Source: Thermoplasmatota archaeon (GTDB taxonomy: Archaea > Thermoplasmatota > Poseidoniia > Poseidoniales > Thalassarchaeaceae). Taken from it: a stretch of 64,000 nucleotides of DNA. Numbering within the stretch: the stretch's first letter is position 1; each line of letters opens with the position of its first letter. The DNA lies in NCBI GenBank assembly GCA_036154155.1, contig JAYZLP010000020.1, forward strand, positions 13,849-77,848, given 5' to 3'. Shown one piece after another: positions 1-64,000 of the stretch. A program made the position numbers and the translations under genes. A model generated the notes under the pieces. The model saw only the letters and a list, made by a program, of their open reading frames with translations. It had not been told where the DNA came from and ran no database searches.

Positions 1-1
1 G

Positions 2-238
2 AATGTCCAGAAGGCCTACGAAGCGCTCAGGTTCACTGCCGGGAACTTCTACATCAACGACAAGCCGACCGGTGCCGTGGTGGCCCAGCAGCCGTTCGGA
101 GGGGCCAGGGCATCGGGCACAAACGACAAGGCAGGGGGCCCACTCAACCTACTCAGGTGGATCTCGCCACGCTCCGTAAAGAGGACTTTGGACATACCGC
201 AGGACTGGACCTACCCGTTCATGGGAGCGGACGAATAA
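2..238 (+). CDS. C-terminal fragment of 1-pyrroline-5-carboxylate / aldehyde dehydrogenase (window starts inside gene)
   Basis: Frame-2 translation ...NFYINDKPTGAVVAQQPFGGARASGTNDKAGGPLNLLRWISPRSVKRTLDIPQDWTYPFMGADE* matches the conserved C-terminus of P5C dehydrogenase (FGGxRxSGTNDKAG). Confidence 0.75.
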   Translation, partial: NVQKAYEALRFTAGNFYINDKPTGAVVAQQPFGGARASGTNDKAGGPLNLLRWISPRSVKRTLDIPQDWTYPFMGADE

Positions 239-358
239 GGGTCCCAACATTGAATATCCTGTTTCCCAAGTGGTGGTCAGGGGAGCTTAGTGCTGAGAGG
301 TCGCCGCGAGGCGACGACCCTTTTACCTGATCTGGGTAATGCCAGCGGAGGGAGAGAA

Positions 359-1822
359 ATGGATACGAACATCGCATACGGATTGATGATTGCAACGCTG
401 GGTGTCTTCGGTTACATCGGATACCAAGCATCGAATGCCAAGGAGATCGGGGCCGATGACTACCTCTCAGCCAGGGGCTCGCAGGACTGGCTGCGAATCG
501 GGCTGAGCCTGTTCGCCTCCGGGATGGGTATATGGATCCTTTTCGCCCCATCGGAGGTCGGCTACTACGGCGGGTTCTGGGATGTCGTCGGCTACGCCGT
601 CTCCGCGTCCACGCCATTTCTACTTCTGGCGTACGTAGGGCCGATGATCCGTGCGAGGCTGCCGTCGGGAGTGACTCTGGCTGACTATGTGCGCATCCGC
701 CTAGGCAGGCCAATGCAGGTCTATGTGGGATTGATTTCGGTGCTGTACATGTTCACCTTCCTGTTCGCCGAGTTCACTGCAATCGGCAAGGGGATGAAGA
801 CCCTCTCTGGGATGGAGCCGCTAATCCCCATGGCATTGGTGGGGGTTGTCACCGCAGGGTACGTATCGAGAGGCGGCCTTCCAGCATCCCTGGCGACCGA
901 CAGAGTCCAAGCATGGACCATCATGTTCCTTGTGGTGGCCCTGCTGCTCGTTCTTTTCGGCGGAGACATCGGGGGGCTGATTGATGATGCCAGGGCATAC
1001 AACCCCGAAGACTCCTGGAGCATCGGGTCTATGTCGAACATGGACTCTTTCGAATCGGGCCTGGCTCTGATCGTCGCTATCACCGCTGCTGAGATGTTCT
1101 CCCAGGGAAACTGGCAGCGGGCGTGGGCGTCTGAATCCGACGAGGCCCTGGCCAAGGGGGCATGGCTCGCTGCGGCCCTCGTCCTCCCGCTGGTATTCGT
1201 GATGGGCGTCCTCGGGACCGTCGTCGCTGGGCAGGGGGCCGTTACCGAACCATCTGCAGCCTTCTTCTACCTGATTGAGGATGCCGGTGTTCTGTTTGTA
1301 GCCGCATTCATCGTCCTTGCAATCGCTCTGGTATGCTCCAGCGTCGATACCCTGCAAAATGCCATTGTGGCTTCGATATCAAGAGATCTCAGTGATAGCA
1401 CGATGAGCCTTCAGAATGCACGTTACTTGACAATCGGCATGATTCCCATAGCAATCTATCTGGCCACTGGGCCAACACTTCCTTTCACTATACCTCTAAT
1501 CGGAATATCCGCCTTCGATGCAGGAGGCGTGTTTCAGATATTCCTGTTCGCCGACCTGCTAGCAGCTGCAACGGTGATGCCGGTCCTACTCACCCTGTGG
1601 GAGGGGATATCTTCCAAGGGCGCACTGATTGGCGCTGTCTGCGGGCTGCTCTCCGTGGTCCTCTACGGCGCTTATACCGCGGATATCGGGACTGGTATCG
1701 ATTACGTCTTCTCGCCGACCAACGAGTTCGGCCTAGCGAACCTGCACGTATTCCTCTCAGCGGTCATAGGCTCCTCAATCGTGACGGTCGCTGGGTCCTA
1801 CGCACTCCCTGATGAGGAATGA
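359..1822 (+). CDS. Sodium:solute symporter family (SSS) transporter, possibly proline permease PutP-like
   Basis: Multi-TM protein; DDYLSARGS..GLSLFASGMG and AGYVSRGGL..TD motifs typical of the SSS family; it lies next to the P5C dehydrogenase. Start trimmed to MDTNIAYG. Confidence 0.7.
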   Translation: MDTNIAYGLMIATLGVFGYIGYQASNAKEIGADDYLSARGSQDWLRIGLSLFASGMGIWILFAPSEVGYYGGFWDVVGYAVSASTPFLLLAYVGPMIRARLPSGVTLADYVRIRLGRPMQVYVGLISVLYMFTFLFAEFTAIGKGMKTLSGMEPLIPMALVGVVTAGYVSRGGLPASLATDRVQAWTIMFLVVALLLVLFGGDIGGLIDDARAYNPEDSWSIGSMSNMDSFESGLALIVAITAAEMFSQGNWQRAWASESDEALAKGAWLAAALVLPLVFVMGVLGTVVAGQGAVTEPSAAFFYLIEDAGVLFVAAFIVLAIALVCSSVDTLQNAIVASISRDLSDSTMSLQNARYLTIGMIPIAIYLATGPTLPFTIPLIGISAFDAGGVFQIFLFADLLAAATVMPVLLTLWEGISSKGALIGAVCGLLSVVLYGAYTADIGTGIDYVFSPTNEFGLANLHVFLSAVIGSSIVTVAGSYALPDEE

Positions 1823-1946
1823 GCGGGCCCTGCGCTTTGTTCATGAACGCCCCCCTCTTCGCGAATCCGTGGACACAAGGAAACCCCTCTCAGTACTACT
1901 CCCTTGGAATGATGTCTGGAGGCCGTTGTGGTCCCGCAGGGAGGGC

Positions 1947-2660
1947 ATGGGGGGGTGGATGTTCACCCTATTCGTCTTCATCATTGGTCTGACTTGCGTG
2001 GCTGTCCCCTACTTCGCCTCCAACAACATCGCAGCAAGCTATCTTGGAACAGTTTGGGATCCCGAGATACCATTCGACCGAGACTTCCCCGTGATCAATT
2101 GGATGATCATCCCGTACGCCGCGCTGTACCTGTTCTACCCGGCTACCCTGATAATCGCCCCACGTAACGACAGGGGAAGGATGGAACTCGCCCTGGGAAT
2201 CCAGGGGCTAGCTCTCGCTACGATGTTCTGCGTCTTCTTCTTCATGGCTCTGCCCGCAGAGATAGACCTCAGGGACCAGCTCGATACCCATTGGCTGGAT
2301 CACCCTCCGAACGCGTTGGAGGAGGCGCTCTTCGGCTTCATCCACTTCTCGGATAATCCCTGGAACGCATGGCCGAGCCTCCACATCGTCCACTCGTACC
2401 TCCTGGCCAGGCTGATGACCCTGTGGGTAGTCAGGGAGTACCCGGAGAGCAAGGCGGCCTCGGCATTCCTGGCCATCCTCTGGATCGAGTGGGTGCTCCT
2501 ATGCATAAGCATCCTCGCCACCAAGCAGCACTACCTGTTCGACCTTGTTACCGGCGCATTGGTCGGAGTGGCATGCTGGAGGCTCTTCCTACCCGCTATG
2601 GAGATGGTAGAACAAAGGGGGCCATCGGAGATGGCCACCGAGTCCGGCTGGCAGGACTAG
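1947..2660 (+). CDS. PAP2-superfamily membrane phosphatase/transferase-like protein
   Basis: Polytopic membrane protein with PAP2-like motifs (WPSLHIVHS ... KQHYLFDLVTG). Confidence 0.55.
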   Translation: MGGWMFTLFVFIIGLTCVAVPYFASNNIAASYLGTVWDPEIPFDRDFPVINWMIIPYAALYLFYPATLIIAPRNDRGRMELALGIQGLALATMFCVFFFMALPAEIDLRDQLDTHWLDHPPNALEEALFGFIHFSDNPWNAWPSLHIVHSYLLARLMTLWVVREYPESKAASAFLAILWIEWVLLCISILATKQHYLFDLVTGALVGVACWRLFLPAMEMVEQRGPSEMATESGWQD

Positions 2661-4780
2661 TTGTTGTAGACTATCGGCAGGAACGCGTTGGCCGCTGTCT
2701 CGCAAGCGTTCGCAACGTCATCCATCCTCTGTAGTACCCTGTACATGTGCATGGCTGCGAGGGCCTCATCCTCGCCCTCGCTGAAGACCAGGGACGCTGC
2801 CCTGCCCTCGACCATATCTGCATCGTGCTCGGCCAGGTTCACCTTGTCAATCAGCTCGCCCAGCTTCTCGCGGCCCGCCTTGGTGTATCCGGAAAGGGTC
2901 AGGTCACGGAGTGCCGTGACAGACTCCTCGTACAGGGCAGCGGTCCTCGCCACAGACTCGCCCATCTCCTTCAGGGCGCTCCTTGCCTCTTCGTTGCCGT
3001 AAAGCGGCCTGAACGATAGCTGCTCGGCCACGTTCTGCGCGTAGTCCGCTATCCTGTCCTGCTTGCTCAGCATCTCCATGAAGTCCTCGGACCTCAGGAG
3101 GAGGCTCCACTGGCCAGAGCCAATCGCCTTCCTCAGGTCGTTCTTGATGTTGTCAGCCCTGAGCTCAGCAGCCACCGTGGCCTCTATCTCTTCAGTAGGG
3201 TCCTTTCCGTCAGCAGCCGCGTTTACAGCGACCAGCATGTGCTCGACTGTCTCGTTGACCGCCTCGGCATGAGTGTGGAACAGCTCGAAGTAGGTGGGGG
3301 ATCCGATTTCGGGGCCACCACCAACCTCCGCGAGAGCGTCCTCCACGTGGATCTCATCTCCGCTCGTGCTCCAGATCACGTAAACAACACCGGCTAGCGC
3401 AATGGGTATCACCACCAGTAGCTTGATCGGGTCAGAAGCAACGGCGACGAATATCAATATCGAGCCGAATCCAGCAGCTGGGAGGCTCGCGACCCATGAA
3501 GCGAAGATCTTGCCGAACACCCTGAAGTCGACAGCCTTCGCGCCTCCAGCCAGGCCAACGCCGACCACTGCTCCGACCAGCGTGTGAGTGGTCGAGACAG
3601 GTACTGCGAGGAATGGCATCGAGAAGATCAGTATGGTGGTCGCGGCCCCGAACTCGGCAGCGAAACCCCTCGTGGGAGTGATGTCGGTGATCTTGGTCCC
3701 TATGGTGTCCATGACCCTCCATCCCCAGGTCATCACACCAATCGCTATTCCAGCGCTCCCAAGGAGCACCAGCCAAACGGGAACTTCAGCCGACTCGGCC
3801 AATTCCCCGCCGCTAGACAGGACCTGGTACACTGCCGCCATGGGCCCGATGGCGTTCGACCTGTCGTTAGCCCCATGGGCGAAGGCGACGTAGGCAGCGG
3901 TGATGACCTGCAGCCAGACGAAAATCCTCTCGACCCCGTGGAAGCCGTCCTCCTCTCCCTTGAACTCGTAGTTCCTCAGGACGTAACCGAGGACCGCTGC
4001 CGCAATAACGGCGACAATGCTGGCAAGAATCAGGCTGTTGATCGGGAACCAGGCGTTGGCGTCCATCGGGTTCCAGGAACCGTTCTCCTTGACTGGCAAC
4101 CAGTCGTACTTGCTCTCAATCCATCCCTCTGACTGCGCCCTCGAGAAGAAACCCTTCAGGGCCTTGAACTGGAGCGCCAGCCCTAGGACGAAGAATGTAG
4201 GTACAGCCAGTATCGGTGCGAGCCACCTGGATCTCCCAATCGGGTCGTCGGCCTCGAGGATCGTCTCCCTCACTATGAAGAAAGTGAAGAACGCCAGGAG
4301 GGCGCCCATCAGTGGGCTAGCCACCCAGGACATCACGACCTTCTGGATGACCTCCCAGTCGATCAGGGAGGTGTCATGCTGAACCTCGAGAACCAGTCCC
4401 ACACCGACAATACCGCCGATTATGCTGTGAGTTGTGGATACGGGCAGCCCGTATCTGGTTGCTACGGTAAGCCAAACCGCGGCAGCCATCATGGCCGCAA
4501 TGAACCCGTACATCAGATCGTTCGCGAAGCTTTCCGTGACCGTCTCGAAGTCCACAGAGAGGATGCCCTTTCGCACGGTGTCCGTAACCGCGTCACCAGC
4601 GAAGAACGCACCTGCGAACTCGAATATGGCGGCTATGATCACTGCCTGCTTGAGCGTAAGGGCCCTTGACCCGACAGACGTACCCATTGCATTGGCAACA
4701 TCATTAGCTCCGATGTTCCATGCCATGTAGGCACAAACCACCAAAGATACAATCAGGACTAGCGTCATTATCGGTTCCAT
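2657..4780 (-). CDS. pit: Inorganic phosphate transporter PiT family fused to C-terminal PhoU/DUF47-like domain
   Basis: N-terminus NIGANDVANAMGTSVGSRALT and internal GANDRSNAIGP are PiT signature repeats. The last ~210 aa are helical and acidic, PhoU/DUF47-like (..LRSEDFMEMLSKQDRIADYAQNV..). Confidence 0.8.
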   Translation of the reverse strand: MEPIMTLVLIVSLVVCAYMAWNIGANDVANAMGTSVGSRALTLKQAVIIAAIFEFAGAFFAGDAVTDTVRKGILSVDFETVTESFANDLMYGFIAAMMAAAVWLTVATRYGLPVSTTHSIIGGIVGVGLVLEVQHDTSLIDWEVIQKVVMSWVASPLMGALLAFFTFFIVRETILEADDPIGRSRWLAPILAVPTFFVLGLALQFKALKGFFSRAQSEGWIESKYDWLPVKENGSWNPMDANAWFPINSLILASIVAVIAAAVLGYVLRNYEFKGEEDGFHGVERIFVWLQVITAAYVAFAHGANDRSNAIGPMAAVYQVLSSGGELAESAEVPVWLVLLGSAGIAIGVMTWGWRVMDTIGTKITDITPTRGFAAEFGAATTILIFSMPFLAVPVSTTHTLVGAVVGVGLAGGAKAVDFRVFGKIFASWVASLPAAGFGSILIFVAVASDPIKLLVVIPIALAGVVYVIWSTSGDEIHVEDALAEVGGGPEIGSPTYFELFHTHAEAVNETVEHMLVAVNAAADGKDPTEEIEATVAAELRADNIKNDLRKAIGSGQWSLLLRSEDFMEMLSKQDRIADYAQNVAEQLSFRPLYGNEEARSALKEMGESVARTAALYEESVTALRDLTLSGYTKAGREKLGELIDKVNLAEHDADMVEGRAASLVFSEGEDEALAAMHMYRVLQRMDDVANACETAANAFLPIVYNN

Positions 4781-4901
4781 GGCCCCTTGCGATAAATGAC
4801 AGGTATATTGATTTACAAATATATTTTCTATATAGTTATCTTAATATCGTTACACTAGAAGGCTACTATAACTATTTATTTAGACTCCACCTCGGAAGTA
4901 C
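4781..4901. promoter_or_regulatory. AT-rich divergent promoter region between pit (-) and the AbrB-PhoU regulator (+)
   Basis: 121-nt stretch of very low GC (tttacaaatatattttctatatagttatcttaatatcg) in an otherwise GC-rich window, with several TATA-like boxes on both strands. Confidence 0.4.
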
Positions 4902-5966
4902 GTGAATCATGAGGGAGCACCTAAGTCAGAGGTAAGGAGATTACAACAGACTGGTGGTTCCACATTCATAGTCAGTCTGCCTAAGAAGTGGGTTACAGAA
5001 CATGGTTTGGCTGCCAAGGACCACGTGCGAATAGAGTGGCGTCCATCGGGAACCCTGAGAGTGATTCCAGAAGCATCATCCATTAGCAGACGTAGGGAGG
5101 TGGCAATAGATCTTGACGATGTTCCAGAGAACATGGTGTTCGATCACCTAGTAGCAGCTTATTTGGCAGGCACTCAGGTGATTAGAATACGTTCAACCTC
5201 CGGATTCTCTCGAACAGAGAGGAAGATATTCCGGAAATTCGTCAATACCTCAAGAGGCGTCGACATATCATCGGAAAGTGAAAACTCGATAGAGATGATA
5301 AGTCTACTGAGTCCTTCGGAGATGCCACTCTACTCAAGTCTGAATAGGATGTATCTCCTAATCCTGAGTCAAATTAGAGATGTCGTAGACGTTCTTGGAG
5401 GTTCAGATAAGGAAGTTCTAGAGGACTGCCATGAAAGAGAGCAGGAGGTGGACGCGATTAGGCTACTTCTTGAGAGGCAGGTAGGGCAGATATTGGAGTC
5501 TGCTAGTATCGAGGACTCTTTGGGGACTTCGAGATGGGAGGCGTCGGAATTGGGAAAAGTCGTTAGGACGATGGAAAGAATGGGCGATCACTCATATGCT
5601 CTTTGCAAATTAACTTTGGAGAGGGAGGACAGCAGTCAATTGTCGATCGAAGAAACACCCTTGGATGCAATTCCGGTGTGGCAGGAATCGATTAAACTCC
5701 TTATCTCTAACTTTCGGAAGAGAAAGGTATCCGAGATTCACTTGGCCAAGGAGAGACTTTCTTCAGCCTTAGTGGGTCTCGAGGATTTCGAGACACAACT
5801 CAGATCTAGTTCTATGGAAATCTCAGAAGCCCTATTCCTGGACCGTATTTCTGAGTCTCTAAGGAGGATATGTGCCTATTCCATAAACATGAGCGAGATT
5901 TTACTGAATATTCAATCTCACAGAGATTCCTTTGAGGTTTCTTCCCCTCAATTTGGTAGAATTTAG
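4902..5966 (+). CDS. phoU: Phosphate uptake regulator, PhoU-like domain with N-terminal SpoVT/AbrB DNA-binding domain
   Basis: N-terminal LQQTGGSTFIVSLPKKWV is a swapped-hairpin AbrB-like motif. The rest is a helical PhoU-like repeat architecture. It sits next to pit. Confidence 0.7.
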   Translation: MNHEGAPKSEVRRLQQTGGSTFIVSLPKKWVTEHGLAAKDHVRIEWRPSGTLRVIPEASSISRRREVAIDLDDVPENMVFDHLVAAYLAGTQVIRIRSTSGFSRTERKIFRKFVNTSRGVDISSESENSIEMISLLSPSEMPLYSSLNRMYLLILSQIRDVVDVLGGSDKEVLEDCHEREQEVDAIRLLLERQVGQILESASIEDSLGTSRWEASELGKVVRTMERMGDHSYALCKLTLEREDSSQLSIEETPLDAIPVWQESIKLLISNFRKRKVSEIHLAKERLSSALVGLEDFETQLRSSSMEISEALFLDRISESLRRICAYSINMSEILLNIQSHRDSFEVSSPQFGRI

Positions 5967-6691
5967 GCCACTGACTCGAGTATGTAGAAAGCACCGCTGG
6001 CAACTATTCCCGACATCACAATATTACGGATCAACTCCGACTTCATTGTCTCCAACCACCTCTTGCCAACCCTGACTCCAAGCAGGGCTGCTACCACCAA
6101 AATGGCAGTCAGTTGGAGGTGCTCCACAATCTCGTCCGGCCTGAAGAACAGGTAGACGGGAATCCGCGATAGGTCCACGCAAAGCGCCAGGACGCTAGCC
6201 GTGGCGGCGTACGCCATCTTGTCGCTCAGCCTCCTTGTCAGGAACATTGCCCTAAGGGCGCCCTGGTGCCCTGAAAGGCCCCCCATGAATCCGGAACCGA
6301 AGCCACCCACCCTGTCATTCGCCTCAGGAATCCTGTACCCGGTCCACGACTCGCTGAGGGTGAGTATCGGCAGCAGCACCAGGAAGACGCCTATCACGGC
6401 CAGTAACGGGTCCTGCGGTACCTGGTTCTGAAGCAGCGCCCCCATGATTGACCCCGCGACCAGCCATACCCCGTAGTGCCGGAACGCGGAGAGGTCGACG
6501 CTTTCCCTCAGTGCAACGAACTTCCCGGCGTTGTGGGCGCCATGGACCACCGCAACGACGGCAACCGCCTCGTGGGGCCCCATCATGAGCAGAACAACCG
6601 GCGTCAGCATGGTCGACAGCCCGAACCCGGCAGGCACCGTCAGCGCGGCTGCTAGGAAGCAACCGAGGAAAGCGAGCACCACCATCTCCAT
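5963..6691 (-). CDS. TauE/SafE (DUF81) family membrane transporter
   Basis: Hydrophobic 243-aa protein with a G-rich TM pattern (GFGSGFMGGLSGHQGALRAMFL) typical of the sulfite-exporter TauE family. Start trimmed to MEMVVLAF. Confidence 0.65.
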   Translation of the reverse strand: MEMVVLAFLGCFLAAALTVPAGFGLSTMLTPVVLLMMGPHEAVAVVAVVHGAHNAGKFVALRESVDLSAFRHYGVWLVAGSIMGALLQNQVPQDPLLAVIGVFLVLLPILTLSESWTGYRIPEANDRVGGFGSGFMGGLSGHQGALRAMFLTRRLSDKMAYAATASVLALCVDLSRIPVYLFFRPDEIVEHLQLTAILVVAALLGVRVGKRWLETMKSELIRNIVMSGIVASGAFYILESVA

Positions 6692-6699
6692 TCTCGCAC

Positions 6700-8148
6700 C
6701 TAACCGAGGATCCCTGAGACCAGTGCCGGCTGGGTCAGGTAGGCGAGGAGCCCCGCACCTGCGAACATCATCATCCAAGCGCCAGTAGCCTTGACGACCC
6801 CTGTCGACCTCCTGAGGAAGTCCAGCATGGCCTGCCTGCCCGTCCCTACGAGGGCAGTCACGGTGACCATCAGGATGGTGGCGGAGAGTATCAGGCCCAG
6901 CATGCCCGAGAGGAACGCGCCGTCACCGACCACAGTGAGCCATGCTACGAACGGGAACACGGCCGCCGCCGTGCAGTCCACAGAGGCGGCGCTGTACCCT
7001 ATGCCCCACAGGAACATGTTCCTGCGCGGAGTGAATCTCTCGTCGGACTCGTCAGTCTGGTACTTGTCCAGCGCCCTCTGGACCCATGCCAAGAGGTGGG
7101 ACGTCCATCCGAGCAGCATCATCCCGCCTAGGATGAGCAGCAGCCATGCTATCGCCACCGCGATGTCGTGCAGGGCCCCCGAGAGGTCAACGATCCCGTC
7201 CAAGCCGAAGATTATCGCTCCTACCGCCGTGAAGAACGCCAGTTGCCCGAGGGCAGCGAACAGGCCCACCTCGACGGGCCTCGGCATGCTACCGGTTATC
7301 TTCCCCGCCTCGATCAGCTCGTCCTGCCTCATCCCGAGGTTCAGGTAGTAGGTGATGTACGACGGTAGTACGGGGAACGCGCATGGGGAGAAGTAGACCA
7401 GCACCCCTAGGAAAAGCCCGATCAGGAACACGCCCGCCATCGAGCTGTCGGGCTTCTCTATGCCGAACCTGAGTGACTCGGCATCTCCCTCGTTAGCCCT
7501 CTCGATCGCTGAATCGAAGGACGACCAGCCATCGAGTGGCGTCCCAGTGCTCTCCTTGGCGACCGCATAGCCCTCGTGGTCTATCACAAGGACTAGGGGG
7601 ATGGCCTGTGCGAAGTAGTGCTCGACCAGGTCCCCCCTGGTGCCGTCATCGAGGATCACCGAATCAGGCCCCCCGTTCGCAACTGGCCAACTCATGTGCT
7701 TGTCTGAATCCGAGTCTCCGAAGGTAGAGTTGATCCTGTCGAAATCCTCGTACGCGTACCACGTGGCCACAGACAGGGCGATTACTGGGTAATCCCCGTC
7801 GAGATTCCCCCATTCGCCAATATTCCTGTCTATGTGCTCCTGGACGTAGTGGCAGTTAGCGCAATCCACGGCCATGAAGTCCAGGACGACCACGTTGCCT
7901 CGCAGGTCACTAAGGCGAATCACTCCGGAATCGTCGGCTATCAGGTCGTCAATGCCAGTCCTGTTCATCGATTCGACTTCGAAGTCAGGTACTACAACGG
8001 CGTTTTCGCTTACCCCATATGCGGAGGAGGATAGGCCGAAAAGGCTGAGCGAAGAGTACCCGATGATGCAGAACAGGACGACGCCCACGCCGAACCCCCT
8101 CCAGGTGTCCCCTTCCCGGAGGACGCCGAAGTCAAGTCCCGCAGCCAT
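6700..8148 (-). CDS. Thioredoxin-like domain fused to CcdA/DsbD-type transmembrane thiol:disulfide electron transporter
   Basis: N-terminal exported Trx-fold with CxxC (VLDFMAVDCANCH). C-terminal half carries the CcdA motifs FSPCAFPVLPSY and a second TM cysteine (SAASVDCTAAAV). Confidence 0.75.
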   Translation of the reverse strand: MAAGLDFGVLREGDTWRGFGVGVVLFCIIGYSSLSLFGLSSSAYGVSENAVVVPDFEVESMNRTGIDDLIADDSGVIRLSDLRGNVVVLDFMAVDCANCHYVQEHIDRNIGEWGNLDGDYPVIALSVATWYAYEDFDRINSTFGDSDSDKHMSWPVANGGPDSVILDDGTRGDLVEHYFAQAIPLVLVIDHEGYAVAKESTGTPLDGWSSFDSAIERANEGDAESLRFGIEKPDSSMAGVFLIGLFLGVLVYFSPCAFPVLPSYITYYLNLGMRQDELIEAGKITGSMPRPVEVGLFAALGQLAFFTAVGAIIFGLDGIVDLSGALHDIAVAIAWLLLILGGMMLLGWTSHLLAWVQRALDKYQTDESDERFTPRRNMFLWGIGYSAASVDCTAAAVFPFVAWLTVVGDGAFLSGMLGLILSATILMVTVTALVGTGRQAMLDFLRRSTGVVKATGAWMMMFAGAGLLAYLTQPALVSGILG

Positions 8149-8245
8149 GAATGCCCGAATCGGGCCGGACTTTTGATTCCGGCGGGAGAAGGCGCCCTTG
8201 GTGCGTCATCATGCTTATCGTGAGGATTCAGCCCGCATGCACCCG

Positions 8246-8321
8246 GGGCTCGTGGTCTAGGGGTTATGACGTCGCCTTCACATGGCGAAGATCGCAGGTT
8301 CAATTCCTGCCGAGCCCACCA
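8246..8321 (+). tRNA. tRNA-Val (anticodon CAC), CCA encoded
   Basis: Cloverleaf: acceptor gggctcg/cgagccc, anticodon stem tcgcc/ggcga with loop ttCACat, T-arm gcagg-ttcaatt-cctgc. Confidence 0.85.
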
Positions 8322-9023
8322 TCAGCCCAGAATGTCGTCAAGCAGAGATGATGCCCCTATCCTGAGCCTGCTTCTCCCATGGATTCCTGCCTCATTAGAA
8401 TCCACGATTCCGACCAATCTCTCGACGTCTTCCATGGTCCTGATCCCCCCTGAAAGCTTGACGCCCCTCTCCTCGCCCATCGTAACCGAATGGCGCTTCA
8501 CCTCGAAGGAGAGTAATCGGGCGTCCTCATCGCTGCAAGCCCCCCTCATGCCTGTGCAGCTTTTCACGAAGTCGGCCCCAGACGCCAGTACCATGCGAGT
8601 CACTGCTCTGATGTCGTGCTCCCCAAGTAGAGGAGTCTCTATGATTACCTTGAGGGCCCGTCCGGCCGATGCATCCCTCATCGCCTTGAGTAAGGCCAGG
8701 TCCCGCTCGCCCGGAAAGTCGTCCGAGTCACGCGGCTCTAGGACGCAATCGATCTCGTCCGCCCCATGTCTAACCGCCGTTTCAACCGATTCCCGAATCG
8801 AAGAGGCATCGTTCCAGCCCACGGGGAATCCACCAGCCACTGCAGCCACCGAGATCCCTTCATCTAGCAGGCCCCTGACCAATTCAACGTGCTCAGAGAA
8901 TACGCACACGGCTGCAGGCCTGTGTTCGTTCGCCCTCTCGCACAGCATTTCCAAATCTGCATACGAGGCCTCGTGGTCCAGCAATGTGAGGTCCAGTATG
9001 TCGAGAACGCCTCTAGCGTCCAT
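8322..9023 (-). CDS. deoC: Deoxyribose-phosphate aldolase
   Basis: DeoC-type TIM barrel with FVKSCTG and KLSGGIRT Schiff-base lysine motifs; start trimmed to MDARGVLD. Confidence 0.8.
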   Translation of the reverse strand: MDARGVLDILDLTLLDHEASYADLEMLCERANEHRPAAVCVFSEHVELVRGLLDEGISVAAVAGGFPVGWNDASSIRESVETAVRHGADEIDCVLEPRDSDDFPGERDLALLKAMRDASAGRALKVIIETPLLGEHDIRAVTRMVLASGADFVKSCTGMRGACSDEDARLLSFEVKRHSVTMGEERGVKLSGGIRTMEDVERLVGIVDSNEAGIHGRSRLRIGASSLLDDILG

Positions 9024-9031
9024 GAAACCAC

Positions 9032-10123
9032 TCACCCGTGCCTTGCCTCGAATCGTCTCATGAACGAAACCAGGGCTTCCACGCTTTCTATCGGGCATCC
9101 GTTGTACATGCTCGCCCTGATGCCTCCGACGCTCCGGTGCCCCTTCAGCCCACCTAGCCCCGATGCGGCGGCCTCCTCAAGGAATGCCGGCTCCAGATCA
9201 TGGTTTGCTAGCCTCCATGTGACGTTCATCACAGATCTTGAATCAGTATTGGCGTGAGGGACCCAGAATGGCGTCCTATCCAGCTCCTCGTAGAGAAGTG
9301 ACGCCTTCTTTCTGTTCCTCTCAATGGCCCCCTCTAGGCCCCCGTTTCTCTCGACCCATGCCATGACCCTGTCAAGGACGAAAATTCCGAATGTGTTCGG
9401 GGTGTTGAACATGGATCCCTTGGAAACGTGGGTCCTGTAGTCCAACATCGTGGGAACCCCCTCTCCAATCTTGGAAACTGCCCAGGGAGATAGGATGACT
9501 AGGGTTACCCCGCTGGGCCCCAGGTTCTTCTGCGCCCCGGCATAGACGAGGTCATGGGATGATACGTCCAAGGGGGTACCGCAGATGTCCGAGCTTGCAT
9601 CTACCACCCGTGGCTTTCCTCCGCTGTCCGGAATGTGGTGGAACTGAGTTCCAAAGAGAGTATTATTTGACGTGTAGTGCATGTAGCTCGCTTCGTCCCT
9701 AATGGTATAATCGCCATTGCTAGGGACAGAAACGAATCCGTCATCGGACCCGTCCCAAGCCGCCTCAGCATCGCCAACCCTACCTGCCTCCTTGATGGCC
9801 TTCTGAGACCAACCGCCCGTGATTAGGAAGTCCGCCTTCCCTTCATTTCCAAGCAAATTAAGGGCAGTCATGTAGAATTGTGTGGAAGCACCTCCCTGCA
9901 GGAATAGGACATGGTAATCATCAGGAACAGAGAGAACCCTTCTGACCCTCTCTTCCGCGGAGTCGATTACGTTCTGGAAGGTCCCACTTCTGTGAGAAAC
10001 CTCCAGTAGCCCAAAACCGCTGCCCGATAGGTTCGGAAGAGCCTCGGCTACTTCGGATACCACCTCGAGGGGCAGTACAGCTGGCCCCGCGCCGAAATTG
10101 TGCACCCGGCCCGCCCCGGTCAT
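9032..10123 (-). CDS. serC: Phosphoserine aminotransferase (class V aminotransferase)
   Basis: NFGAGPAVLP N-terminus; overall SerC/SerC-like architecture. Confidence 0.8.
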   Translation of the reverse strand: MTGAGRVHNFGAGPAVLPLEVVSEVAEALPNLSGSGFGLLEVSHRSGTFQNVIDSAEERVRRVLSVPDDYHVLFLQGGASTQFYMTALNLLGNEGKADFLITGGWSQKAIKEAGRVGDAEAAWDGSDDGFVSVPSNGDYTIRDEASYMHYTSNNTLFGTQFHHIPDSGGKPRVVDASSDICGTPLDVSSHDLVYAGAQKNLGPSGVTLVILSPWAVSKIGEGVPTMLDYRTHVSKGSMFNTPNTFGIFVLDRVMAWVERNGGLEGAIERNRKKASLLYEELDRTPFWVPHANTDSRSVMNVTWRLANHDLEPAFLEEAAASGLGGLKGHRSVGGIRASMYNGCPIESVEALVSFMRRFEARHG

Positions 10124-10203
10124 GCTTGGACGTACAATACCCGGTCTTTCAGCCCATCGGAGGGCACGACAGGGTTCATCTCTACTAGGCGGGACGCCGG
10201 GTC

Positions 10204-10800
10204 GTGCTGCGAATCGGGTTGGTCATGCTTCAGGGTGCAAGGCACGCCCATATTGCCTCAATAGAGGCAGCATCCTCCAACTCCAATATTCCGGTGGAGG
10301 TTCACGAGATTAGAAAGCTCTCTGACCTCCACTCCTCCGATCCACATGCGATAATCTTGCCAGGTGGCGAGTCAACCACGATGAGGCTCACTGGATTGGA
10401 TAAGTCATCCAACCTTCTACCCGGTCTTTTCCAATGGATAAGGGACAAGCCCGACCGCCCAGTACTGGGAACGTGTGCGGGAGCAATCCTTCTCTCCGAC
10501 CCCCAGGATGGGGGCCTCCCTCTAGTCGATGCTTGCATCGATCGCAATGCGTACGGCAGGCAGTACGACTCCTTCCAGGACACCCTCTACTCGCCACTTC
10601 TGGGACGCGATTTTCCCGGAGTTTTCATCAGGGCCCCGAGATTCACATCCAACGACGCGGAGATTTCAGCGATGCACGGCGACGAGGTAGTTGGCGTTAG
10701 GTCGGGCAACGTCATAGCACTCACATTCCATCCGGAGCTGTCTGGCGATCACGGATTCCACGACTGGCTCCTGGGGTCTGCGAAGGAGGCTATGGAATGA
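10204..10800 (+). CDS. pdxT: Pyridoxal 5'-phosphate synthase glutaminase subunit
   Basis: IGLVMLQGARHAHI, ILPGGESTTM, GTCAGAILL, FHPEL class I glutamine amidotransferase triad motifs of PdxT. Confidence 0.85.
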   Translation: MLRIGLVMLQGARHAHIASIEAASSNSNIPVEVHEIRKLSDLHSSDPHAIILPGGESTTMRLTGLDKSSNLLPGLFQWIRDKPDRPVLGTCAGAILLSDPQDGGLPLVDACIDRNAYGRQYDSFQDTLYSPLLGRDFPGVFIRAPRFTSNDAEISAMHGDEVVGVRSGNVIALTFHPELSGDHGFHDWLLGSAKEAME

Positions 10801-11933
10801 GCATCCTTCCTAATTTATCTGAAGTGGCAGAGGTTGCCGACCTCGCAGATTGCGAAGGCTGCATACAATGCCAGATGGGAAGCAAACTGGTTCTTTTCAT
10901 CACTGGGAACTGTCATTGGAGGTGTGACTATTGCCCTCTCTCCGAGAGTAGACGCGATATCGACTTCATGTACGCCAATGAAAGGCCTTGCGAGTCATTC
11001 GACGAGGTGATTGAGGAGGCCCGGGCCATGCGAGCAACAGGGGCTGGAATAACGGGAGGGGATCCGTTGATGGCAAGGGAGAGGTCGCTGGAGGGAATTA
11101 GGGCCCTGAAGAAGGAATTCGGCCAAGATTTCCATCTTCACATGTACACCAGCATCCCATTTCGCCCGGAGTGGGCCTCCGATTTCGCAGATGCCGGCCT
11201 CGACGAAATCCGCTTCCACTTTCTTGACCTGGAATCCGATCAATACAAGGAAACAATTGCGGCCTGCGCGACCTCTGGAATTCTAACTGGGGTAGAGTTG
11301 CCCTGCGAGCCGGATAAGGAAGATGAGCTGATGGGGATTTTGGAAGAGATGCGGGATTTTGAGATAAGCTTCTTGAATCTCAACGAGCTTGAGATTACGG
11401 TAGGAAATCACGACAATATGGAGCTTAGGGGATTCAACCTGTCAACGGAAATCACTGCAGGGGCCGAGGGCTCTTCTGAGCTCGCACAATCACTCAGGGA
11501 CAGGGTAATGGCGGCTTCAATTGGCGCAAGAGACCCCCTAGACGGAAAGGTCAGGGAGCCGTACGGATTTCACCTGAAATACTGCACTTCGGTCTACAAA
11601 GACGCAGGCCAGATGAGGAGGAGGTTCATGCGAAGAGGCGAGGCCTCTATCGCCCCCCACGAGACACTAAGCGAAGATGCGACATTGGTTTTCGGAGTAA
11701 TTTACTCGTCGTTTGAGGACCACCGTGGATGGATGGAGGAGATTTCCGAGTTCACCGGCCTCCCAACCAGGTTCCTCCATTACGACCCTGAAGAGAGCAG
11801 GATAGAGATGCCAATTTCAGTCGCCGAGGAAATCTCAGAAGATGTAGAAGCCCCAGTTGCAGTAATCGAGGTCACCCCAACTTTCGATCGTACCGAGGTA
11901 TCACTAGTGTGGCTCAACGAACTCAGGCCCTGA
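10797..11933 (+). CDS. Radical SAM protein (archaeal COG2108-like) with additional N-terminal CxxCxxC cluster
   Basis: CHWRCDYC (CxxxCxxC) radical-SAM motif preceded by CEGCIQC. 4-nt overlap with the pdxT stop. Confidence 0.7.
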   Translation: MSILPNLSEVAEVADLADCEGCIQCQMGSKLVLFITGNCHWRCDYCPLSESRRDIDFMYANERPCESFDEVIEEARAMRATGAGITGGDPLMARERSLEGIRALKKEFGQDFHLHMYTSIPFRPEWASDFADAGLDEIRFHFLDLESDQYKETIAACATSGILTGVELPCEPDKEDELMGILEEMRDFEISFLNLNELEITVGNHDNMELRGFNLSTEITAGAEGSSELAQSLRDRVMAASIGARDPLDGKVREPYGFHLKYCTSVYKDAGQMRRRFMRRGEASIAPHETLSEDATLVFGVIYSSFEDHRGWMEEISEFTGLPTRFLHYDPEESRIEMPISVAEEISEDVEAPVAVIEVTPTFDRTEVSLVWLNELRP

Positions 11934-11981
11934 TTTCCTGCCACGTTGGGTTGATATGGCCCCAGCCCTCGCTGTTCCATA

Positions 11982-13826
11982 GTGCCAGTCAATTCAGCCG
12001 AACCGGAGGACAACTCGGTAAACCCCTACAGGAGGCTATCAGCCTCCCAGATGGTTACTTGGCAGGCATGCCCCCGGCTCTGGTACTACAACTATATTCC
12101 AAAATTAAGGGGCCCTCTGCCTCCCCAGATAATCAGGGGAAATGCAGCAGAATCATGTATTTCCAAAGTATTGAGGGACTCTCCCTCAATGGTACCGGCA
12201 AATTCCGACAACCTCCTGAAGTCCCCCATTCTTGATGATGGCAGTCCCGCCTATCAGTTCAGCGAACTATGGCCCGCACCTTCGCTCCTTCCTCTGGATA
12301 GTTCCGATTGGCCATCCACAAGAGGATCCCTCGAGGAATGGGCACTCGCTCGCGCGGAGGCCCACTTCCAGTCATCATGGGATTCAGCGGTAATTGACTG
12401 GGAGTCAATCTCGAACAGGACCGGGTCCTCAGACGGGGCGAATGAGCAAGAATGTAGGGAAATGGTGGCCAATGGAATTCGAATGCACATCGACCAGGTC
12501 GAGGCTTGCATGAAGGCCGGAGGGGGGCCGCACGCAGAAGAGTGGAGATCGGGCAAGCATAGGCACAATTGGCCTGCTCCTGATGGATTCCCGCGAGTGT
12601 GGGAAGAGCCGCATCCCTGTGCACAGGAAACCGGCTCCGAGATTTCATGGTGTGAGGCTTGGGAGTTGGCCCGCCCTTGGTTCGTTGATCCCGATGCGGG
12701 GTCATTTACACAGACCACATCACACCCCGAAGGTTGGTTCCAAGGGGAATACGACTTGGTTTACAGGTGGACTGGCAAACCTTCCGTAATTGACATCAAG
12801 GCCTCCAAGGGTAAGGGGGACAGGTCGGGGGGATATTTGGAGCAACTCAGGCTATACGCTTGGCTGTGGTGGGAAACCCACGACAGAACAGAGGAAGTAG
12901 AGTCACTTGGAATTTGGTATCTCGGCCCGGGCTCGGTCAAGGACGTGCCATTGCCGACCTCGGAGGAACTTCACCAGTATGGCAGTGACTTGAAGGAAGT
13001 GTACGAACTAATTCACGCCAAAGACCCCCAAATCGAGGATTGCCCCGCAGAACCCGCCCCACTTCGTTACTTCGATGAGGGCGGAAAGCCTTCCAAGAAC
13101 CCAGTTGATTCGAATCCCCTTGCAAGATGCATCAATTGTGACGTTAGGGGGGTCTGTGAGAATGGAAATCATGACCTAGACCTGCCGCTTGAGGACAGGA
13201 TTGAGAGGTTCGGGCATGCATGGCCGATTACTCATATGGGGGAGCTGAAGACTAGGGTAGATGCGACTGGAATAGTTTCCGAGCTCAGGGGTCCGCGCCT
13301 CCAGGAGGACGACACCATCGAGCTTTCTTTCAAGCTACTGGACGGATATGACAGGGCCAAGGTTAGACCCTCTCGATATGGCGCTCCAAGCAGGGTTACG
13401 AGGTCAATCTCAAACGACTGCAGGGTAATTGTGGAGAATGCAATACCCTCAGTTTGGAGAGGGGAGATGATTCTCGAACTGGATGAAAAATCTTCGATCT
13501 CCCTTGCAGGAGATGATGATTCCGAACCCATTGTGGAAATAGAGACTAGAACCAGCATAGTTGGCAGGATCTGGTCCGTCGACGCATTCCCTACTGGAGC
13601 CGGGGTCTCAAGATGGTCTGTAACCCTCCTCGACAAGTCAGGATCTGCAGGGGCCGTCGCATTCAAACAGTTCATTCCAGTAACCGCCGCTAGCATGGGC
13701 AGGGGTGACGAGATAGCTATCCTGAACGGGGAGGTGGGAGAGTTCAATGGACGGCCACAGGTCAGAATTGGGCCTAATACCAGAGTTGTGCCACTCCGTT
13801 CCTCTGACGATTTGCCTGATTATTGA
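11982..13826 (+). CDS. Large Cas4/RecB-family PD-(D/E)xK nuclease with 4-Cys Fe-S cluster and extended N- and C-terminal regions
   Basis: N-terminal Cys in QACPRLWYYNY. Core motifs GEYDLV, VIDIKAS and QLRLY (QxxxY). C-terminal CINCDVRGVC (Cx2Cx5C). No cas genes or array nearby. Confidence 0.65.
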   Translation: MPVNSAEPEDNSVNPYRRLSASQMVTWQACPRLWYYNYIPKLRGPLPPQIIRGNAAESCISKVLRDSPSMVPANSDNLLKSPILDDGSPAYQFSELWPAPSLLPLDSSDWPSTRGSLEEWALARAEAHFQSSWDSAVIDWESISNRTGSSDGANEQECREMVANGIRMHIDQVEACMKAGGGPHAEEWRSGKHRHNWPAPDGFPRVWEEPHPCAQETGSEISWCEAWELARPWFVDPDAGSFTQTTSHPEGWFQGEYDLVYRWTGKPSVIDIKASKGKGDRSGGYLEQLRLYAWLWWETHDRTEEVESLGIWYLGPGSVKDVPLPTSEELHQYGSDLKEVYELIHAKDPQIEDCPAEPAPLRYFDEGGKPSKNPVDSNPLARCINCDVRGVCENGNHDLDLPLEDRIERFGHAWPITHMGELKTRVDATGIVSELRGPRLQEDDTIELSFKLLDGYDRAKVRPSRYGAPSRVTRSISNDCRVIVENAIPSVWRGEMILELDEKSSISLAGDDDSEPIVEIETRTSIVGRIWSVDAFPTGAGVSRWSVTLLDKSGSAGAVAFKQFIPVTAASMGRGDEIAILNGEVGEFNGRPQVRIGPNTRVVPLRSSDDLPDY

Positions 13827-13912
13827 TGGCGCCGAGAGAGGGATTTGAACCCCCGCGTCCAATGGACAGTGGATTTCGAATCCACCGCAATACCGGGCTA
13901 TGCGATCTCGGC
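13827..13912 (-). tRNA. tRNA-Ser (anticodon CGA), long variable arm, CCA encoded
   Basis: Reverse complement gccgaga..ggtgga-ttCGAaa-tccac-tgtccattggacgc-ggggg-ttcaaat-ccctc-tctcggc-g-cca. Confidence 0.8.
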
Positions 13913-13967
13913 AGCAGACGCGCCACCTGCGAATCAGACATAAGGCTGACTGGCCTGCCGACAACTG

Positions 13968-14168
13968 ATGAGGGTCGAGGTCATGCACTCGGAACAAGTA
14001 CTGGTCGTCGAATCAGAGGGCCCCCTGTCAGTTTCAGAGATCCTAAGAACTCTGGAAATACCCCCTTCCACGGTTCTCGCAGTTTTCGAAGATACGATAG
14101 TCCCGCACACATCCGTAATCAAGGATGATATCAGATTGGATTTGGTAATAGTTTCATCTGGGGGATAA
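13968..14168 (+). CDS. ThiS/MoaD-like small ubiquitin-like sulfur carrier / SAMP candidate (66 aa, C-terminal GG)
   Basis: ..LAVFEDTIVPHTSVIKDDIRLDLVIVSSGG* matches the ThiS pattern (VNGEIVPRS..L.DGD.IEIV..VGGG), and the stop immediately follows the GG. Confidence 0.55.
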   Translation: MRVEVMHSEQVLVVESEGPLSVSEILRTLEIPPSTVLAVFEDTIVPHTSVIKDDIRLDLVIVSSGG

Positions 14169-14873
14169 TGAACCGTCAAACACGGCCCCATGCTCCACCC
14201 TCAATGGCGTATCGCCGACACAGAAAATCTCGGCCGCACCCCCTACCAGTGTCGCCAATGTGCCATCCCACCTCAGGAAAGATCCCTCGAATAGCCCAAT
14301 CACTGGCGTCTGGTTGTGCTGGTGGAACTCAGCAATCCTCCTTGCACGTGTCTCTCCGAAGTGTTGTACAATCTCTTCACCTTCACTCCATAGTATGCCA
14401 CCGGGGTGGTAATGCGGATTAATTTGGAATGGCACTATTCCAAAGCCCTCGAATGACGATGGCAATACCACGGGCATGTCATTCGTTGTCATCATTGTCG
14501 GACATGCCACGTTCGAACCAGCACTTATGCCTACATAGGGGACGCCCTCAGAAACACGGGACTTGATTGCCTCAATGAGCCCCTTCTCATGTAGGTCCCT
14601 GATTAGCAGGAAAGAGTTACCACCCCCAACGTAGATTCCCTTTGCTTCCTTTATTGCCTCTAATTCATCTTCTGCTTCGTGAATTCCAACTAGGTCGAAG
14701 GGGGCACTCGCCGTGAATCTCCTTGCGCCTTCCAGGTATGACTCATGGTCATTTGATGCGTAGGGGATGAAGAGAACCTCGGAAATACCGCTGAAGGCAT
14801 CGCCCATCTCATCCATGCAAAGCTTCCTCCGCTCGTCGGTGCCTATCCCCCCACTACCAAGTAGAACTCTCAT
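14154..14873 (-). CDS. pepE: Peptidase E / S51 family dipeptidase
   Basis: YVGGGNSF and GISAGS catalytic-serine motifs of the S51 family. Confidence 0.75.
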   Translation of the reverse strand: MRVLLGSGGIGTDERRKLCMDEMGDAFSGISEVLFIPYASNDHESYLEGARRFTASAPFDLVGIHEAEDELEAIKEAKGIYVGGGNSFLLIRDLHEKGLIEAIKSRVSEGVPYVGISAGSNVACPTMMTTNDMPVVLPSSFEGFGIVPFQINPHYHPGGILWSEGEEIVQHFGETRARRIAEFHQHNQTPVIGLFEGSFLRWDGTLATLVGGAAEIFCVGDTPLRVEHGAVFDGSLSPR

Positions 14874-14885
14874 CCAATCACCCGA

Positions 14886-15650
14886 TTACGCGTAGAAGTC
14901 CCTATGGGAGTCATTATCCTCGACTCCCATGGCCTCTTCCAATGTCCCACCCACTTCGTATGTCTCGAGTAGCTTCCGGGCAGTCTCCTCAGTCGAGTCT
15001 AGGTCAAGATCAAGCTTCAGGTCGAATGCCTCTTCGATCCAGGAAGCGAGCCTGTTCGCTGCTAGTACATCCGCACTAGCGCCCACTGTATCCGCAACCA
15101 GGCCTATGGAGCGTACCCCAACAATGGGGGAAAGTGAGACCAAGAGACCTGCAATCCCAATCATGCCTGATTCGGGCTGTTCACGACTCACTGGGATGTC
15201 ATCAGCCTCAAGTGCGGAACGTACGGCTTCGTCCGCGCAAATTACGTGAATGCCCCTGCTTTCAGCCTCTGTAGCTAGGCCGGCTAGGACTAGTACGTGA
15301 GGCGTGGAGCCCTCCTTGGCCAATGAAAGAATGGCCTCAGCTACCTCGTGCTGCCCACCTGGGGTCATGGGCTGCAGCTCCCCTCCGATGGTAATAACGG
15401 TCTTTCCGTCTGGGAGAAAAACTGAGCTAATCTCAAGTCGTGGGGGCCTCAAAAGACCATCCTCGTCCAGAGTGGAGTGAGGGGGTAGGTCGTGATTAAG
15501 TATCCATCCAAGGGTCCTAGAGGGGTGCTTGGAAATTAACGAGTCAACAAGGACCTTTCCGACGTTCCCCACTCCCGGCACTGCCTCCAAAATTGCAGAG
15601 TGCTCAGGAAGGCCATCGCCGACAAGCCAGTATACAGTTGTCTTGCTCAA
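14886..15650 (-). CDS. Proteasome assembly chaperone PAC2/PbaB-like protein with C-terminal HbYX motif
   Basis: PAC2-family (COG1938-like) architecture. The protein ends ..RDFYA, a hydrophobic-Tyr-X proteasome-docking tail. Confidence 0.6.
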   Translation of the reverse strand: MSKTTVYWLVGDGLPEHSAILEAVPGVGNVGKVLVDSLISKHPSRTLGWILNHDLPPHSTLDEDGLLRPPRLEISSVFLPDGKTVITIGGELQPMTPGGQHEVAEAILSLAKEGSTPHVLVLAGLATEAESRGIHVICADEAVRSALEADDIPVSREQPESGMIGIAGLLVSLSPIVGVRSIGLVADTVGASADVLAANRLASWIEEAFDLKLDLDLDSTEETARKLLETYEVGGTLEEAMGVEDNDSHRDFYA

Positions 15651-15868
15651 TCCTCTTCCTCCGAATCTCCCTTTCCAGCAGAAGGCAAAGAGTCAACCCA
15701 TTCATCACTGCCTGCATCCTGCCTTTGTCTCCGCCTGGCGCCCTGCGGGTCTTCAGGCGAATACTTGAGGGGGGAAGGGGGAGTCATAGAGGATCCACAT
15801 TTCTCGCATTTTGGACCGAGTCCGTATGTTTCGCACGCCTCGCAATATTGCAATTTCGATCTTACCAT
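15647..15868 (-). CDS. nop10: H/ACA ribonucleoprotein component Nop10 with acidic C-terminal tail
   Basis: CEACETYGLGPKCEKCG zinc ribbon plus the LKYSPEDP motif; conserved position downstream of aIF2-alpha. Confidence 0.8.
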   Translation of the reverse strand: MVRSKLQYCEACETYGLGPKCEKCGSSMTPPSPLKYSPEDPQGARRRQRQDAGSDEWVDSLPSAGKGDSEEED

Positions 15869-15931
15869 GCCATCCCCGATTCGACCTGCCCTGCGGAAGG
15901 GTCAATGAACCATACGGGTGTAATCCGACGC

Positions 15932-16723
15932 TCAAGCCCGTTCTATCGATAGTGAGCCGTCAACCGAAGACATCCTCTTCTCAACAGCGCTTGTAGCTGC
16001 CTCCCACACCGATTCAGCTGCTTGGTAGTCAGGTGCCCTGATGTCCACGCGATAATGTGGCGCTCCATCGTAGTGGCAAGTGAGGGTGACGTCCTCCACT
16101 CCCTCAGCGCAAGCTTCTGCCTCTAATAGGGCATCCCTGATTGCATAGACGCCCTCTTCGCCCCACACTTGTATGTCCAATGTCCCCCTGATTTCTACAA
16201 ATGGGGGAACTATATTTTCGACAGCAAGGCTGGTAACAACTCCGATCCAGTCCCCTTCAAACCCAGAATCTGAGAGCGCTGTCTCACTTATTGCACACTC
16301 TTCAAGAGCGCCGTAGAGCGTACCGAAAGTCTCTGTCATTTCACTAGAAATGGTCACTGTCTCGTCTTCGCCCCACCCGATTCTTTCTGAGGCCACTCTC
16401 ATTATCTGATTAGCCCGCTCCTCATTTTTCCAGGACTGGACAGTCTCCCTTCTGCGCTCTTCTGAGACGCTTTTTAGTGACAACTCCACACGCTTCCTGT
16501 CTTTCTTGACCTGAATTACCTTCGCCACTACTCTCTGCCCCTCTCTGACATGGGCTCTGATGTTCTTCACCCATCCAGCTGCAATCTCTCCAACGAATAC
16601 GAAACCCTCCTGGCCGTCGTATCCGTCAAGGGTGAGGTATGCACCATTCTGTTTGATGTCCTTGACTGTGCAAATTAGAAGATCCCCTTCTTCGGGCCAA
16701 TCCCCTTCTCCTTCTACTGCCAA
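15932..16723 (-). CDS. eif2a: Translation initiation factor 2 alpha subunit (aIF2-alpha)
   Basis: N-terminal S1 domain (EGDLLICTVKDIKQNGAYLTL) and the helical and alpha-beta domains of e/aIF2-alpha. Confidence 0.85.
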   Translation of the reverse strand: MAVEGEGDWPEEGDLLICTVKDIKQNGAYLTLDGYDGQEGFVFVGEIAAGWVKNIRAHVREGQRVVAKVIQVKKDRKRVELSLKSVSEERRRETVQSWKNEERANQIMRVASERIGWGEDETVTISSEMTETFGTLYGALEECAISETALSDSGFEGDWIGVVTSLAVENIVPPFVEIRGTLDIQVWGEEGVYAIRDALLEAEACAEGVEDVTLTCHYDGAPHYRVDIRAPDYQAAESVWEAATSAVEKRMSSVDGSLSIERA

Positions 16724-16736
16724 TTAGATGCCCCCT

Positions 16737-16907
16737 TCACTCGAGGACATCCACTATGGTGCTTCCCGACAGGTCAGCCTTCCCTCCGAGAGGGCTGGCT
16801 AGTGTAGCACCGCAAACTGAGCAAGATATCGCTGTGGAGGCCCTCTCGAAAATTTTGGTTTCCGCGCCGCAGTCGCGGCAACTAACCTTCAGGAATCTAC
16901 CAGCCAC
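16737..16907 (-). CDS. rps27e: Ribosomal protein S27e (GTG start, not in supplied ORF track)
   Basis: Minus-strand translation VAGRFLKVSCRDCGAETKIFERASTAISCSVCGATLASPLGGKADLSGSTIVDVLE*; C4 zinc ribbon CxxC..CxxC; in frame just after the L44e stop. Confidence 0.8.
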   Translation of the reverse strand: MAGRFLKVSCRDCGAETKIFERASTAISCSVCGATLASPLGGKADLSGSTIVDVLE

Positions 16908-16916
16908 TATTTCACC

Positions 16917-17198
16917 TCACTTATCCACCAATTCGAACTTCCTTGCCCTCTTCCCTCTTGGCGAATGTGCCTTTCCAGTTTCAGTGCACCTGTAAACCAA
17001 GTTAACTCTCTTAGTAGGCTTCTCACCAGAAGGCTTTGGACGGGGGAACCCCCTGTATCCGGATGTAACCTTTCTGAATCTCCTCTGCCCCCACTTCAAC
17101 TCGCTAGCACGCCTTTTCTTGACACGTTCTACGGTGTGCTCCGTGTGCTTGCCAGCAGAGGGGCTGTATCGCATTACCTTCCTCGGCATCTTGACCAT
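16917..17198 (-). CDS. rpl44e: Ribosomal protein L44e
   Basis: MVKMPRKVMRY..KHTEHTVERVKKRRASELKWGQRRFRKVTSGYRG..KRVNLVYRC matches L44e (the zinc-ribbon cysteines are partly lost). Confidence 0.8.
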   Translation of the reverse strand: MVKMPRKVMRYSPSAGKHTEHTVERVKKRRASELKWGQRRFRKVTSGYRGFPRPKPSGEKPTKRVNLVYRCTETGKAHSPRGKRARKFELVDK

Positions 17199-17342
17199 AT
17201 GTTGCACCTCTATGCAGTGTAGCGAGGCGGGCCACCGATGGCCCGTTTATGAAGTCTATCGAACCATATCGGTACCCGCTCTGCCGTCAATGAGCCCCCT
17301 TTCAAGAAAAAACAACTTGAATCAAGCCCTCCTCGCAGCCCT

Positions 17343-17882
17343 GTGACCGAGTGGTGGCTGCAGTGGTGGATCGGCCTTTTCCTCCTAGTCTGCGGTTTCT
17401 CAATGGGCAGGATGGGGCCAGCATTCTCCAGGTCTAAAATCGGGTACCCACTAGCTCTTTTCGGCCTAGCTCTGGCCTTTTTCTCATCAGAAGGCCTTGA
17501 AGCCAACGAGCTAATCGCTTCGTCAACACTCAATCAAACCCTGTATTGGGCCGTACCGGGCCTGTTAGGATGCTACACATTGTCCAAGGGCGCGCCAATA
17601 TACAATGTCACCAAGCCTGCTTACCTATTCGCAGGATGGTCAATTGTTGCACTATCTTGGTACATCATGCTAACGTATTCAGAACCATTTAGTCACGACA
17701 TATTTTCCATCGTAGTTGCCATCCTTGGCCTATTAGCCATAGCCGTAATCCATGTCATGGTAGTTAGGGTAGTAGAGACGCGTCCACAAAGTGATGAGAC
17801 CGTAGAGCCTCTTTCTGAAAGTGAGAGGGCCTATGTCACAACAGTTCTATCTAGGAATCTTGGGAAAATGGGGGATGAGTAG
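17343..17882 (+). CDS. Hypothetical membrane protein (4-5 TM)
   Basis: Hydrophobic segments. An overlapping antisense ORF (17210..17533) is basic and low-complexity, so this strand is preferred. Confidence 0.4.
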   Translation: MTEWWLQWWIGLFLLVCGFSMGRMGPAFSRSKIGYPLALFGLALAFFSSEGLEANELIASSTLNQTLYWAVPGLLGCYTLSKGAPIYNVTKPAYLFAGWSIVALSWYIMLTYSEPFSHDIFSIVVAILGLLAIAVIHVMVVRVVETRPQSDETVEPLSESERAYVTTVLSRNLGKMGDE

Positions 17883-18185
17883 ATGACAGAATTACTCCTG
17901 ACATTTTCTGGGGCCTTGATACTCGGCTCACTATTGGTTCTAGTCAACATAATTTCTGCCCATCACCCCTACCACAAGACCCTCCCTCTAGTCGCATATT
18001 CATTGATCATCACGGGCCTCGGACTGCTTCTCTCATTGGAGGCGAGCCCAGAGGTACCGACAGCTCTTGACGCCATGAGGCAATCAACGTCACTGGCAAT
18101 CACAGGATTGTTGGCTATCTCTCCCGCTCTGTATGCAGTGCTAACGTTGATGATGATTAGGATTTCAATCAGCAGACATGAATAA
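17883..18185 (+). CDS. Hypothetical small membrane protein (3 TM)
   Basis: Abuts the previous ORF; 100 aa, mostly hydrophobic. Confidence 0.4.
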   Translation: MTELLLTFSGALILGSLLVLVNIISAHHPYHKTLPLVAYSLIITGLGLLLSLEASPEVPTALDAMRQSTSLAITGLLAISPALYAVLTLMMIRISISRHE

Positions 18186-18290
18186 TTCAGCAATTAATGC
18201 AATCTTTGCCTACTATGCCAAAGAAGCCTCTGACAGGGGAACGCTGATAACACCCCGGTCGGTCGCCGCGCTGTCTCAAGGGGTGATTAG

Positions 18291-18473
18291 GTGTCCAAGG
18301 GTACTCCAAGCATGGGTAAGAGGCAGAAGTCCACCCACATCAGGTGCAGGAGATGCGGCAAGCACTCATTCCACAAGACTAAGTCAGTTTGTTCTAGCTG
18401 CGGGTATGGGCAGACTTCCAAGATGAGGAAGTACAGGTGGAGCAAGCGCAACAGATCCATGGGAAGTAAGTGA
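18291..18473 (+). CDS. rpl37e: Ribosomal protein L37e
   Basis: [39 protein letters not shown] matches the L37e zinc ribbon. Confidence 0.85.
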
Positions 18474-18527
18474 GCTCCATCCCGGAAAGTGCTAAGTCCC
18501 TAGTCCCTGAGGGCCGTTCGGTAGACG

Positions 18528-20030
18528 ATGTGCGGGATCGTCGGAATTATTGGACATCCCAATTCACAAGTAGCTCCTTCTCTGTACGACGGTCTTCTTG
18601 TTCTGCAGCACAGGGGCCAAGACGCTGCAGGAATTGTGACAAGCGATTCGCATAACATTTGTCACCGTAGGGCCAACGGCCTGGTCCGAGATGTTTTCCG
18701 TGCCAAGCACTCAGAGGCATTACTTGGATCCATGGGGTTGGGGCATGTCCGATATCCAACCGCAGGCTCCAACTCAGTTTCAGAGGCACAGCCATTCTAC
18801 ACCAACACGCCGTTCGGAGTCAGCCTCGCACACAATGGGAATCTCAACAACACTCAAGACATCATATCCAGCCTTCTCGAGTACGACCATAGGAGAATCA
18901 ATACAAGTTCAGACTCGGAGGCATTGTTGAATCTGTTCGCTGCCGAAATTCAAAGATCTCTGAACGGAAACCCAGGAGGTATTGATTCACTTTCTGAAGA
19001 CGATATTTTCAGGGCGGTAGAAAGGGTGCATCTCAGGGCCGAGGGAAGTTATAGCGTAGTCACAATGATCACAGGTTGGGGAATCGTTGCGTTCAGAGAC
19101 CCGAATGGAATCAGGCCTCTTTGCATAGGAAGTAATGTTGTGGATGGTTTCACCGAGAGAGTCATCGCCTCTGAGAGTGTGGTTTGCAAAGCCATTGGAT
19201 TCGAACATGATGGAGACGTCTCACCGGGTGAAGCTGTTGTTGTGAGAATGAACGGGCAGATGTCCAGAAAGGTTTGCTCAAAGGAAGTTGACCATCATCC
19301 TTGTATCTTCGAGCATGTGTATTTCGCTAGGCCAGACTCCGTTCTTGATGGCATCTCTGTTCATTCCTCAAGACTCAGGATGGGGGCCTCATTGGCTAGG
19401 AAAATTTCCTCCGAATTCCCCGACCATGCAATCGATGCCGTGATTCCTGTGCCAGACAGCGGGAGGATCGCTGCACTTGACCTGGCTAGGGAGCTTGGGG
19501 TCCCCTATAGGGAGGGCTTCGTAAAGAACAGGTACATAGGAAGGACATTCATAATGCCCGGTCAGACCATTAGGAAGGACTCCGTTAGGAAGAAACTCAA
19601 TACTATCGAGGACGAGTTCCAAGGAAAAACCGTACTAATCGTTGATGACAGTATTGTGAGGGGGAACACATCAAGGAGAATCGTAAACATGGCAAGAGAG
19701 GCAGGCGCTTCAAGGGTTTACTTCGCATCCTGCTCTCCTCCGATTGTCCATCCAAATGTGTATGGTATTGACATGCCAGCCAAATCAGAGTATGTCGCAT
19801 TTGATCGTTCCGTGGAAGAAATATGTGAGGCAATAGGGGCAGATTGGCTAGTCTACCAAGAATTACAGGATTTAGTCAAGGCCTGTCTTGGGGATAACTC
19901 AGAAGGGCCAGCGAATTTCGACTGTTCGTGTTTTGATGGGGTCTACGTGACGGGAGGGATCACAGAAGAGTACCTAGAAAGAATTGAGGGGCTCAGGAAC
20001 GACTCTGCGAAGAACAAGGCGCCCGTCTGA
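18528..20030 (+). CDS. purF: Amidophosphoribosyltransferase
   Basis: MCGIVGI N-terminal nucleophile Cys, Ntn glutaminase domain, and PRTase domain (VLIVDDSIVRGNTS). Confidence 0.9.
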   Translation: MCGIVGIIGHPNSQVAPSLYDGLLVLQHRGQDAAGIVTSDSHNICHRRANGLVRDVFRAKHSEALLGSMGLGHVRYPTAGSNSVSEAQPFYTNTPFGVSLAHNGNLNNTQDIISSLLEYDHRRINTSSDSEALLNLFAAEIQRSLNGNPGGIDSLSEDDIFRAVERVHLRAEGSYSVVTMITGWGIVAFRDPNGIRPLCIGSNVVDGFTERVIASESVVCKAIGFEHDGDVSPGEAVVVRMNGQMSRKVCSKEVDHHPCIFEHVYFARPDSVLDGISVHSSRLRMGASLARKISSEFPDHAIDAVIPVPDSGRIAALDLARELGVPYREGFVKNRYIGRTFIMPGQTIRKDSVRKKLNTIEDEFQGKTVLIVDDSIVRGNTSRRIVNMAREAGASRVYFASCSPPIVHPNVYGIDMPAKSEYVAFDRSVEEICEAIGADWLVYQELQDLVKACLGDNSEGPANFDCSCFDGVYVTGGITEEYLERIEGLRNDSAKNKAPV

Positions 20031-20076
20031 GCAGGCATTCGCCAAGATGAAGTCATGAGGTCCCTTCACGACAATT

Positions 20077-21573
20077 ATGCAGCCGACAATCGAGCCAACC
20101 GCGTCGGTACAAATCGATGAATATCCGAGAAGTTGGTGCTCATCTAAAGAGTCAATTTTCTGCGTCGGCTTTGAATCCGGGAGAATTTGCCATTTCGACT
20201 CTTTTGGGGATTTACTCGAGGAGTCATCCATTGAAGGATCAGTAATCGGATTGGTTGCACTGGATGGCAGTATTATCGCCGCATCTAGCACCAATGGGCT
20301 ATTTTCGCTTGGGGAAATTGTTTGGAATCTGGATATGGAGTCGGGTTGCGAATATATTTCGCCCTCTGAGGTTGGTGTATTCGCCATTGATGGTTCTGAC
20401 AATATCCTACACGTTTCATCGAAAGGGGAGGTTCTGTGTAGCAAGAAGATTGGGCCCGTAGATGTAATCCAATCATCAGATAACGGCCTCCATATTGGCC
20501 TGGGGTTGGGTGACGGGAGGCTCATAATTCTCGATAATGAACTCAATACCCTGTTTGAATCACACCCTGCGGCTGATGATGTTGAAACAGTATCGTGCAT
20601 CCAATTCAGGCCCGATGGGACATTGCTGGTTGGGAGGAACTCACTTGGAATGACCGTAGATGATCGTCCAGAAAACAGATTGGAATGTTGGAGTCCGGTA
20701 GAGGGGCTCATCAATACTTCAGAGATGCCATCCAAACCAACCTCACTTTGTGTTACTGAGGAAGGTGTAGTGGTGGGCTGCTTCGATGGACAATTAATTG
20801 ACATGAAAGTGGGGGTTGAAGGCCATCGAAAGATTTCCCAGATGGCCTACATGATTAGCGACATTCTACGTTGGGGCGGCGAATTTCTGGTTTCCTATTG
20901 GTTTGAGACCTCGAGGATTTCTCCAGAGGGCAATGTGGCATGGCAATTTGAGCATCATGGTGTTGTCGAGGGATTAATGCCTATTCCAAATGGATTGATA
21001 GCGATATTTGGAGATGACAAGAAGTCTAGAGGCCCATCGCCAATTTACTTAGTCGACCCCGATTCATCTCCAATAGTACAGAACGGTGGCGAGTTAATGG
21101 AGCCAGACTTTGACTCGATCGGAAATGAATTTTCTGGAGGCCTTACGGAGGATGAGTTGGACATGGCCTCACAGAGGCAAGATTTCTCTAATCAAGGTGA
21201 AATCCTAATCGAAACCCTGAACGAGGAAATCGAGATGAAACTCGACGGGGAGTCTGTTGAGGTGGATGTTTTGACTGATTTGATTGAGTCGGCCAAGTCT
21301 CTCAATATACCTCCCGTTGCAGATGCAGGTGATGACATGACAATCGACTCGGATGAGGGCGGAAAGGCAACAGTACTCCTGGACGGATCTAGGTCATATG
21401 ACCCCGACGGTAAGATTTCGGAGTGGCTATGGAAAGACAGGAATGGTGAGGAAATTGGCAATACTCCTCAATTGAGAGCCAGGATCTCAAAGGGTGTTCA
21501 CAACTTCACTTTGCTTGTAATCGATGATGGAGGGGCCCAATCTAGTGCCAGCATCACAATACAAGTTAGATAG
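20077..21573 (+). CDS. Beta-propeller repeat protein with C-terminal PKD domain
   Basis: Repeated strand-turn units rich in G/D; C-terminal TVLLDGSRSYDPDGKISEWLWKD...FTLLVIDDGGAQSSASITIQV is a PKD fold signature. Confidence 0.55.
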   Translation: MQPTIEPTASVQIDEYPRSWCSSKESIFCVGFESGRICHFDSFGDLLEESSIEGSVIGLVALDGSIIAASSTNGLFSLGEIVWNLDMESGCEYISPSEVGVFAIDGSDNILHVSSKGEVLCSKKIGPVDVIQSSDNGLHIGLGLGDGRLIILDNELNTLFESHPAADDVETVSCIQFRPDGTLLVGRNSLGMTVDDRPENRLECWSPVEGLINTSEMPSKPTSLCVTEEGVVVGCFDGQLIDMKVGVEGHRKISQMAYMISDILRWGGEFLVSYWFETSRISPEGNVAWQFEHHGVVEGLMPIPNGLIAIFGDDKKSRGPSPIYLVDPDSSPIVQNGGELMEPDFDSIGNEFSGGLTEDELDMASQRQDFSNQGEILIETLNEEIEMKLDGESVEVDVLTDLIESAKSLNIPPVADAGDDMTIDSDEGGKATVLLDGSRSYDPDGKISEWLWKDRNGEEIGNTPQLRARISKGVHNFTLLVIDDGGAQSSASITIQVR

Positions 21574-22491
21574 CTACAATTTGCCGAACTCGTCCCTCAG
21601 GGCAGGAAGTGCTTCCTCCCAAGTAGAGACTATGCCATAGTCAGCCACACTGAAGATAGGGGCATCTGGGTCCTTGTTGATGGCAACAATGTACTTGCTA
21701 GAGCGCATTCCCGCCAAGTGCTGAATTGCACCGCTGATTCCTACTGCTATGTACAGGCTCGGATTCACGGTCTTACCTGTCTGACCAACTTGCATATCGT
21801 GGGGAATATCGTCCCAAGTGTCGACCGCCGCCCGACTGGCCCCTACCGCAGCACCGACGATATCTGCGATTTCGTACAGGTGAGAGAAGTTCGAAGGGTC
21901 TCCCATCCCCCTGCCTCCAGAAATGATGATGTCAGCTTCAGCGACGTCAAGCCTCTCACTAGCCTTAGCAAGGGCCTCCCTCACCGCCACTCCAACATCA
22001 GATGTATTGTTCACCGTGGAGATGTCAGCATTCCCTCCTGATCCAGAAGCCTCGAATGCGTTCTGCCTAATCGAAATCGCACAAGGGCCCGAAGCAACTG
22101 AGGTCTCTATGGCCTTACCGGAGTAGATCGGCCTCGTGACCCTAATTCCACTTTCAAGTCCGGTAGCATCTTGGATTATTGGAATATTTCTGATTGCGGC
22201 TACTTGAGCTAGAACCTCCCTGCTATGTGCTGATGAGGAGGCCATCACCACTCCCTCGCATAACGGGGAGAGGGCATTTGCCCATGCCCCACTGTCGAAT
22301 GAACCAAAGCACTCCCCTTCGGCCGATATCACCTTCCCCACTCCACTAATTGATGATGCCTCTGTCGCACCTACTCCCCCCGGGCAGATCACGGTCGGTG
22401 TTCCGCCAATCGAACAGGCGGCACCTACCAATTGGGCAGTTACAGGGTGAAGCTCATTTCCAGTTGTTTCAGCTATAATCGTGACTTCCAT
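21574..22491 (-). CDS. etfA: Electron transfer flavoprotein alpha subunit
   Basis: C-terminal FAD-binding region PSLYIAVGISGAIQHLAGMRSSKYIVAINKDPDAPIF. Confidence 0.85.
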   Translation of the reverse strand: MEVTIIAETTGNELHPVTAQLVGAACSIGGTPTVICPGGVGATEASSISGVGKVISAEGECFGSFDSGAWANALSPLCEGVVMASSSAHSREVLAQVAAIRNIPIIQDATGLESGIRVTRPIYSGKAIETSVASGPCAISIRQNAFEASGSGGNADISTVNNTSDVGVAVREALAKASERLDVAEADIIISGGRGMGDPSNFSHLYEIADIVGAAVGASRAAVDTWDDIPHDMQVGQTGKTVNPSLYIAVGISGAIQHLAGMRSSKYIVAINKDPDAPIFSVADYGIVSTWEEALPALRDEFGKL

Positions 22492-22500
22492 TTTTCCACC

Positions 22501-23259
22501 TCAGATAACATTGGCCTCATCCCTCAACTTGGAAACCACAGTCGGAACAGAGGCTGCACCCTCGAATTTCTGCCCCGGGGGTTTCTCAGCGGGTGCAGAG
22601 TGAGACTCCAGTGAAACTCTGGAACCCTCCATGGTCACGCCAAGATCGGCCGGTGTCAGCGACTCGACGGCCTTCTTTTTCGCCATCATTATTCCTCTGA
22701 CATTTGGCCTCCTCATCTCTGTTGCCGCTTTGTCGAAGGCGAATAGGCATGGCTTGGAAACAGAAACCTTCTCGTTGCCCGAAGGACTTGTCCTCATTGC
22801 TACGAATCCATCGCCCTCCATGGAAACCTCGGAAACCATTCCAACGCATGTGAAGCCGAGGATGCTAGCAACACCTGGGCCGGTAGACCCTGAATTGGTA
22901 TCGGCGGCCTGCTTGCCGCAGAGAACAACTTCAGCGCCTGTTTTTCTAATTGCGGAGGCAAGCAGATTCTGCACATTGGAACTGTCCATGCCGGAATCAT
23001 CAGAGACAATGTGAACTAGTGAATCAGCACCAACTGCCGCAGCATCGGTAAGTATCTTGGAAGCCCTAGCAGGTCCGCATGTGATTGCGACCAAGTCCCC
23101 ACCTCCCCCTTCTTTCAGTTGGAGTGCATACTCGAGGGCATATTCGTCATATGGGCTCATTGACCACTTGCTCACTGCGCCCTCGTCCACCCTTCCTCCG
23201 GAGACGGTGATTTTAGCGGTAGTATCTGGAACCTGCTTTAGTAGAACTGCTATTGTCAT
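22501..23259 (-). CDS. etfB: Electron transfer flavoprotein beta subunit
   Basis: MTIAVLLKQVPDTTAKI..WSMSPYDEYALEYALQLKE are EtfB motifs; start trimmed. Confidence 0.85.
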   Translation of the reverse strand: MTIAVLLKQVPDTTAKITVSGGRVDEGAVSKWSMSPYDEYALEYALQLKEGGGGDLVAITCGPARASKILTDAAAVGADSLVHIVSDDSGMDSSNVQNLLASAIRKTGAEVVLCGKQAADTNSGSTGPGVASILGFTCVGMVSEVSMEGDGFVAMRTSPSGNEKVSVSKPCLFAFDKAATEMRRPNVRGIMMAKKKAVESLTPADLGVTMEGSRVSLESHSAPAEKPPGQKFEGAASVPTVVSKLRDEANVI

Positions 23260-23333
23260 GATATCCCTACAGGCCGGACGACTGCCGCTCCCTCTATCAA
23301 GATTCACCCTTAGCAATTTCAGTCCCTATTCGA

Positions 23334-24509
23334 CTATTCCAGGGTGCGTGTGAATGCCTGGATTCCTGTGATGTGCCTGCCAAGTATGAGATTGTGGATA
23401 TCATGGGTCCCCTCGTAGGTCTTCACCGACTCCAAATTTGCCATGTGCCTCATCACTGGGTACTCGTCAAGTATCCCATTTGCACCGTGAATATCCCTAG
23501 CGGCACGCGCAATCTCTAGAGCTATGTCGACATTGTTCATCTTCGCAAGGGAGATATGCTCGGGAATCCATGTTCCAGCATCCTTCTTCTGTGAAAGGTG
23601 GTAGGCTAGAAGTTGGGCCTTGGTAATTTCCCTAAGCATCCACGAGAGTTTGTTCTGCACTAATTGGTACGACGCGATCGGGTAATCGAATTGGATTCTG
23701 CTCAGAGAATACTCCTTTGCAGAGTCAAAGCACGCCTGTGCAGCCCCTATAGCGCCCCATGAGATTCCATACCTAGCATTGTTTAGGCAGGAAAACGGGC
23801 CCCTTAGCCCCTTAACACCAGGAAGGATCCTGTCCTTGGGAATTTTGCAGTCCTGGAAAACAAGTTCGCTGGTGACCGATGCCTTCAGCGAGTGCTTCCC
23901 CTTCATTTCAGGAGCTGTGAAACCTTCATCGCCTTGCTCAACGATGAATCCTCTGATTACTCCGTCTAGTTTGGCCCAAACGACTGCAATCTGGGCTATG
24001 GTGCCGTTAGTAATCCACATCTTCGCCCCATTCAGGAGGTAATGGTCACCCATGTCCTCGGCTCTGGTAATCATATCGCCAGGATTTGATCCATAGTCTG
24101 GCTCAGTCAGGCCGAAGCACCCAATCCACTCTCCGCTGGCCATCTTTGGGAGGTAGTGATTTTTCTGCTCCTCCGAGCCAAAATCCCAAATTGGGTACAT
24201 GGCAAGAGAGCCCTGCACGGATGCGAATGAACGAAGTCCACTATCCCCCCTCTCAAGCTCCCTGCAAATTACACCGTATGCAGTGTATGACAGTCCGGGG
24301 CAGCCGTAACCCTTCAGGGGGGCCCCAAGGACTCCCATATTGCCCAATTCAACCCTCCACTCATCAGGGAATACTCCGTCCCTGCAGGCCTGCTCAATCT
24401 TGGGCAAGACTTCGTTGTCGACGAAGTCTCTGACCATGTCCCTAACCATCCTCTCTTCCTCTGTCAACAGCGAGTCAACGTCGTAGAAGTCTAGGGCGTC
24501 GTATGGCAT
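23334..24509 (-). CDS. Acyl-CoA dehydrogenase (glutaryl-CoA dehydrogenase-like)
   Basis: ACAD three-domain architecture with GCFGLTEPDYGSNPG, YEGTHDIHNLILGR. Confidence 0.8.
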   Translation of the reverse strand: MPYDALDFYDVDSLLTEEERMVRDMVRDFVDNEVLPKIEQACRDGVFPDEWRVELGNMGVLGAPLKGYGCPGLSYTAYGVICRELERGDSGLRSFASVQGSLAMYPIWDFGSEEQKNHYLPKMASGEWIGCFGLTEPDYGSNPGDMITRAEDMGDHYLLNGAKMWITNGTIAQIAVVWAKLDGVIRGFIVEQGDEGFTAPEMKGKHSLKASVTSELVFQDCKIPKDRILPGVKGLRGPFSCLNNARYGISWGAIGAAQACFDSAKEYSLSRIQFDYPIASYQLVQNKLSWMLREITKAQLLAYHLSQKKDAGTWIPEHISLAKMNNVDIALEIARAARDIHGANGILDEYPVMRHMANLESVKTYEGTHDIHNLILGRHITGIQAFTRTLE

Positions 24510-24566
24510 GTTCTCGTCTCTTTGCGAAGGCGGTTACCTCATCAAGGTATGGCAGTGAGAGTGCCC

Positions 24567-25790
24567 CTACTTCCTACCCCTTCTTCTACGCCTAGAGTCC
24601 CTCTTTGAGAACTCCTTCTCTTCCTCAGAGCCAATCTTCATGGTGACCCAGTGACTAAGCTCCGGGGACATGGACATCAATATACTGAGTACCACTCCAA
24701 AGATAACTAGGGGAAAAACAATCATGATGACTAGCCCCATCAATCCATCTACCCATGAATCCTCCGATGGCGGATGAAAGCTCAAGATCGTCCCCCTGTC
24801 GGTAAGAATCCAGCCGCTGTCCCTGTCAGTCGCCCACGTTGCAACCACCCTTTCTCCTGAGACAGTTGAGTCAAATTCAACCACATCAGAGTTCTCTAGC
24901 CAGGGGAAGGAAGCATTCAGTCCTGCATCGTGCTCAACTAGAGAGAATGGAGTTAACAGGATCATTGACCTATCTCCATGTTGACTTTCGATGCCCGTGA
25001 ACACCCCCCCCACTCCCGAAATCTCGCTAATGCTGACTTTGGAGGAGGAAGGATTAGCTGCATCCAGATCAACCATCCCTATCGCATCTCCAGAGGTAAA
25101 CACGCAAACGTCAGTTGTAATCGGGCACACCATTCCATTCCAGGGGTATATTCCGCCTCCTACCCAGTGTACAGCGTGATCCCTGTCGATAATTGCAATC
25201 CCGTCATAAGTCGTCCCAACCACGCAAAGTAGAATTTCTCCGTGGCATTCTATCTCTGTAATCTCACTCCCTGTCCCAAGCCCCTCAAGGACATGAACCT
25301 CTGCACCCCCATCACTGGAGGCTCGCATCCTCCAGATTGTTCCGTCGTCCGATCCCACGTAAGCCCAAGAACCACCTTGGTTCCAAGCGACGGCAGTAAG
25401 TGAGGAGTCATCGAATTCTTCATGCCCCCCCGCATCAGTTACAGAGTGGTCATCTGCGGCGTACCTGAGAACTACTCCATCCTCACCAACGATTAGTGCA
25501 GTAAGCCCACCTGGGTGGTAGTCAGCGTCGTTGAGCGCAGACTCCCCGGTCACGGGCATAGGTACCTGAATCGATGGGTCCGCGGCATTGATCATTTTCA
25601 TTATCGACTCTTCGCCATAAGCAAGTACCCAACTACCAGCAGGATCCAGAGTCGCGCCATTCAGTCCTAGGTCAGTTGAAGATAGGCTGTCCATCTCATC
25701 CAGCACTACTGCGGACTCTGCGTGCACTGATGCGGTGGAAAATAAGGTAGCAGAAAGCAATGCCAATATCAAGAACGCCGCTCGTGCCAC
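24567..25790 (-). CDS. Secreted beta-propeller-like surface protein with C-terminal TM anchor and poly-Arg tail
   Basis: Signal peptide MARAAFLILALLSATLFSTASVHA; C-terminal hydrophobic helix followed by RRRRRGRK. Confidence 0.5.
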   Translation of the reverse strand: MARAAFLILALLSATLFSTASVHAESAVVLDEMDSLSSTDLGLNGATLDPAGSWVLAYGEESIMKMINAADPSIQVPMPVTGESALNDADYHPGGLTALIVGEDGVVLRYAADDHSVTDAGGHEEFDDSSLTAVAWNQGGSWAYVGSDDGTIWRMRASSDGGAEVHVLEGLGTGSEITEIECHGEILLCVVGTTYDGIAIIDRDHAVHWVGGGIYPWNGMVCPITTDVCVFTSGDAIGMVDLDAANPSSSKVSISEISGVGGVFTGIESQHGDRSMILLTPFSLVEHDAGLNASFPWLENSDVVEFDSTVSGERVVATWATDRDSGWILTDRGTILSFHPPSEDSWVDGLMGLVIMIVFPLVIFGVVLSILMSMSPELSHWVTMKIGSEEEKEFSKRDSRRRRRGRK

Positions 25791-25889
25791 AACCCTCCGA
25801 GGCGCAACAATGGTTTAGCCCGTTCGACCGACGACTTCAGGCACCAATGTCACGGCAGATTTGAAGAGTGATTCACCCGGCGCAAACCC

Positions 25890-26402
25890 ATGGAGCGATT
25901 CGACGTCAGACGAGGGGTAATCAAGGAAGTAAGTGGTGAGGGTGGACTTTCCGCCTTAGCGAGAAGGTATTTCGAACAAGTGGAGAGCACAGGTGAGAAC
26001 TCATTCTCCGGCTCCCACGGCATCATGACTTCCATCAATGGTAGCTACGAAGGAAGCGCACTAATGATCGATGTCACCAATGTGCCTCCAAATTTCGATG
26101 ATCCAGAGGAGGTCAAATCCGCAATGGACGCTAGGAAGAGGTGGACGTCATTTCTCGACGAGGCCACTGGTTACAATTCAAAGCAGAGGGGTGACAAGGC
26201 AAAGGAATGGGCCAAAAAGGCATCAAAGGCCAAGTCCGCAATTAGCGCTACCCGACATTTCATCGAGATGGCAGATTCACTCCCACAGGATAAGATTTCA
26301 GAGGCAGAGTCAATTATAGCAGAGATAGAGCAGGCCCTAGAGTCGAACGACAATACGAAAGCGGCCGGGCGCGCTGAGAAGCTAAACAAGATGTTCAATT
26401 AG
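25890..26402 (+). CDS. Hypothetical charged protein
   Basis: 170-aa ORF, K/E-rich; no recognisable motif. Confidence 0.4.
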   Translation: MERFDVRRGVIKEVSGEGGLSALARRYFEQVESTGENSFSGSHGIMTSINGSYEGSALMIDVTNVPPNFDDPEEVKSAMDARKRWTSFLDEATGYNSKQRGDKAKEWAKKASKAKSAISATRHFIEMADSLPQDKISEAESIIAEIEQALESNDNTKAAGRAEKLNKMFN

Positions 26403-26410
26403 GTGATAAA

Positions 26411-27529
26411 ATGGATGATAAGGATCCCCTATCTAACCTGGACAAGGGATCCCTTGACACCATTCAATCCATGTTCTCCGGCTGTGAGGAAGTAGTGGGC
26501 GTGGAACACGTCGCCTCTGTTCTCTCAGGTGCACCCTCTCACTCGGGGGACGGTCAACTTGTGGCATACATCGGATTGGAACCTAGCGGAAAGGCACATC
26601 TGGGATGGGTCATACTATCGGACACAATTCGCAACCTCCTGGATTCAGATGTCAATGTGATTGTTCTCCTAGCAGATTGGCATGCTTGGGTGAATGACAA
26701 ATTTGACAGGGATATGGAGAAGATTTCATTGGCCGGAGATTACATGACAGAGGTCTTCAGGGTCTTACTGGGGAACCCTCCAGAGGGAGAAGGCCCAGGC
26801 CAGGTTAGATTCATCAGAGCGTCTGAGGTAATGGATTCTGGAAAATATTGGGAGAGGGTTCTCAGATGCTCCAAGAATATGAGCCTGTCAAGGGTCAGAA
26901 GAACGTTCAGCATAATGGGACGGGCAGAGGACTCTTCAGACCACGATCTTTCAGCTTTCTACTACCCAGCCCTCCAGGCAGCCGATATTTTCGAATTGGA
27001 GGTTGACATTGCGTTTGGGGGGATGGACCAGAGAAAGGCACACATGTACATGAGGGAGGTGGCGGATAGGAATCAATGGACAAAGGCCACATGCATACAC
27101 ACCCCCATGCTCTCCGGCCTCAAGGGATCCGGAGGCCGCATGGACTCGTACGATCACAAAATGTCAAAATCCGACCCCAACAATGCTATCCTAATGCATG
27201 ACGACCACGATTCCCTAAGGAAGAAGATGAAGAAGGCATTCCTAGAGGTAGGAAACCCCTCCTCAGCGGTCTTCGAGATGGTCGAGCATGTAATTTTACC
27301 CCGACTCGGAAAGATCAAGGTAACTCCCGACCCAAAATATGGCGAACCATCCGAGTTCAGTGATTTGGACTCATTCACAGACGCCGTCTCCAACGGCTCA
27401 GTTCATCCACTGGATGCAAAAATGGCAGTTGCCGACGGACTATCCGAGGTTCTATCCCCGGTATCCGAGCACTTCTCATCTAGATCAGAGCTCATGTCAG
27501 CGATAAATTCCATAACCGGCCCTCAGTAG
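26411..27529 (+). CDS. tyrS: Tyrosyl-tRNA synthetase (archaeal type)
   Basis: GLEPSGKAHLG (HIGH-like), LLADWHAW, LQAADIFELEVDIAFGGMDQRKAHM, KMSKS. Confidence 0.8.
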   Translation: MDDKDPLSNLDKGSLDTIQSMFSGCEEVVGVEHVASVLSGAPSHSGDGQLVAYIGLEPSGKAHLGWVILSDTIRNLLDSDVNVIVLLADWHAWVNDKFDRDMEKISLAGDYMTEVFRVLLGNPPEGEGPGQVRFIRASEVMDSGKYWERVLRCSKNMSLSRVRRTFSIMGRAEDSSDHDLSAFYYPALQAADIFELEVDIAFGGMDQRKAHMYMREVADRNQWTKATCIHTPMLSGLKGSGGRMDSYDHKMSKSDPNNAILMHDDHDSLRKKMKKAFLEVGNPSSAVFEMVEHVILPRLGKIKVTPDPKYGEPSEFSDLDSFTDAVSNGSVHPLDAKMAVADGLSEVLSPVSEHFSSRSELMSAINSITGPQ

Positions 27530-27612
27530 TCCATTGGAATATTGACTTCGTGAATATTTCTCCGGGGCAGGTATCATAACCCCCTCGTCGCCGGGCGGGG
27601 ACGAGGGAAACT

Positions 27613-29163
27613 ATGCCAGAGGTAGGTGTAGACGACATCGCGATCTATTTTCCACGTCTCTATTTCGATATGAAGGACTTCGCAGAATTCAGGGGTGCCG
27701 ACTTCAGCAAATTGAACAAGGGACTGGGCCTTTCGGCCATGGCAATACCAGATTTTCACGAGGACACAGCAACAATGGGTGCGAATGCCGCATCAAGACT
27801 GATTGACAGGAACGGCATAGACCCAAGCTCGATCGGAAGAATCTACCTGGGAACCGAGTCTGCGCTGGATGGCGCCAAACCGACAGCCACCTACATCATG
27901 GATATGCTAGAACAGAAATACTCCCCGGAGTTCGGTGCTGAATGCTTCAGGAACTGCGACGTTGTGGACTTGACATTCGCGTGCATTGGAGCAGTCGACG
28001 CAATGCACAACACGCTAGATTGGGTAGCTAGGGGGGGCATCGAAGAAGATCGAATAGGAATAGTGGTTTTCGCTGACAATGCGAAGTACGATCTCGGCTC
28101 TAGCGGGGAGTACACCCAAGGGGCTGGAGGCGGTGCTATACTAATCAGGCATAATCCCAGACTTCTAGTAATTCCCGACATTTGGGGAGTTTCCACTATG
28201 CCGGTCCATGACTTCTTCAAGCCACGTAGAGAGGTCGATACAAGGTCAATCATCGAGAATGTTTTGGAATTAGCAATTGAAAGTGGGGAGAAGGTCAAGG
28301 ACGGACTCGTGGATAATATTCTGAAGATTCTGCCCACGTCAAGTAAGAAGGACGAACTTATTTTCGAGAATGACAAGCTAATGATTCACAAGGATATGCC
28401 AGTCTTCGACGGGCAGTTCTCCAATAGGTGCTATTCAGAGTCAGTAAAAACCGCATTCATAGATTTCAGGGAGAAGGCGATCCGAGATGGCAGGTATGAG
28501 CCAGAAAATGACGAAATTCTAACAGAGCAGTGGATGAGGATTATTGTTCACCTGCCATACGCCTTTCAAGGAAAAAGGATGTTCCCAGATGTTTTCAGAC
28601 ATGACAGGAGGCATCTCCCGCTTTGGGAAGAGATCGTAAAAGAGATCGGCGCCGAGCCTTTCCCGGAGGATTTCCCAGACACCCAAGAGGGAATAGAGGA
28701 ATTCGAGAAGGCGAATGATCAGTACAGAAGGCTGATTTCAAAGACGGAGCAATTCAAGGAATTTGCAGAGATGAGAATTGAGAAGACTCAGAGGGCATCT
28801 AGCCTAATCGGTAATCAGTACACTGGTTCTATTTTCCTAGCTCTCATGTCCACCATGGAGAGCGACTATCTCGATGATGTTGATATGGTCGGAAAGAAAG
28901 TCGGCCTTTGTGGGTATGGATCAGGGGCCAAAGCCAAGGTTTTCGAGGGCGAGGTCCAGCCCAACTGGAGAGACGTCGCATCGAGATTCAGACTATTTGA
29001 GAGGCTTGCAGAACGCCACGCAATTGACAAATCCGAGTATGAGTCACTTCACCGTGGTAGCAGGAAGGGCTCCGTCTTGCCCCCGAAGGGTGAATTCGCT
29101 CTGGTTGGAATAGGTGTCGAGGGGGATCTCGAGGGCCAACGAAGATATTCCTGGTTCGACTAG
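27613..29163 (+). CDS. Hydroxymethylglutaryl-CoA synthase (long, eukaryote-like form)
   Basis: VGVDDIAIYFP.., ..TFACIGAVDAM (active-site Cys), GIVVFADNAKYD.. align with HMGCS. Confidence 0.8.
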   Translation: MPEVGVDDIAIYFPRLYFDMKDFAEFRGADFSKLNKGLGLSAMAIPDFHEDTATMGANAASRLIDRNGIDPSSIGRIYLGTESALDGAKPTATYIMDMLEQKYSPEFGAECFRNCDVVDLTFACIGAVDAMHNTLDWVARGGIEEDRIGIVVFADNAKYDLGSSGEYTQGAGGGAILIRHNPRLLVIPDIWGVSTMPVHDFFKPRREVDTRSIIENVLELAIESGEKVKDGLVDNILKILPTSSKKDELIFENDKLMIHKDMPVFDGQFSNRCYSESVKTAFIDFREKAIRDGRYEPENDEILTEQWMRIIVHLPYAFQGKRMFPDVFRHDRRHLPLWEEIVKEIGAEPFPEDFPDTQEGIEEFEKANDQYRRLISKTEQFKEFAEMRIEKTQRASSLIGNQYTGSIFLALMSTMESDYLDDVDMVGKKVGLCGYGSGAKAKVFEGEVQPNWRDVASRFRLFERLAERHAIDKSEYESLHRGSRKGSVLPPKGEFALVGIGVEGDLEGQRRYSWFD

Positions 29164-29165
29164 AG

Positions 29166-30347
29166 TCACTCAGGCCGAATTGAACGGCTAATCACTATTC
29201 TTTGAACCTCTTGGGTACCTTCGTAAATTTGAGTAATCTTTGCATCCCTGAAGAATCTCTCAACCGGGAAGTCTGTTGTATAGCCATATCCTCCAAGGAC
29301 TTGAACCGCCCTCTCTGTAACCCACATAGCAGTATCTCCAGCAAAGAGTTTGGCCATGCTGGCTTCTTTGGTATGCCTCGGTGCGCCTTCATCGTAATGC
29401 CGCTTTTTAGCCCAAGCTGCCCTGTATACCATCATCCTCGAGGCATCGATCCTTGTTGCCATTTCAGCCAGATAGTTCCCAATACTCTGGTGGAGGGCAA
29501 TTGGCTTTCCAAATGCCTCTCTTTCGTGAGCATAGTTCAATGCAGACTCATAAGCCCCCTGGGAGATTCCCAAAGCTTGGGCGGCAATCCCAATTCTCGA
29601 ATTATCCAAGGCGTTCATCGCTATCGGGAAACCTTCTCCCGGCCCTTTCAGTACATTCTCTATTGGAACCTTGCAATCCTCAAGGAGCAGGGAGCATGTG
29701 TCAGAGGACCTTATCCCTAGCTTGTCCTCCTTCTTCCCGACAGAAAAACCATCAAATGACTTCTCGACAATGAATGCAGTAGTCCCTCCATGCTTCTTTA
29801 CTCCGAAATCTGGATGATCAACATCCTTCGCAAATAGAACGTAAATATCGGCACTGCTTCCATTGGTAACCCACATCTTCTCGCCGTTTAGGATGTAATG
29901 CGTCCCGTCATCGCTTAGCTTGGCCTTGCAGCTCATGGCCGCAGCATCGGTTCCCGCGCCTGCCTCTGAGAGGGAATAGGCCCCTATTTCATCACCAGAG
30001 AGCCTAGTTAGGTACTCCTTCTTTTGAGACTCATTTCCATGAAGGGCTATTGTTTTCGAACATAGGCCGACATGAACGCAGTACATTACCGAGAACGAGG
30101 GATCCACCCTTGCAAGTTCTTCCACTATTATTGCCTCAGTGATGTCGTCTACCGGGCTACCGCCATATTCCTCGGGGATGGTAATTCCCTGGAGGCCATA
30201 TTCGCAGAATGAAACCCACTCATCAAGTGGGGCCCTCTGTTCCCTGTCCCTCTCCAAAGTTGAAGGTGAAAGAACATCCTCCGCAAATCCTCTGACCATC
30301 TCTCGAATCATGCTCTGCTCCTCATTTTCAGCGAAATCCATGGGCAT
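29166..30347 (-). CDS. Acyl-CoA dehydrogenase
   Basis: ACAD domains (YSLSEAGAGTDAA, FIVEKSFDGFSVGKKEDKLGIRSSDT, QVLGGYGY); start trimmed to MPMDFAENEE to avoid the GcvH-like gene. Confidence 0.8.
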   Translation of the reverse strand: MPMDFAENEEQSMIREMVRGFAEDVLSPSTLERDREQRAPLDEWVSFCEYGLQGITIPEEYGGSPVDDITEAIIVEELARVDPSFSVMYCVHVGLCSKTIALHGNESQKKEYLTRLSGDEIGAYSLSEAGAGTDAAAMSCKAKLSDDGTHYILNGEKMWVTNGSSADIYVLFAKDVDHPDFGVKKHGGTTAFIVEKSFDGFSVGKKEDKLGIRSSDTCSLLLEDCKVPIENVLKGPGEGFPIAMNALDNSRIGIAAQALGISQGAYESALNYAHEREAFGKPIALHQSIGNYLAEMATRIDASRMMVYRAAWAKKRHYDEGAPRHTKEASMAKLFAGDTAMWVTERAVQVLGGYGYTTDFPVERFFRDAKITQIYEGTQEVQRIVISRSIRPE

Positions 30348-30455
30348 CTCCGATACTCCGAAAGGCCAGACATTGTTAATCCCTCTTGGGAAAAATTGAG
30401 TTTTCGATAAGCGAATAGTTGAAAACGGAATTCGGTCGGCGGCCGGACGAATCAC

Positions 30456-30989
30456 ATGGCAGATGGCGACTACTCGGAGTTCAGCATCGCTCACGACCGA
30501 CTGTACACATTGGAGCATCTATGGCTCCAAGTCCTCGATGAAGACAAGGACGAGGGAACTACAAGCATCAAGATAGGGCTTAGCGAATTCCTAATGGCTG
30601 AGTATGGAGAAGTAATTCAGGCAGTGCTAGCGAGGCCAAGGGACGAAGGTGAGTTTGAGATGGAGGGCGGATCTGGCCTTTCGGAGGATGATGAGGCCGA
30701 AGAAACACCAACAATGTCTACCGCTGGTGACCAAGTTGGGATTGATGATTTGATGATTACTATTACCACTAAATTCGACGGAGAATTTGATAGAATCCTA
30801 TTCAATGCCCCATTCCCTTGCACAATTTCGGAATTGAATGGGCATGTAGAGGACAATCCCGACTTACTCAACGAGGAAGCATATGGGGATGGATGGTGCA
30901 TCATTGTCAAGACGCAATCTGACGATTTCGACGAGGACCAGTTCTTGAATAAGGACGAATACATCGAGATGTTGAATGAGCTCCCCTAG
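30456..30989 (+). CDS. gcvH: Glycine cleavage H-protein-like lipoyl-carrier paralog with ~45-aa acidic insertion
   Basis: YTLEHLWLQV..IKIGLSEFLMAEYGEVIQAV..ITTKFDGEF (Lys aligned to the lipoyl-Lys)..LLNEEAYGDGWCIIVK. Confidence 0.6.
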   Translation: MADGDYSEFSIAHDRLYTLEHLWLQVLDEDKDEGTTSIKIGLSEFLMAEYGEVIQAVLARPRDEGEFEMEGGSGLSEDDEAEETPTMSTAGDQVGIDDLMITITTKFDGEFDRILFNAPFPCTISELNGHVEDNPDLLNEEAYGDGWCIIVKTQSDDFDEDQFLNKDEYIEMLNELP

Positions 30990-32290
30990 GGCCACTTCAA
31001 TATCTCCCAATCCCTGGGTTCTGAGTCCTGCCAGTCTATTTCTTTGAGTAGTTCTAGGACCTCCTCGTAAGTAGTCAGGTCATCTTCCACTTGCTTCCTG
31101 TGGAGCCACCCCTTCAGCATACCTAGGCGTGGACCAGGGGGTAGTCCAGTTTCTCGAGAAAGATCATCCCCCTTCACCAGTGGGGAAATGCCCGCCCTAG
31201 GCCTACCGACGCTCTCTAGGGCCTCTGAGAAAGATTCTGTATCCTGGCCTAGCCTGCCTAAGTATTCAAGGACTCTCCCCCTCCTTTGTTCTGGCAGTGC
31301 AGCAGCGAACCTTCTGAGATAGGCTTCACTGTGGTCTAATATCTCCCCCTTGCTATCATGTAAGAAACAAACCTCATCCAAAGTAGAATTGCTTAGCATC
31401 AATTCCCCACGTAGAATTCCCCGTAATTCTCCCCCACTTCCATCAAAATTCCTGGAAAGAATCGCTAGGTTAACTTCCATATCACTGCCAAGCGGACACT
31501 CAGATTTCTCCAACAAAGATCCAGAAATAGCCCCTAAAACACCCAGTTCCTCCATCTTGGAAACTATCTCGTCAGCCCAATCTCCAGAGAGAATAATGGA
31601 TAATTCAGAGCATATCCTTTCCTTTGAAACCATTTCCAGCATCCCAAGACTGGATGAAATAGCATCACACAATGAATCATCCATCTTCCGCACGCCCTCC
31701 TCACCTCCATCCATGAACCTGAATGCCCTTAGAATTCTCAAACCATCCTCAGAGATCCTTTTTCGGGGATCTCCAACGGATGTCAGTAATCCATTCAGAA
31801 GGTCCTCCCTTCCGCCGAATGGATCAATCAGTGAGCCCTCTTCGTATGGGTATTCTAGAGCCATCGCATTAATTTTGAAATCTCTTCTGGAAAGGTCATC
31901 CTCAATATTAGTACCGAATTCGACTTCATCAGGCCTCCTTCCATCACCGTATGATCCATCACTCCTAAGTGTAGTAACTTCCCAAATTTCGTTACCCCAA
32001 ATCCCCTCATCCAGCCTCACAGAAACAGTTCCGTATTTCGCACCAACCATCAGGGATCTTGGGAAAATGGCCTTCACCTCATCCGGATGGAGTGTAGTTG
32101 CAATGTCAACATCTGTATCCTTTCTTCCCGAAATAGATTCTCTGACCCATCCCCCAACTATCCATGCTTCACCCCTGCTTCTTAGGCCTTCAAGGACTAA
32201 CAAATCCTCGGGCCGCAGTAATGGATGTGCATGTCCCATGCACGTTCCGTGAGCCCCAACAACATCACTTCTTCGGAAAATAAGGCTCAT
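30986..32290 (-). CDS. Class II (PolyA-pol/CCA head domain) nucleotidyltransferase family protein
   Basis: GGWVRESISG..DVDIAT, SRRDFKINAM, ISEDGLRILRAFRF are diagnostic class II tRNA-NT/PAP motifs. Confidence 0.7.
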   Translation of the reverse strand: MSLIFRRSDVVGAHGTCMGHAHPLLRPEDLLVLEGLRSRGEAWIVGGWVRESISGRKDTDVDIATTLHPDEVKAIFPRSLMVGAKYGTVSVRLDEGIWGNEIWEVTTLRSDGSYGDGRRPDEVEFGTNIEDDLSRRDFKINAMALEYPYEEGSLIDPFGGREDLLNGLLTSVGDPRKRISEDGLRILRAFRFMDGGEEGVRKMDDSLCDAISSSLGMLEMVSKERICSELSIILSGDWADEIVSKMEELGVLGAISGSLLEKSECPLGSDMEVNLAILSRNFDGSGGELRGILRGELMLSNSTLDEVCFLHDSKGEILDHSEAYLRRFAAALPEQRRGRVLEYLGRLGQDTESFSEALESVGRPRAGISPLVKGDDLSRETGLPPGPRLGMLKGWLHRKQVEDDLTTYEEVLELLKEIDWQDSEPRDWEILKWP

Positions 32291-33321
32291 GGGACGAGGT
32301 CTTCATGGCCCCCGAGCATTTCGCCCCCTTCTTCTCTTGGCGCCCCTGGATTGGCAATGTCGAAGCTGAACATTTCCCCTATGACGGGCCATAATGCGCC
32401 CATCCACTCCATTTCAGACATTAGAAGCTCAATTACCGGATGCTCGAGAATCTCCTCTTCTGTAGAGTCTTCATCAATCTCTGGTATTCCATCGGGAAGC
32501 CCCCTGAGCGATTCAATGAGCCCCTCCAGTCTGACCAGTGCCTCACTTTCCGGATCTATCGCGCCACTCATCATCTCGACAATATCTTCGAGGTGTTCAG
32601 CAAGCAGTTTCGGCTCGAATGGATTCCTGTCTGAATCCCCAATATCAACAGGACCGAATACGACTCCTCCTAAGTCGGTGTCCATCCAGCCTCCTCCTTG
32701 CCATTCTCTTTTCAGTAGTCTTTGATTCAAGTGCCCTCCAAACGGCCCCAGAATGAAGCCACCCTCCTCAATTAGCAAATCAAGATAGTGCGGTATTTCC
32801 CTCACAGCTCCCGTAATTAGAACCCTGCTAACGTCTCTATTCCACTCCGGATCCTCCATTGATTCGGGCCCAAGGACCCTAATCACTCCATTTGCCTCTA
32901 TCTTTTCGAGACACTCAATTGTATGCCTCACAACCTCTTCATTTGGCTCAATAACAGAAACTGTCCCTCCAGGCCCAATTATCCAATCAATTAGTGATGC
33001 GATATATCCGCCCTTGGATCCTATGATTATTACATTCTGATTCTCTGAGATTTCAAGGTGGTGCAACAATGTCACCACCATGTGTGGAGCGGAAATTGTC
33101 TTCGCACTCCCTGTTTCGGTGATCATGAAGGGGACGGGCCTATCATGCCAGAAGCCCTCTAGGGAGTGCTCGGTGAAAATTGACGGATCCACTTCAGACA
33201 TAGCACCAAAAATCTCGGAATTCACTGGAATTCCGGCTGCAATCAGTCGTTCTAGAAGCTCAGAGATGTCTGTCAACGCCCTCTCCCCCGGAGGCCGTTC
33301 AGCCGCAGGCCATTTGAACAC
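32287..33321 (-). CDS. pcm: Protein-L-isoaspartate O-methyltransferase with C-terminal extension
   Basis: TISAPHMVVTLLHHLEI..VIIIGSKGGYIASLI..GGTVSVIEPNEEVV..LDLLIEEGGFILGP is the PIMT fold. About 120 aa follow the methyltransferase domain. Confidence 0.75.
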   Translation of the reverse strand: MFKWPAAERPPGERALTDISELLERLIAAGIPVNSEIFGAMSEVDPSIFTEHSLEGFWHDRPVPFMITETGSAKTISAPHMVVTLLHHLEISENQNVIIIGSKGGYIASLIDWIIGPGGTVSVIEPNEEVVRHTIECLEKIEANGVIRVLGPESMEDPEWNRDVSRVLITGAVREIPHYLDLLIEEGGFILGPFGGHLNQRLLKREWQGGGWMDTDLGGVVFGPVDIGDSDRNPFEPKLLAEHLEDIVEMMSGAIDPESEALVRLEGLIESLRGLPDGIPEIDEDSTEEEILEHPVIELLMSEMEWMGALWPVIGEMFSFDIANPGAPREEGGEMLGGHEDLVP

Positions 33322-33342
33322 AACGCCCCCCCGCGTGTATCG

Positions 33343-33418
33343 GGGTCCGTGGTCTAGGGGTTATGACGTTGCTCTTACAAAGCGAAGATCGCAGGTTCAA
33401 TTCCTGCCGGACCCACCA
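33343..33418 (+). tRNA. tRNA-Val (anticodon TAC), CCA encoded
   Basis: gggtccg..gttgct-cTACaaa-gcgaa..gcagg-ttcaatt-cctgc-cggaccc-a-cca; body nearly identical to the tRNA at 8246. Confidence 0.85.
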
Positions 33419-33486
33419 ATAAATTACCTCTGAAAGCATTATTTTCAATAATTTTGCATTTTTCAGGCCACTGAAAACGTCAAGAA

Positions 33487-34197
33487 GTGGTGTATGGGCG
33501 GAAGGTCGTGGTCGAAGAGACCGCTGGTCTTGCCTCTCGCGTTGCAAGGAGGCTTCGCAAGAGGGAGTGGACTGTTTCTGTAGCAGAGTCCTGCACAGGG
33601 GGACTTCTAGCTTCGATAATTACAGATATTTCCGGTGCATCTGGATGGTTTAACCAGGGCTGGGTGACATACTCAAATGAATCTAAGATGCGTGAATTGG
33701 GAGTGGAAAAATCCGCTTTCGATGAGGGGGAAGCGGGGGCCGTCTCTCACGAAGTCGCAATTCAGATGGCCCGTGGTGCCAAGCATCAGTCGTCATCAGA
33801 TGTGTCCATTGCAATTACAGGAATAGCAGGGCCAGGTGGGGCTACCGCCGAGAAAGAAGTTGGCAGGGTCCACGTCGCCGTAATTGCAGGTGACTATTTC
33901 CTTTCCAGAAGAATGGATTTTGGCGACAATGACAGATTGGACAATAAGAAGTCGTTTGTCTCCTTTGCACTCAGGCTCTCGCTAGAGGCGTTGGATAGGG
34001 TGAAGGAGAATGAGGCCATCGTTGAACGCGCAATGAGTGAGGCCTCTTCCGAGGCAGTATTGGACACCTCCCAATTGGACCCTTCGTCTGAGGAATGGGA
34101 AGGCAGCCTCGATTGGAATGTCGAGGACTACTCAAAGACAGTGGCCGAAGAGATAGGGAAAGTGGATCTCGCCTCACTAGCTGACTGGGACGAGTAG
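33487..34197 (+). CDS. cinA: CinA C-terminal domain protein (nicotinamide-nucleotide amidase PncC-like)
   Basis: LASRVARRL..WTVSVAESCTGGLLAS..VSIAITGIAGPGG. Confidence 0.75.
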   Translation: MVYGRKVVVEETAGLASRVARRLRKREWTVSVAESCTGGLLASIITDISGASGWFNQGWVTYSNESKMRELGVEKSAFDEGEAGAVSHEVAIQMARGAKHQSSSDVSIAITGIAGPGGATAEKEVGRVHVAVIAGDYFLSRRMDFGDNDRLDNKKSFVSFALRLSLEALDRVKENEAIVERAMSEASSEAVLDTSQLDPSSEEWEGSLDWNVEDYSKTVAEEIGKVDLASLADWDE

Positions 34198-34262
34198 CAT
34201 TTGCCATATTTTCCGAGATTTTATCGATATCATCATGAGCGTCCCGGCCGCTTATCGACATC

Positions 34263-35882
34263 ATGGTTGAGGACGACTGGTCCGAGAGGCAGCGGATACT
34301 AGCTTCTGCAGGCATTCTTGTTCTCGCCTCAGCAAAGGAAAAGATTCAGAAAATTTCAGACATTCAACCACTAATCGAGGCAGCCCGCTCCTCCGGAGTA
34401 AGGATGTTAGACTCAAGAACCGTTGAAGAACTCCTAACTTTAGTGCCTACCCACGAACCTCCTATCGTCGCCCAGACCCCTACAAGGAGCGAACAATCCA
34501 CACTTCCAGACCCCCAGAGCCATTCCTCTCATGGCCGAGTGGTAGCACCTTCTAGTGCTCTGGAGCTTGCACCTCCCCCACGGCCACATGGCCTGGCCAA
34601 TTACGACTTGGCAGAGTTCCCAATGCAGGCAAGGGACGTGGATGCAGAAATCGAAGTACACTTTGACATCACTGGGCACTCCGTTACAGAGGGAAAGATG
34701 TCGGACATGAAGGCATGTTTCACAGATAGATTGAGGAGGATAAGGGGCATGATGGTCAACTCAAACGTGCTTCCCAGAAGGCCGATATCTACGTCCGAGG
34801 CATGGAGGAATAGGCAGAGGCACTCAACCAAGGACTATGAAATTACTATGGTGGGTCTCGCCAGTGAAATGCGTTGGACAAAGAACAAGAATCTCATGTT
34901 TGTTATCGAAGACGAGTCCAGTCAGATCTCATGTCTCGTGAAGCCACCCTCTGATGCATCCGAGGTCCACCCCGCGCTCGACGGACTCATGAATGACGAT
35001 GTTGTTGGGGTCAGTGGGTCATTCCTAATAGGAGAGAGGGACCCAATATTCTTCGTCCAGGACATCCATCTTCCCCCCTTGGGCAGGCACTCAAAGAATA
35101 GTGCTGGTCAGGATAGAGCGGTTTCTGCCGCATTCCTTTCCGACATGCACGTCGGTAGCATGACATTCCTAGGGCCTCAGTGGGAGAAGATGATTAGGTG
35201 GTTCAAGACAGACCCTCTTGCTAGAACAATCAAGTATTTTGTACTAAGTGGAGATGGGGTCGATGGAGTCGGAATTTATCCGGGTCAAGACAGGCATCTG
35301 GCAATCAAGGACTTATTCCAGCAGTATGGGGAGCTTGCCCGACTTCTTGAGGACATTCCTGATTGGGTAGATGTCATCATCCTCCCCGGCAATCATGACG
35401 CCGTAAGGCCTGCAGAGCCACAACCAGCATTAGATCCAGAAGTGCAGCAAGATTACTCAGATACCACCTTTGTGGGCAATCCCTGTGACTTCAGCCTAAA
35501 TGGCGTCAGAGTCCTTTCTTACCATGGGAAGAGCATTGACGATTTCGTCGCCACTTTGAGGTCTGTGTCATATTCGGAACCAGAGAGGGCGATGCAGGCC
35601 ATGCTTGAGAGAAGGCATCTGGCACCCTCATGGGGTGGCAAGACTCCCCTTTCCCCTGAGCCCGAGGACAATCTTGTTATTTCCACAATTCCAGATATTT
35701 TTGTCACTGGACACGTACACGGGCACTTCGTTGGAGGGTACAAGGGTACTACCATGGTACACAGCTCTACATGGCAGAATCAGACGGATTTCCAGAGGAT
35801 GTTGGGTTTCCAACCAAAGCCATGCATTTTGACCGTAGTCAACTTGCACACCTTCGCAACAGCCTCCATACCGTTCGCATAA
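34263..35882 (+). CDS. DNA polymerase II (PolD) small subunit DP1
   Basis: Calcineurin-like phosphoesterase motifs: AAFLSDMHVGS, VLSGDGVDGVG, IILPGNHDAV, VTGHVHGH; OB-fold region upstream. Confidence 0.85.
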   Translation: MVEDDWSERQRILASAGILVLASAKEKIQKISDIQPLIEAARSSGVRMLDSRTVEELLTLVPTHEPPIVAQTPTRSEQSTLPDPQSHSSHGRVVAPSSALELAPPPRPHGLANYDLAEFPMQARDVDAEIEVHFDITGHSVTEGKMSDMKACFTDRLRRIRGMMVNSNVLPRRPISTSEAWRNRQRHSTKDYEITMVGLASEMRWTKNKNLMFVIEDESSQISCLVKPPSDASEVHPALDGLMNDDVVGVSGSFLIGERDPIFFVQDIHLPPLGRHSKNSAGQDRAVSAAFLSDMHVGSMTFLGPQWEKMIRWFKTDPLARTIKYFVLSGDGVDGVGIYPGQDRHLAIKDLFQQYGELARLLEDIPDWVDVIILPGNHDAVRPAEPQPALDPEVQQDYSDTTFVGNPCDFSLNGVRVLSYHGKSIDDFVATLRSVSYSEPERAMQAMLERRHLAPSWGGKTPLSPEPEDNLVISTIPDIFVTGHVHGHFVGGYKGTTMVHSSTWQNQTDFQRMLGFQPKPCILTVVNLHTFATASIPFA

Positions 35883-36560
35883 TCAATTCGGAAATTCTTC
35901 CCCATCAAAGATATGGGGCCAAATGTCACGAAGATCATTACCTTCGACAACAGGGACCCCTGCCTCTCTAAATGAGTCCCTAGCCAGATCCCGAGCTGGA
36001 TTAAATCCGATAAACGAAGACCCATCAATCATCATTGATAGGTCAGTACTCGAGTCCCCAACTGAAAAAATTCCAGCTGGTTCCATGTTATTTATTCGCG
36101 ATAATTTATCCACCATTATGTCCTTCTCGTGAGATAGCACTCTGGCCTTCATTGGACCTCTGAGAAAACCCTCCTCATCCCAATCAAAACCATTTGCAGC
36201 CCAATCATCAACGCTGAGCATATTTGCAATAGCGCCCACGAAGACATCCACTCCTGCCGACACAATAGCGACGTAAACACCCCTCCTCTTCAGCTCTTCA
36301 ACGACGTCTCTCGCACCCGGCATAAGACCAATGCCAGAGTAAGCTCTCATTATGTCGTCTCTGTGAATTTCGGGACTCACCCCCGTCCAGAGCCGAATGT
36401 CATCAGCCATGAACTCGTCATCTGAGATTTCTCCTGCCAGAAATCTGCGAAGCATTTCTTTGTTCTCAGTTCCGAAGTAGTCGTGAATATTCTGCCAGGA
36501 TGATCCATTGTCCGTAAGAACTCCATCGCAATCGAATACCACCGCGACAACATCCTTCAT
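35883..36560 (-). CDS. HAD-superfamily hydrolase (phosphoserine phosphatase-like)
   Basis: VVAVVFDCDGVLTD (motif I DxD), IVSAGVD, SVGDSSTDLSMM motifs. Confidence 0.7.
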   Translation of the reverse strand: MKDVVAVVFDCDGVLTDNGSSWQNIHDYFGTENKEMLRRFLAGEISDDEFMADDIRLWTGVSPEIHRDDIMRAYSGIGLMPGARDVVEELKRRGVYVAIVSAGVDVFVGAIANMLSVDDWAANGFDWDEEGFLRGPMKARVLSHEKDIMVDKLSRINNMEPAGIFSVGDSSTDLSMMIDGSSFIGFNPARDLARDSFREAGVPVVEGNDLRDIWPHIFDGEEFPN

Positions 36561-36633
36561 ACCACGACGTCCCGTATTCTGCACTTAAGTTGTGCAGCGA
36601 TGACTTGATTCCTAAGTAAGCTAGCCGGACCGC

Positions 36634-36903
36634 ATGGACGAGCATTACCATGCTGGCGGACCAGCTATCAAGGTCAGCATGCTATTCTTCGGGCCATTGG
36701 CAGAGAGGTTCGGTCAAAGAGAGGTCACGGTATCATTGGACGCCGGTACAACAACCTCTCAGTTGGTCGAGAGATTCGATCTCAGTGAGATGCTAGAATT
36801 TGGACTGAGGATCGCTATCGATGGTGAGATGGACGCAGATATGGACAAACCCCTATCCGATTCATCAGAGGTTGCATTCCTCCCGCCTGTTTCCGGAGGC
36901 TAG
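36634..36903 (+). CDS. MoaD/SAMP-like small ubiquitin-like protein (C-terminal GG)
   Basis: IKVSMLFFGPLAERFGQREVTVSL ... EVAFLPPVSGG*, beta-grasp MoaD pattern ending in a Gly-Gly stop. Confidence 0.6.
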   Translation: MDEHYHAGGPAIKVSMLFFGPLAERFGQREVTVSLDAGTTTSQLVERFDLSEMLEFGLRIAIDGEMDADMDKPLSDSSEVAFLPPVSGG

Positions 36904-36958
36904 GGAGTTTAACTCCGAAGCATTCAACCGAGTAATCCCCCTCGAGAGTACGGTAGAC

Positions 36959-37168
36959 ATGGCATTGGGAGCCCCTGAGGCAATAATCATCGTGATTTTC
37001 GGAATACTGGTTTTTGGGGCAGATAAGATACCCAAACTGGCTAGAAATGTCGGTAGGGCCAAAGGAGAGTTCCAGCAAGGAATCATGGAAACCACATCGG
37101 CATCTTCTGCCGAGGAAGACATGGACAGGGGCGGCATGACAGAAGAAGTCGCATCCGAGTCTGAGTAG
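36959..37168 (+). CDS. tatA: Sec-independent protein translocase TatA/E
   Basis: MALGAPEAIIIVIFGILVFGADKIPKLARNVGRAKGEFQQG; TM helix followed by an amphipathic helix. Confidence 0.8.
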   Translation: MALGAPEAIIIVIFGILVFGADKIPKLARNVGRAKGEFQQGIMETTSASSAEEDMDRGGMTEEVASESE

Positions 37169-37663
37169 TCAAATTTTCTTCAACTTCATTTCAGAACCAC
37201 ATTCCGGGCATTGCCCAAATTCAGAGCGCCTTAGATTAGGTGATTTCGGAGGAGATTTACTGGCTTTACACCCAATACAACGCAGCTCCCATTTCCAAGC
37301 CTCGGAGATTCCCTCTTCCCCAATCCCCCTCCACTCGACCCCTATTGACGATGAGACGTTCTGCATCCTGTAGTCATCGGTCACAAGTATTGCGGATTTT
37401 TCATGCGCAAGGGCGATCAGTGAGAGGTCTATTGCCGAAAGTCCTGACATGTCTCCCGATTTTATCGCTGCGTCTGTGGCCACTTCAAGGGATGCTTCCC
37501 CTGGCTCCATCCGGATTGCCCCCATGGACTCTAGAATCTCGCCCCTGTCTGGAGAAATACGCTGCAATTCCGACTCTTGCCCCGGTACAATCAGAGAATC
37601 AATGATTGCTGATATCGGCCACTCAATCAGTGCCGACGTGTCCAGTACAAACACGTCCGCCAT
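37169..37663 (-). CDS. nob1: Nob1-like PIN-domain endonuclease with C-terminal zinc ribbon
   Basis: MADVFVLDTSALIE (PIN Asp), LVTDDYRMQNV, C-terminal CIGC..CPEC ribbon; start trimmed from the longer ORF. Confidence 0.65.
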   Translation of the reverse strand: MADVFVLDTSALIEWPISAIIDSLIVPGQESELQRISPDRGEILESMGAIRMEPGEASLEVATDAAIKSGDMSGLSAIDLSLIALAHEKSAILVTDDYRMQNVSSSIGVEWRGIGEEGISEAWKWELRCIGCKASKSPPKSPNLRRSEFGQCPECGSEMKLKKI

Positions 37664-37763
37664 GTTGCTCGCTGCCTGCCTCTCCCTTTCATGACTGTCG
37701 ATTACTTGGAAGAGGTGTCTCGGAACCACCAGTTCATTATAGCCATGCCCGGGACGGCCATGC

Positions 37764-38357
37764 ATGAGTGCCATTGTCTCGCAGGAGATGATTGATTCAG
37801 TCATTGATTGGGCGGATGGCCTAGGATTACTCGGTTTGGCGGCCCTTTCTTCATCTGAGGCTGCCCTACAGCCCATCCCTCCAGATCCCTTAGTTTGGAA
37901 AATGGTTCTTGATGCGGACACTGGATTTGGCATTGCTACAGTAGTTACAGTGGCCGTTCTCTCGAGTGTAATGGGAGCTGTCTTGGGGTACGCAATCGGG
38001 ATGTATGCAGGCGGCTGGGTTTTGGATAGGCTAGTCCCCGAATCAACCATTAAGAGGCTAAATGTGCTGATGGAGAGGTACGGAGCGGCTGGAATTTTCA
38101 TTGCAGCAGTCTCTCCAATTCCATACAAGGCTCTTGCATGGATAGCTGGGGCCGGTCGAATGGACCTGCGCGTTTTCGTTGCTGCTGGAATTTTCGGCAG
38201 AAGCCTCAGATTTGGAATCCCTGGATTATTACTTGGGGCATATGGCGAATCAATGGTTGAATCACTAAACTGGTTAAACTTCTCACTAGTGTCCTTTGCA
38301 GGACTATTTGTTGTAATTCCAGCAGCTAGATGGTGGAACTCATTACTCGAAGAATAG
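37764..38357 (+). CDS. DedA/VTT-domain membrane protein
   Basis: GYAIGMYAGGWVLDR..YGAAGIFIAAVSPIPYKALAWIAGAGRM. Confidence 0.75.
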   Translation: MSAIVSQEMIDSVIDWADGLGLLGLAALSSSEAALQPIPPDPLVWKMVLDADTGFGIATVVTVAVLSSVMGAVLGYAIGMYAGGWVLDRLVPESTIKRLNVLMERYGAAGIFIAAVSPIPYKALAWIAGAGRMDLRVFVAAGIFGRSLRFGIPGLLLGAYGESMVESLNWLNFSLVSFAGLFVVIPAARWWNSLLEE

Positions 38358-38419
38358 GTACTAGTGACAATATTGATTCCCGATTCGATTATGTGGTAGT
38401 GACATCTCGGAAGAGTACA

Positions 38420-38497
38420 GCTCGCGTGGTGTAGTCCGGCCCATCATACTGGGTTTTCGATCCGGCGACCCGGGTTCGAATCCCGGCGCGAGCACCA
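38420..38497 (+). tRNA. tRNA-Glu (anticodon TTC), CCA encoded
   Basis: gctcgcg..ctggg-ttTTCga-tccgg..ccggg-ttcgaat-cccgg-cgcgagc-a-cca. Confidence 0.8.
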
Positions 38498-38500
38498 ATA

Positions 38501-39031
38501 TCAGTCAACTTCGTGAACATCTGTGTTCAGATTCATTTGAGAAGCCATTTCTATTACAATTCTGGTCCACTTGCTAGTAGGGGAAGGCAAGGCCAATACG
38601 TGGGTAGCAGAATTGAGAATCTTCTCGGTAAGTGAGTTCGGCGCCTCAGGCCTCCCCCTGTCTAGAAGGCCCGTTTTTGGATCGTTCCACTCCTCAGTGA
38701 AAACAGCGATGGGAATTGAATTGTTGTCGGACCATCTCTCTGCCATGTAGTCGACCCCACTCGCGCCACCTACAATGATCAAGTCCGGGTAACCGTAATT
38801 ATCAATCCACGTGCCCATCGCTTCTTCGAATTTACGATAGTCATAGAACCTACTTGAACCGACGACTGCCAGATTGATTATCGACCCATCTTTGTTCAAG
38901 TCACGACTGCCTAGGCGCTCGACGATATCTTGCCCCCGTCCGCCTTCCATACTAGTTGCCGATGAGGGTGCCCAACAATAAACCTCCCCCGAAGAATGGC
39001 AATCAGGGGCAATATTGCATAAGTTAGTCAA
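38501..39031 (-). CDS. SLOG/DprA-like Rossmann-fold protein (DUF2493-like), function unknown
   Basis: LAVVGSSRFYDY..DLIIVGGASGVDYMAERWS pattern. Confidence 0.45.
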   Translation of the reverse strand: MTNLCNIAPDCHSSGEVYCWAPSSATSMEGGRGQDIVERLGSRDLNKDGSIINLAVVGSSRFYDYRKFEEAMGTWIDNYGYPDLIIVGGASGVDYMAERWSDNNSIPIAVFTEEWNDPKTGLLDRGRPEAPNSLTEKILNSATHVLALPSPTSKWTRIVIEMASQMNLNTDVHEVD

Positions 39032-39090
39032 GCTATGAAAACAACATTCTTCACTAAAGTACTGAATATTTTTTCAGCAAGTGAGTTGAT

Positions 39091-40356
39091 ATGTCTCCCC
39101 CCAGCCCCTCGGCCCGGGGTGTTACCATAGCGTTAGATGTGGAGGAAATTCGCTCACACTTCCCGATCCTGCATAGAATTCTTCCCAATGGAAAACCCTT
39201 GGTCTACTTCGACAATGCGGCAACGTCACAAAAGCCCCTGGTAGTCATAGACGCAATGTCTGATTTCTACAAGCAGTACCACGCAAACGCCCACAGGGCT
39301 AACCATACATTGGCCGATGAATCAACAGCCGCTCTCGAGAGTGCCAGGGACAGGATAGCTACATTCTTCGGGACAAATGAGAATCAGATGATCTACACTG
39401 GTAGCGCAACAGAGGCCATGAATTTAGTAGCATACGGATGGGCTAGGTATAATCTCAAGGAAGGTGACGTTGTAGTCACAACTGAGATGGAGCATCATGC
39501 TAACATCGTGCCCTGGCAGGAGCTTTCCAAGGAGAGGGGAATCGAGCTTAGGTATGTCCCCATTGATACCGAGAAGTTCACTCTCGACTATGATGCCATG
39601 GAAGTGGCGATTCAGGGCGCTTCATTGGTTTGTGTTGGGCACGTTAGTAATGTCCTAGGAGTTCGCAATGAAATTGAGAGGGTAATTGAGATGGCTCACT
39701 CTGAGGGTGCCAGAGTTGCACTGGACAGTGCTCAGGGGGCACCGCATGAGAGGATTAATTTCGATGAACTGGGAGCTGATTTCTGCTCTATAGCGGCACA
39801 CAAAATGGCTGGACCAACTGGAATTGGATGCTTGCTTGTAAGGCCCGAAGCCCTCTCAGAGATGGGGCCATTTTTGACAGGCGGATCAATAGTCAAGAGA
39901 GTCTCAAAAGAAGACACGCTTTTCCAAGATGGATATGCAATGTTCGAGACCGGAACTCCGAGGATGGCAGAGGCCATAGGTTGGCATGCCGCTGTTGATT
40001 GGTTGGAGGAAAATATCGACTTCGACGAGGCACACGAACACGTACATGGAATCGCTTCTTGGATGGCTTCGGAGATGCGGGAAATCCCTGGAATTACCGT
40101 ATTCGGGAATCCTGAAATGGAAGAGGCGATCGGAGTTGTTTCGTTCTTACACGATACTATTCAAGCACAAGATCTAGGATACCTCCTCGATGCTGGGGGT
40201 TTCGCCGTGAGGACGGGGCATCATTGCGCTCAGCCATTGATGGAGGCCATGGGAGTAGGCTCAACAAATCGAGCCTCAGTGTGGTTCTACAATACTATGG
40301 AAGAGGCGGAGGCGTTTGTTTCCCACTTGAGAAATGTCGTTGAAAGGTTCTCTTAA
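39091..40356 (+). CDS. sufS: Cysteine desulfurase SufS-type
   Basis: YFDNAATSQKP, class V PLP fold, C-terminal RTGHHCAQP active-site Cys loop. Confidence 0.85.
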   Translation: MSPPSPSARGVTIALDVEEIRSHFPILHRILPNGKPLVYFDNAATSQKPLVVIDAMSDFYKQYHANAHRANHTLADESTAALESARDRIATFFGTNENQMIYTGSATEAMNLVAYGWARYNLKEGDVVVTTEMEHHANIVPWQELSKERGIELRYVPIDTEKFTLDYDAMEVAIQGASLVCVGHVSNVLGVRNEIERVIEMAHSEGARVALDSAQGAPHERINFDELGADFCSIAAHKMAGPTGIGCLLVRPEALSEMGPFLTGGSIVKRVSKEDTLFQDGYAMFETGTPRMAEAIGWHAAVDWLEENIDFDEAHEHVHGIASWMASEMREIPGITVFGNPEMEEAIGVVSFLHDTIQAQDLGYLLDAGGFAVRTGHHCAQPLMEAMGVGSTNRASVWFYNTMEEAEAFVSHLRNVVERFS

Positions 40357-40392
40357 TCTAAATCGAACCCTCGCAATGGTGAAATCCCCACT

Positions 40393-40836
40393 ATGCCTAG
40401 CACCTCCATGGCAGACGAGAGTGAGTGGTCAGATGAGATCATCGAAATTGTCGAGAGATTCCAGTCTTGCTTCGACGACATGGAGAGGCTAGAACTGCTC
40501 TTCGAGTATGCCGAGAAGCACCCCTCGACTCTTCCAATGGAGCTTTGGGATGATGAAAATATGGTCCATGGCTGTCAATCCAGAGCTCATGTGGTATGCT
40601 CTCTTGACAATGAGGGGGGGTTCATGGCCGAGGGAGGCGCCGATGCCCAGATAGTACAAGGCCTAATGGCGATCACTGCAATAGCGGTAAACGGCCAAAC
40701 TCCCGACAAGGTAGCTGAGCACGACCCCACTTACATCGAGGGCATGGGACTCAGTAGGATCCTTACTCCCAGTAGGGCTAATGGATTCATGAACATGGTT
40801 AGGAAGGTCAAAGAAGAGGCATCCTCGCTGATGTGA
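40393..40836 (+). CDS. sufE: SufE-like sulfur acceptor
   Basis: MVHGCQSRAHVV (conserved Cys), DAQIVQGL, SRANGFMNM. Confidence 0.75.
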   Translation: MPSTSMADESEWSDEIIEIVERFQSCFDDMERLELLFEYAEKHPSTLPMELWDDENMVHGCQSRAHVVCSLDNEGGFMAEGGADAQIVQGLMAITAIAVNGQTPDKVAEHDPTYIEGMGLSRILTPSRANGFMNMVRKVKEEASSLM

Positions 40837-40845
40837 TGTGGTAAT

Positions 40846-41160
40846 ATGGTAACTGTGTCAGATGTTAGGGACTCCCTCATTGCTGTCGAGGATCCAGAAA
40901 TGAAGATTTCAGTTATTGAATTGGGACTAATTTATGACATTAGGTTAGAGGGGGAGGGAGACTCAACGCACGTGGAGATAGACATGACCCTAACAAGCCC
41001 GGGTTGCCCAATAGCACCGGAACTTATGGCAGCAGTACACAGAGCCGCGGCCCAAACCTCGGGAGTAAAGTCAGCGCATGTGAATCTAACATTCTCCCCC
41101 CTGTGGGATCCCAAGATTCACGCCTCTGAAGATGCAAGAATAGATCTAGGCATATTCTAA
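40846..41160 (+). CDS. DUF59/SufT-like Fe-S assembly protein
   Basis: VRDSLIAVEDPEMKISVIELGLIYDI..TLTSPGCPIAPEL. Confidence 0.7.
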   Translation: MVTVSDVRDSLIAVEDPEMKISVIELGLIYDIRLEGEGDSTHVEIDMTLTSPGCPIAPELMAAVHRAAAQTSGVKSAHVNLTFSPLWDPKIHASEDARIDLGIF

Positions 41161-42029
41161 TTCCCATTCTCGGCTGCTAGAACCGTATTGGACATCAGCA
41201 TTGCTATCGTCATCGGACCAACTCCGCCTGGTACGGGTGTAATGCTCCCCGCGATTTCCCTCGCCCCGTCTTCCACATCCCCCACTAATCGGGTACCACT
41301 GGACCTTGAATCATCATTAATTCGATTAATTCCAACATCGATTACAGTTGAACCGGGCTTAATCCATGAAGACTTTACCATCTCCGGTCTACCAACAGCA
41401 GCAATCAGAATGTCCGCCTCTCTGCAAATTTCTCCCAGTGATTTGGTCTTGGAATGGGCAATGGTGACCGTGGTGTCAACACCTTTCTGGGCAAGCAGGA
41501 TGGAAAGGGGCATCCCAACGATCCTGGATCTTCCAATTACAACGGCCCTCTTTCCCACCAATTCCAGTCCCGAGTGCCTTAGAATCTCCATCACGGCCGA
41601 GGGGGTGCAGGGAACCAATCCATTTCCGTCCCCCATAACAATTCTGCCTAGGTTCGAAGGATGGAATCCGTCAACATCCTTGGTCGGCTCAATCGCCTCA
41701 ATTACGGCAATCTCGTCAATCCCATTAGGAAGCGGACTCTGAACTAGGATCCCATGTACGGATTCATCGCCGTTCAACTTCTGTACAGCTGAAATCACGT
41801 CCTCCTGGTTTACATCGGATGCTAGGTCTATTCGAGTACTGGCTATCCCGACCCTCTCGCATGCCCTCTCTTTATTCCGCACATACACATGACTAGCCGG
41901 GTCATCCCCCACGATAATCACCGCTAAGTGGGGGGTGACTCCTCTCTTGGACAAAGAGAGAATCCTCTCAGAAAGACCATTTTCTATCTCGATACCGAGA
42001 GCCTTGCCGTCAATTATCGCCGCTCCCAT
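41157..42029 (-). CDS. folD: Bifunctional methylenetetrahydrofolate dehydrogenase/cyclohydrolase
   Basis: IIDGKALG..HLAVIIVGDDPASHVYVRNK..VQSPLP..VVIGRSRIVGMPLS. Confidence 0.85.
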   Translation of the reverse strand: MGAAIIDGKALGIEIENGLSERILSLSKRGVTPHLAVIIVGDDPASHVYVRNKERACERVGIASTRIDLASDVNQEDVISAVQKLNGDESVHGILVQSPLPNGIDEIAVIEAIEPTKDVDGFHPSNLGRIVMGDGNGLVPCTPSAVMEILRHSGLELVGKRAVVIGRSRIVGMPLSILLAQKGVDTTVTIAHSKTKSLGEICREADILIAAVGRPEMVKSSWIKPGSTVIDVGINRINDDSRSSGTRLVGDVEDGAREIAGSITPVPGGVGPMTIAMLMSNTVLAAENGN

Positions 42030-42073
42030 GTAGGTTCGTCAAGCAACTTCGCTAAGACCTTTCACATGGCTGT

Positions 42074-42150
<77 letters not shown>

Positions 42151-42239
42151 CTGTACCTCACAGGAGACAACTGTTCTTGAACCCTTTAGTCGAACAAACT
42201 CTCCTAGGGGTTGATGCGTAACCTCCTTCTCGGACCGTC

Positions 42240-42647
42240 GTGGCAATTGGCGGGTCGGATCATAGGAGGATTAACGTGGTTATCTCCGCTTGGCTTTGTA
42301 TCGCTATAGGGAGCGCAGTCATTCTTTATTCGAGCTCATCACCATTCGCTCTAGCATTGGCAGCACCCATTTCTATTGCAGGTGTTGTACTGCTTGTAGT
42401 TGGATTGGGAATGAAGGATGAAGGAACAGCGGACCATGAGGTCATCGAAAATTGGGAACCAGAGCCCGATATTCTACCAGATGCAGGAGGGCCGATGTAT
42501 AGGATTGACACCACTTTGGTTGAGCCAATCAGGACCTCGATACTTTGCGGTAGGTGTGGAAATGTGCATTGGCTGGAAGGCGGTAGGCCACATTTTTTTG
42601 AATGCCCTGTTTGTGAGGTAGAATTGTGGAGGGACGAGGAAGAGTAA
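42240..42647 (+). CDS. Hypothetical membrane protein with C-terminal zinc ribbon
   Basis: Two N-terminal TM helices, then CGRCGNVHW..CPVCEVE. Confidence 0.45.
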   Translation: MAIGGSDHRRINVVISAWLCIAIGSAVILYSSSSPFALALAAPISIAGVVLLVVGLGMKDEGTADHEVIENWEPEPDILPDAGGPMYRIDTTLVEPIRTSILCGRCGNVHWLEGGRPHFFECPVCEVELWRDEEE

Positions 42648-42707
42648 TCAAATCCTTCTTCGGGAACCGTCAAGTGGGAAACTCTACTCGAGAGGCCGGG
42701 GATAATC

Positions 42708-44201
42708 TTGGAAATGAGTAACAATGAGCGTACATTGCTCAAATTCATGTTATCCGAACCATCCAGAACTTGGACCTTGGACGAACTCCTTTCAGGTGCT
42801 GGCTGGGATGACCAGGTCCATGTCGCAGGCTCGGGAATGGCTCTTTCCGAGTTAGGCCTAGTAACCGTAAATGAAGAAATCGAGGCCTTTGTTTCCCTGG
42901 GCGAAGAGGGTGTGAACGCCCATCGCGAGGGCCTCCTGGAGTTCAGAATTTGGAACTGCCTCTCTTCTCTGCCTGAATCAGAGAGGACGATGGATAGGCT
43001 ATTCGAGGAGGGGTTTGAGCGCCACGAAGCAGGTCCCGGCATAGGCCTACTGAAATCCATGGGGCTTTCAATCGATTCTGGAAGGCTGGTCGTCGAGGAC
43101 GAGATATCAATTTCTAAGCAGATTTCTGTAAGATCAGAATTCATCTCTTCTTTGTCAGAAGGCCCCGTTGCCAAGTTAAAACTAGATGACGAAATGGTTA
43201 GCCATTTCCTGGGGAGGAAGGGATTAATTCTGATCAATGAGGAAACCTCCAGATCTTGGTCACTAACCGATGCCGGCTCATCGATTGAACAATCAGAACT
43301 TGAGCATGTTGAGATGATCGGTGAGGTAACGCCAGAGTTGCTCCAATCAGAAAACTGGAGGGGTGCGAAGTTCAAGCCCTTTGATGTAAATTCACCAGCA
43401 CCAATTCCCATGGGCGGGCGCCCCCATCCCATGCAGGCGTTGATAGAGAGGATAAGACAGGTCTTCTTGGAGATGGGGTTCTCGGAGATAGAGGGGGACT
43501 TTGTGCAGTCTGCAGGATGGAATATGGACGCTCTTTACATCCCGCAATCTCATCCAGCAAGGACCATGCAAGACACCTTCTACCTGTCTGAGCCCAGTCA
43601 AATCGATGTCGATGAACACTATCTCGATCTTTGGTCCAAGGTTCATGAGCACGGACACGACACAGGAAGTAAAGGCTGGGGCGGCTCCTTTGACAAGGAT
43701 GAGTCACGCAAATCATTACTGAGGACTCATACGACTGTAAACACTGTGAGGCACATCGCGGAGAATCCCGATGAACCCTCAAGGGTTTTTGGCATTGGAA
43801 GGGTTTTCCGTCAGGAGACGATCGATCGAACCCACCTTCCTGAATTCCACCAGATTGAGGGGATAATCCACGAGGAAGAAGCTAGCCTTCCGATGCTTAT
43901 CACAACTCTGAAGACGTTCTACTCCAAGATGGGCTACCCAGATGTCCGAGTACGACCCGCCTATTTCCCATACACGGAGCCTAGTGTGGAGGTGGACATC
44001 CTTTGGAGGGGCCAATGGCTTGAGCTAGGGGGGGCTGGAATATTCCGCCCAGAGGTCACGGAGCCGCTAGGCTCCAAGTGGCCCGTGTGTGCATGGGGGA
44101 TGGGGCTAGAGAGACTGGCAATGATTATACTAGACCTGGACGATATACGGCAGTTGTACCAACCAGATCTTGAGAGGTTGAGTCGGATGCCCATACTCTG
44201 A
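42708..44201 (+). CDS. pheS: Phenylalanyl-tRNA synthetase alpha subunit (archaeal/eukaryotic type)
   Basis: Class II core motifs FRPAYFPYTEPSVEVDI, GAGIFRPEV, AWGMGLERLAMI. Confidence 0.85.
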   Translation: MEMSNNERTLLKFMLSEPSRTWTLDELLSGAGWDDQVHVAGSGMALSELGLVTVNEEIEAFVSLGEEGVNAHREGLLEFRIWNCLSSLPESERTMDRLFEEGFERHEAGPGIGLLKSMGLSIDSGRLVVEDEISISKQISVRSEFISSLSEGPVAKLKLDDEMVSHFLGRKGLILINEETSRSWSLTDAGSSIEQSELEHVEMIGEVTPELLQSENWRGAKFKPFDVNSPAPIPMGGRPHPMQALIERIRQVFLEMGFSEIEGDFVQSAGWNMDALYIPQSHPARTMQDTFYLSEPSQIDVDEHYLDLWSKVHEHGHDTGSKGWGGSFDKDESRKSLLRTHTTVNTVRHIAENPDEPSRVFGIGRVFRQETIDRTHLPEFHQIEGIIHEEEASLPMLITTLKTFYSKMGYPDVRVRPAYFPYTEPSVEVDILWRGQWLELGGAGIFRPEVTEPLGSKWPVCAWGMGLERLAMIILDLDDIRQLYQPDLERLSRMPIL

Positions 44202-46146
44202 CCACGATTACTGCCATAATCAGGAATGACAGGATCTCTCCACCATTAGGCGGGATAATTTCAGAGAAGTCCGCTATTGAATTCGATACTTCGGACGCCT
44301 GACCCGGAGGCCCTCCTCCGCAACCATCGGGCGGAGGTCCAATCCCGGGGCCCCATGTTTCGCCGTGTCCAGAGCAGTCAGCGCCACCTCCTTCCCCATT
44401 CTCAGAGTAAACCTCCCCTCTGTAGCAGTTTATGAAATAGGGAAAACCAATCCCTCCTTCTCCATTCTCCCAGGTTGTGTGATAGTGGTAGATTCCATCT
44501 GGATAGTCCGGCGTTGGACCGTATTGGCCGTTACAAGAATCCAAGTCTCCGATCCCAGGAGAATATTCGTAGTCATCTATTCCGTTATACCCGGTCTCGC
44601 CTTCCTTGAGCCTGTATGAGGATTTCATTTCAGTTAACTCTCCTTCATCATCCCATCCAACGAAACCATAGATTGGGTATCCATCTAAGGCGAAGCCCAC
44701 TATTGGAGAGTGACTTGTGATTGACCTCGTTGACTCCAAGCTGTAATCAGCCCAGGTTTCTCCACTTTCTTCATCGGGGTGCCAGTGCAAACAGTTCGCA
44801 TCGGCGTGGTAGTGAAACTCCCCGCCTGGGCCTGAGTGGGCATGACAGATCCCTAGCCACACATGCTGCCTATCTTCCTCGTAGGCCCCCTCCTGTCCAG
44901 CTACTGCATCCCCACCGGGCCCATCCTCAGGCCCAAAAATAGGCACCCCATTCGCAGCGAAAGCAACTGCTCCCCTTTCCGGTGCCATGGTGCAACCATC
45001 GGTGGAGATAGATGGATCACACCCAGTCTGATTAGTGGGCTCGAGTGGTATCGTCCATACATGTTCCTGTGCGCTTGTGCAGCAGCCGGGTCCAGACTCA
45101 AGGTCGTGATTTGGAAGGCCATTGGCGGAAATTTGTATATGGGTCTCGTTGGTGGTAAAGCTGAGTTGGCAAACGTGATTGTCAAATTCACTAGTGTTGT
45201 AGTCGTCTATTCCTTCAACCTGTTCTGTGGAGTCACACAATAGCACATCTTCCCACCATTCCTCTGTTCCAGCCTCGATCTCCTCCGATTGTTCATCGTA
45301 CTCGCACGAACCGTCATCCTCCTCAGCGCCAGAGTCGTAGTTGTTGGCCTCTGGGTCTGTGCAACCAGTGACTGGCGCTGGCTCGTCGTACTCGCACGAA
45401 CCGTCATCCTCCTCAGCGCCAGAGTCGTAGTTGTTGGCCTCTGGGTCAGTACACCCTTGAGTTGGTTCTGCTTCAGTTTCCAGAACAGTAATGGTGACAA
45501 TTTTCTGACTTGATGTTTCAGTCCATATGCCACACGTAGCCTCTAGTGAGACCGTGGTGTTTTCCTGTAGGTTGGAAAGCTCCAGAATGTAGCCCCCATC
45601 TTCGTCTATTGGCAGCCCTAGGCTGGACTCTTCGATATCGGTGGTGCTCCACCTCAATTCACATGTCGAAGCGTCATCGTGGATTACAAGTCCGGAGATC
45701 GGAGCATCCCCTCCACGTTCAACATGGAACTCGCCCTGAGAAGTCGTAAGCTCCGTTTCACTCTCTTCAGGATAGTGAATAATGAAAGCTTTGGACCACG
45801 ACGTCTCTTGCCCCAGACTGTCTATTGCCACAACCTTCAGTGCATGGCTACCCACATCTAGTTCAGAGATGTCAATTGAGATCACGCCATACTGATCGGG
45901 TAAATCAGCGATTTCATCTCCGTCTAGTGTGACCAATAGTGAGAGGTCTGACATCTTCTCGTCGCTTATGGTGATTCTAACCGTGTCAACCGTGCCTATC
46001 AGTATCGTATCGGGAAGATCGGAGTCAACAGTGGGCGCGCGATTAAGTCCCTCGTCTTCAACGCCGAAGAAAAGGATGCCCGCCATCACACTGGTAATCA
46101 TGAGCCCAGCCAGCATCAATGACCTCGCGGCCCCTCCATCTTCCAT
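44125..46146 (-). CDS. Secreted YHYH-domain protein with Ig-like N-terminal region, tandem Cys-containing 30-aa repeats and C-terminal hydrophobic anchor
   Basis: Signal anchor. Repeats TQGCTDPEANNYDSGAEEDDGSCEYDE x2. C-terminal GEFHYHADANCLHWHP ... YHYHTTWENG motifs. The 3' end overlaps the pheS 3' end by 77 nt. Confidence 0.6.
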   Translation of the reverse strand: MEDGGAARSLMLAGLMITSVMAGILFFGVEDEGLNRAPTVDSDLPDTILIGTVDTVRITISDEKMSDLSLLVTLDGDEIADLPDQYGVISIDISELDVGSHALKVVAIDSLGQETSWSKAFIIHYPEESETELTTSQGEFHVERGGDAPISGLVIHDDASTCELRWSTTDIEESSLGLPIDEDGGYILELSNLQENTTVSLEATCGIWTETSSQKIVTITVLETEAEPTQGCTDPEANNYDSGAEEDDGSCEYDEPAPVTGCTDPEANNYDSGAEEDDGSCEYDEQSEEIEAGTEEWWEDVLLCDSTEQVEGIDDYNTSEFDNHVCQLSFTTNETHIQISANGLPNHDLESGPGCCTSAQEHVWTIPLEPTNQTGCDPSISTDGCTMAPERGAVAFAANGVPIFGPEDGPGGDAVAGQEGAYEEDRQHVWLGICHAHSGPGGEFHYHADANCLHWHPDEESGETWADYSLESTRSITSHSPIVGFALDGYPIYGFVGWDDEGELTEMKSSYRLKEGETGYNGIDDYEYSPGIGDLDSCNGQYGPTPDYPDGIYHYHTTWENGEGGIGFPYFINCYRGEVYSENGEGGGADCSGHGETWGPGIGPPPDGCGGGPPGQASEVSNSIADFSEIIPPNGGEILSFLIMAVIVVRVWASDSTSQDLVGTTAVYRPGLV
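45296..45447. repeat. Perfect 62-nt identity within a 90-bp tandem direct repeat (2 copies) inside the YHYH gene
   Basis: tcgtactcgcacgaaccgtcatcctcctcagcgccagagtcgtagttgttggcctctgggtc occurs at 45296-45357 and again at 45386-45447. Confidence 0.85.
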
Positions 46147-46221
46147 GATTCAATGTGAGGGCAAGGGCATATAATCAATTAAGTGAAAATGCACGAAAAA
46201 TATGCAATGCAATGAAAAACT

Positions 46222-47289
46222 TCACTCCTCAGAAAGAGAGACAATGTCCAGAAGGAACTCCGAGGGGTCCCAGTTGATGCCAGAATAAGCTACTCTTTTC
46301 CTCATCTGCTTGTCAATAATGAAAGTGGTCGTTGAGTGCCCTACCTCATACTGGCCAAGTGATTCGCCATGGGGGTCCGTGGAGCCCTCTGCCGAACTAT
46401 CCCCCGAGCCCTCTATTACGCAGGACAGCCAATCTCCATCCGGTCGTTCGTAGCCTTCGTCACACATGCAGTGGGCATTGGAACCTGAGCCCATAATCCA
46501 ACCGTGGTTATTGCAATCAGAGCCCGGGGGCATCACACTCAGGTTCGCATTGCTGGCCACCCATGCCAAATGGGTATCAGATGTCATTTCAATCGAATCA
46601 AGTCCACCGGGGTATTCCACCCAGGTTTCGTTAGTTATGTCCCAGGAATGAAGGTCCCAATCCCAGGTTTCGTTAGACTCCCAGCCTCCAATTTCCCCGC
46701 TCGAGAAGTTGTAACTAGTATTTGCTTCCACTAATGCCCCCTCGATATATTCGGTACCGTTCATTCCCGATCCCGTAGTGTCTTGCACCAAGGTTGAATT
46801 GTCAGGGAAAAGCACAACCAATCTGTTGAGGCTGTCTTCCGGGGGCTCACTGGCTGCTATGTGCTCGTTGTCCACAATCACATTCCACGATCTGTAAATT
46901 CCCTGAAGTTCAGAAACCGGGCCAGTCAAGTGAGGCCAGCCATATCCCCTCTCCTCGGTCCATTCGGATAAGTGATCGATTGTGTCCCTCGCCGGGTCGA
47001 TGGTTACCGAGACAATCACCACTTCATCGGAATGCCCCCCAAGATTCTCATTGACGTAGTCTAGATTAGACGAAATCACCAAACAAACATCGGGGCAATA
47101 AGTGTAAACAAAGGCTACCACAATCACCTTTCCCTGGTTATCGGAGAGTCTGAACACGTCCCCGTTCTGATCGAATAGGGCGAAATCAGGAGCATCTGGA
47201 GGGTCCTTGTATTCAATCCCAAGAATCTCAATTGACTCGTTTGAGTCTCCTAAGCACCCTGGGGCTAGGATGGACAATGTGATTAGCAA
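46222..47289 (-). CDS. senC: SCO1/SenC-family copper chaperone (thioredoxin fold) with large Cys/His-rich insertion, lipoprotein-like signal
   Basis: FVYTYCPDVCLV (CxxxC), HLTGP. The fold closes with FIIDKQMRKRVAY..; insertion CNNHGWIMGSGSNAHCMCDEGY. Confidence 0.7.
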   Translation of the reverse strand: MLITLSILAPGCLGDSNESIEILGIEYKDPPDAPDFALFDQNGDVFRLSDNQGKVIVVAFVYTYCPDVCLVISSNLDYVNENLGGHSDEVVIVSVTIDPARDTIDHLSEWTEERGYGWPHLTGPVSELQGIYRSWNVIVDNEHIAASEPPEDSLNRLVVLFPDNSTLVQDTTGSGMNGTEYIEGALVEANTSYNFSSGEIGGWESNETWDWDLHSWDITNETWVEYPGGLDSIEMTSDTHLAWVASNANLSVMPPGSDCNNHGWIMGSGSNAHCMCDEGYERPDGDWLSCVIEGSGDSSAEGSTDPHGESLGQYEVGHSTTTFIIDKQMRKRVAYSGINWDPSEFLLDIVSLSEE

Positions 47290-47318
47290 GACCTTTATTT
47301 TCGAAATAAGATAACCTC

Positions 47319-48068
47319 CTACTCATCAATTAGTAGCATAACGTCCTCTAATGCCAACTCAACATTCCAGTCCATGTCTCCCCACCAGACCCTCTGGTTC
47401 ATCTGCTTGTCCACAATGATGGTACCAGTCGTGTGGTCCACCCAATATTCATGGCTCCCGACGTGCTTAACCGAAACATCCCCATCATCCCCTTGCTGGG
47501 TCTCTAGTCCACATCCGTGGTCATCTACTTGCTCTCCTTCGGGTGTTTCGACACAAGTGTCAAATCCATCTGCAACACCATCTCCATCTGTATCGGTGTC
47601 GTACGCAGTAAGGCCCACATCAAACTCCAACCAAACCTCCTCTAGATCGCTCAAATTACCCGTTAGGTGTGGCCACTCAAGGCCCCTTTGCTCCGAGTAA
47701 TCTGCCAATATTGTGTGGTTGTCTGTCCATGGGTCGACGGTAATACTGAGAATCTCAACAGTTTCTCCGTATTCCTCACCCAGCAGCATCTGCAAGTAGT
47801 CAAGATTAGCACTGACTATCGGGCAAATGTCAGGGCATCGAGTGAAAAGGAATGCAATCACAACGACCTTGCCCTCGTACTGCGAGAATGAGAAGTACTC
47901 CCCATTCTGATCGATTAGGAGAAAGTCTGAAACTGGAACCGGCGGGTTGATGTCCTCCCCATAGAAAACATCAGAGTCTTCGTTCCCGAGGCATCCTGGG
48001 AGGGCGATCATTAGTACGGCACAATACGCCCAAAACCTACTCATCTGACTCCCCCTTCTTGCGTGCAA
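47319..48068 (-). CDS. senC: SCO1/SenC-family copper chaperone paralog with Asp-rich (DTDTDGDGVADGFD) insertion
   Basis: FLFTRCPDICPIV (CxxxC), HLTGN, IIVDKQMNQRVWW. Confidence 0.7.
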   Translation of the reverse strand: MHARRGSQMSRFWAYCAVLMIALPGCLGNEDSDVFYGEDINPPVPVSDFLLIDQNGEYFSFSQYEGKVVVIAFLFTRCPDICPIVSANLDYLQMLLGEEYGETVEILSITVDPWTDNHTILADYSEQRGLEWPHLTGNLSDLEEVWLEFDVGLTAYDTDTDGDGVADGFDTCVETPEGEQVDDHGCGLETQQGDDGDVSVKHVGSHEYWVDHTTGTIIVDKQMNQRVWWGDMDWNVELALEDVMLLIDE

Positions 48069-48561
48069 TAATTACTATTGCTAGTCCCAAGAGAATCAGT
48101 GATAGAGGGGAGAAATCAGAATCATTGCCGGCCGCTGCATCGTCTTGGTCATTGTTGAATGAGTAGCTCCCTGGGGCCACATTTTCAGTGTGGTTGTCTA
48201 GTAATATACTCAGGCTAAGTGTTTTCCAAATAGTGCCATTCGAGAAAATCTGAATTTCATAGTCTCCGGATGTCCAATTTATCGGGTCCAGCCAAACTCT
48301 GCACTCGTCATCCGTGCTTGTAGAAGATGGCCCTGCCGTGCAATCAATCTCGTATACTCCATCCGCCCCTATGTCCAACGTTATGACTCTCTCGAAGTCA
48401 ACCACATTGTAGAAAATCAATGTGTCATTCTGCAGTACCTGTGCTGATTCTGGCTGCAAACTCTCTCCTCTCATGACGAAGGCGAATGTGTTGGCCCCAT
48501 GAGCGGACACGGTTGGAGCGATCAACATCACAATCGCCAATGAGACAAGTATCCTTCTCAT
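48037..48561 (-). CDS. Small secreted protein, predicted mature N-terminal His, C-terminal TM anchor (putative CopC-like metal-binding protein)
   Basis: Signal MRRILVSLAIVMLIAPTVSA then HGANTF...; beta-rich; C-terminal LSLILLGLAIVIIARKKGESDE. Confidence 0.5.
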   Translation of the reverse strand: MRRILVSLAIVMLIAPTVSAHGANTFAFVMRGESLQPESAQVLQNDTLIFYNVVDFERVITLDIGADGVYEIDCTAGPSSTSTDDECRVWLDPINWTSGDYEIQIFSNGTIWKTLSLSILLDNHTENVAPGSYSFNNDQDDAAAGNDSDFSPLSLILLGLAIVIIARKKGESDE

Positions 48562-50519
48562 TCGTCACTAGCCTCCGCTGACCAAAGCGGAGGGTAGTTG
48601 TATCGAGGGTCAAAATCCTCATCGAACTGCACAACATAGATGCCGCTCACCATCTCTGAAATGAATACAAATCCCCTCGGATCATACTGCAGACCCCAGT
48701 CGAATGGAATCATGCATGAAGCCCAACAATCCGCCATATCGTATCCTAGTGTGTTAGTTGGGTCTTCAATCCACGTAGGTCCGGCTGGAAGGTAGTAACC
48801 AAGGGTGTGCGTTGGAGCTAGCTCCTCAATGCATTTGAACCCGCATTCGGGATTTGGGGACCCGCCAGTCCACACTATCTCTTCCCAAATTTTCCCGTGG
48901 TCAGTCAACCAGTTTCCAGCATGGTAGTGAGTCCAATAGACGTGTCCATTGACTCCTGTATCGCCATTGTGCGGGCTGAAAATGTATCCTCCGGGGATAT
49001 AGTGCTGCGGGTGTTTGGAGCCGTTGGCCAAGGTCCCCTCCCCCGGCAGTCTCCATTTGGATACGAGGAATGGCATTGTGGGGTCAGTAGTATCGATTGT
49101 CCACAGGAATCCCGTATGGCCCGGGTTGCTGCCATATTCGGGAGCAATAATGGTGTAGTGGCGCCAGTTCCCCCCGTAAGTCGCGTCTTCCGGTCCAGTG
49201 CCACATTCCGATGGCCACTTGGACTGGGGCACGTACTCACTAATTCCATTGCAGACCAAGTGGTCGTATGGAACTGCGTAGTGTATGTTGTCGTTGCCCT
49301 GCTCAGCATCTAGCCATTCTTCGGGAGTCATATTGGCATGACCTCCTCCGTCGGGGCCATACCATCCTGAGTCATCAGTAGGGCACCCCAGCCATCTGCC
49401 AACTTCTGGCGGCCAGGAGACTCCAAGTGGATCAGCTACCGAGGGAGGCTCACTGACGTCCACTATTCGAAGACCAGCTCCCCAATAAGAGGCCACAAGC
49501 AGCCGTTGCTTTGTGATAGGGTGAACGAAGTAAACGTGATCGTGATTGAATATCGACCCGCCGCAAGTGGTGTAAGGCTCGGGCGTGTATCCGCCCCACC
49601 TGAGTATTTCCCTGCTGGAATTATCGCCAGTGATCCAAGAGTCGAAACCATTAGGCACGTAGAATACCTGAGTCCCTTTGTAGAATGTTCCGCTACTGCC
49701 TTCAACCATTTCCGGATATGGGTCTGCGCCGAAAAGGAACAGGCTGCATTCTTCATAGGGGTCAAAGGCACCATCCCAGTCGCAATAAACCGCTAGGTCT
49801 TGATTGTGGAATCCGGCTGGCGGGTTGTTCCACTCAGCTACCTTCACAGGACGAGTTTTGTCTCTTACATCAATAACATCGAGCCTGTTAGTTCCACTGT
49901 TTGCATCATCGTCATTAGGTATCGGGTCCAGTTCGCTGTTCGTCAACTCATGGTTCACAAGGACCCAGTTGTTGTCCTTTGTTACCTTTATGTCAATCAT
50001 TCTGGCAACTTCTGCGTAATAGGTGGATAGCAAAATTATGTTATTGGGCTCACTGATATCGAGAATCTCGAATTGGTTGTAGCTAGAAACGTACGCATAG
50101 CAGCCACCAGTTCCATCGCCGTATATCTCGCAGTCCTCATGGAAGTTGCCTTCGATAGCTATCTCTGAGTTGTCCCCCGGTGTCGGTCCGACATTCTTGA
50201 ATTCCTCATCACAAGGCCTACCGGCAGTATCGTCAAGTTCCGCCGGCGGCTTAACATTGCCATCGCAATTCAGATTGTGGTAGTCGATAAGAACCGCATT
50301 CTCAGTCCATAGCCGGTGGGAGAATAAATCATTGTGAGAGTGATTTCCGTCCTCAATCTCCGTCACCGGATCTATCCAGCCAGAGTCCCCTCCTTCATTT
50401 CCACCTGAATCATCCAATATCGACAAGCATCCAGACAGTGGAGCTAGAACCATCAATCCGACCATTACCAAGCACGGACTAACCCGCATGCCCCGACGCG
50501 CGCGACCAACGCCTATCAA
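48558..50519 (-). CDS. LVIVD-repeat beta-propeller lipoprotein
   Basis: Lipobox LAPLSGC; repeats LVASYWGAGLRIVDVSEPPS etc. Confidence 0.65.
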   Translation of the reverse strand: MIGVGRARRGMRVSPCLVMVGLMVLAPLSGCLSILDDSGGNEGGDSGWIDPVTEIEDGNHSHNDLFSHRLWTENAVLIDYHNLNCDGNVKPPAELDDTAGRPCDEEFKNVGPTPGDNSEIAIEGNFHEDCEIYGDGTGGCYAYVSSYNQFEILDISEPNNIILLSTYYAEVARMIDIKVTKDNNWVLVNHELTNSELDPIPNDDDANSGTNRLDVIDVRDKTRPVKVAEWNNPPAGFHNQDLAVYCDWDGAFDPYEECSLFLFGADPYPEMVEGSSGTFYKGTQVFYVPNGFDSWITGDNSSREILRWGGYTPEPYTTCGGSIFNHDHVYFVHPITKQRLLVASYWGAGLRIVDVSEPPSVADPLGVSWPPEVGRWLGCPTDDSGWYGPDGGGHANMTPEEWLDAEQGNDNIHYAVPYDHLVCNGISEYVPQSKWPSECGTGPEDATYGGNWRHYTIIAPEYGSNPGHTGFLWTIDTTDPTMPFLVSKWRLPGEGTLANGSKHPQHYIPGGYIFSPHNGDTGVNGHVYWTHYHAGNWLTDHGKIWEEIVWTGGSPNPECGFKCIEELAPTHTLGYYLPAGPTWIEDPTNTLGYDMADCWASCMIPFDWGLQYDPRGFVFISEMVSGIYVVQFDEDFDPRYNYPPLWSAEASDE

Positions 50520-50554
50520 ATTCCCCTTTTGTGGGGCGCGGCCCTAAAGGGCCG

Positions 50555-52300
50555 TCAGAACGTCGAAACTGGCCCATAGGGCTTGTCAATGTCCAATTGA
50601 ACGATGTATAGGCCACTAGTGATACAGGACAGGTATGTGTAACCTTCATGATATTCGGCAGCCCATAGGAAAGGAGTCCAACCGAAGTCATAGAACGCAC
50701 TATCCAAGGGAGTCCCATCAGCACCATGAGGCAGGTGGAAGCCAACCGTGGAGTCCATGTGAACGGCCGTTTTGTTCTCGTCTGAGAGTCCAGCAACCAT
50801 GAGTGTCTCGATATCTACTATCCATAGTCCAGCGTGGTAGCTAGACAAGTATATCCTGCCGTCCCAAGCACCACCGTGGCTATTGTCTGGAAGTCCTGGT
50901 AGACCAGTCTGGAAAATCTGAGTATCTGCGTTATGGGGGCTGAAAAGTAACCACTCTTCCCCGTCCGGTATGTGGTGGTCCCAAGCAAAGGGAATTTCCC
51001 ACCCATGGATCAATTCGGGTTTGAATCTGAGATTTCCATTTACCATTTCATATCCGGTTGTATCTAGAAGGTAGCCCATCCCAGTTCCTACGGTGGTGCT
51101 CAATACTTCTGTGGCGATAATGGTGAGGTGACGCTTACCGACCGGGTATCCAAGGTGACTAGCATCCACCATGTCATCAATCGGCTCTGCGTAGTGGATG
51201 TAAGATGCCCTCCCTCCGTTTTCATTGCTGGTACATCCGCAGTCTATCTCTCCATCACCATCGAAGTCTTCGAACTCCATCCACTGCCCAACCTCTGGTG
51301 CCCTCCAAAGGCAACCAGCCTGGGAACCTCCAGAAGCTCTACACAATGAGCCGTGCCAGAGGTATTCTGCAAGATCCTTTCCTGGATGGGGCACATCCGA
51401 AACGTCGAAGATCCTGAGTCCCGCTTCCCAATAAGCTCCGTAGACATAGGTCCTGGCAAAACGTGGATCATTCGAGTCCTCGCCTGGCCACGTTTGCACC
51501 GTCATATCGTGGATGTAGATCCATCCCCCAAGAGTAGACTCCCACGAAACTTCAGCCTCTCCAAGCTTCACAATCCTAGGCAGATCTCCATAAGCAGCGA
51601 AATTCAGATGTGCAATTGTAATGCCGCCGCATGCATCGCCCTGCCCTACATCGCATGATTCGTAGTCCGGATTAGCGACAAAGATGTACCATTCGTTGTC
51701 GATCATGTGAGTGTAAAGGTTGTGTGGGCCACTCGGGTGGTCAAAGTCGTACCATGAATCCACCCAGCTCGGATTAGACTTGTCCGTGACATCCACTAGT
51801 GTCACTGTGACCTGAGCTGGGTCCTCCCAAGATCCAACATTGGGATCTGCTGCCCCGGGGTCAACAAGCTGATTCTGCACGATTACATATTCCCTAGCAT
51901 TGTATTCCAGATATTTGACATCCAAGACCTGTGTGTTCGGGTCGTAGTAAACCCCAGTAACTGTTGTATTGTATGGATCAGTCACATCGACGATATGCAT
52001 TTCTGACCATCCTGCAATGTATGCATATGTTTTCCCATCAGGGGAGTCTGCAACTTGGACCTCGGCATTACCCGGGGCTGTAAGTGGATTGTAGCTAACT
52101 GGCAATATATTATCCGTGTAAAGAATATGCTGACTAGCGTTTCTATGATCATGCCCCTCTTCCTGGATCAGTGGGTCCTCCATTCCTTCGACAATCGTAG
52201 CACTATCTTCGGTTTCCTCTATCAGCATAATCGACGCCACAACTGCCGCCAAAACACAACCTGCAAAGGCCAGTGCCAGAACTATCCTCCCGGACTCCAC
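50555..52300 (-). CDS. LVIVD-repeat beta-propeller protein (paralog)
   Basis: Signal anchor; IAGWSEMHIVDVTDP, GAYWEAGLRIFDVSDVPHP, SYHAGLWIVDIETL. Confidence 0.65.
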   Translation of the reverse strand: MESGRIVLALAFAGCVLAAVVASIMLIEETEDSATIVEGMEDPLIQEEGHDHRNASQHILYTDNILPVSYNPLTAPGNAEVQVADSPDGKTYAYIAGWSEMHIVDVTDPYNTTVTGVYYDPNTQVLDVKYLEYNAREYVIVQNQLVDPGAADPNVGSWEDPAQVTVTLVDVTDKSNPSWVDSWYDFDHPSGPHNLYTHMIDNEWYIFVANPDYESCDVGQGDACGGITIAHLNFAAYGDLPRIVKLGEAEVSWESTLGGWIYIHDMTVQTWPGEDSNDPRFARTYVYGAYWEAGLRIFDVSDVPHPGKDLAEYLWHGSLCRASGGSQAGCLWRAPEVGQWMEFEDFDGDGEIDCGCTSNENGGRASYIHYAEPIDDMVDASHLGYPVGKRHLTIIATEVLSTTVGTGMGYLLDTTGYEMVNGNLRFKPELIHGWEIPFAWDHHIPDGEEWLLFSPHNADTQIFQTGLPGLPDNSHGGAWDGRIYLSSYHAGLWIVDIETLMVAGLSDENKTAVHMDSTVGFHLPHGADGTPLDSAFYDFGWTPFLWAAEYHEGYTYLSCITSGLYIVQLDIDKPYGPVSTF

Positions 52301-52354
52301 GACTCACGGGACACTGGCGGTCATGTTGAAGCCATCGCACCCCTACGGAGGGTC

Positions 52355-52945
52355 ATGAGGGCATCCGAGGTAGTGTTAGCTTCCCTCATCGTAATACTGC
52401 TGGCAACTCCTGTTACAGCTCACGAGCCGAAGGAATATACAATGCTGTTGAAGGAAGAGGGAGTGACTCCAAGTGGGGTTCAATATGGCATACTGGTTGC
52501 TACCGACTACTTGTTCTTCTACAATGTAGATAGCAGGGAAAACACTTCCCACAGGATTCTGATTGACGCCGATTCCGATGGGATTTTCAATGGTGCGGAT
52601 GATATTTCCACAGCGTGGCTTTATCCTTCCTGCGAGTTAAACGAGACCGGCCAAAGGATCGACCCAGATTGCCAGGTCACTGAATTGGTTCTCTTGGACC
52701 CCTCCAACGGGCTAATCCCCGGCAATATCTCAATGATGCACCAGATATTGCACAACGGAACAACGCATGACTCAGTTTTCGTGGTTTCATTCTCTAATGA
52801 CGACCATTCCACACAACCCGTCTCAAACGACGAATCGGAGCAGGAAATTGAGAATGACTCCTCTAGTCAGATTCTGAAGTCAGTCCTTCTACTATCTCTG
52901 GTAGGGATGGCCGTATTGTTGCCTAAGCTACTATCCGATGGCTAG
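52355..52945 (+). CDS. Small secreted protein, predicted mature N-terminal His, C-terminal TM anchor
   Basis: MRASEVVLASLIVILLATPVTA then HEPKEY...; C-terminal ILKSVLLLSLVGMAVLLPKLLSDG. Start trimmed because the upstream part of the ORF overlaps the LVIVD gene. Confidence 0.5.
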   Translation: MRASEVVLASLIVILLATPVTAHEPKEYTMLLKEEGVTPSGVQYGILVATDYLFFYNVDSRENTSHRILIDADSDGIFNGADDISTAWLYPSCELNETGQRIDPDCQVTELVLLDPSNGLIPGNISMMHQILHNGTTHDSVFVVSFSNDDHSTQPVSNDESEQEIENDSSSQILKSVLLLSLVGMAVLLPKLLSDG

Positions 52946-53003
52946 TGAAACACACTGGTTCAATGGGTGCCCTCAAGAACCCATGACCTCCCCGGATATT
53001 CAG

Positions 53004-53080
53004 GGGCGCTTAGCTCAGCTTGGAAGAGCGCCTGGTTTGCAACCAGGCGGCCGGGGGTTCAAATCCCCCAGCGTCCACCA
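53004..53080 (+). tRNA. tRNA-Ala (anticodon TGC), CCA encoded
   Basis: gggcgct-ta-gctc-agcttggaa-gagc-g-cctgg-ttTGCaa-ccagg-cggcc-ggggg-ttcaaat-ccccc-agcgtcc-a-cca, G3:U70 pair present. Confidence 0.85.
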
Positions 53081-53098
53081 TTATTTTCTAAATCGGGA

Positions 53099-54124
53099 CT
53101 ATTGGTTCTCTCTGATTTCCAGCATCTGATTGAGAATCTTGAGAAGGCCTCTGAGAGTTACTTCGCTGATCCCAGCAACCTTGCAGACGTCGCTCTGGGT
53201 CCTAGGGGAGCTACTTTCTTGGGATGATTTGTAGAGGAGGACACCCGCAATCCCCGAGGGCTTCTTTCCTTGCCATGAAAGGTCATCTTTCACCAAATCC
53301 CATTTCTCTCTCACGTTCCCAAGTACAACAGGGGGCAAGCCGAGGTCAGAGTGGAACTTCTCAAAGTACTCTTCCGGACCAGTAATGTGATGCGCGCCTA
53401 GGGTTCTTGCTACTAGCCTAATGGTCCTCTTGAGCTCTTTGACTTCAACATCCTTCGTCATGTCAAAGGCCTCCGCAACCTCTTCTATTTTACGAGGGAT
53501 CTCCGCCTCCCTGGCAGCAACATATACGCAGGCGGCAGAAACTCCTCGAATACTCCTTCCAGTTACCAATCCCCTTTCCACAGCATGCCTGTAAAGTCCC
53601 GCGGCCTGTTGCTCAATCTGAGGGGGCAGGTCCCCTCTGTCCCTGATGAACTGCATGGCCCTGGACAGGTTCCTGCTACGGCTATCCCGCGTTTTGCTTC
53701 TCTGGTCAATTCGTTGCCTCCTCCTCCAGTCTCGAAGTGCCTTGCCAGACATCCCATGCCTCTTTGCCGAACCCGAGGTTAGGTCGGATCGCCTGATTTC
53801 AGTCGATAGCCCCTTGTCAGAAAGTGTGAGAGTAGTTGGAGCGCCAACCCTGCTTCTATCGTCCCCTCCCGAATGGTTGGTCCACTCTGCGCCAGGGTCG
53901 ATCATATTCTCAGCAGCAACGTATCCGCAGTCCGAACATGACGTCTCCCCTCTGATGTCATCATGGTCCCATGAGTTCGAGCCGCAGACCTTGCAAGGCC
54001 CGGTAACTTCCTCAGTCCCTCTGCTCCTAGAAGGTCGCCTCGATGGAACAATGGAACTCCTTCTAGCAGTTCTGCTAGAGGGATCCATTTTCTTTCCGGC
54101 TTGCTTCGCAGTGTCCCTTTCCAT
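53099..54124 (-). CDS. tfb: Transcription initiation factor IIB (TFB) with ~40-aa basic N-terminal extension
   Basis: Zn ribbon CKVCGS..CSDCGY, then two cyclin-like repeats. Confidence 0.85.
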   Translation of the reverse strand: MERDTAKQAGKKMDPSSRTARRSSIVPSRRPSRSRGTEEVTGPCKVCGSNSWDHDDIRGETSCSDCGYVAAENMIDPGAEWTNHSGGDDRSRVGAPTTLTLSDKGLSTEIRRSDLTSGSAKRHGMSGKALRDWRRRQRIDQRSKTRDSRSRNLSRAMQFIRDRGDLPPQIEQQAAGLYRHAVERGLVTGRSIRGVSAACVYVAAREAEIPRKIEEVAEAFDMTKDVEVKELKRTIRLVARTLGAHHITGPEEYFEKFHSDLGLPPVVLGNVREKWDLVKDDLSWQGKKPSGIAGVLLYKSSQESSSPRTQSDVCKVAGISEVTLRGLLKILNQMLEIRENQ

Positions 54125-54282
54125 CTTCTCAACTCGCAGTTGTATAGTGACGACCTCATTATTTAAATCTTTCTAATTATTGTTTGTCCTCATCTGCCTC
54201 ATTAGAACAAGCCACCGAATGAGTCATTACCATTGTATTCGCACTCCCGAAACTTATTGCATCTCCTCTACTCGCTATCTCC

Positions 54283-55437
54283 ATGGGAAGCATGCCTCCT
54301 GTCCGGACCGCTCTATTTGAGCAGCATATTGAGTCGGGAGCAAACATCGTCGACTTCCACGGCTTCGAACTACCGATATGGTACACATCGATCCAGGAGG
54401 AGCACCTGGCAACCCGAAACTCTGCCGGGCTTTTCGATGTCTCCCACATGGGATTTTTCCGTTTCCACGGCAGTGGTGTGTTGTCATGGCTACAGTCTGT
54501 TGGCACTCAGGAGTTTTTGAACTTCGCAAGTGGGAGGTGCGGATACACCCATTTCTTGGACCCAAAGGGGAACATTATCGATGACATGATTTTTGGAGTC
54601 AAAGATGATGATGAGATTCTGGGTGTCCCAAATGCATCCATGGTGGAAACCATGTTTGAGTGGTTTTCTTCCCTACTGCCGTCGGACGGATCCATCTCAC
54701 TGGAAGATCTCTCTACTAAGACTAGCATTTTGGCGCTGCAGGGACCCAATTCCGCCAAGATAATTTCCGACACGTTGGGAGAGCAAAACGCCGTTGGAAG
54801 ATTTCGATGCCAAGAGATAGAAGAGAATGATTTCGGAATCACGGGGTGGATCCAGGGTACGGGGTATACGGGGGAGTCCGGGGTGGAGATCTTTGTCCCC
54901 AACGAGCATGCGCCCAAGCTTTGGTCGGCCTTGCTTGAAATCGGCTCAGAAAATGGGATTGTCCCGGTTGGGCTAGGTGCTCGTGACACTCTGAGGTTGG
55001 AGATGGGATACCTCCTTTCGGGCCAGGACTTCCTCTGGCCAGGTCTTGGAGAAGCCCCAGATTTTGGACTTCCGGAGGATTTCCTTGCCAGGAACACCGT
55101 CGAGACCGCCGTCCCCTTCGGATTAAGCATGGACCATGATTTCATTGGCCGAGACAGCCTCGTCTCTTCCTTAGAGGGCAATGATCGTTGGCATGCACTA
55201 TTATGTCAGGAGAGGGGCCCATCTCCTAGGCCCGGACACAGTGTGCTGGACGGGCCTAAAGAGGACGCTCAGTTGATTGGTTATGTGACTAGTGGAGCGC
55301 CTTCACCTTCAATGGGGGGTACGGGAATCGCCATGGCCTATGTTACTGGAATGGTCGTGGGTGACGACGTTTGGATTCAAGCAAGTCGTAGGCGTAGAGT
55401 TAGGGCTAAGATAGTAAGGCCACCTTTCATACGATGA
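54283..55437 (+). CDS. gcvT: Glycine cleavage system T protein (aminomethyltransferase)
   Basis: LFEQHIESGANIVDFHGFELPIWY, GLFDVSHMG, folate-binding domain. Confidence 0.85.
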   Translation: MGSMPPVRTALFEQHIESGANIVDFHGFELPIWYTSIQEEHLATRNSAGLFDVSHMGFFRFHGSGVLSWLQSVGTQEFLNFASGRCGYTHFLDPKGNIIDDMIFGVKDDDEILGVPNASMVETMFEWFSSLLPSDGSISLEDLSTKTSILALQGPNSAKIISDTLGEQNAVGRFRCQEIEENDFGITGWIQGTGYTGESGVEIFVPNEHAPKLWSALLEIGSENGIVPVGLGARDTLRLEMGYLLSGQDFLWPGLGEAPDFGLPEDFLARNTVETAVPFGLSMDHDFIGRDSLVSSLEGNDRWHALLCQERGPSPRPGHSVLDGPKEDAQLIGYVTSGAPSPSMGGTGIAMAYVTGMVVGDDVWIQASRRRRVRAKIVRPPFIR

Positions 55438-55488
55438 CGGCCTCAGAACGTATAATTCGCATGTTGCCGTGACAAACCTCATTGCTGA

Positions 55489-57645
55489 ATGTCTCCCGTC
55501 TTGGCCCGAGGCATTCGCGTGAGCGCTGGATTAGAAGCGGTGGCCATAAAGAACCTCCAGACCCTATTTGTTTCAAGGGGGGTCTCAGCAGAGTCTCTAT
55601 TTTCGAAATACGATATTGATGGCGATGGGTCATTGAGCCTAGATGAGTTCTCGGCGGCCCTAACTTCCATCACTGGGCAGTCAGCACCCCAAGCAATTGT
55701 GAGGGCAATTGTGAGCGCCCTTGACTCAGATGGTGACGGTTCCCTGAGCCTCTCAGAAGTAATCTCTCTAGTCGAGTCAAACACGGATGAGGAATACTCA
55801 GAGGGTTCCGGAATCACCGTCAGCGATCACCCCAACCCCCTATACAATGGTGAGTATATTCCGCAGCATGAAGTCAATGGGAAGCCTTCGTTCAGGAATT
55901 CTGAAGGAGCCGTTCTTTACTATTACAACGCCGGCTCCGGGGGTGCTCCCTCATGGAGCCTAGATGACAGGGACCAGGATGGTAGCAATGACTGGTACAG
56001 AGGTGGCTGGACACGCGTCCCGAGCTCCGGTGGATTACCCCTCGGTCATAGGAGGTGGGTAGGTGTCGGAAAGATCACCATCAGCTCCATCTCAGACCCA
56101 AGTGAACCAGGGCCAAGTGCGTCGGAGGAAAGTGCGTCAGAACCAATTTCACCGCAAGATCAGGCAGTAAGCAACACGGAGATTATTCTCTCGAAGGCGA
56201 CCTTTTCAAGCTTGGAAGAAATCACCTTCCACTTCAGGGTCCCTCAGTTACCTGGAGACGCATGGATCGGGATTATTCCCTCTGGAATCCCCCATGGGGA
56301 TGAGGCGGTCAATGATATGCACGATACCAGTTTCGTGCATCTCCATGGGGAGACGACGGGCGAGGTTAGCCTTCCCAACCCGGGGCCTGGCGAATGGACG
56401 CTGAGGTTGCATGATACGGATAACAACGGTAACGAGATGGCATATGTTGCATTCACCGTTAGTGGCATCGAAACCGATCCCCGCCCTTCCATCACCGTCG
56501 TCGGTGGCGACAGTGTGCCTATCGATGGCCCGCTAGAGATTTCCTTCACGGGAGCAGATGAAAATACTGCCTGGGTGGGAATTTATGGAGAGGGGGGCGC
56601 ACATGAGAATCACAATGGTTGGTGGAAGTATCTTAATGGCGAGCAAACACCACCCAGTGCTCCGATATCCGAAGGCAACATTACTTTCCAACCATCCGAA
56701 AGAAGATCGGAAAACATTGGCATGTACCAAGCGAGACTGTTCGCGAACAACGGCTACGAAATGATCGCCCAATCCCGGTTCGAGTTCGTAGAGGAGATCA
56801 CACTGGACAGCGTCACCGGCCAGTTCTCCGACATCCTCGCTTCGATTGATCCCCAGTCAAGCAGCATCGAGGCGATAGAGGCGGGGAGAGTCCTGGCGGA
56901 CGCTAGAATAGAGCGGAAGATATCCAGACTCCCCTTTTCACTGCAATCACCGGCAAGAAGAATCTGGGATGCAAGAGCGGATGCCTACCAAGCAACGATG
57001 GTCGCAAACCTCCCTCCTCCCGAGACAGTAGCAGCTGGAGTTGCCGCGGCAGGAATAGCGGCCGCGGCCCTTTCGTCCGCCACAAGGGAGACAGCTCCTT
57101 CCCATGGGGGCGATACCGATGACGATGCAGTAGTCTCAGATGATTTGCCTGGTGAGCAGGAAGAAACCATTGCCCCCACTGAAGCAGAACGTATCCAAGC
57201 CGCAGCGCTTGAGCAAGCCCGCGCCCAAGTCGCCGCAACAACCCCCTCTGCAACTTCGCCACCTGAAGCAACATCGGAACCTGCTACAGGGGCCACCGAT
57301 CAAGACCCATTCTCTGAAGTGGTTAGGTCATTCTCTGAGGCGAGATTATTGTCCGATCAGAAACGCCTCGTTGAAACTCATGGGGGCGCTTGGTTCGAGG
57401 TTTCACTCAAAGTGCTGTCCGTGGAGAAGACCTTCGGGATTGGGCTTCCGGAGGGATACAGGGGAGGTAGCACGTTGATTGCTGAAGTTTCCCCCGTTGG
57501 AAACCCCTCATTCTCCTGCGAGTCCGAGATCAGGCTCCCATCTTCTGCTGATTCGGGCACCTACAAAGCAGGACATGAGGGAGTCATGAGGGTCTCCGTA
57601 CAGGGATGGAACTCCATTCGAAAGAGAGTCATATTGGCCTCTTAG
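55489..57645 (+). CDS. Large hypothetical protein with two N-terminal EF-hand-like Ca-binding loops and two internal beta-rich repeat modules
   Basis: DIDGDGSLSLDEF and DSDGDGSLSLSEV; repeats DAWIGIIPSG..WTLRLHD..AYVAFTV and TAWVGIYGEG..YQARLF..SRFEFV; hydrophobic segment near residue 500. Confidence 0.5.
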   Translation: MSPVLARGIRVSAGLEAVAIKNLQTLFVSRGVSAESLFSKYDIDGDGSLSLDEFSAALTSITGQSAPQAIVRAIVSALDSDGDGSLSLSEVISLVESNTDEEYSEGSGITVSDHPNPLYNGEYIPQHEVNGKPSFRNSEGAVLYYYNAGSGGAPSWSLDDRDQDGSNDWYRGGWTRVPSSGGLPLGHRRWVGVGKITISSISDPSEPGPSASEESASEPISPQDQAVSNTEIILSKATFSSLEEITFHFRVPQLPGDAWIGIIPSGIPHGDEAVNDMHDTSFVHLHGETTGEVSLPNPGPGEWTLRLHDTDNNGNEMAYVAFTVSGIETDPRPSITVVGGDSVPIDGPLEISFTGADENTAWVGIYGEGGAHENHNGWWKYLNGEQTPPSAPISEGNITFQPSERRSENIGMYQARLFANNGYEMIAQSRFEFVEEITLDSVTGQFSDILASIDPQSSSIEAIEAGRVLADARIERKISRLPFSLQSPARRIWDARADAYQATMVANLPPPETVAAGVAAAGIAAAALSSATRETAPSHGGDTDDDAVVSDDLPGEQEETIAPTEAERIQAAALEQARAQVAATTPSATSPPEATSEPATGATDQDPFSEVVRSFSEARLLSDQKRLVETHGGAWFEVSLKVLSVEKTFGIGLPEGYRGGSTLIAEVSPVGNPSFSCESEIRLPSSADSGTYKAGHEGVMRVSVQGWNSIRKRVILAS

Positions 57646-58487
57646 AGATTAGCGACCTCAAAGGCCTCCTCAATCATTTCCTCGAGGCTTATTTGGGGCC
57701 TAAAGCCGCATCTGTGTTCCAGATACCAAGCATCTACAATTCCCCACACTTCAGCTTCCGAATTCTGATTCAGTTCTGCAGTGGCCCCAGTTCTCTGATT
57801 GTAGATTTCAGACAAGTCGTTCATTGTTACGCCCTTGCCAGAGCCCACTGCGAAACTCTCTCTCGTGAGTGGCGGATCCTGCAAAACAGTTTCAATGACC
57901 CGAACTAAGTCCTCCACGTGAATGAAATCTTTGACATCCTCGCCCGAACCGGGAACGTTGACCCATCCCATCTGACTTTCGACAGCCCACCTGTGCAGTA
58001 TCCCATTTCCAGGGGGCCCATCAAGAGGGACGCCCTGAACGTTAGATGCCCTGATCACACTAACTGGCCTGCCTGCCTCGGCTCTTTCTAGGGCGTTTTC
58101 TTCAATCCACAGCTGTCCCTCTGCAGCAGTGTCCCTTGGAGAGAGGGTGGATTCAGGTCCATAGTAGTCGTCACCAGGATACCACTGTGGGTGAACCCTA
58201 AGCGTCCCCAGAATGATCAAGTGCAGCTCTCCATGCCTATCTACGGCATCCAATACAGGTCTTGCAGCCTCCCTCATGACTATCTTCGCCTCCCTCTCGT
58301 TTCGAGCTACTGACGTGTCTAAAGGGCGCGAATTGATGTGTATCAGGGCCGTACATGGAGTAAGCAGCACATCTATCGAAGTCTGGTCCTCTAGGGCCTC
58401 ATCTGGAATGACCACTGCCCTGTCTCCAAGCGCTTCCACTATGTAGGGGGCCACGAATGAATCCGATGCAGTAATGGCGACTCTCAT
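57642..58487 (-). CDS. NAD(P)-binding epimerase/dehydratase-like (SDR-related) protein
   Basis: Rossmann-like N-terminus (MRVAITASDSFVAPYIVEAL) and overall length; weak. Confidence 0.45.
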   Translation of the reverse strand: MRVAITASDSFVAPYIVEALGDRAVVIPDEALEDQTSIDVLLTPCTALIHINSRPLDTSVARNEREAKIVMREAARPVLDAVDRHGELHLIILGTLRVHPQWYPGDDYYGPESTLSPRDTAAEGQLWIEENALERAEAGRPVSVIRASNVQGVPLDGPPGNGILHRWAVESQMGWVNVPGSGEDVKDFIHVEDLVRVIETVLQDPPLTRESFAVGSGKGVTMNDLSEIYNQRTGATAELNQNSEAEVWGIVDAWYLEHRCGFRPQISLEEMIEEAFEVANL

Positions 58488-58611
58488 GCTAGCATGTGGC
58501 TCTCTCTCCGAAGCAATAAGAGTGTGTCGGTGGAATGTTAGTCAATTTGCAGCCTCTCGACCGAAGAAAATCATATACTCTCTCGACGGCCATTCATCCC
58601 GAGGGCGCAGG

Positions 58612-59979
58612 ATGGACCAACTTCCAAACCTTGGCAGGGAGCAGGAAATGCTCGAGGAGATGGGCCTAAAGTCGATGGATGATTTGTTTTCTGATATCCC
58701 CGAGGGAGTCAGGAGGAATGAGCCTCTTCCACTTCGTGGACCACAGTCCGAGGAAGAGATATGGGCGGATGCTCAGCATTTGCTAGGTGCTAACGTGGAT
58801 CTAGACTCCCGCCCATCATTCTTGGCAGCTGGTCTGGCTCGAAATTTCGTCCCCACCATGGTTCCGATGATAGCCACAAGGGGCGAATTTCTTACTTCCT
58901 ACACCCCTTACCAGCCCGAGGTCAGCCAGGGGATGCTACAAGCCATGTGGGAATTTCAGACAATGGTTTCCGAATTAGTTGGACTGCCTGTGTCCAACGT
59001 ATCAATGTACGATGCCAGTACCGCTGCAGCCGAAGCCATCACGTGCGCCGTAAGGGCGAAGGGCAGGAAAGCCACTCAGAAGGGAGTCGTCTACGTCTCC
59101 CAATTTGTCCCTCCCCATCGCCTTTCTGTAATCAGAAATTATACTCAAGGCGGCGGAATTGAATTACGTGTTCTGAGACATGGTTCAGATGGGTGCGTTG
59201 ATCTTGAACATGCCACCTCTGCTGTTGGGGCATGTGCAGTATATGTGGAGCAACCTAACGCATTCGGCGAGCTCGATGAAGGAATAGCGAAACTGAAAGG
59301 AATCCTCGGCGAAAATACTGCCCTCATCGTGGGCGTCGATGCGGTTTCCTTGGGAATCGTCGAGGCTCCGGGCAATTATGGGGCCGACATCGTCGTGGGC
59401 GAGGGCCAACCATTTGGGATTGGCCCGACTGCAGGGGGTCCGATTTACGGTCTGTTCGCCTGCCAGAAGGAGTTTCTTCGTTTGATGCCAGGCCGTATTG
59501 TCGGAAAGACTCTAGATGAGGATGGACTTGATGCTTTCACACTCACCCTTTCCACTCGGGAGCAACATATTCGCCGCCACCGTGCGACATCTAATATCTG
59601 TTCCAACGAGACACTCATAGCTTTGATGGGGGCCATGCACATGGCACTCCTGGGTCCTGAGGGATTGCAGAGGCTGGCGCTTCGAGTGGCCTCTACCACC
59701 GAAGCTACCAAGCAAGCAATTTGTGAGTTGCCTGGGGTCGACCTGATAAATCCCGAATCTGCCAATTTCCGAGAATTCGCAGTTAAACTCCCAGGCGAAG
59801 CAGCCGATGCAGTAGCCCACATGGATAGGGATGGAGTGCTTGGCGGTTTCCCGCTTGGCGAGTGGTGGGATTCCATGTCGGATTGCCTCCTAATAGGGTG
59901 CGACGAGCGTACAAGCGATTCAGACATTGAGGCACTAGCCTCCTCAATGATGTCTTGGATCAAGGGGGTAGTGGAATGA
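58612..59979 (+). CDS. gcvPA: Glycine dehydrogenase (decarboxylating) subunit 1
   Basis: MDQLPNLGREQEMLEEMGL..DDLFSDIP N-terminus and a PLP-fold; start trimmed from the upstream in-frame ORF. Confidence 0.85.
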   Translation: MDQLPNLGREQEMLEEMGLKSMDDLFSDIPEGVRRNEPLPLRGPQSEEEIWADAQHLLGANVDLDSRPSFLAAGLARNFVPTMVPMIATRGEFLTSYTPYQPEVSQGMLQAMWEFQTMVSELVGLPVSNVSMYDASTAAAEAITCAVRAKGRKATQKGVVYVSQFVPPHRLSVIRNYTQGGGIELRVLRHGSDGCVDLEHATSAVGACAVYVEQPNAFGELDEGIAKLKGILGENTALIVGVDAVSLGIVEAPGNYGADIVVGEGQPFGIGPTAGGPIYGLFACQKEFLRLMPGRIVGKTLDEDGLDAFTLTLSTREQHIRRHRATSNICSNETLIALMGAMHMALLGPEGLQRLALRVASTTEATKQAICELPGVDLINPESANFREFAVKLPGEAADAVAHMDRDGVLGGFPLGEWWDSMSDCLLIGCDERTSDSDIEALASSMMSWIKGVVE

Positions 59980-61478
59980 GTGACATCTTTGAGTTCAATG
60001 GTGCTGAAGGTACTGGTTGGTCCCAGCCTGAGCCCATAATGGAAGGTGCGGCTGAGACGGTCCCTAAATCCCTGGCTAGGGTTAGATTACCGCAGTGGCC
60101 ACGAGCAAGCGAGCCCGAGTTAGTCCGTCACTACACATGGCTCTCCCAGAGAAATTTCGGTATCGATACGGGATTCTACCCCCTTGGTTCCTGTACTATG
60201 AAGCATAACCCCCGAATCAATGAGCGAATTGTACAGCTGCCAGGAATAGACAGGATTCACCCTCTACAGCCTGAGCACCAAATCCAAGGCCTGCTTTCCA
60301 TATTCTTTGAGATGCAGGAAATGCTAGAGATTTGTTCGGGCATGGATCAAGTGACCTTGCAACCGGTCGCCGGTGCACAGGGAGAATTCGCAGCTATTAG
60401 GTGCATTCAGGAGTATCACAGAGAAAACGGAGAAAGCCATCGAGACAAGGTAATCGTCCCGGATTCTGCTCACGGGACAAACCCAGCATCCGCTGCCATG
60501 TGCGGGTACGAAATTATTGAGATTCCTAGCGGTGATGACGGAAGGCTCGACCTCGATGCACTAACAGCTGCTGTAGGGGAGGATACAGCTGCTATGATGA
60601 TCACCAATCCTAGCACCCTGGGTATCTTCGAGCCCGACATAGCTAGGGCAGCAGAAATTGTCCATGAGGTAGGCGGACAGATGTACTATGACGGCGCCAA
60701 CTTCAATGCTATTCTAGGGAAGACTGATCCTGGGAGGATGGGGTTTGATGCTGTTCATTACAACCTACATAAGACATTCAGCCAACCTCATGGTGGCGGA
60801 GGTCCAGGAAGCGGGCCAATAGGCGTTAAATCACATCTCGCAGACTTCCTTCCCGCCCCATTAGCTGATCGCGAACAAGCAGATGGTGACGGGGCCACAG
60901 GCGATGGATACCGATATTTCTGGAGGACTCCGGAGAAGTCGATTGGAAAGGTGCAGCAGTGGCATGGAAATGCTGGTGCAGTCGTTAGGGCATGGGCCTT
61001 CTACCGACGCTATGGTCGCGAATTAGAGCTAATGAGCGAGCATGCAGTACTCAATGCCAATTACCTTCGTCATAGGATACTGAATCCGGACCCTGAATCT
61101 CGTAATCTTGATGAGATTCATGCCATGCCTGTTGACGGCGCTCCGGCGGATATCGTCAAACACGAATTCACATTGAGCATGAGTCCTCTCAAGGATTCAA
61201 CGGGCGTCACTGGAAAGGATGTTGCAAAGCGATTACTGGACTATGGTTACATGTCCCCCACTCTGTACTTCCCGATGATCGTACCTGAATGTCTGATGAT
61301 TGAGCCAACAGAAACAGAGAGTCGCGAGGTCCTCGATAAGTTCGCAAATGATTTCCTAGACATTTTGGGCGAGGATCCTCAGATTGTGTCAACTGCACCC
61401 CACAATACCGACGTGAGGCGCGTCGATGAGGTTCAAGCCGCACGCAATCTTGTATTACGCCACCCCTGTCGAGATTGA
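59976..61478 (+). CDS. gcvPB: Glycine dehydrogenase (decarboxylating) subunit 2
   Basis: PLGSCTMKHNP, HYNLHKTFSQPHGGGGPG (PLP lysine region); ATGA start/stop overlap with gcvPA. Confidence 0.85.
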   Translation: MSDIFEFNGAEGTGWSQPEPIMEGAAETVPKSLARVRLPQWPRASEPELVRHYTWLSQRNFGIDTGFYPLGSCTMKHNPRINERIVQLPGIDRIHPLQPEHQIQGLLSIFFEMQEMLEICSGMDQVTLQPVAGAQGEFAAIRCIQEYHRENGESHRDKVIVPDSAHGTNPASAAMCGYEIIEIPSGDDGRLDLDALTAAVGEDTAAMMITNPSTLGIFEPDIARAAEIVHEVGGQMYYDGANFNAILGKTDPGRMGFDAVHYNLHKTFSQPHGGGGPGSGPIGVKSHLADFLPAPLADREQADGDGATGDGYRYFWRTPEKSIGKVQQWHGNAGAVVRAWAFYRRYGRELELMSEHAVLNANYLRHRILNPDPESRNLDEIHAMPVDGAPADIVKHEFTLSMSPLKDSTGVTGKDVAKRLLDYGYMSPTLYFPMIVPECLMIEPTETESREVLDKFANDFLDILGEDPQIVSTAPHNTDVRRVDEVQAARNLVLRHPCRD

Positions 61479-61523
61479 GCAAATCGCCGAAGGCGATAAT
61501 GCCAAGTCCCCCCTCCGGGGCCC

Positions 61524-62375
61524 ATGGAGGCCTCCGAAGACAGATTCTGGCTTTTGGGACACCCCTCTTGGTGGAAACTCGAGGAGGGAGAAATTCCCCC
61601 GTCACTTAGGAGTGGCGAACTGCCCCTTCCCGAAGCATGGGGGGATGTTGGCCCCGACAAGACCGGCTGGTCGAGACAAAGACTCAGGCCTCTTGCATGG
61701 GGCCTTTTGAAACCCTCTGCATGGGCCCCCTTCTTTCTGATTGCCAGCTCTTTCCCCCTGGCTTTCCCCGGCAAGACTCCGGATGACCAGGCACTGGCCT
61801 CGGTTTTATTCCTAGTTTCATGGAGCCTTTTGCTAGTCCCCCAATTGCTCGAGAGAAATTCCCAGCCATCATCAGGAGGGGGGGTCCTTTCCCTCCCCAT
61901 AGATTGGAAACTCCTTCTGGTTGGAATTGTCATTTTCCCGTTCCATATTGAAATAGATCCGAGGATTGGATGGATTTCATTCTCGTTTTTCATAGCATCA
62001 ATGATTAGATCTATAGTAATGGTGTCCGATTCCTTCGCAATTCCACCTTCCCGACTCGTTATCCCGATCGATACTGGGGCATTGAACGAGATCACCATCG
62101 ATGGCCGGTGGAATGTGTTGTCTGATAGGTGGCACAGAGGTCCAATAGCCACTTTTGAAACAGAGAATGGATCGCTCATGATAAGCGGGAATAGCCGTTC
62201 CGGTTTTGACTTCGTTTCATTGGCGTACAGGCACCACACAGGATTTGTTCAGGATTGCTTCTTTGAGGGCCATCCAGAATCTGAAACTCTGTCTGAAATA
62301 TTATCCTCCCCGCCCATTCAATTTGAAGTGGCGGAATGGCCAAGCTCATTCATTCTCCCACTGCTGGAAGAGTAG
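61524..62375 (+). CDS. Hypothetical Trp-rich membrane protein
   Basis: Several hydrophobic helices; the antisense ORF 61433..62239 is Ser/Arg-rich and low complexity, so this strand is preferred. Confidence 0.4.
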
Positions 62376-62412
62376 TTTCAGACGGCAGGCATTTGAACCT
62401 CCTTCCTTCCCG

Positions 62413-62892
62413 ATGTGCATGGACATATGCGTCGTACTGGGTTCCAAGTCAGACATGCCAGTGGCCGAGAAGTGTAAAACCGTGCTGGACATGTTCAATG
62501 TCTCATACGAAATCAGAGTTGCCTCAGCCCATAGGGCTCCTAAGTATCTCGAAGGGATCATCGAGTCAGCCGAACAGTCGGGATGCAAGGTTTTCATTGG
62601 TATGGCTGGTGTTGCAGCCGCACTTCCTGGTGTAATTGCATCCATGACTACCATGCCCGTGATAGGAGTTCCAGTCGGTGGCAAAGTCCCACTCGACTCC
62701 CTATTGTCCATTGTCCAGATGCCTCCTGGGATGCCCGTGGCAACAGTCGGGGTCGACAGGGGCGACAACGCTGGCGCCCTAGCAGTCCAGATTCTTGCTA
62801 CGACCAACAATGAACTCGCTTCAGCATACTCAGATTATCGTTCGGCAATGACTGCCAAGGTAATCGCAGATGACGAGTCAATCCAGGGGTGA
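62413..62892 (+). CDS. purE: N5-carboxyaminoimidazole ribonucleotide mutase
   Basis: [45 protein letters not shown]. Confidence 0.85.
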
Positions 62893-63845
62893 CCCATTTG
62901 ATGAATACCCAAATGCTGGTCGATGAGGCAGTAGAGACACTTCAATCTCAAATCGACGATACGGCCATTATCGCTTGTTCGGGTGGTATAGACAGCACAG
63001 TGGCCGCCGTACTCGCTCACCGTGCTGTGGGAAGCCTACTGCATTGCGTCTATGTCGACACCGGATTCATGCGTAAGCATGAGACTGAGGAGGTCTCAGA
63101 AATGTTTTCCGAAATGGGAATCAAGCTGAAGGTGGTCGACGCTTCTGAACGCTTCTTCTCTAATTTGGAAGGAGTCACCGATCCAGAGCATAAGCGTAAG
63201 GTGATAGGCGAGCAATTCATTCGGGTCTTCGAGGAAGAGCAGTCCTCTTGTGGGGCCAAGTATCTGGTTCAAGGGACCATAGCACCTGATTGGATAGAGT
63301 CGGGTGGAGGGGAGAGAGACGTAATCAAGAGCCATCACAATGTTGGGGGCCTCCCGGAGGACGTCGATCTAGTGATCGTAGAGCCGCTACACGAGTTCTA
63401 CAAGGATGAAGTAAGGTCGATAGCCAGAGAGTTGGGAATAAAGTCCAGTGAAAGACAGCCGTTCCCCGGTCCAGGCCTAGCAGTACGAGTCCTGGGGGAA
63501 CTAACCCCCGAGAGGGTAGAGGCCTGCAGAGAGGCCTGCCACATTGTCGAGAAGCGTCTTAATGAGGCTGCAGGGGACGGCAAATGCGACCTCCCTTGGC
63601 AATACTTCGCCGCCCTATTGCCAGTTAGGAGTGTGGGCGTGCACGGAGATGCACGTGTTCATGGGGAGACAGTGGTCGTCCGAGCCGTAACCAGTCTCGA
63701 TGGAATGAGTGCAAAGTACTCCCCCATTCCGCACGATGTACTGTCCTCAATTAGCACTGAAATTACAAACACTCTGAAGGGCCACGTAAACCGCGTTGTA
63801 TACGATATTACCCACAAACCACCGGGCACAATAGAGTGGGAATGA
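62889..63845 (+). CDS. guaA: GMP synthase subunit B (ATP pyrophosphatase domain)
   Basis: PP-loop [10 protein letters not shown]; C-terminal dimerisation domain ending in GTIEWE. Confidence 0.85.
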
Positions 63846-63887
63846 TTCCGATTCATTGATGAATGGGTGAACCAGCGGGCGACTAAG

Positions 63888-63963
63888 GCCGACATAGCTT
63901 AGTTGGTGGAGCGGTGGACTGTTAATCCACAGGTCGCAGGTTCAAGTCCTGCTGTCGGCGCCA
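63888..63963 (+). tRNA. tRNA-Asn (anticodon GTT), CCA encoded
   Basis: gccgaca-ta-gctt-agttggtgga-gagc-g-gtgga-ctGTTaa-tccac-aggtc-gcagg-ttcaagt-cctgc-tgtcggc-g-cca. Confidence 0.8.
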
Positions 63964-64000
63964 TCAATCCCTTCGTGCGAATGCCGCTATGGAGAGAACC

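Follow-up and report, generated by a model that had tools for sequence, protein, structure and literature searches.

The genes of several described copper systems are organized in similar ways: pmoD genes are found in operons that also encode copper chaperones and a copper enzyme (PMC6189053), the mtoX-SCO1-mauG arrangement places the gene of a copper propeller enzyme beside that of a copper chaperone (PMC5739008), and the gene of thiocyanate dehydrogenase, a 7-bladed copper propeller enzyme, has copC/copD and a thioredoxin-like gene as its neighbors (PMC6504805). As for the single protein families, those relevant here are Sco1/SenC (PF02630), exemplified by the Thermus Sco protein (2k6v) and Bacillus subtilis YpmQ (1xzo); the His-brace proteins, which comprise CopC, the N-terminal domain of PmoB, the LPMOs and X325/Bim1; and the Cup-II EfeO-type cupredoxins, namely Brucella FtrB (8vuk) and Escherichia coli EfeO (7wgu).

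Gene content, order and synteny of the block

The locus lies in a window of 64,000 nucleotides from a Thermoplasmatota archaeon of the Thalassarchaeaceae (contig JAYZLP010000020.1), and its gene setting resembles that of PmoD/AmoD (PMC6189053). Seven adjacent ORFs occupy positions 44125-52945:

44125..46146, minus strand: g1, 673 aa, an anchor at each end, YHYH domain at residues 364-577
46222..47289, minus strand: g2, Sco1/SenC lipoprotein, lipobox APGC, C65xxxC69 and H318
47319..48068, minus strand: g3, Sco1/SenC lipoprotein, lipobox LPGC, C78xxxC82 and H212 (the likely true start is 48044, giving a 241-aa product)
48037..48561, minus strand: g4, 174 aa, N-terminal-His cupredoxin-fold protein
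48558..50519, minus strand: g5, 653 aa, LVIVD propeller paralogous to g6, lipoprotein (lipobox LSGC, residue 31; start placed at 50489 by gene callers)
50555..52300, minus strand: g6, 581 aa, LVIVD-type 7-bladed beta-propeller with an N-terminal signal-anchor helix
52301..52354: g6/g7 intergenic spacer, 54 nt, divergent and GC-rich
52355..52945, plus strand: g7, 196 aa, N-terminal-His cupredoxin-type protein

The domain calls of the first-pass annotation (YHYH, two SCO1, two LVIVD and two small paralogues) were right, with Pfam matches for the first five: YHYH with an E value of 2e-33, SCO1-SenC with 7e-25 and 1.5e-24 (87-88 bits against a cut-off of 22.8), and LVIVD with 32.8 and 26.3 bits (cut-off 20.2). 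All three paralogue pairs are real, with identities of 27% for g4/g7 (E 2e-10), 24% for g5/g6 (E 1e-30) and 42% for g2/g3 (E 1e-34). All seven products have an N-terminal hydrophobic signal, a signal anchor or a lipobox; g1, g4 and g7 have an additional C-terminal transmembrane segment.

The block is bounded on one side by tRNA-Ala (53004-53080), and on the other the 3' end of g1 overlaps that of pheS by 77 nt; within it, the stop of g5 overlaps the start of g4 by 4 nt. The genes had been described as co-directional, but g7 is divergent from g6-g1 across the 54-nt spacer, in which inspection by eye recognized no TATA-like element. Neither is the block an interruption of core loci, as had also been suggested: its GC content (0.50-0.52) is that of the flanks, and the order g7|g6-g5-g4-g3-g2(-g1)|pheS is repeated in some 80 Poseidoniales (MGII) genomes, counted at species level; therefore, the block is core synteny itself. 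The same genomes provide the co-occurrence on which the first copper reading depended.

The Sco1/SenC and YHYH proteins

Both g2 and g3 share with Sco1/SenC proteins the CxxxC motif, the His in a D/G-H-[ST] context and an extracellular membrane tether, and the full copper-ligand triad (Cys, Cys, His) is kept by both paralogues in 60-70 orthologues. They differ from the described members in having large conserved insertions before the His loop, and in their neighbors, which are propellers and not cox genes. In g3, the insertion is a thrombospondin-type-3-like, Asp-rich repeat of about 40 aa; in g2, it spans about 170 aa and contains a conserved EGF-like motif, 'DC..GW.MG...HCMCD.GYeR......C'. 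The CNNHGW..HCMC stretch of g2, singled out earlier, is part of it: 'aHCMCD.GyeR' is conserved in 60 orthologues, whereas the His of 'NNH' is not, and the sequence can be read as an EGF-like C-x-C-x2-G-Y motif.

Regarding g1, its N-terminal part is Ig-like, it has a Gly/Pro-rich linker, a motif of about 25 aa (GCTDPEANNYDSGAEEDDGSCEYDE) occurs in it twice at a spacing of 30 aa, and its YHYH domain contains FHYH and YHYH motifs. The YHYH gene is missing from about 12 loci, and g1 is split or resized in other genomes; it is an accessory, dispensable part of the block.

The propellers and their N-terminal-His partners

The models of g5 and g6 are 7-bladed propellers. Ahead of the propeller, g6 has the motif H50-x-H52-x5-H58, where the model pLDDT is about 60, and it then has an invariant ring with one residue per blade, N78, D127, H193, H264, H369, H456 and D538; in the g6 model, each sits where the second strand of its blade (1-7) begins or just ahead of it. 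H391, H442 and H489 are further invariant His outside the ring. Across 155 g5 and g6 sequences, with a paralogue identity of about 30%, 10 of the 24 His of g6 are conserved at 97% or more, the same 10 being invariant in g5, and neither Cys nor Met is conserved. No other gene of the block is as conserved, and in 55/55 genomes the propellers surpass PheS in conservation, a strength of conservation unlike that of fast-evolving surface adhesins.

Like SBP56 methanethiol oxidase, thiocyanate dehydrogenase and NosZ, the system has a 7-bladed propeller, presumed His ligands and an adjacent gene for a Sco or N-terminal-His chaperone; unlike theirs, it has no MauG, cytochrome or CopD. No sequence or specific structural similarity of g5/g6 to these three enzymes was detected: profile searches against the PDB gave no match, and the fold search with g6 retrieved only generic propellers (WD40, LGI1 EPTP), with NosZ, thiocyanate dehydrogenase and SBP56 missing from the top 50-60 matches.

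The small proteins g4 and g7 have an invariant His after the predicted cleavage site, an invariant D-x-H that ends the domain, and a C-terminal membrane anchor. Both junctions reported in the first-pass annotation, VSA|HGAN and VTA|HEPK, are present, and the mature N-terminal His is predicted by the -3/-1 rule and by a near-universal A-x-A|H that holds even in family members with E ~1e-5. In g4, the signal peptide ends ..TVSA|H21 (H21 codon at 48499-48501), and P16, A20, H21, G22 and A23 are 99-100% conserved; in the 162-representative family, the His following A-x-A is retained in nearly all full-length members, with Asp in its place in a few divergent ones. The invariant residues of g4 are H21, C74, C87, D122 and H124, the D122-x-H124 codons being at 48196-48198 and 48190-48192; the model pLDDT is only about 68 around H124, and the C-terminal part is a disordered acidic linker followed by a transmembrane segment (150-166). 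As for g7, its predicted cleavage is ..PVTA|H23, and it has an invariant Cys pair, D149-x-H151, a C-terminal acidic linker with a transmembrane segment, and two His, H66 and H129, roughly where the canonical ligands of cupredoxins lie.

No Pfam family covers g4 or g7, and no sequence relation to the His-brace families was found in Pfam, NCBIfam or the PDB. The likeness to these families consists of the predicted mature N-terminal His, the beta-sandwich and further invariant His and Asp; for X325, it extends to a membrane tether at the C-terminus that follows a flexible linker. However, CopC and the LPMOs have Ig-like folds, whereas the putative brace of the small proteins would sit, judging from the g4 model, on a fold closest to true cupredoxins. 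That model is a cupredoxin fold without the type-1 copper ligand set and loop.

Propellers pair 1:1 with N-terminal-His proteins, even where there is no Sco gene nearby. The divergent arrangement of a g7-type gene with a g6-type propeller is conserved in distant lineages (L088, L089, L091, L092, L094, L096), and all 10 propeller His are intact in the four distant propellers aligned (L088, L089, L091, L092). This divergent pair is the recurring unit in these lineages, while YHYH is optional. Given their conservation, their 10 invariant His and this pairing, the LVIVD proteins look unlike the passengers they had been taken for.

The same features weigh on the quite unlikely view that the block encodes ordinary proteins of the cell surface, of adhesion or of the S-layer that share no metal chemistry, in which the small proteins would be membrane stalks and the clustering would reflect co-export. 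The definition of LVIVD repeats goes back to cell-surface proteins of archaea and bacteria, and they are usually taken for attachment or surface interaction modules (PMC2447325; a Tenderiales preprint); the fold matches of g6 are generic protein-interaction propellers, and g1 has Ig-like and repeat modules, all of which agree with such a role. Yet adhesins are not expected to evolve more slowly than PheS, nor to keep 10 invariant His and one invariant polar residue per blade at the same strand position, and two Sco proteins with intact triads together with an invariant predicted mature N-terminal His are difficult to account for if no metal is involved.

In structure, g4 comes closest to FtrB and EfeO (identity 10-12%). 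Both are iron-uptake components, and they bring in a second alternative, judged improbable: a system for a metal other than copper, whether Cup-II-like iron uptake or oxidation of the EfeO/FtrB kind, a ferroxidase-like surface step, or a Zn/Fe hydrolase or oxidase propeller, with the Sco proteins acting only as thiol-disulfide oxidoreductases for Cys-rich exported proteins. It would accommodate the Cys counts of g1, g2 and g5 (18, 7 and 16), the M28 metallopeptidase between the two propellers of L094, and the FecCD/Peripla_BP_2/ABC and PNPOx/DUF2470 genes on the g7 side in L001 and L003, which look haem- or iron-related. These neighbors are not conserved, though (the studied locus has tRNA-Ala and TFB instead); the Ftr/Efe partners (Ftr1/EfeU permease, P19, EfeB peroxidase) are absent; and both Sco proteins keep their triads. 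FtrB, which differs from g4 and g7 in being soluble and in lacking an N-terminal His motif, is itself described as a Cu2+ protein: it was reported to need its C-terminal D118 for Cu2+ binding, with H121 also predicted (PMC11966278). The position of D118 is similar to that of D122-x-H124 in g4, which favors the copper reading set out below.

Possible functions of the system

Starting from the observed gene content, folds, conserved residues, synteny and pairing, we infer the metal, the site geometry, the order of transfer between the proteins and any catalytic activity as follows. The reading tentatively preferred, at somewhat less than even probability, is a copper-dependent extracytoplasmic system centered on two propeller-cupredoxin pairs, g7 with g6 and g4 with g5, and serviced by the Sco chaperones, with mtoX-SCO1-mauG and the thiocyanate dehydrogenase locus as precedents. 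At the central channel of the propeller, the His/Asp/Asn ring and HxHx5H would form a putative metal site or active centre ligated by histidines, and the small protein would carry a putative type-2 copper site resembling a His brace, with His1/Asp/His ligands like those of CopC or X325. The small protein may bind Cu at the cell surface and then dock on its cognate propeller, acting as copper donor, redox partner or membrane tether. The Sco1-type lipoproteins, with CxxxC and His, could serve the pair as copper insertases or as thiol reductases. Sco proteins act on the cupredoxin domain of CoxB, and by analogy their target here may be the two invariant Cys of the small protein's cupredoxin domain. 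YHYH would be an optional accessory. Several points count against this reading: the AF2 alignments were shallow (32 and 68 sequences), the fold search with g6 retrieved only generic propellers, and the block encodes no substrate, electron acceptor or membrane transporter; His-rich sites may bind Zn, Fe or Ni, or catalyze without a metal, and Sco proteins can work purely as thiol-disulfide oxidoreductases.

In the first-pass annotation, the block was a copper acquisition and delivery module, possibly for heme-copper oxidase or cupredoxin maturation. The copper theme is reasonable, because of the predicted mature N-terminal His, the co-occurrence across Poseidoniales, and the CxxxC and ligand His of the Sco proteins; the maturation role found no specific support. 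A regular-expression search for CuA and related motifs in ORFs of at least 100 aa gave no oxidase gene or CuA motif in the window, and no oxidase or blue-copper gene is linked to the block in the window or in the inspected flanks of related loci. Surface capture and delivery of copper is a live rival, though on the doubtful side, its clients being encoded elsewhere (the oxidase CuA site and MGII halocyanin/plastocyanin-type carriers): the N-terminal-His proteins would scavenge seawater Cu(II) as CopC or Bim1/X325 do, Sco would load the clients, and the propellers and YHYH would be scaffolds or receptors for organically complexed copper. In its favor, Sco proteins canonically assemble CuA, and an N-terminal His with Asp/His and a C-terminal anchor parallels GPI-anchored X325/Bim1. 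Every protein of the block is surface-tethered, and the block has no gene related to a substrate or to electron transfer; moreover, the halocyanin gene ranks with the most strongly transcribed ones of Thalassarchaeaceae (PMC9723583), so that copper demand would be high. On the other hand, the absence of a linked oxidase or blue-copper gene speaks against it, the strongest constraint and the His ring are on the propellers and not on the chaperones, and L092 keeps the propeller-cupredoxin pair without a nearby Sco gene.

In conclusion, the cluster appears to encode an extracellular machine that has not been described before and is probably copper-dependent, rather than a simple delivery kit for a respiratory oxidase, and this system is probably specific to Poseidoniales and related Thermoplasmata.

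Gene layout and synteny of the cluster

The seven genes between pheS and tRNA-Ala, labelled g1 to g7, are laid out as listed below.

Genes of the cluster and the adjoining tRNA (window coordinates)
44125-46146, minus strand: g1, YHYH protein, 673 aa
46222-47289, minus strand: g2, Sco1/SenC protein, 355 aa
47319-48068, minus strand: g3, Sco1/SenC protein, 249 aa
48037-48561, minus strand: g4, small N-terminal-His protein, 174 aa
48558-50519, minus strand: g5, LVIVD propeller, 653 aa
50555-52300, minus strand: g6, LVIVD propeller, 581 aa
52355-52945, plus strand: g7, small N-terminal-His protein, 196 aa, divergent from g6
53004-53080: tRNA-Ala, after g7

The first-pass annotation had described a co-directional block; this holds for six genes (g6 to g1, all on the minus strand) and not for g7, which lies on the plus strand, with a spacer of 54 nt between it and the divergent g6. 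The gene spacing is operon-like: g5 and g4 overlap by 4 nt, g4 and g3 by 32 nt with the ORF coordinates used here or by 8 nt with the g3 start of the gene callers, and the remaining gaps within the block measure 29-75 nt. At their 3′ ends, g1 and the convergent pheS share 77 nt (44125-44201), and an overlap of like kind occurs in L001, L003 and L005, cluster loci of other MGII genomes. The three paralogue pairs proposed earlier (two SCO1, two LVIVD and two small proteins) are real, and Pfam bears out the assignment of YHYH to g1, SCO1/SenC to g2 and g3, and LVIVD to g5 and g6. All seven products carry an N-terminal signal, a signal anchor or a lipobox, and g1, g4 and g7 have in addition a C-terminal transmembrane segment. 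Tandem Repeats Finder reported no repeats in the block, and the Rfam matches were two tRNAs only.

Regarding its distribution, a tblastn survey of the seven proteins against 87 loci found the order g7/g6-g5-g4-g3-g2 adjoining pheS in essentially every genome with a long enough contig, so that the co-occurrence of these genes across MGII was confirmed; g1 is absent from about 12 loci, and other loci have it split or resized. The homologues of g4, g7 and g6 were confined to Poseidoniales/Thalassarchaeaceae (MGII) and related Thermoplasmata, and in the region matched by g6 the window is 99% identical to the MAG UBA438. The block had been thought to interrupt otherwise core loci; in GC content it does not differ from its flanks and its order beside pheS is conserved, therefore the cluster is itself core synteny, and an island inserted at the tRNA is ruled out. 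Over 55 complete loci, the median identity to the window protein was 79% for g6, 77% for g5, 71% for PheS, 64% for g3, 55% for g2 and 49% for both g4 and g7, and the propellers were more conserved than PheS in all 55.

As for the surroundings, most of the first 10 kb (1-10000) has a GC content of 0.57-0.61, except for 0.49 at 4-6 kb, and could be a compositionally distinct segment, most of the remaining window being at about 0.49-0.53. Between tRNA-Thr and pheS, a 135-aa membrane/zinc-ribbon ORF (42240-42647; CxxC...CxxC) is kept as a gene of 115-135 aa in L001, L003, L005 and a further MGII locus, L004; its only Pfam match is below threshold, to the Cas12f1-like TNB zinc ribbon (E 2e-4; 21.7 vs 26.3 bits). 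Just outside the cluster, 55489-57645 encodes a 718-aa protein that has two EF-hands in its N-terminal part (E about 3e-10) and a long stretch of low complexity. On the g7 side the window has tRNA-Ala and TFB, in place of the Peripla_BP_2/FecCD/ABC transporter and PNPOx/DUF2470 (HugZ-like) genes that flank it in L001 (1-2562) and L003 (1551-5448); the domain content of these genes suggests uptake of haem, iron or cobalamin.

Sco and YHYH proteins

Both g2 and g3 score far above the SCO1/SenC cut-off (PF02630, 22.8 bits), with 87.9 and 86.9 bits (E 7e-25 and 1.5e-24), and Sco proteins of the PDB match them at E values from 4e-11 to 2e-5. The CxxxC motif and the distal His correspond to C65/C69/H318 in g2 and C78/C82/H212 in g3; across 60-69 orthologues these residues show at least 95% conservation, and the ligand His aligns with 'LVDHT' of the Thermus Sco, so the earlier call of two SCO1/SenC CxxxC proteins stands. 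The compact Sco form, a thioredoxin fold of ~170 aa with ~85-90 residues from CxxxC to His, does not fit either protein: just before the His loop there are conserved insertions of ~40 aa in g3, a TSP3-like Asp-rich repeat, and of ~170 aa in g2. The latter contains the HCMC stretch that the first-pass annotation had picked out, which reads as an EGF-like C-x-C-x2-G-Y motif. By their profiles and motifs, g2 and g3 are variant members of SCO1/SenC.

As had been proposed, the g1 protein matches YHYH (PF14240), over residues 364-577 with an E value of 2e-33; its translation contains both [FY]HYH motifs, 'EFHYHAD' and 'IYHYHTT'. Used as a single sequence against the PDB it gave no meaningful match, and aligning its orthologues was not informative, since from genome to genome the gene is split or differs in size. 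Within g1, at 45286-45456, there is an 81-nt unit in two direct copies, spaced 90 nt and 91% identical, that Tandem Repeats Finder missed; it encodes a duplicated, Cys-containing motif of ~25 aa, GCTDPEANNYDSGAEEDDGSCEYDE.

The propellers and the small proteins with a predicted N-terminal His

Both g5 and g6 exceed the LVIVD gathering score (PF08309) and are modelled with the β-propeller fold; the two paralogue families share only ~24-31% identity. Across 155 sequences drawn from both, 10 of the 24 His of g6 are at least 97% conserved (H50, H52, H58, H193, H264, H369, H391, H442, H456 and H489), and in how often it is conserved His is on a par with Pro, Trp and Gly (odds ratio 3.4, p = 0.006); no conserved Cys or Met was found in the same sequences. 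When the predicted strands are mapped, the second strand of each of blades 1 to 7 has one invariant polar residue (His, Asp or Asn) at its start or just ahead of it: N78, D127, H193, H264, H369, H456 and D538, respectively. Judged from secondary structure, this pattern would be that expected of a metal or active site in the central channel. The propeller family profile retrieved nothing from the PDB at E up to 10, and g5 as a single sequence had no meaningful PDB match. Elsewhere in the window, 24567-25790 encodes a 407-aa secreted protein with a signal peptide ending in ..SVHA/E and a weak WD40 match (E 2e-4), which may be another exported propeller of the same genome.

The small proteins g4 and g7 have no match in Pfam or NCBIfam, and their family profile had none in the PDB at E up to 10; none of these searches linked them by homology to a known family of His-brace proteins. 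When 1.84 billion representatives were searched with a profile, only 162 relatives came up, and g4 and g7 form a new, narrow family with no relatives in Pfam, NCBIfam or the PDB. In 120 g4 homologues P16, A20, H21, G22, A23, C74, C87, D122 and H124 are 99-100% conserved; the invariant columns common to the g4 and g7 families are P37, D46, N52, C74, C87, P93, N108, D122 and H124, and A20 and H21 are more than 90% conserved across both. The predicted cleavage junctions, VSA/H in g4 and VTA/H in g7, fit the -3/-1 rule, with P-5, A-1 and H+1 at 99-100%, and His directly follows a site of the A-x-A type in nearly all full-length relatives. A few divergent relatives, a minority, instead have Asp after the predicted cleavage site (P0259, P0261, P0268, P0303, P0312, P0332 and P0358), and three of them also lack the D-x-H motif; their metal site may be variant or degenerate.

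In the g4 model the domain is an eight-stranded Greek-key β-sandwich of the cupredoxin type, with the invariant D122 and H124 at its end (local pLDDT ~68). The type-1 ligand set, a His on strand 4 and Cys-His-Met in the loop of strands 7-8, is lacking: in g4 that turn is just S-N-G and an Arg is at the strand-4 position, and g7 keeps His66 and His129 with no Cys at the type-1 position. As g4 lacks the ligand loop, it is ruled out as a type-1 blue-copper or CuA protein. H66 (codon 52550-52552) and H129 (52739-52741) are invariant in g7-type proteins and absent from g4-type ones; from a hand alignment to the g4 model and cupredoxin topology, we take them to lie approximately where the canonical 'northern' ligands of cupredoxins are found, near the pair of invariant Cys, and they may form a second metal site in g7. 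To us, a predicted N-terminal His combined with an Asp and a further His is reminiscent of the coordination in CopC and X325.

Among known proteins, the nearest fold is that of FtrB, which reportedly binds Cu2+ via a C-terminal Asp, a neighbouring His also being predicted to take part (PMC11966278). The linkage of EfeO/FtrB Cup-II proteins to the Ftr1/EfeU permease and P19/EfeB is not shared by the cluster, with none of these genes in the window, L001, L003 or L005. The small proteins do share the plan of PmoD/AmoD, a signal peptide, a cupredoxin domain that keeps two invariant Cys, and a transmembrane helix at the C terminus (PMC6189053), but not its Cx7MxHxnC ligand motif, because no Met or His occurs between the Cys of the g4 family; there are no pmo/amo genes in the neighbourhood of the cluster.

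Propeller-cupredoxin pairs and a possible role of copper

For distant relatives within the small-protein family, the contigs that encode them were identified. At three loci of distant lineages (L088, L089 and L091) g7-type proteins adjoin g6-type propellers divergently (62-65% identity), and L096 has a like arrangement with a 592-aa ORF; at L092 the small protein is divergent beside a propeller of the g5 type (75% identity) and the vicinity lacks a Sco gene, and at L094 the order is g7-type, g6-type, M28 peptidase, g5-type, g4-type and Sco. Of the distant propellers, four were aligned (L088, L089, L091 and L092), and each of them retains all ten conserved His. From this recurrence, the conserved unit is the propeller plus the N-terminal-His cupredoxin, as two paralogous pairs, to which some lineages have added Sco and YHYH. 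The M28-family metallopeptidase gene between the two propeller genes of L094 (6414-7961) was seen in that one distant lineage.

A copper theme for the cluster is plausible, because the Sco triads are intact, the small proteins have a cupredoxin fold and an invariant, predicted N-terminal His with Asp/His, and the propellers are rich in His; moreover, precedents exist in which a copper propeller enzyme has a Sco or CopC gene as its neighbour (PMC5739008; PMC6504805). A system for a metal other than copper is improbable, and a set of plain surface proteins equally so. It should be noted that no specific relatedness, in sequence or structure, was found between g5 or g6 and the copper propeller enzymes NosZ, thiocyanate dehydrogenase and SBP56/MTO.

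The first-pass annotation had proposed a copper acquisition and delivery module for heme-copper oxidase or cupredoxin maturation. The copper part remains plausible; the respiratory oxidase as client has no specific support, as a regex scan found no CuA or oxidase gene in the window, no linked oxidase gene was present there or in the related loci inspected, and constraint and pairing centre on the propeller-cupredoxin pairs. That model, read as capture and delivery for clients encoded elsewhere, is rather unlikely. Constraint and pairing suggest that the propeller-cupredoxin pairs, and not a generic oxidase chaperone kit, are the centre of the system, and a copper-dependent propeller-cupredoxin machine serviced by Sco is the reading that we tentatively favour. 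Its more specific form is doubtful: g5 and g6 would be extracytoplasmic copper enzymes of a new class, ligated by histidine and possibly multinuclear, and each would work with its own cupredoxin subunit, anchored in the membrane and bearing a site of His-brace type; together they would carry out, at the MGII surface, an oxidation that has not yet been recognised.

An exported metalloprotein with dedicated copper chaperones is a known logic; the components of this cluster and their combination are not described. In the literature searched, no functional study of YHYH, PF14240 or LVIVD with copper or MGII was found, no function was given to YHYH or LVIVD, and the cluster was not described in MGII.

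In conclusion, the cluster is built from families without known function, LVIVD, YHYH and the new N-terminal-His cupredoxins, and it occurs in essentially every MGIIb genome examined, with propellers that outdo a tRNA synthetase subunit in conservation. Marine Group II (Poseidoniales) is among the most abundant archaeal groups of the surface ocean; these globally abundant, uncultured archaea, whose physiology is inferred from genomes, live at picomolar free copper. The cluster proteins are small and, without their anchors, soluble. If copper-dependent, the cluster would be a major additional copper sink or enzyme, and it would place a His-brace-like site in a new fold context and provide the first functional handle on the LVIVD family.

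Follow-up and report, generated by a model that had tools for sequence, protein, structure and literature searches.

What are the different extra segments that two adjacent SCO1/SenC copper proteins of a marine archaeon carry inside their fold, and do these segments bind further metal? The two genes, here called SCO1a and SCO1b, belong to the genome of a Marine Group II archaeon (Poseidoniales, MGIIb, Thalassarchaeaceae-type) and lie in a stretch of 64,000 nucleotides that was analyzed as a whole and is referred to below as the window (Table 1). A preliminary description of this DNA had read them as tandem SCO1/SenC paralogs. Both open reading frames were found on the minus strand exactly where it had placed them and both exceed the Pfam SCO1-SenC (PF02630) cut-off of 22.8 bits, SCO1a with 87.9 bits (E 7e-25) and SCO1b with 86.9 bits (E 1.5e-24), so that this reading holds; the matches cover profile positions 2-110 and 2-115 of 134 only. 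The two proteins are 42% identical to one another over 135 aa (E 1e-34). All 30 of the SCO1b orthologs scanned match the same Pfam family, and relatives of SCO1b fall into more than 480 homolog clusters.

Table 1. Features of the SCO locus and its neighbors, with positions counted from the first nucleotide of the window.
Feature	Position	Strand	Description and evidence
YHYH-domain protein	44125..46146	(-)	673 aa, downstream of SCO1a; Pfam YHYH, E 2e-33
SCO1a	46222..47289	(-)	355 aa; lipoprotein-type SCO1/SenC with two-module insertion; ORF, Pfam, Foldseek, >200 full-length orthologs
SCO1a His-bearing hairpin 'PHGESLGQYEVGHSTTTFIIDK'	46309..46374	(-)	H318 = SCO copper ligand; aligns to 'DYLVDHS...' of 6n5u
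SCO1a insertion, whole	46375..46869	(-)	residues 141-305, ~165 aa; deletion construct aligns gap-free at junction to 6n5u/4wbj
SCO1a module 2, probable truncated EGF-like	46411..46524	(-)	residues 256-293; invariant C259, C274, C276, C290, H273
SCO1a module 1, probable divergent DUF4430 (transcobalamin-C-terminal-like) domain	46525..46836	(-)	residues ~152-255; hhalign, AF2
SCO1a CPDVC copper-binding motif	47083..47097	(-)	C65, C69; aligns to CxxxC of solved SCO proteins
SCO1a lipobox-like 'PGCL'	47251..47262	(-)	G11-C12; C12 = predicted lipid-anchor cysteine
SCO1b	47319..48068	(-)	249 aa from TTG; lipoprotein-type SCO1/SenC with TSP3 insertion; ORF, Pfam, Foldseek
SCO1b His-bearing hairpin 'VSVKHVGSHEYWVDHTTGTIIVDK'	47406..47477	(-)	H212 = SCO ligand; aligns to 'GPGEYLVDHTATTFVV' of 2k6v
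SCO1b insertion, whole	47478..47600	(-)	residues 157-197, 41 aa; deletion construct aligns gap-free at junction to 2k6v, 2b7j
SCO1b single thrombospondin type-3 repeat 'DTDTDGDGVADGFDTCVETPEGEQVDDHGC' (by residue pattern)	47511..47600	(-)	invariant C172, C186; Pfam TSP_3
SCO1b CPDIC copper-binding motif	47823..47837	(-)	C78, C82; 100% conserved in 74 genomes; aligned to solved SCO proteins
Secreted, C-terminally anchored neighbor	48037..48561	(-)	174 aa; conserved place upstream of SCO1b
Two LVIVD-repeat (predicted beta-propeller) surface proteins	48558-50519, 50555-52300	(-)	Pfam LVIVD

In sequence searches both paralogs match solved SCO proteins best, and the same holds for Foldseek searches, with TM-scores relative to the target of 0.54-0.66 for SCO1a and 0.67-0.80 for SCO1b. 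With the solved SCO1/SenC/ScoI proteins, which include Bradyrhizobium ScoI (4wbj/4txo), human SCO1 (2gqk/2gt6), Thermus Sco1 (2k6v), Arabidopsis HCC1 (6n5u) and Bacillus YpmQ (1xzo), they have in common the thioredoxin-like fold, the CxxxC motif, a distal His on a hairpin and a membrane tether on the outer face. In SCO1a the tether would be a lipid attached at C12 of a lipobox-like signal, whose G11 and C12 are invariant in our alignment A1 and at least 97% conserved across 80 genomes; the same signal suggests that the protein is extracellular and works in oxidizing surroundings. For SCO1b, the ATG at 48044 is a likelier start than the TTG, because a GGGGGAG motif lies 5' of this codon and the resulting product of 241 aa agrees in length with the orthologs (240-243 aa).

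The copper site of the family is retained in both proteins, as had been proposed: C65, C69 and H318 of SCO1a and C78, C82 and H212 of SCO1b are 99-100% conserved in 74-80 genomes and, in alignments without the inserts, H318 and H212 fall on the ligand His of 6n5u, 4wbj and 2k6v. The closing strands of the fold also proved to be present in both (TFIIDKQMRKRV in SCO1a and TIIVDKQMNQRV in SCO1b). Some details differ from the solved proteins. SCO1a has 'VGH' where these have 'VDH', with G in place of the D preceding the ligand His, and extra invariant His residues, that of WPHLTG and another 10-11 residues ahead of the ligand His, do not occur in the aligned solved SCOs; the latter is H307 in SCO1a, which like H318 is 100% conserved, and H202 of the hairpin in SCO1b. 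The major difference is one of architecture. Whereas the solved examples that we found are all compact single domains of ~140-200 residues, SCO1a and SCO1b carry folded modules of ~165 and 41 aa, respectively, just ahead of the His hairpin.

That the two expansions are located inside the SCO fold was confirmed with constructs from which the inserts had been deleted. SCO1a lacking residues 141-305 aligns to 6n5u with an E-value of 1.2e-12, compared to 6e-9 for the full-length protein, and SCO1b lacking residues 157-197 aligns to 2k6v with 5.6e-14, compared to 3.9e-11. In both cases the alignment to solved SCOs passes through the His ligand and is free of gaps at the junction; with SCO1b and 2k6v, a single gap of three residues occurs nine residues before the junction. 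Since deletion gives contiguous and higher-scoring alignments to solved SCO proteins, both expansions are, as judged from these alignments, true insertions just ahead of the His-bearing hairpin. Their sizes had been given as about 150 and 60 aa and are corrected here to ~165 aa (SCO1a) and 41 aa (SCO1b). The preliminary description had named a contiguous alignment to standard SCO1 as the result that would speak against insertions, and full-length SCO1b did align to yeast Sco1 straight through the insert. We rejected this alignment as an artefact because the genuine 'YWVDHTTGTIIVDK' hairpin lies further downstream, because the Pfam match ends at profile position 115 and because insert-deleted SCO1b aligns better, and through the His. 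Foldseek searches with the whole AF2 models returned SCO and thioredoxin-like matches only and did not identify the inserts.

By its residue pattern, the insert of SCO1b is a single repeat of the thrombospondin type-3 (calcium-loop) kind and includes a conserved pair of cysteines. The Asp-rich motif noted previously (DTDTDGDGVADGFDTC...DDHGCG) is present at residues 157-187, and the pattern DxDxDGxxDxxDxC...GC is near-invariant, with D157, D159, D161, D163, D167, D170, C172, D182, G185 and C186 as invariant or near-invariant columns. The window protein reaches 19.3 bits against Pfam TSP_3 (PF02412; cut-off 25), 19 of 30 SCO1b orthologs match this family at E <= 0.01 (best E 7e-6), and two orthologs have a precomputed PF02412 match. 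Of the two likenesses suggested earlier for this calcium-loop-like insert, the thrombospondin type-3 one is thus upheld. The RTX-like one is dropped, because direct reading of the 41 aa reveals no GGxGxD units or tandem nonapeptides; Pfam scans of the window proteins and the 30 orthologs likewise found no RTX families. The insert also gives weak matches to TSP_3 and to the NCBIfam PA1041-type anchor and TraB models, and it has the pattern DxDxDGxxDxxDxC...TPxGxxVDxxGC and the Cys pair in common with the TSP3 repeats of bacterial OmpA-like anchor proteins. However, known TSP3 repeats form tandem arrays in structural or adhesive proteins, whereas the 41-aa insert holds one repeat only, as a lone internal insertion in an enzyme-like fold. 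In the AF2 model this part has a pLDDT of 35-59.

Most of the SCO1a insert is most likely a separate, strongly diverged DUF4430-type domain that was overlooked previously. In a profile-profile comparison (hhalign), module 1 matched bona fide DUF4430 repeats, all of which pass Pfam PF14478, with a probability of 99.4% and an E-value of 2.2e-21 over 83 columns. A search of 1.8 billion proteins with the insert profile found a tandem-DUF4430 protein (P0288, E 1.2e-8), one of the matches falling in Pfam's best DUF4430 stretch of that protein. Together with another tandem-DUF4430 surface protein of Firmicutes (P0307), it belongs to a comparison set with which module 1 has a common core, G-x-[FV]-x-x-I-x-G ... 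W-x-L-x-x-W-N ... W ... G ... IAW. AF2 predicts the module with a pLDDT of 85-94 and the order strand-strand-helix-strand-strand-strand. Unlike the Pfam members, the SCO1a copy is strongly diverged and embedded in the loop of another domain; DUF4430 was unmatched in a direct Pfam scan of the window segment, and just one of 21 related segments matched it, at E 0.2. Profile searches of PDB sequences with the whole insert, the DUF4430-like module or the DUF4430 repeats gave chance-level matches only, among them ribosomal L17, Doa1 and BLIP-II, which were rejected as relatives. A spurious Ig-like repeat protein from the insert search (P0328) was dropped as well.

The remainder of the insert contains the Cys/His stretch CNNHGWIMGSGSNAHCMCDEGY (residues 259-280; positions 46450-46515), previously proposed as a potential second metal site. 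The insert profile matches tandem-EGF proteins that pass the Pfam EGF, EGF_2 and EGF_Teneurin thresholds, and alignment to the EGF repeats of one of these (P0292) places the SCO1a cysteines at EGF positions C2, C4, C5 and C6. Positions C1 and C3, which are partners in one EGF disulfide, are not Cys in SCO1a, so that the module has four cysteines and does not show the six-Cys, three-disulfide EGF pattern. The EGF signature C-x-C-x2-G-[FYW]-x(n)-C is present and invariant as C274-M-C276-D-E-G-Y-x9-C290. Pfam EGF thresholds are not reached, the best score being EGF_Teneurin with E 0.0076, sub-threshold in nine of 16 members. The cysteines of the insert are always even in number, an optional extra pair being present or absent only together, and conservation of H262, the His of 'CNNH', is only 50% across 80 genomes. 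The stretch is thus probably a truncated EGF-like module with two disulfides and most likely no metal site. AF2 models it with a pLDDT of only 54-65. H273 (beside C274), H143 and H307 are invariant, and a purely structural module would not obviously need them.

The window copies of the modules fall below the Pfam thresholds for TSP_3, EGF and DUF4430, and we found no modules elsewhere in the window. Among SCO relatives they occur in many combinations: the number of DUF4430 copies ranges from zero to three, EGF may accompany them, be absent or occur by itself, and one lineage has just a low-complexity linker. The modules thus behave as mobile, dispensable accessories. The DUF4430 module also occurs at the position of the His-rich loop in ZnuA-type zinc-uptake proteins from znuABC operons, where long His/Asp-rich stretches lie on its flanks. 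In ZnuA/AdcA, too, a flexible His-bearing loop beside the metal site accommodates extra sequence, and in the MGII-like ZnuA homologs that loop holds the same DUF4430 module as the SCO1a-type SCOs. These proteins differ from SCO in having an unrelated fold, another metal and a role in transport instead of that of a chaperone.

Overall, the SCO pair probably represents membrane-tethered copper chaperones whose inserted extracellular modules serve as accessory adaptors rather than as additional copper sites. SCO1a and SCO1b would be old tandem paralogs facing the cell exterior, both with the Cys-x3-Cys plus His copper site, and each would carry independently folding extracellular modules in the mobile loop just ahead of the His hairpin. 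In ScoI, the His is borne by a beta-hairpin that extends from the fold between helix 4 and strand 8, and the loop with this His is described as possibly taking another conformation (PMC6669012). The module-bearing loop would be on the SCO face that meets the client. In SCO1b the module would be one TSP3 repeat, with a predicted calcium loop, closed by the Cys pair; in SCO1a it would be the divergent DUF4430 domain followed by the truncated EGF-like unit, probably with two disulfides. Such modules would most likely stiffen or position the ligand-bearing loop and dock to the client or the cell envelope, which could give SCO1a and SCO1b different partners.

Several other explanations have to be weighed against this adaptor role. 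If C259, H273, C274, C276 and C290 formed another metal site, used in storage, relay or sensing, each SCO1a would hold two metals. Four invariant cysteines and the invariant H273 do fall within 32 residues, with the invariant H307 close by, the stretch is in the loop adjoining the primary copper site, and the low AF2 confidence there is compatible with such a geometry. We nevertheless consider this site very improbable, given the genuine EGF alignment in which the two absent cysteines make up one disulfide pair, the even cysteine counts, the variable H262 of the quoted motif, and SCO relatives in the same oxidase-operon slot that have no module or DUF4430 only; the oxidizing extracellular surroundings expected from the lipobox-like signal also weigh against it. 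Transcobalamin-type B12 binders have a DUF4430-type domain at their C-terminus (PMC4350170), and the module could instead be a receptor for a corrinoid or a metal chelate/metallophore that captures this cargo and passes its metal on to the neighboring site. Its placement beside both the SCO and the ZnuA metal sites, in the latter case between long His/Asp-rich stretches, would then be explained. It is still an improbable role for a copy that is strongly diverged and lacks a direct Pfam match, and a spacer or adaptor fits better with copy numbers from zero to three and with close relatives that lack the module.

A different possibility concerns the fold itself: one or both paralogs might be mainly TlpA-like thiol-disulfide oxidoreductases that hold client cysteines in the reduced state instead of donating copper, with redox and metallation functions split between them. 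Some SCO proteins have an established redox role. Profiles matched by both paralogs include AhpC-TSA and Redoxin, with ResA and TlpA of NCBIfam as weak matches, and thioredoxin-like reductases, ResA among them, are close to both in structure searches. We give this little credence, because the motif is the SCO-type CxxxC rather than CxxC, both paralogs have an invariant distal His and the SCO1-SenC score is far above the redoxin scores. That the inserts are neutral decorations of the acidic, expanded surface proteins of marine archaea, and the paralogs redundant, would be in line with the wide module variation in relatives and with the lineage that has a low-complexity linker only. Neutrality is hardly credible, however, for inserts in which dozens of positions are at least 97% conserved in the MGIIb orthologs across 74-80 species genomes, nor does it fit a pair whose presence and order are so widely kept: in 77 of 80 genomes SCO1b immediately precedes SCO1a, and the SCO1b-SCO1a pair is thus an ancient one under selection.

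With the adaptor reading preferred, specialization of the paralogs to different copper-delivery targets, as suggested in the preliminary description, is plausible. At four loci, we observed the gene order COX2-COX1-COX3-COX4-SCO(DUF4430), with the SCO as the last gene of the operon. Thus, while the SCO pair described here is not beside cox genes, DUF4430-type SCOs of relatives labeled MGIIa or without a family label close a cox operon. The family labels of the ZnuA and cox-operon contigs come from source names only, and these contigs have no housekeeping genes in common with the window or the MGII loci. One cox-linked SCO (P0379, 231 aa) occupies the same operon slot as a module-bearing one (P0260), yet lacks the module; at these two loci COX1 is 86-87% identical and the SCO cores ~72% identical. 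The cores of the cox-linked SCOs are ~37-41% identical to SCO1a and SCO1b alike, so that their orthology to SCO1a is not established. The CuA site of cytochrome oxidase subunit II is the most likely target of SCO1a, a link drawn by analogy only, since the window is devoid of cox genes and none lie less than ~8 kb from the pair in any of 83 MGII loci. A place beside cox genes is typical for the SCO family but does not strictly define it. Cytochrome c genes were detected in none of the Thermoplasmatota genomes (PMC9287336).

The client of SCO1b may sit in the neighboring gene cluster, which is conserved and runs from the two LVIVD genes, through the gene of a small protein with a predicted N-terminal His, to SCO1b, SCO1a and the YHYH gene. 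The order of the LVIVD genes is conserved in 80 genomes, and the YHYH protein was detected downstream of SCO1a in 50 of 80 loci. The small protein, the 174-aa neighbor of SCO1b, is unmatched in Pfam and NCBIfam scans and has a conserved His at its predicted mature N-terminus (...VSA|HGAN); H21, H124 and the cysteine pair C74/C87 are at least 97% conserved in 70 genomes. No sequence relatives of the YHYH and LVIVD neighbors were found in the PDB, and literature searches that combined SCO and Marine Group II, YHYH and copper, or LVIVD and SCO1 returned nothing relevant. A more far-reaching reading, which we regard as unlikely, is that DUF4430 is a portable metal-capture or docking antenna in the loops of SCO and ZnuA and that the six genes form an undescribed surface system for copper acquisition or cuproprotein maturation. 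If so, abundant archaea of the surface ocean would have a copper system separate from cytochrome oxidase assembly, and the N-terminal His of the 174-aa protein may form a histidine-brace copper site.

The differently decorated SCO pair adds a new architecture to a well-known family. If the modules are simple spacers, this would be a modest architectural curiosity. The natural variants with zero to three modules, together with the module-free relative in the same operon slot, nevertheless provide a comparative system for the role of the His loop in client recognition, and the conserved neighboring genes are candidates for new copper proteins. Marine Group II archaea are uncultured and globally abundant, and the presence of DUF4430 in the loops of both SCO and ZnuA suggests a common, unexplored principle of metal handling at their surface.

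SCO1a and SCO1b are neighbouring minus-strand open reading frames separated by 29 nt, and both are SCO family members with retained copper ligands, as the preliminary description had recognized. Each matches Pfam SCO1-SenC at ~87 bits (cut-off, 22.8 bits), with the profile covered only to positions 110-115 of 134. Over their N-terminal 135 residues the paralogs share 42% identity, and similarity resumes in the last ~40. Because the hydrophobic N-terminal signal of both closes in an invariant Gly-Cys ("PGCLG"), the proteins are probably lipid-anchored to the outer face of the membrane. Archaeal genes in the window include archaeal-type PheRS alpha, TFIIB and the PolD small subunit, and the nearest genome is the Marine Group II (MGII) MAG "Euryarchaeota archaeon UBA438" (97% identity for the SCO1a protein). 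The true start of SCO1b is most likely the ATG at 48044, since it is preceded by a GGGGGAG motif and yields a protein of 241 aa that matches ortholog lengths. With the TTG as start codon, SCO1b shares 32 nt with the end of the small ORF upstream; from the ATG, the overlap shrinks to 8 nt, which suggests translational coupling of the two genes within one operon.

Features of the SCO locus, the rest of the window and related loci
Feature	Location	Coordinates	Strand	Description
TPP riboswitch	window	269-370	+	Rfam RF00059
Symporter gene	window	290-1822	+	sodium:solute symporter family
Six-gene cluster	window	44125-52300	-	two LVIVD proteins, small His protein, SCO1b, SCO1a, YHYH protein
Duplicated unit	window	45300-45470	-	in the YHYH gene
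SCO1a	window	46222-47289	-	ORF, Pfam SCO1-SenC match
SCO1b	window	47319-48068	-	ORF from TTG, Pfam SCO1-SenC match
SCO1b/small ORF overlap	window	48037-48068		with the TTG start
Small His protein	window	48037-48561	-	174 aa, between LVIVD genes and SCO1b
EF-hand protein	window	55489-57645	+	718 aa
ZnuA-type gene with DUF4430	L084	5903-8116
ZnuA-type gene with DUF4430	L085	1513-3540
Operon-end SCO, modules present	L089	9001-10110		DUF4430 and EGF
Operon-end SCO, modules absent	L091	10001-10696		His/Asp-rich linker only

The insertions in both proteins are genuine and lie within the fold as initially proposed, at sizes of ~165 residues in SCO1a and 41 in SCO1b instead of the ~150 and ~60 first estimated. 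In constructs without them (SCO1a minus residues 141-305, SCO1b minus residues 157-197), the alignment to solved SCO proteins runs ungapped over the junction and takes in the His that ligates copper. For SCO1b against Thermus Sco1 (2k6v), E was 5.6e-14 insert-free and 3.9e-11 at full length; for SCO1a against Arabidopsis SCO1 (6n5u), it was 1.2e-12 and 6e-9, respectively. The best fold matches of AlphaFold2 models based on ortholog alignments were SCO proteins for both paralogs, and the SCO1b fold alignments were ~40-50 columns longer than their targets, as an insert predicts. A contiguous alignment to standard SCO1 arose once, between yeast Sco1 and SCO1b, and is an artefact: the Asp-rich insert was paired with "DYLVDH...DPEGQFVD", and the genuine "YWVDHTTGTIIVDK" hairpin lies further downstream. 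The inserts lie directly ahead of the hairpin that carries the ligand His. In ScoI, this His is borne by a beta-hairpin extension between helix 4 and strand 8, and its loop may take up another conformation; a ScoI-Cu-CoxB intermediate has been proposed in which copper is held by four cysteines, two per protein (PMC6669012); the His loop would then have to move during transfer, and by this analogy the inserts would ride on a mobile element facing the partner.

The SCO1b insert consists of DTDTDGDGVADGFDTCVETPEGEQVDDHGC followed by a short acidic linker; across 74 genomes, its Asp positions and two cysteines (C172 and C186) vary little or not at all. The match of the window protein to Pfam TSP_3 reaches 19.3 bits, under the cut-off of 25, but 19 of the 30 orthologs scanned also give a match (best E, 7e-6). 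Weak NCBIfam matches on residues 156-193 are to PA1041-type anchor lipoprotein and TraB models, families that presumably carry TSP3 repeats. Of the two likenesses suggested earlier, that to a thrombospondin type-3 repeat thus holds, in a single copy, and that to RTX loops does not, as no GGxGxD unit was seen in the 41 residues.

The SCO1a insert is composite. Residues ~152-255 form a confidently predicted sub-domain (AlphaFold2 pLDDT, 85-94) of two strands, a helix and three strands with conserved tryptophans, for which no direct Pfam or PDB match was found. An exhaustive search of 1.8 billion representative proteins with a profile of just the insert returned 93 matches, among them surface proteins with tandem DUF4430 domains, of which at least one comes from a Firmicute. 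A module profile built from SCO and ZnuA hosts only matched DUF4430 repeats at 99.4% probability (E 2e-21, 83 columns), and all nine of those repeats pass Pfam PF14478. DUF4430 is the C-terminal domain of transcobalamin-type B12 binders (PMC4350170).

The insert profile also matched proteins with 5-12 tandem EGF, EGF_2 or EGF_Teneurin repeats above the Pfam threshold, and sub-threshold EGF_Teneurin matches occur in 9 of 16 orthologous inserts. This bears on residues 256-293, the Cys/His-rich module previously suggested as a second metal site. Aligned to EGF repeats, C259, C274, C276 and C290 take positions C2, C4, C5 and C6, and C1 and C3, which are bonded to each other in canonical EGF, have no counterpart. 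Across 32 orthologs the insert holds four or six cysteines, the optional C-x4-8-C pair lying in the DUF4430 part with both members always present together, and H262 ("CNNH") is only 50% conserved. These features favour a structural module stabilised by disulfides over a metal site; the invariance of H273, H143 and H307 makes this less than certain. The identities of the modules in both paralogs are established at the level of the sequence and profile evidence for each.

Both paralogs have additional conserved His residues. H120, H143 and H307 of SCO1a and H134 and H202 of SCO1b are invariant in MGII SCO proteins, in the contexts WPHLTG, NEHIAAS (SCO1a only) and 10-11 residues before the ligand His; none was found in the solved SCO sequences aligned to the insert-free constructs. 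The first and last contexts are common to both paralogs and cox-linked relatives, and these His residues may modify copper coordination. In SCO1a, the canonical SCO "VDH" is also replaced by "VGH".

When domains were mapped locally in the 93 matches, the modules proved to be mobile accessories, shuffled among SCO relatives: SCO with DUF4430 and EGF, with two DUF4430 and EGF (~510 aa), with three DUF4430 (protein P0291), with DUF4430 only (e.g., P0286) or with EGF only (P0296). ZnuA-family zinc-uptake proteins of 500-830 aa (P0274, P0277, P0293, P0294, P0308, P0312 and P0323) also contain one or two DUF4430 copies. Most have EF-hands, and at the His-rich-loop position every one of them carries His/Asp-rich stretches of extreme length. 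In P0323, AdcA residues 5-81 match the N-lobe and residues 93-279 the C-lobe, which places the extra material at that position. Their genes lie in znuABC-type operons (ZnuA, ABC ATPase, ABC-3 permease), one of which also has a gene for a cobW-type GTPase, five genes upstream. SCO and ZnuA are unrelated metal-handling scaffolds, and in both the DUF4430 module occupies the flexible, His-bearing loop beside the metal site.

The same SCO design is tied to the cytochrome oxidase operon in relatives. At four loci (L086, L087, L089 and L093; three labelled Poseidoniaceae/Poseidonia, MGIIa, the fourth without family label), a DUF4430-type SCO is the last gene of COX2-COX1-COX3-COX4-SCO. One such protein, P0260, reproduces the SCO1a design exactly (lipobox, WPHLTG, DUF4430, HCMCDEGY...C and "VGH"). 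In a closely related locus, P0379 (231 aa) occupies the same slot with no module, just a His/Asp-rich linker; its core is ~72% identical to that of P0260, COX1 is 86-87% identical and synteny is identical. Since this module-free protein fills the slot, the modules are dispensable for the basic oxidase-linked role. The cox-linked cores are ~37-41% identical to SCO1a and equally to SCO1b, and so form a third lineage. No cox genes were found in the window or within ~8 kb of the pair in 83 MGII loci. Poseidoniales have an A1-type haem-copper oxidase, and cytochrome c genes were not detected in any Thermoplasmatota genome (PMC9287336).

The pair and its cluster are strongly conserved. Among the best 80 of 300 matching stretches (species-representative genomes, all Poseidoniales/MGII), SCO1b is directly upstream of SCO1a in 77, and the order LVIVD2-LVIVD1-small protein-SCO1b-SCO1a-(YHYH)-PheRS (opposite strand) is invariant; family-level labels on orthologs of the pair are all Thalassarchaeaceae or Thalassarchaeum (MGIIb). 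The 174-aa protein has no Pfam, NCBIfam or known-family match. Cleavage of its predicted signal peptide (...TVSA|HGAN) would leave a His at the mature N-terminus; conservation in 70 genomes is at least 97% for H21, H124 and the C74/C87 pair, and a membrane anchor lies at the C-terminus. The protein is possibly a copper protein of the histidine-brace type and is a candidate partner of the SCO pair.

Sequence searches found no solved relatives for the LVIVD1 or YHYH proteins. Both LVIVD proteins bear an H-x-H...H motif near the N-terminus (GNHSHNDLFSH, GHDHRNASQH), and the YHYH protein has many His motifs; upstream of its YHYH domain are two perfect copies of an acidic 24-residue unit that includes a Cys pair (GCTDPEANNYDSGAEEDDGSCEYD). 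Elsewhere in the window, the 718-aa protein carries a pair of EF-hands at its N-terminus and otherwise no recognised domain; DUF4430 and EGF modules were not found in it. A TPP riboswitch (58.9 bits; gathering score, 54.3) lies directly upstream of, and overlaps the start of, the symporter gene, a candidate thiamine or thiamine-precursor transporter.

Overall, SCO1a and SCO1b would each use a Cys2His site to bind copper at the outer face of the membrane. The modules would serve as adaptors, stabilised by disulfides and calcium, that position the His loop or allow docking and so give each paralog its own partners; the probable target of SCO1a is CuA of CoxB. The SCO family is already known, and what is new is an architectural variant with inserted modules, which would carry greater weight if a surface copper system proved to include the shared DUF4430 module or the neighbouring cluster.

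Follow-up and report, generated by a model that had tools for sequence, protein, structure and literature searches.

A predicted membrane-tethered cupredoxin-fold protein with a candidate histidine-brace site in Marine Group II archaea

The gene cluster and its small-protein family

The window, meaning the whole 64,000-nucleotide stretch of a Thermoplasmatota archaeon genome that was analysed (GCA_036154155.1 JAYZLP010000020.1:13849-77848), carries a minus-strand cluster in the order LVIVD2, LVIVD1, small protein, SCO1b, SCO1a and YHYH, with a further small-protein gene, paralog B, oriented divergently. The ORF listing places the small-protein gene at 48037..48561 on the minus strand, with an ATG start and a product of 174 aa that reads MRRILVSLAIVMLIAPTVSA up to the predicted cleavage site and HGANTF...DNHTE...LSLILLGLAIVIIARKKGESDE beyond it. 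Codon positions were confirmed on the raw sequence for His21 (48499-48501, CAT), Asp46 (48424-48426), Cys74 (48340-48342), Cys87 (48301-48303) and Asp122-Asn-His124 (48190-48198). The features of the locus are given below, with the evidence for each in brackets.

44125..46146, minus strand: protein with a YHYH domain, 673 aa, closing the cluster (PF14240, E 2e-33; synteny)
46222..47289, minus strand: SCO1/SenC copper chaperone a, CPDVC motif (PF02630, E 7.4e-25; synteny)
47319..48068, minus strand: SCO1/SenC copper chaperone b with a CPDIC motif and an LPGC lipobox, beginning at ATG 48044 or TTG 48068 (PF02630, E 1.5e-24)
48037..48561, minus strand: small exported protein, family group A, 174 aa (ORF; 151 homologs with E<=0.01; synteny across 52 Poseidoniales genomes)
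48037..48111, minus strand: C-terminal TM helix (~residues 151-169), charged tail RKKGESDE and stop codon (hydrophobic 17-mers; modelled helix 153-168)
48112..48183, minus strand: acidic low-confidence linker, residues 127-150 (pLDDT < 50 at residues 131-161; poor conservation)
48184..48501, minus strand: cupredoxin-fold ectodomain, residues 21-126, eight to nine strands (AF2 mature-domain model and Foldseek against the PDB)
48190..48198, minus strand: Asp122-Asn-His124, DxH motif immediately behind the last strand, suggested to supply a second brace His and a carboxylate (conservation; Cu(II) site motif of CopC)
48301..48342, minus strand: Cys74...Cys87 pair on the neighbouring strands 5 and 6, probable disulfide and not a copper ligand pair (conservation; modelled strands)
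48424..48426, minus strand: Asp46 codon, in the turn leading into strand 3, candidate for a carboxylate ligand or a second-sphere role (conservation; co-loss with His21)
48499..48501, minus strand: His21 codon, predicted mature residue 1, putative bidentate (amine and imidazole) metal ligand (conservation)
48502..48561, minus strand: signal peptide, residues 1-20, MRR / ILVSLAIVMLIAP / TVSA, with the cut predicted to follow Ala20 (hydrophobic window; family-wide (A/V)-x-A↓H motif)
48558..50519, minus strand: LVIVD-repeat propeller 1, 653 aa, lipobox-like LSGC, stop overlapping the start of the small gene (PF08309, E 4.4e-8)
50555..52300, minus strand: LVIVD-repeat propeller 2, 581 aa, at the head of the minus-strand cluster and oriented away from paralog B (PF08309; alignment A3; synteny)
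52355..52945, plus strand: paralog B, 196 aa, signal peptide ending ...VTA↓HEPKEY, with the fold signature of the small protein, a DDH motif and a C-terminal TM (sequence match; 94 homologs)

The small gene overlaps both of its neighbours. Its 5' end (48561) overlaps the stop of the upstream LVIVD1 by 4 nt, with the ATGA at 48558-48561, and its 3' end overlaps the start of the downstream SCO1b by 8 nt or 32 nt, depending on whether SCO1b begins at ATG 48044 or TTG 48068. The overlaps and the tight coupling reported in the initial annotation of this DNA are thus real, but the two ends had been reversed: the gene starts in the stop of LVIVD1 and ends in the start of SCO1b. Its coupling to copper-chaperone genes is upheld by this second overlap and by a gene order (smallB / LVIVD2 / LVIVD1 / smallA / SCO1b / SCO1a / YHYH) that is kept in ~50 species. 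Synteny in the Thalassarchaeaceae extends to the housekeeping genes PheRS, FolD and TFB, and since these flanking genes are also kept, the conservation of the cluster in part reflects shared ancestry. A promoter and terminator scan of the cluster gave counts equal to those of shuffled sequences, using bacterial-type models that are not applicable to archaea, and a peptide repeat in the YHYH gene was not reported by TRF. Searches of the PDB with LVIVD1, YHYH and the LVIVD profile returned no relevant match, and a literature search on LVIVD with copper and on YHYH with copper found nothing relevant.

Pfam and NCBIfam scans of the small protein and of paralog B gave nothing above threshold, and the family profile had no relevant match among PDB sequences. 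The 151 homologs found by a word-indexed search (E<=0.01) are all unnamed or hypothetical and come from Poseidoniales or Thalassarchaeaceae. A HMMER profile search of 1.84 billion protein cluster representatives matched 134 clusters at E<=1e-3, and a scan of 185,579 species genomes located 52 loci, all in Marine Group II (Poseidoniales) archaea, with UBA438 as the closest genome match at 95% identity. The family is narrow, uncharacterised and archaeal, and it comprises two main paralog groups together with remoter members. The gene had been described as the first of two, and paralog B is indeed a second copy (27% identity, E 3e-10); group B additionally conserves a His66 and a DxDxDG loop.

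Export, fold and the candidate metal site

Hydrophobic 17-mers scoring above 1.6 on the Kyte-Doolittle scale occur in the small protein solely at residues 1-19 and ~151-169. Relative to the predicted cleavage site, 260 of 267 relatives have Ala at -1 and 250 have Ala or Val at -3, frequencies that fit the -3/-1 rule for signal peptidase I, and a C-terminal hydrophobic segment is present in 252 of 267. Cleavage at Ala20↓His21 is predicted from this A-x-A↓H pattern. The earlier view of the protein as exported and anchored at its C-terminus is borne out by this restriction of hydrophobic windows to the two ends and by the family-wide cleavage motif.

In the full-length AF2 model, a confident core at residues 24-125 (block pLDDT ~80-95) has the signal peptide on one side and, on the other, a disordered linker and the terminal helix. 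The model of the mature domain (pLDDT 83.7, pTM 0.75) has eight to nine strands and is of moderate confidence around the DxH motif, with a mean pLDDT of 63 at mature residues 101-110. When either model was compared with the PDB using Foldseek, only cupredoxins were found among the 50 best matches, including plastocyanin, the Cupredoxin_1 protein 4hcf of B. anthracis, CuA domains, small laccase domains, NirK and the cupredoxin domain of EfeO (E 5e-5 to 3e-4, ~100-115 aligned columns, TM up to 0.68-0.73 when normalised to the target). The expectation of a fold related to known metal-binding beta-sandwiches is in agreement with this result, and the small protein is very probably an exported, membrane-tethered protein of the cupredoxin fold.

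LPMO, CopC and YcnI structures were absent from the 50 best PDB matches of both models. No CopC match (PF04234) was obtained for the small protein at E<=0.1 or for any of 47 family members at E<=10, and hhalign gave a probability of 0.5% for the family profile A2 against P. syringae CopC. For YcnI/DUF1775 (PF07987), there was likewise no Pfam match to the small protein or the 47 members, and the hhalign probability against YcnI was 0.1%. The reference sequences used with hhalign were verified against 1M42 (CopC) and 7ME6 (YcnI), and membership in either family was rejected on these grounds. PCuAC (PF04314) gave no Pfam match, and the ectodomain has no conserved Met residues. Cupredoxin_1 (PF13473) produced weak, sub-threshold matches in 11 of 47 members in a lenient Pfam scan (best E 0.0079); the 174-aa protein itself had no match to this model.

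The His/Cys/His/Met ligands of a type-1 site are absent, the connection between strands 7 and 8 being a two-residue turn (N108-G109), and a role as a type-1 blue-copper protein was rejected because the ligand set is missing. Group A also lacks an upstream His that is kept by group B, owing to a 3-residue deletion relative to the latter. The only Cys residues, Cys74 and Cys87, lie on the modelled strands E72-76 and E87-90 (strands 5 and 6) and most simply form a disulfide. The initial annotation had spoken of a CopC-like and LPMO-like site; as detailed below, the N-terminal His together with the DxH motif does correspond to the CopC ligand set, but the fold is that of neither CopC nor LPMO. We would describe the proteins as a new family of the cupredoxin fold that carries a histidine-brace signature by convergence.

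Conservation was assessed in a MAFFT alignment of 289 family members. His is found at +1 in 266 of the 275 relatives aligned without a gap at this position and is invariant in A1 and A2, which is far beyond chance. Asp46 is conserved in 271 of 286, Asp122 in 275 of 289 and His124 in 277 of 289, the residue between the latter two being variable. These four residues are outranked solely by the Cys pair (Cys74 in 285 and Cys87 in 286 of 289) and by Pro37 (283 in the 289-member alignment); the count for Ala at -1 is 266. A His at +1 in orthologs, on which the initial proposal depended, is accordingly present, and it is shared by the paralogs. The ectodomain contains five N-x-S/T sequons, with Asp46 and His124 each in the middle of one. 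That the conserved motifs are mere glycosylation sequons was considered and rejected: the sequon Asn next to Asp46 is kept in 170 sequences and that next to His124 in 121, as compared with 271 and 277 for the Asp and His themselves, so glycosylation does not explain the conservation of Asp46 and His124.

In the plastocyanin topology of cupredoxins, one rim of the barrel carries the N-terminus, the strand 2-3 turn and the point where strand 8 ends, and the blue-copper site lies opposite this rim. If this topology is applied to the strand order of the model, His21, Asp46, Asp122 and His124 would cluster in space, and we consider it likely that His21, Asp46 and Asp122-x-His124 form a metal site. 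In CopC class C0-1, the ligands of Cu(II) are an N-terminal His and, from a DxH motif, an Asp and a His (PMC12154828). N-terminal His sites elsewhere bind Ni or Co as well as Cu (PMC12537917), and in the present case the genomic context favours copper as the probable metal.

Loss of the candidate site and genomic partners

In seven sequences, Asp replaces His at +1. Asp46 is missing from all seven and Asp122 from most of them, and His124 is kept. These variants share 22-56% identity with one another, and, apart from P0148 and P0153, which form a pair, each has a sequence of the HDDH type as its nearest relative, which points to at least five independent origins. Among representatives at 50% identity, His21 is associated with Asp46 (Fisher, p = 7e-6) and with Asp122 (p = 0.017), while the control positions Cys74, Pro37 and His124 each gave p = 1. 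The co-loss of His21, Asp46 and Asp122, set against these controls, indicates that the three residues behave as one functional unit. The retention of His124 where the other three are lost is not predicted by a simple all-or-none site. Among the group-A variants with readable loci, those that have lost the site (P0153, P0148 and P0146) are without a downstream SCO1 gene, and the L060 locus is also without YHYH. By comparison, P0136, the closest His-type relative of these variants, has SCO1 5 nt downstream, and the His site thus appears tied to the copper chaperones.

At every His-type group-A locus with sequence in that position, SCO1 is immediately downstream of the small gene. The remote member P0198 (L058) adjoins an LVIVD propeller of ~592 aa, as do P0166, P0206 and P0218 (L059, L067 and L066), which are found in a Frag1/NUDIX neighbourhood. 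Within the sequence available, remote members have the propeller beside them and no SCO1. SCO1 is therefore not a universal partner of the family, and the constant partner, present in three genomic contexts, is the LVIVD propeller, a point that the earlier reading had missed. The propellers contain 10 invariant His residues, including an N-terminal HxHx5H, that are retained across paralogs of ~30% identity, and they show 75-95% conservation versus 50-60% for the small protein. Apart from the orientation of the overlaps, the fold family and the constant partner, which needed correction, the earlier interpretation was largely right in spirit. Halocyanin and plastocyanin genes are highly transcribed in Thalassarchaeaceae (PMC9723583), which implies that the demand for copper is real and makes a copper supply route plausible.

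A possible copper-carrier role and its alternatives

The topology signals, fold, conservation, covariation and gene linkage shown here suggest a model in which the small protein is a tethered histidine-brace Cu(II) carrier that works with SCO1 and the propellers. In its full form we give this model somewhat better than even odds (about 0.55). The C-terminal helix would hold a cupredoxin-fold domain of ~105 residues, which has lost the type-1 copper loop, outside the membrane, and removal of the signal peptide would turn His21 into residue 1. The alpha-amine and imidazole of His21, with His124, Asp122 and Asp46, may then create a type-2 Cu(II) site of the histidine-brace kind, at the other end of the barrel from the classical blue-copper site. 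On its flexible acidic linker the domain could swing above the membrane, pick up Cu(II) from seawater or from pools of ligands, and deliver it to the SCO1 lipoproteins, which are probably co-transcribed, to the neighbouring His-rich LVIVD propeller, or to both, this being the presumed direction of transfer.

The small protein could instead serve the neighbouring LVIVD propeller, as a dedicated subunit or in its maturation, docking on it and loading or completing a multi-His metal centre, with SCO1 as an accessory in one lineage. The propeller is the neighbour in all contexts examined (the Thalassarchaeaceae cluster, L058 and the Frag1/NUDIX neighbourhood of L059/L066/L067), two small proteins and two propellers are paired at each locus, and both the 10 invariant His residues with their HxHx5H motif and the far better conservation of the propellers are in keeping with such a role. 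LVIVD1 is unchanged where the group-A site has been lost, however, and we regard this explanation as rather unlikely; it overlaps with the carrier model rather than excluding it. A bolder and still less likely extension is that the His1-cupredoxin and the LVIVD propeller constitute an unrecognised extracytoplasmic copper enzyme system of archaea, in which the ten propeller His residues would hold multinuclear copper, the small protein would be a dedicated loader or redox partner, and SCO1 and YHYH would be accessory. Parallels in principle are CuZ of N2O reductase and the tricopper site of thiocyanate dehydrogenase. A pairing of cupredoxin and propeller is known from redox enzymes, as with amicyanin and methylamine dehydrogenase or the two domains of N2O reductase, and together with the histidine-brace signature it might suggest a catalytic oxidase of the LPMO type or an electron-transfer cupredoxin feeding a propeller enzyme. 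The absence of LPMOs from the top 50 structural matches and the small size of the domain (~105 aa) argue against the former. The Cys-His-Met and CuA ligand sets are missing, strands 7 and 8 are joined by an N-G turn, and type-2 brace sites are poor electron-transfer centres, so that a role of either kind is highly improbable.

The identity of the metal, and whether there is one, bears equally on the carrier model. The N-terminal His site might instead capture Ni, Zn, Co or Fe for uptake, much as in nickel binders with an N-terminal His that were described recently, given that the cupredoxin domain of EfeO, an iron-uptake protein, is among the structural matches and that a FecCD/ABC transporter is encoded a few kb away in related contigs. 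Against this, two SCO1/SenC genes are translationally coupled downstream and SCO1 is lost together with the site in group-A variants. By the Irving-Williams series, moreover, a site composed of amine, imidazole, imidazole and carboxylate favours Cu(II). Proteins with an N-terminal His that were identified by signal-strapping do bind Ni or Co besides Cu (PMC12537917), but the combination of H1 and DxH is specifically that of the CopC Cu(II) site (PMC12154828), and a metal other than copper seems unlikely. Still less probable is a degenerate, metal-free cupredoxin with a structural or adhesive function, whose motifs would stem from signal-peptidase preference, sequons or folding. The type-1 ligands are gone, Asp46 and His124 each fall inside one of the five sequons, and the DxDxDG loop suggests structural Ca2+. 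Nevertheless, Asp46 and His124 are kept much better than the Asn residues beside them, signal peptidase does not require His at +1, and the joint loss of His21, Asp46 and Asp122, but not of control positions, speaks for one functional unit.

A close counterpart of the proposed carrier is YcnI of B. subtilis (7ME6/7MEK), which also has a signal peptide, an N-terminal His, a cupredoxin-fold ectodomain and a C-terminal TM, and is likewise encoded with copper-trafficking genes. YcnI binds Cu(II) at its N-terminal end through the amine and imidazole of the His and the carboxylate of Glu50, which lies 23 residues after His27 (PMC8424229); the spacing between His21 and Asp46 is 25. The mono-His brace of YcnI is cushioned by a Trp, while the archaeal family has a second His in DxH, giving a bis-His signature, and no equivalent Trp was identified next to this motif in the family. 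The bacterial YcnI partners CopC/CopD, the archaeal proteins partner LVIVD propellers and SCO1, and the two share no sequence or profile similarity (hhalign 0.1%, no PF07987 match). Members of CopC class C0-1 (M. trichosporium 5ICU, the CopC domain of YcnJ, P. syringae 1M42) also combine an N-terminal His with a DxH motif that lies towards the C-terminal end of their cupredoxin-like barrel. In CopC, however, DxH precedes the last strand rather than following it, and the archaeal protein differs further in being membrane-tethered, in its conserved Cys pair and DxDxDG loop, and in having no CopD neighbour. The best structural matches are classical cupredoxins (plastocyanin 1IUZ, B. anthracis 4HCF, halocyanin and CuA domains), which have in common with the family the sequence habit '...ND(T/S)LxFxN...', but their ligand loop between strands 7 and 8 is replaced here by an N-G turn and the candidate ligands are at the opposite pole. 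Non-catalytic copper acquisition by a histidine brace is also known from X325/Bim1-type proteins, of which X325 has a C-terminal GPI anchor, and from PCuAC proteins of the PmoF type. These have LPMO-type sandwich or PCuAC folds and unrelated sequences, and are eukaryotic or specific to methanotrophs. To our knowledge, the known histidine-brace sites (LPMOs, pMMO, CopC, PmoF and YcnI) are all bacterial or eukaryotic.

If the carrier model is correct, an archaeal family would carry the ligands of CopC on the scaffold of a classical cupredoxin, at the opposite end of the barrel from the blue-copper site, and the cupredoxin fold would clearly have been reused by convergence. Marine Group II archaea are abundant, uncultured and heavily reliant on copper proteins, and the family could show how copper is acquired at the very low concentrations of free copper in seawater. 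The strict pairing with His-rich LVIVD propellers is also the first testable clue to what the LVIVD repeat family and the YHYH domain do. Should the two proteins form a copper enzyme system, this would provide a first function for LVIVD repeats and a new cuproenzyme in archaea that are among the most abundant of the ocean.

Lipobox-like motifs and histidines in the neighbouring proteins

Four minus-strand proteins of the cluster are relevant to membrane attachment or to a possible metal centre:

47319-48068, minus strand: SCO1b, with a lipobox-like LPGC at the end of the signal peptide
46222-47289, minus strand: SCO1a, with a lipobox-like APGC at the same place
48558-50519, minus strand: LVIVD1, an LVIVD-repeat propeller (alignment A3), with a lipobox-like LSGC at the end of the signal peptide
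50555-52300, minus strand: LVIVD2, an LVIVD-repeat propeller (alignment A3)

The lipobox-like motifs of SCO1b, SCO1a and LVIVD1 stand in contrast to the C-terminal transmembrane anchors of both small proteins. SCO1b and SCO1a each carry a long C-terminal extension past the SCO1 domain, which in SCO1b includes an Asp-rich repeat of the thrombospondin type 3-like kind.

The propellers are conserved between species at 75-95%. LVIVD1 and LVIVD2 share only ~31% identity, yet ten invariant histidines are common to both, three of them in an HxHx5H motif (H60, H62 and H68, LVIVD1 numbering) that follows the signal or lipobox, and the other seven at H238, H326, H413, H454, H506, H517 and H533. Judged from the alignment, these residues look like a multi-histidine metal centre. 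No PDB relative of the propellers was detectable by sequence.

The YHYH gene and the wider neighbourhood

44125-46146, minus strand: YHYH protein

Upstream of its YHYH domain, this protein contains two copies of a near-identical peptide repeat, GCTDPEANNYDSGAEEDDGSCEYDE, which TRF did not report at the DNA level. In related contigs, the length of the YHYH product ranges from 372 to 872 aa, and in some cases an FSH1 hydrolase domain is fused to it. Upstream of the cluster, at a distance of a few kb, related Poseidoniales contigs (L001 1-1268; L003 1551-4541) carry a FecCD/ABC/periplasmic-binding-protein transporter and a CREG/PNPOx-DUF2470 (haem-utilisation-like) gene.

Paralog B and variation of the proposed metal site

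52355-52945, plus strand: paralog B of the small protein
53004-53080, plus strand: tRNA-Ala (TGC), directly downstream of paralog B
L060 8001-8606, L064 and L065 (loci of related Poseidoniales), and proteins P0146, P0148, P0153, P0214, P0218, P0238 and P0245: variants lacking the N-terminal His

ORFs 52938-53129 and 52967-53227, both spanning the tRNA gene, were rejected as artefacts. The group-B database entries P0330-P0343 lack the signal peptide and N-terminal His because their start is an internal Met ('MLLK...'); truncated gene calls, not true isoforms, are the most likely explanation.

Paralog B and most remote family members retain His66 ('ENxTHRI'), at the position of the first copper ligand in classical cupredoxins, together with a DxDxDG calcium-type loop, whereas group A, to which the small protein at 48037-48561 belongs, has a three-residue deletion at the His66-equivalent position, with Arg58 close by. 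This difference indicates that group B may have a second site.

In the variants lacking the N-terminal His, the +1 residue is always Asp, and His-rich stretches (HEH, HSH, HHH, GHSHDDD) are often gained in the vicinity of the former DxH motif or C-terminal to it. Together, these sequence features suggest a site that is remodelled, not dead.

Follow-up and report, generated by a model that had tools for sequence, protein, structure and literature searches.

A small-protein gene divergent from an LVIVD propeller

We analyzed a window of 64,000 nucleotides from a Thermoplasmatota archaeon of the Poseidoniales (contig JAYZLP010000020.1), to which all positions given without a locus name refer. Its minus strand carries a block of genes encoding, in the order of transcription, a 581-aa LVIVD-repeat β-propeller, a second such propeller of 653 aa, a small paralogue of the protein studied here, two SCO1/SenC proteins, and a YHYH-domain protein (Table 1). 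Divergent from the first propeller gene, across a gap of 54 bp, a plus-strand gene codes for the small protein that is the subject of this work, and a tRNA-Ala adjoins it; both the divergent orientation and the neighboring tRNA had been pointed out in the initial annotation and are confirmed.

Table 1. Features of the small-protein gene and the surrounding gene block (window coordinates).
Feature	Coordinates	Strand	Basis
Small-protein gene, 196 aa	52355..52945	+	ORF, translation, homologues, aligned start codons, variable upstream stops
Sec-type signal peptide, residues 1-22, predicted cleavage after V-T-A	52355..52420	+	hydropathy, helix 3-16, Ala at -1, V/A/S/T at -3
His23 codon CAC (codon 23), predicted mature residue 1	52421..52423	+	conservation; candidate ligand role by analogy with YcnI and CopC (PMC8424229, PMC12154828, PMC12537917)
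Predicted extracellular Greek-key β-sandwich, cupredoxin-like, residues 23-151	52421..52807	+	AlphaFold2, Foldseek, weak Pfam Cupredoxin_1
Acidic loop D71-A-D-S-D75-G76-I-F-N-G-A-D-D83, DxDxDG type, possible Ca2+ site	52565..52603	+	conservation; Ca2+ from the motif
Cys93 and Cys106, sole Cys pair, probable disulfide in long loop	52631..52672	+	conservation
D149-D150-H151, D-x-H motif at domain end, candidate second His and Asp ligands	52799..52807	+	conservation
Acidic linker, low confidence	52808..52870	+	pLDDT < 50 at residues 152-169; length and sequence vary in alignments
C-terminal transmembrane anchor, about residues 173-193	52871..52933	+	hydropathy, helix 169-193; in all full-length members
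Conserved 18-nt element GTCATGTTGAAGCCATCG, middle of the 54-bp intergenic region	52320..52337	.	near-invariant across Poseidoniales loci
LVIVD-repeat β-propeller, 581 aa, N-terminal anchor, divergent partner	50555..52300	-	Pfam LVIVD
Second LVIVD propeller, 653 aa, paralogue of the 581-aa one	48558..50519	-	Pfam LVIVD
Paralogous small N-terminal-His protein, 174 aa	48037..48561	-	start overlaps stop of 653-aa propeller gene by 4 nt
SCO1/SenC, CPDIC and downstream His, lipobox-like LPGC	47319..48068	-	Pfam SCO1-SenC, E 1.5e-24
Second SCO1/SenC, CPDVC and downstream His, lipobox-like APGC	46222..47289	-	Pfam SCO1-SenC, E 7.4e-25
YHYH-domain protein, last gene of block	44125..46146	-	Pfam YHYH, E 2e-33
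tRNA-Ala	53004..53080	+	adjoins small-protein gene
Archaeal TFB gene	53099..54124

The gene opens with an ATG and forms the inner part of a longer listed ORF (52055..52945). Its 196-aa precursor begins MRASEVVLASLIVILLATPVTA/HEPKEYTM, where the slash marks the predicted signal-peptide cleavage site, and finishes ILKSVLLLSLVGMAVLLPKLLSDG; Kyte-Doolittle hydropathy in 15-residue windows exceeds 1.8 only at residues 1–23 and 173–194, and a full-length AlphaFold2 model (pLDDT 75) consists of a helix at residues 3–16, β-strands at 27–146, a disordered acidic linker at 152–169, and a helix at 169–193. The ORF, the hydropathy profile and the model thus bear out the layout first proposed for 52355..52945, namely a V-T-A/H junction followed by a β-rich body and a C-terminal anchor. 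The mature product is strongly acidic (28 Asp and Glu vs 7 Lys and Arg) and contains four Met; the five N-x-S/T sequons of the product would suit an exposed, glycosylated archaeal surface protein.

Translation start and a shared intergenic element

An ATG or GTG lies 21–23 codons ahead of the conserved His at every one of 55 related loci and in the window. Upstream of the aligned region, the reading frame stays open for anything from 2 to 121 codons across the same set, and in several loci (L004/L005, L014-16, and L049) a stop closes it within a few codons of the start. In the window, this putative upstream extension overlaps the start of the opposite-strand propeller gene, whose protein is 62–99% conserved, and a promoter-like element falls within it. 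The aligned starts, the variable upstream stops, the conserved propeller gene on the other strand and the promoter-like element together support the earlier suggestion that about 100 upstream codons of the listed ORF are untranslated, and the first two of these lead us to reject translation from 52055. Gene callers gave some extended or truncated family products (e.g., P0007, P0040, and P0079-P0092). Truncation goes together with an aligned GTG start at the locus, which we read as its cause; the apparent peptide GHVEAIAPLRR of the extended calls is a conserved DNA element rather than coding sequence.

The promoter-like element, an 18-nt sequence found once in the window and displaying G[TC]CAT twice, 12 nt apart, is near-invariant in the form GTCATGTTGAAG[C/T]CATCG in about 45 Poseidoniales loci, even where the small proteins are 45% identical; other lineages have TATA-like TTTATTTAT or GATTTATAC at this position. 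Because its center lies about 27 nt from each of the two divergent start codons, the element suggests one shared bidirectional promoter from which both genes would be transcribed as leaderless mRNAs.

A Poseidoniales family with His next to the signal peptide

The close family of the small protein comprises 94 members at no less than 48% identity, all of them without names and from marine metagenomes and metagenome-assembled genomes (MAGs). Searched with a profile, 1.84 billion cluster representatives yielded only 114 matches at E-values up to 0.001, and a one-genome-per-species scan with alignment A1 recovered 45 loci, the nearest to the window protein being in MAG UBA438 (96% identity). All 45 are labelled Poseidoniales, Thalassarchaeaceae/Thalassarchaeum, or unspecified euryarchaeote/archaeon, and as far as found the family is specific to the Poseidoniales. 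Searches of Pfam, NCBIfam and PDB sequences with the protein and with family profiles gave nothing significant, the sole signal being a weak one for Pfam Cupredoxin_1, and the literature that we searched, including the topics LVIVD/copper, Poseidoniales/copper or cupredoxin, and YHYH/SCO1, held no description of it. With no name in the libraries searched, we regard it as a previously undescribed family.

Conservation was counted on a 205-member alignment, in which the residues on either side of the predicted cleavage site were scored in the 185 members with an intact N-terminus. Comparison of orthologues had been put forward in the initial annotation as a check on whether the His right after the signal peptide is invariant, and the outcome is positive: position +1 is His in 181 of the 185 members (98%) and Asp in the other four. 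Position –1 is Ala in 177 of the same 185, and with both of these counts so high the arrangement is not a chance one; position –3 is mostly V, A, S or T. The mature domain has further conserved positions. The Cys pair is kept almost throughout (C93 in 203/204, C106 in 202/204) and is invariant in alignments A2 and A3. In the large alignment the D-x-H motif at the domain end (H151 in 198/199, D149 in 191/197) and the acidic loop (D71 in 200/204, D75 in 196/201, G76 in 171/201) are nearly invariant too. H66 is present in 182 of 203 members and absent from the window paralogue, and W88 is kept only in the close subfamily (113/205). A His that is exposed by signal-peptide cleavage has been found to predict metal binding across different folds (PMC12537917).

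Separately, we observed that most members of the family and many exported or membrane proteins of the gene block end in -DE or -EE (...GESDE, ...AEASDE, ...LLIDE, ...SLSEE; seen in the window at 46222..48561 (-) and 48558..50519 (-), and among members of alignment A2), which could be a sorting or topology signal or merely reflect an acidic proteome.

The minus-strand small protein follows the same plan, with a predicted VSA/HGANTF junction, a β body and a C-terminal hydrophobic helix. The initial annotation had stated that the two proteins share little primary sequence and had left open old paralogy or convergent use of an N-terminal His. The similarity was understated: the two are 27% identical over their full length (BLASTP E 2e-11) and align as one family, having in common the Cys pair, the D-x-H motif, a DxDxDG-like loop and the strand pattern. 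That E-value and the common motifs uphold paralogy and lead us to reject convergence; given this homology, the shared design is inherited. The mature paralogue contains just two His, namely His1 and the His of the D-x-H motif.

A modeled all-β mature domain of soft cupredoxin type

When modeled by itself from a 69-sequence alignment, the mature domain gave a confident AlphaFold2 prediction (pLDDT 94.1, pTM 0.86) with eight strands, all β. Foldseek searches of the PDB with this model returned first the N-terminal domains of the phage baseplate protein BppU (E about 1e-5, TMq about 0.41) and after them many two-domain laccases, Escherichia coli EfeO (TMq 0.50), and NirK. Cupredoxin domains as a whole matched at TM 0.35–0.50, below BppU in rank, and no match exceeded TM 0.5 in the PDB or viral libraries; the viral library returned the same phage domains and no LPMO. 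The full-length model had likewise matched mainly helix-plus-sandwich phage baseplate proteins. As TM stays at about 0.4 on the refolded mature domain, we take the BppU matches to reflect generic sandwich similarity. Pfam Cupredoxin_1 matches 4 of 38 diverse members weakly, with a best E-value of 0.006. The predicted fold is best described as a Greek-key sandwich of the cupredoxin type without a close solved relative, a soft assignment because phage baseplate sandwiches come out on top and no TM exceeds 0.5.

The two ends of a standard cupredoxin chain are found together at one pole, the one facing away from the classical copper site. It follows that His1 and a D-x-H motif placed after the last strand can plausibly meet, which would bring His1 near D149 and H151 in space. 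Residues 71–83, in turn, resemble a DxDxDG calcium loop and may bind Ca2+.

These features also allow a reading in which the N-terminus holds no transition metal: the protein would be a glycosylated, Ca2+-stabilized adhesin or scaffold, and its first His would serve signal-peptidase recognition or folding. The near-invariance of the acidic loop, the five sequons, the non-metal nature of the phage sandwiches with the best Foldseek E-values and the four members with Asp at +1 are all in keeping with this. Yet His at +1 is not required by signal peptidase and is nevertheless found in 98% of members, H151 is conserved alongside it, the paralogue keeps just these two His, and the genomic context of copper chaperones described below is conserved. 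We hold this explanation to be very unlikely.

Gene neighborhood and the LVIVD propellers

The two propellers of the block are about 25% identical by tblastn and 31% identical in a multiple alignment, and ten His are invariant across both of their families (H50, H52, H58, H193, H264, H369, H391, H443, H456, and H489), a set that includes an H-x-H-x5-H motif right after the N-terminal anchor. Judged by these residues, the LVIVD propellers could be His-ligated metal-cluster enzymes. Propeller profile searches returned no PDB match and, in Pfam, only LVIVD/EPTP repeats; among the matches listed in the homologue search were only close Poseidoniales proteins without names.

The association of the small gene with the 581-type propeller is a consistent one. 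The propeller gene lies divergent from the small gene at a distance of 45–60 bp in 51 of 55 loci as scored, or in 53 of 55 when the first copy in L006/L007 is counted. In the other two, L054 (5290..6540) and L055 (744..1767), the gene immediately upstream of the small one, in the same orientation, is SCO1, and the propeller is divergent from SCO1; the L055 small protein happens to be among the rare variants with Asp after the predicted cleavage site (AEA/DGD). The propeller/small-protein pair is kept in four flanking contexts: between PheRS and TFB; between RtcB/AlaRS and NUDIX, with or without YHYH and the second propeller; between Gln synthetase/PPIase and an M20 peptidase, without SCO1; and in the SCO1-first arrangement of L054 and L055. 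SCO1/SenC genes are usually near the pair in related loci, and the pair is also kept without SCO1 nearby (L004, L005, and L010), while L006 has two propeller plus small-protein pairs. The conserved gene order is in part a matter of shared descent, as all loci come from one archaeal order. The two partners differ in their rates of divergence, the propeller being 62–66% identical in the same loci in which the small protein is down to 26–35% (overall propeller range across related loci, 62–99%).

Other components of these neighborhoods deserve mention in their own right. The YHYH protein, conserved in the block in related loci, has its 'GCTDPEANNYDSGAEEDDGSCEYDE' segment in duplicate along with several motifs rich in His (HYHADANCLHWH, YHYH), and its 988-aa counterpart in L006 additionally matches Pfam FSH1 and TSP_3. 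The lineage that has no SCO1 close to the pair has, overlapping the small gene at its end, a 175-aa ORF (L004, 10620..11147; L010, 9018..9545) whose product combines a hydrophobic segment at the N-terminus with the motifs HYHF and HPIHTYD; this product has no Pfam match and may be another His-rich partner.

The N-termini of the 653-aa propeller and the two SCO1 proteins (46222..50519 (-)) carry lipobox-like motifs (LSGC, LPGC, and APGC), after each of which the sequence is polar, suggesting that this archaeon anchors lipoproteins; in the 581-aa propeller, FAGC is embedded in a longer hydrophobic stretch that resembles an uncleaved anchor more. Unlike the SCO proteins and the 653-aa propeller, both small proteins have a free N-terminus and a C-terminal anchor, a layout that would suit a functional need for the terminal amine.

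A candidate Cu(II) binder paired with a propeller

Taking these lines of evidence together, we propose, with a confidence somewhat above even, that the small protein is an archaeal analogue of YcnI and CopC, tethered outside the cell and binding Cu(II) for the propeller. On this proposal signal peptidase would cut after V-T-A and make His23 residue 1, whose free amine and imidazole would chelate the metal; His151 and Asp149 from the D-x-H motif at the end of the sandwich would complete the site, giving the two-His-plus-Asp set of the CopC Cu(II) site. The overall design of signal peptide, N-terminal His, cupredoxin-type sandwich and C-terminal transmembrane helix would then be that of Bacillus YcnI. 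At the cell surface, the small protein would take up or retain Cu(II) and pass it to, or act alongside, the His-rich LVIVD propeller encoded divergently from the same 54-bp region, with the two SCO1/SenC proteins of the block also taking part, and the second propeller would be served by its own copy at 48037..48561. The analysis establishes the layout of the protein, its conserved residues, the paralogy, the start site and the gene linkage; signal-peptide cleavage, the choice of metal, the arrangement of the site and the handover to the propeller are what we infer. Copper is the most likely metal in view of the two SCO1/SenC proteins and the YcnI and CopC analogies, and the four members with Asp at +1 are a caveat to it. 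The initial annotation, which had not named a function and in which the copper context was implicit, turns out to be largely right in its interpretation.

Two published precedents underlie this proposal: YcnI uses its N-terminal His to bind a single Cu(II) and depends in vivo on this site as well as on its C-terminal anchor (PMC8424229, PMC12154828), and the Cu(II) site of CopC C0-1 consists of two His and one Asp (PMC12154828). The fixed pairing with the small gene suggests that the His-rich propeller is its client or partner.

The same pairing could also mean that the small protein belongs to the propeller enzyme as a stoichiometric subunit and is not a chaperone. There is one small protein per propeller, in the divergent pair at a fixed 45–60 bp and in the second pair with a 4-nt overlap; L006 has two such pairs, and the pair persists without SCO1 in L004 and L010. 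Set against this are the much faster evolution of the small protein (26–35% vs 62–66% for the propeller), which is unusual for a tight interface, the N-terminal hydrophobic anchor that the 581-aa propeller itself possesses, and the absence of type-1 copper ligands for electron transfer. On balance, we consider a subunit role fairly unlikely.

A different metal such as Ni, Zn, Fe or Co would call for another kind of function, in which the protein acts as a surface scavenger for uptake in a metal-poor ocean, like the 'anglerase'/DUF4198 proteins, and is unrelated to the SCO proteins. Ni is indeed among the metals bound by N-terminal-His proteins found by signal-strapping (PMC12537917), acidic residues far outnumber basic ones in the mature protein, and its top structural match by TM-score, EfeO, is part of an iron-uptake system. 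However, a conserved permease or transporter gene adjoins the small gene in none of the related loci examined, the recurrent neighbors are SCO1/SenC proteins with an intact CxxxC plus His, and the two-His-plus-Asp set matches the CopC Cu(II) site (PMC12154828). Such a scavenger is in our estimate distinctly unlikely, less probable than the subunit role.

The proposal of a tethered Cu(II) binder can be taken further to the block as a whole, which comprises two LVIVD propellers sharing ten invariant His, one N-terminal-His partner for each, two SCO1 proteins and a YHYH protein. These parts might constitute an unrecognized extracellular copper-enzyme system specific to Marine Group II archaea, with the propellers as multinuclear copper enzymes and the small proteins as their dedicated Cu(II) donors, a conjecture by analogy that we regard as rather doubtful. 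His-ligated copper propellers include N2O reductase and thiocyanate dehydrogenase, and the SBP56 methanethiol oxidase has SCO1 among its gene neighbors. If such a system is real, it would represent a novel oxidative activity at the cell surface of abundant uncultured archaea. Copper in the surface ocean is scarce and tightly complexed, and the Poseidoniales have been reported to be its most abundant archaea and to be uncultured.

What can be stated more narrowly is that the family bears the signature of N-terminal-His copper proteins (YcnI, CopC, LPMO-like) and is tied to two conserved His-rich surface propellers. Should the small protein bind Cu(II), the YcnI/CopC principle would extend to archaea on an independent sequence family, the LVIVD propellers would become candidate copper enzymes, and its small, easily expressed 130-residue domain would offer an entry point to the role of the gene block.

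Comparison with known copper-protein systems

Against the known families of this kind, sequence comparison is uniformly negative: the window protein and 38 diverse members gave no match at E-values up to 1 to the DUF1775 (PF07987), CopC (PF04234), PCuAC or LPMO families. The resemblances are those of layout. Like YcnI/DUF1775 proteins (Bacillus subtilis YcnI and PcuD of Bradyrhizobium), the small protein combines a signal peptide, an N-terminal His, a cupredoxin-type sandwich and, at the C-terminus, a transmembrane helix (PMC8424229), and its gene neighborhood is enriched in copper-handling proteins. Unlike DUF1775, which has been described as bacterial, the family was found only in archaea, namely the Poseidoniales; its candidate site would use a second His and an Asp (D-x-H) in place of the Glu and Trp of the monohistidine brace of YcnI; and its partners are LVIVD propellers and SCO1 rather than CopC/CopD.

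The candidate ligand set would correspond to that of CopC C0-1, a small Greek-key sandwich in which an N-terminal His after the signal peptide is likewise joined by a His and an Asp from close to the C-terminal end (PMC12154828); the corresponding residues here would be His23, Asp149, and His151. In contrast to CopC, the domain is larger, with a 37-residue disulfide-bridged loop and a C-terminal anchor, its D-x-H motif runs straight into the linker with no further strand, and its family profile has no PDB sequence match. CopD was found neither in the window block nor in any related locus examined.

The domain also has points of contact with classical cupredoxins (plastocyanin, azurin, and halocyanin) and the EfeO domain in its strand order and in a pattern resembling x-N-D-x-V-x-[WF]-x-N-x-D-x-x-x-N-x-T-H. 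We read the alignment as placing H66 at the position of the first type-1 His ligand. Unlike those proteins, it lacks the C-terminal Cys/His/Met ligand loop, and its sole Cys pair (C93 and C106) is in a central loop. We reject a type-1 blue-copper electron carrier for want of that loop, and since H66 is in addition lost in the paralogue, an electron-transfer role is unlikely.

Fungal LPMO-like X325/Bim1 proteins are thought to handle copper rather than cleave polysaccharide. They resemble the small protein in having a His-brace-type N-terminus on a β-sandwich with a C-terminal surface tether, but they show no sequence similarity to it, are eukaryotic, and are anchored by GPI rather than a helix. 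LaX325 was a weak match in the first, full-length fold search (E 0.017) and no longer ranked among the top 50 for the model without helices. For LPMOs proper (AA10 and relatives), Pfam gave no match, and neither LPMOs nor fusolins figured in the 50 best fold matches of the mature domain from the PDB or the viral library, so that we reject this reading; nor does the protein belong to PCuAC (PF04314), there being no Pfam match, only four Met, and no H(M)x10Mx21HxM motif.

Our best reading is that the small protein works like YcnI and CopC while being a member of neither by sequence. What is new is that a family of N-terminal-His sandwich proteins is archaeal, restricted to the Poseidoniales, and coupled to a partner as unusual as the LVIVD propeller.
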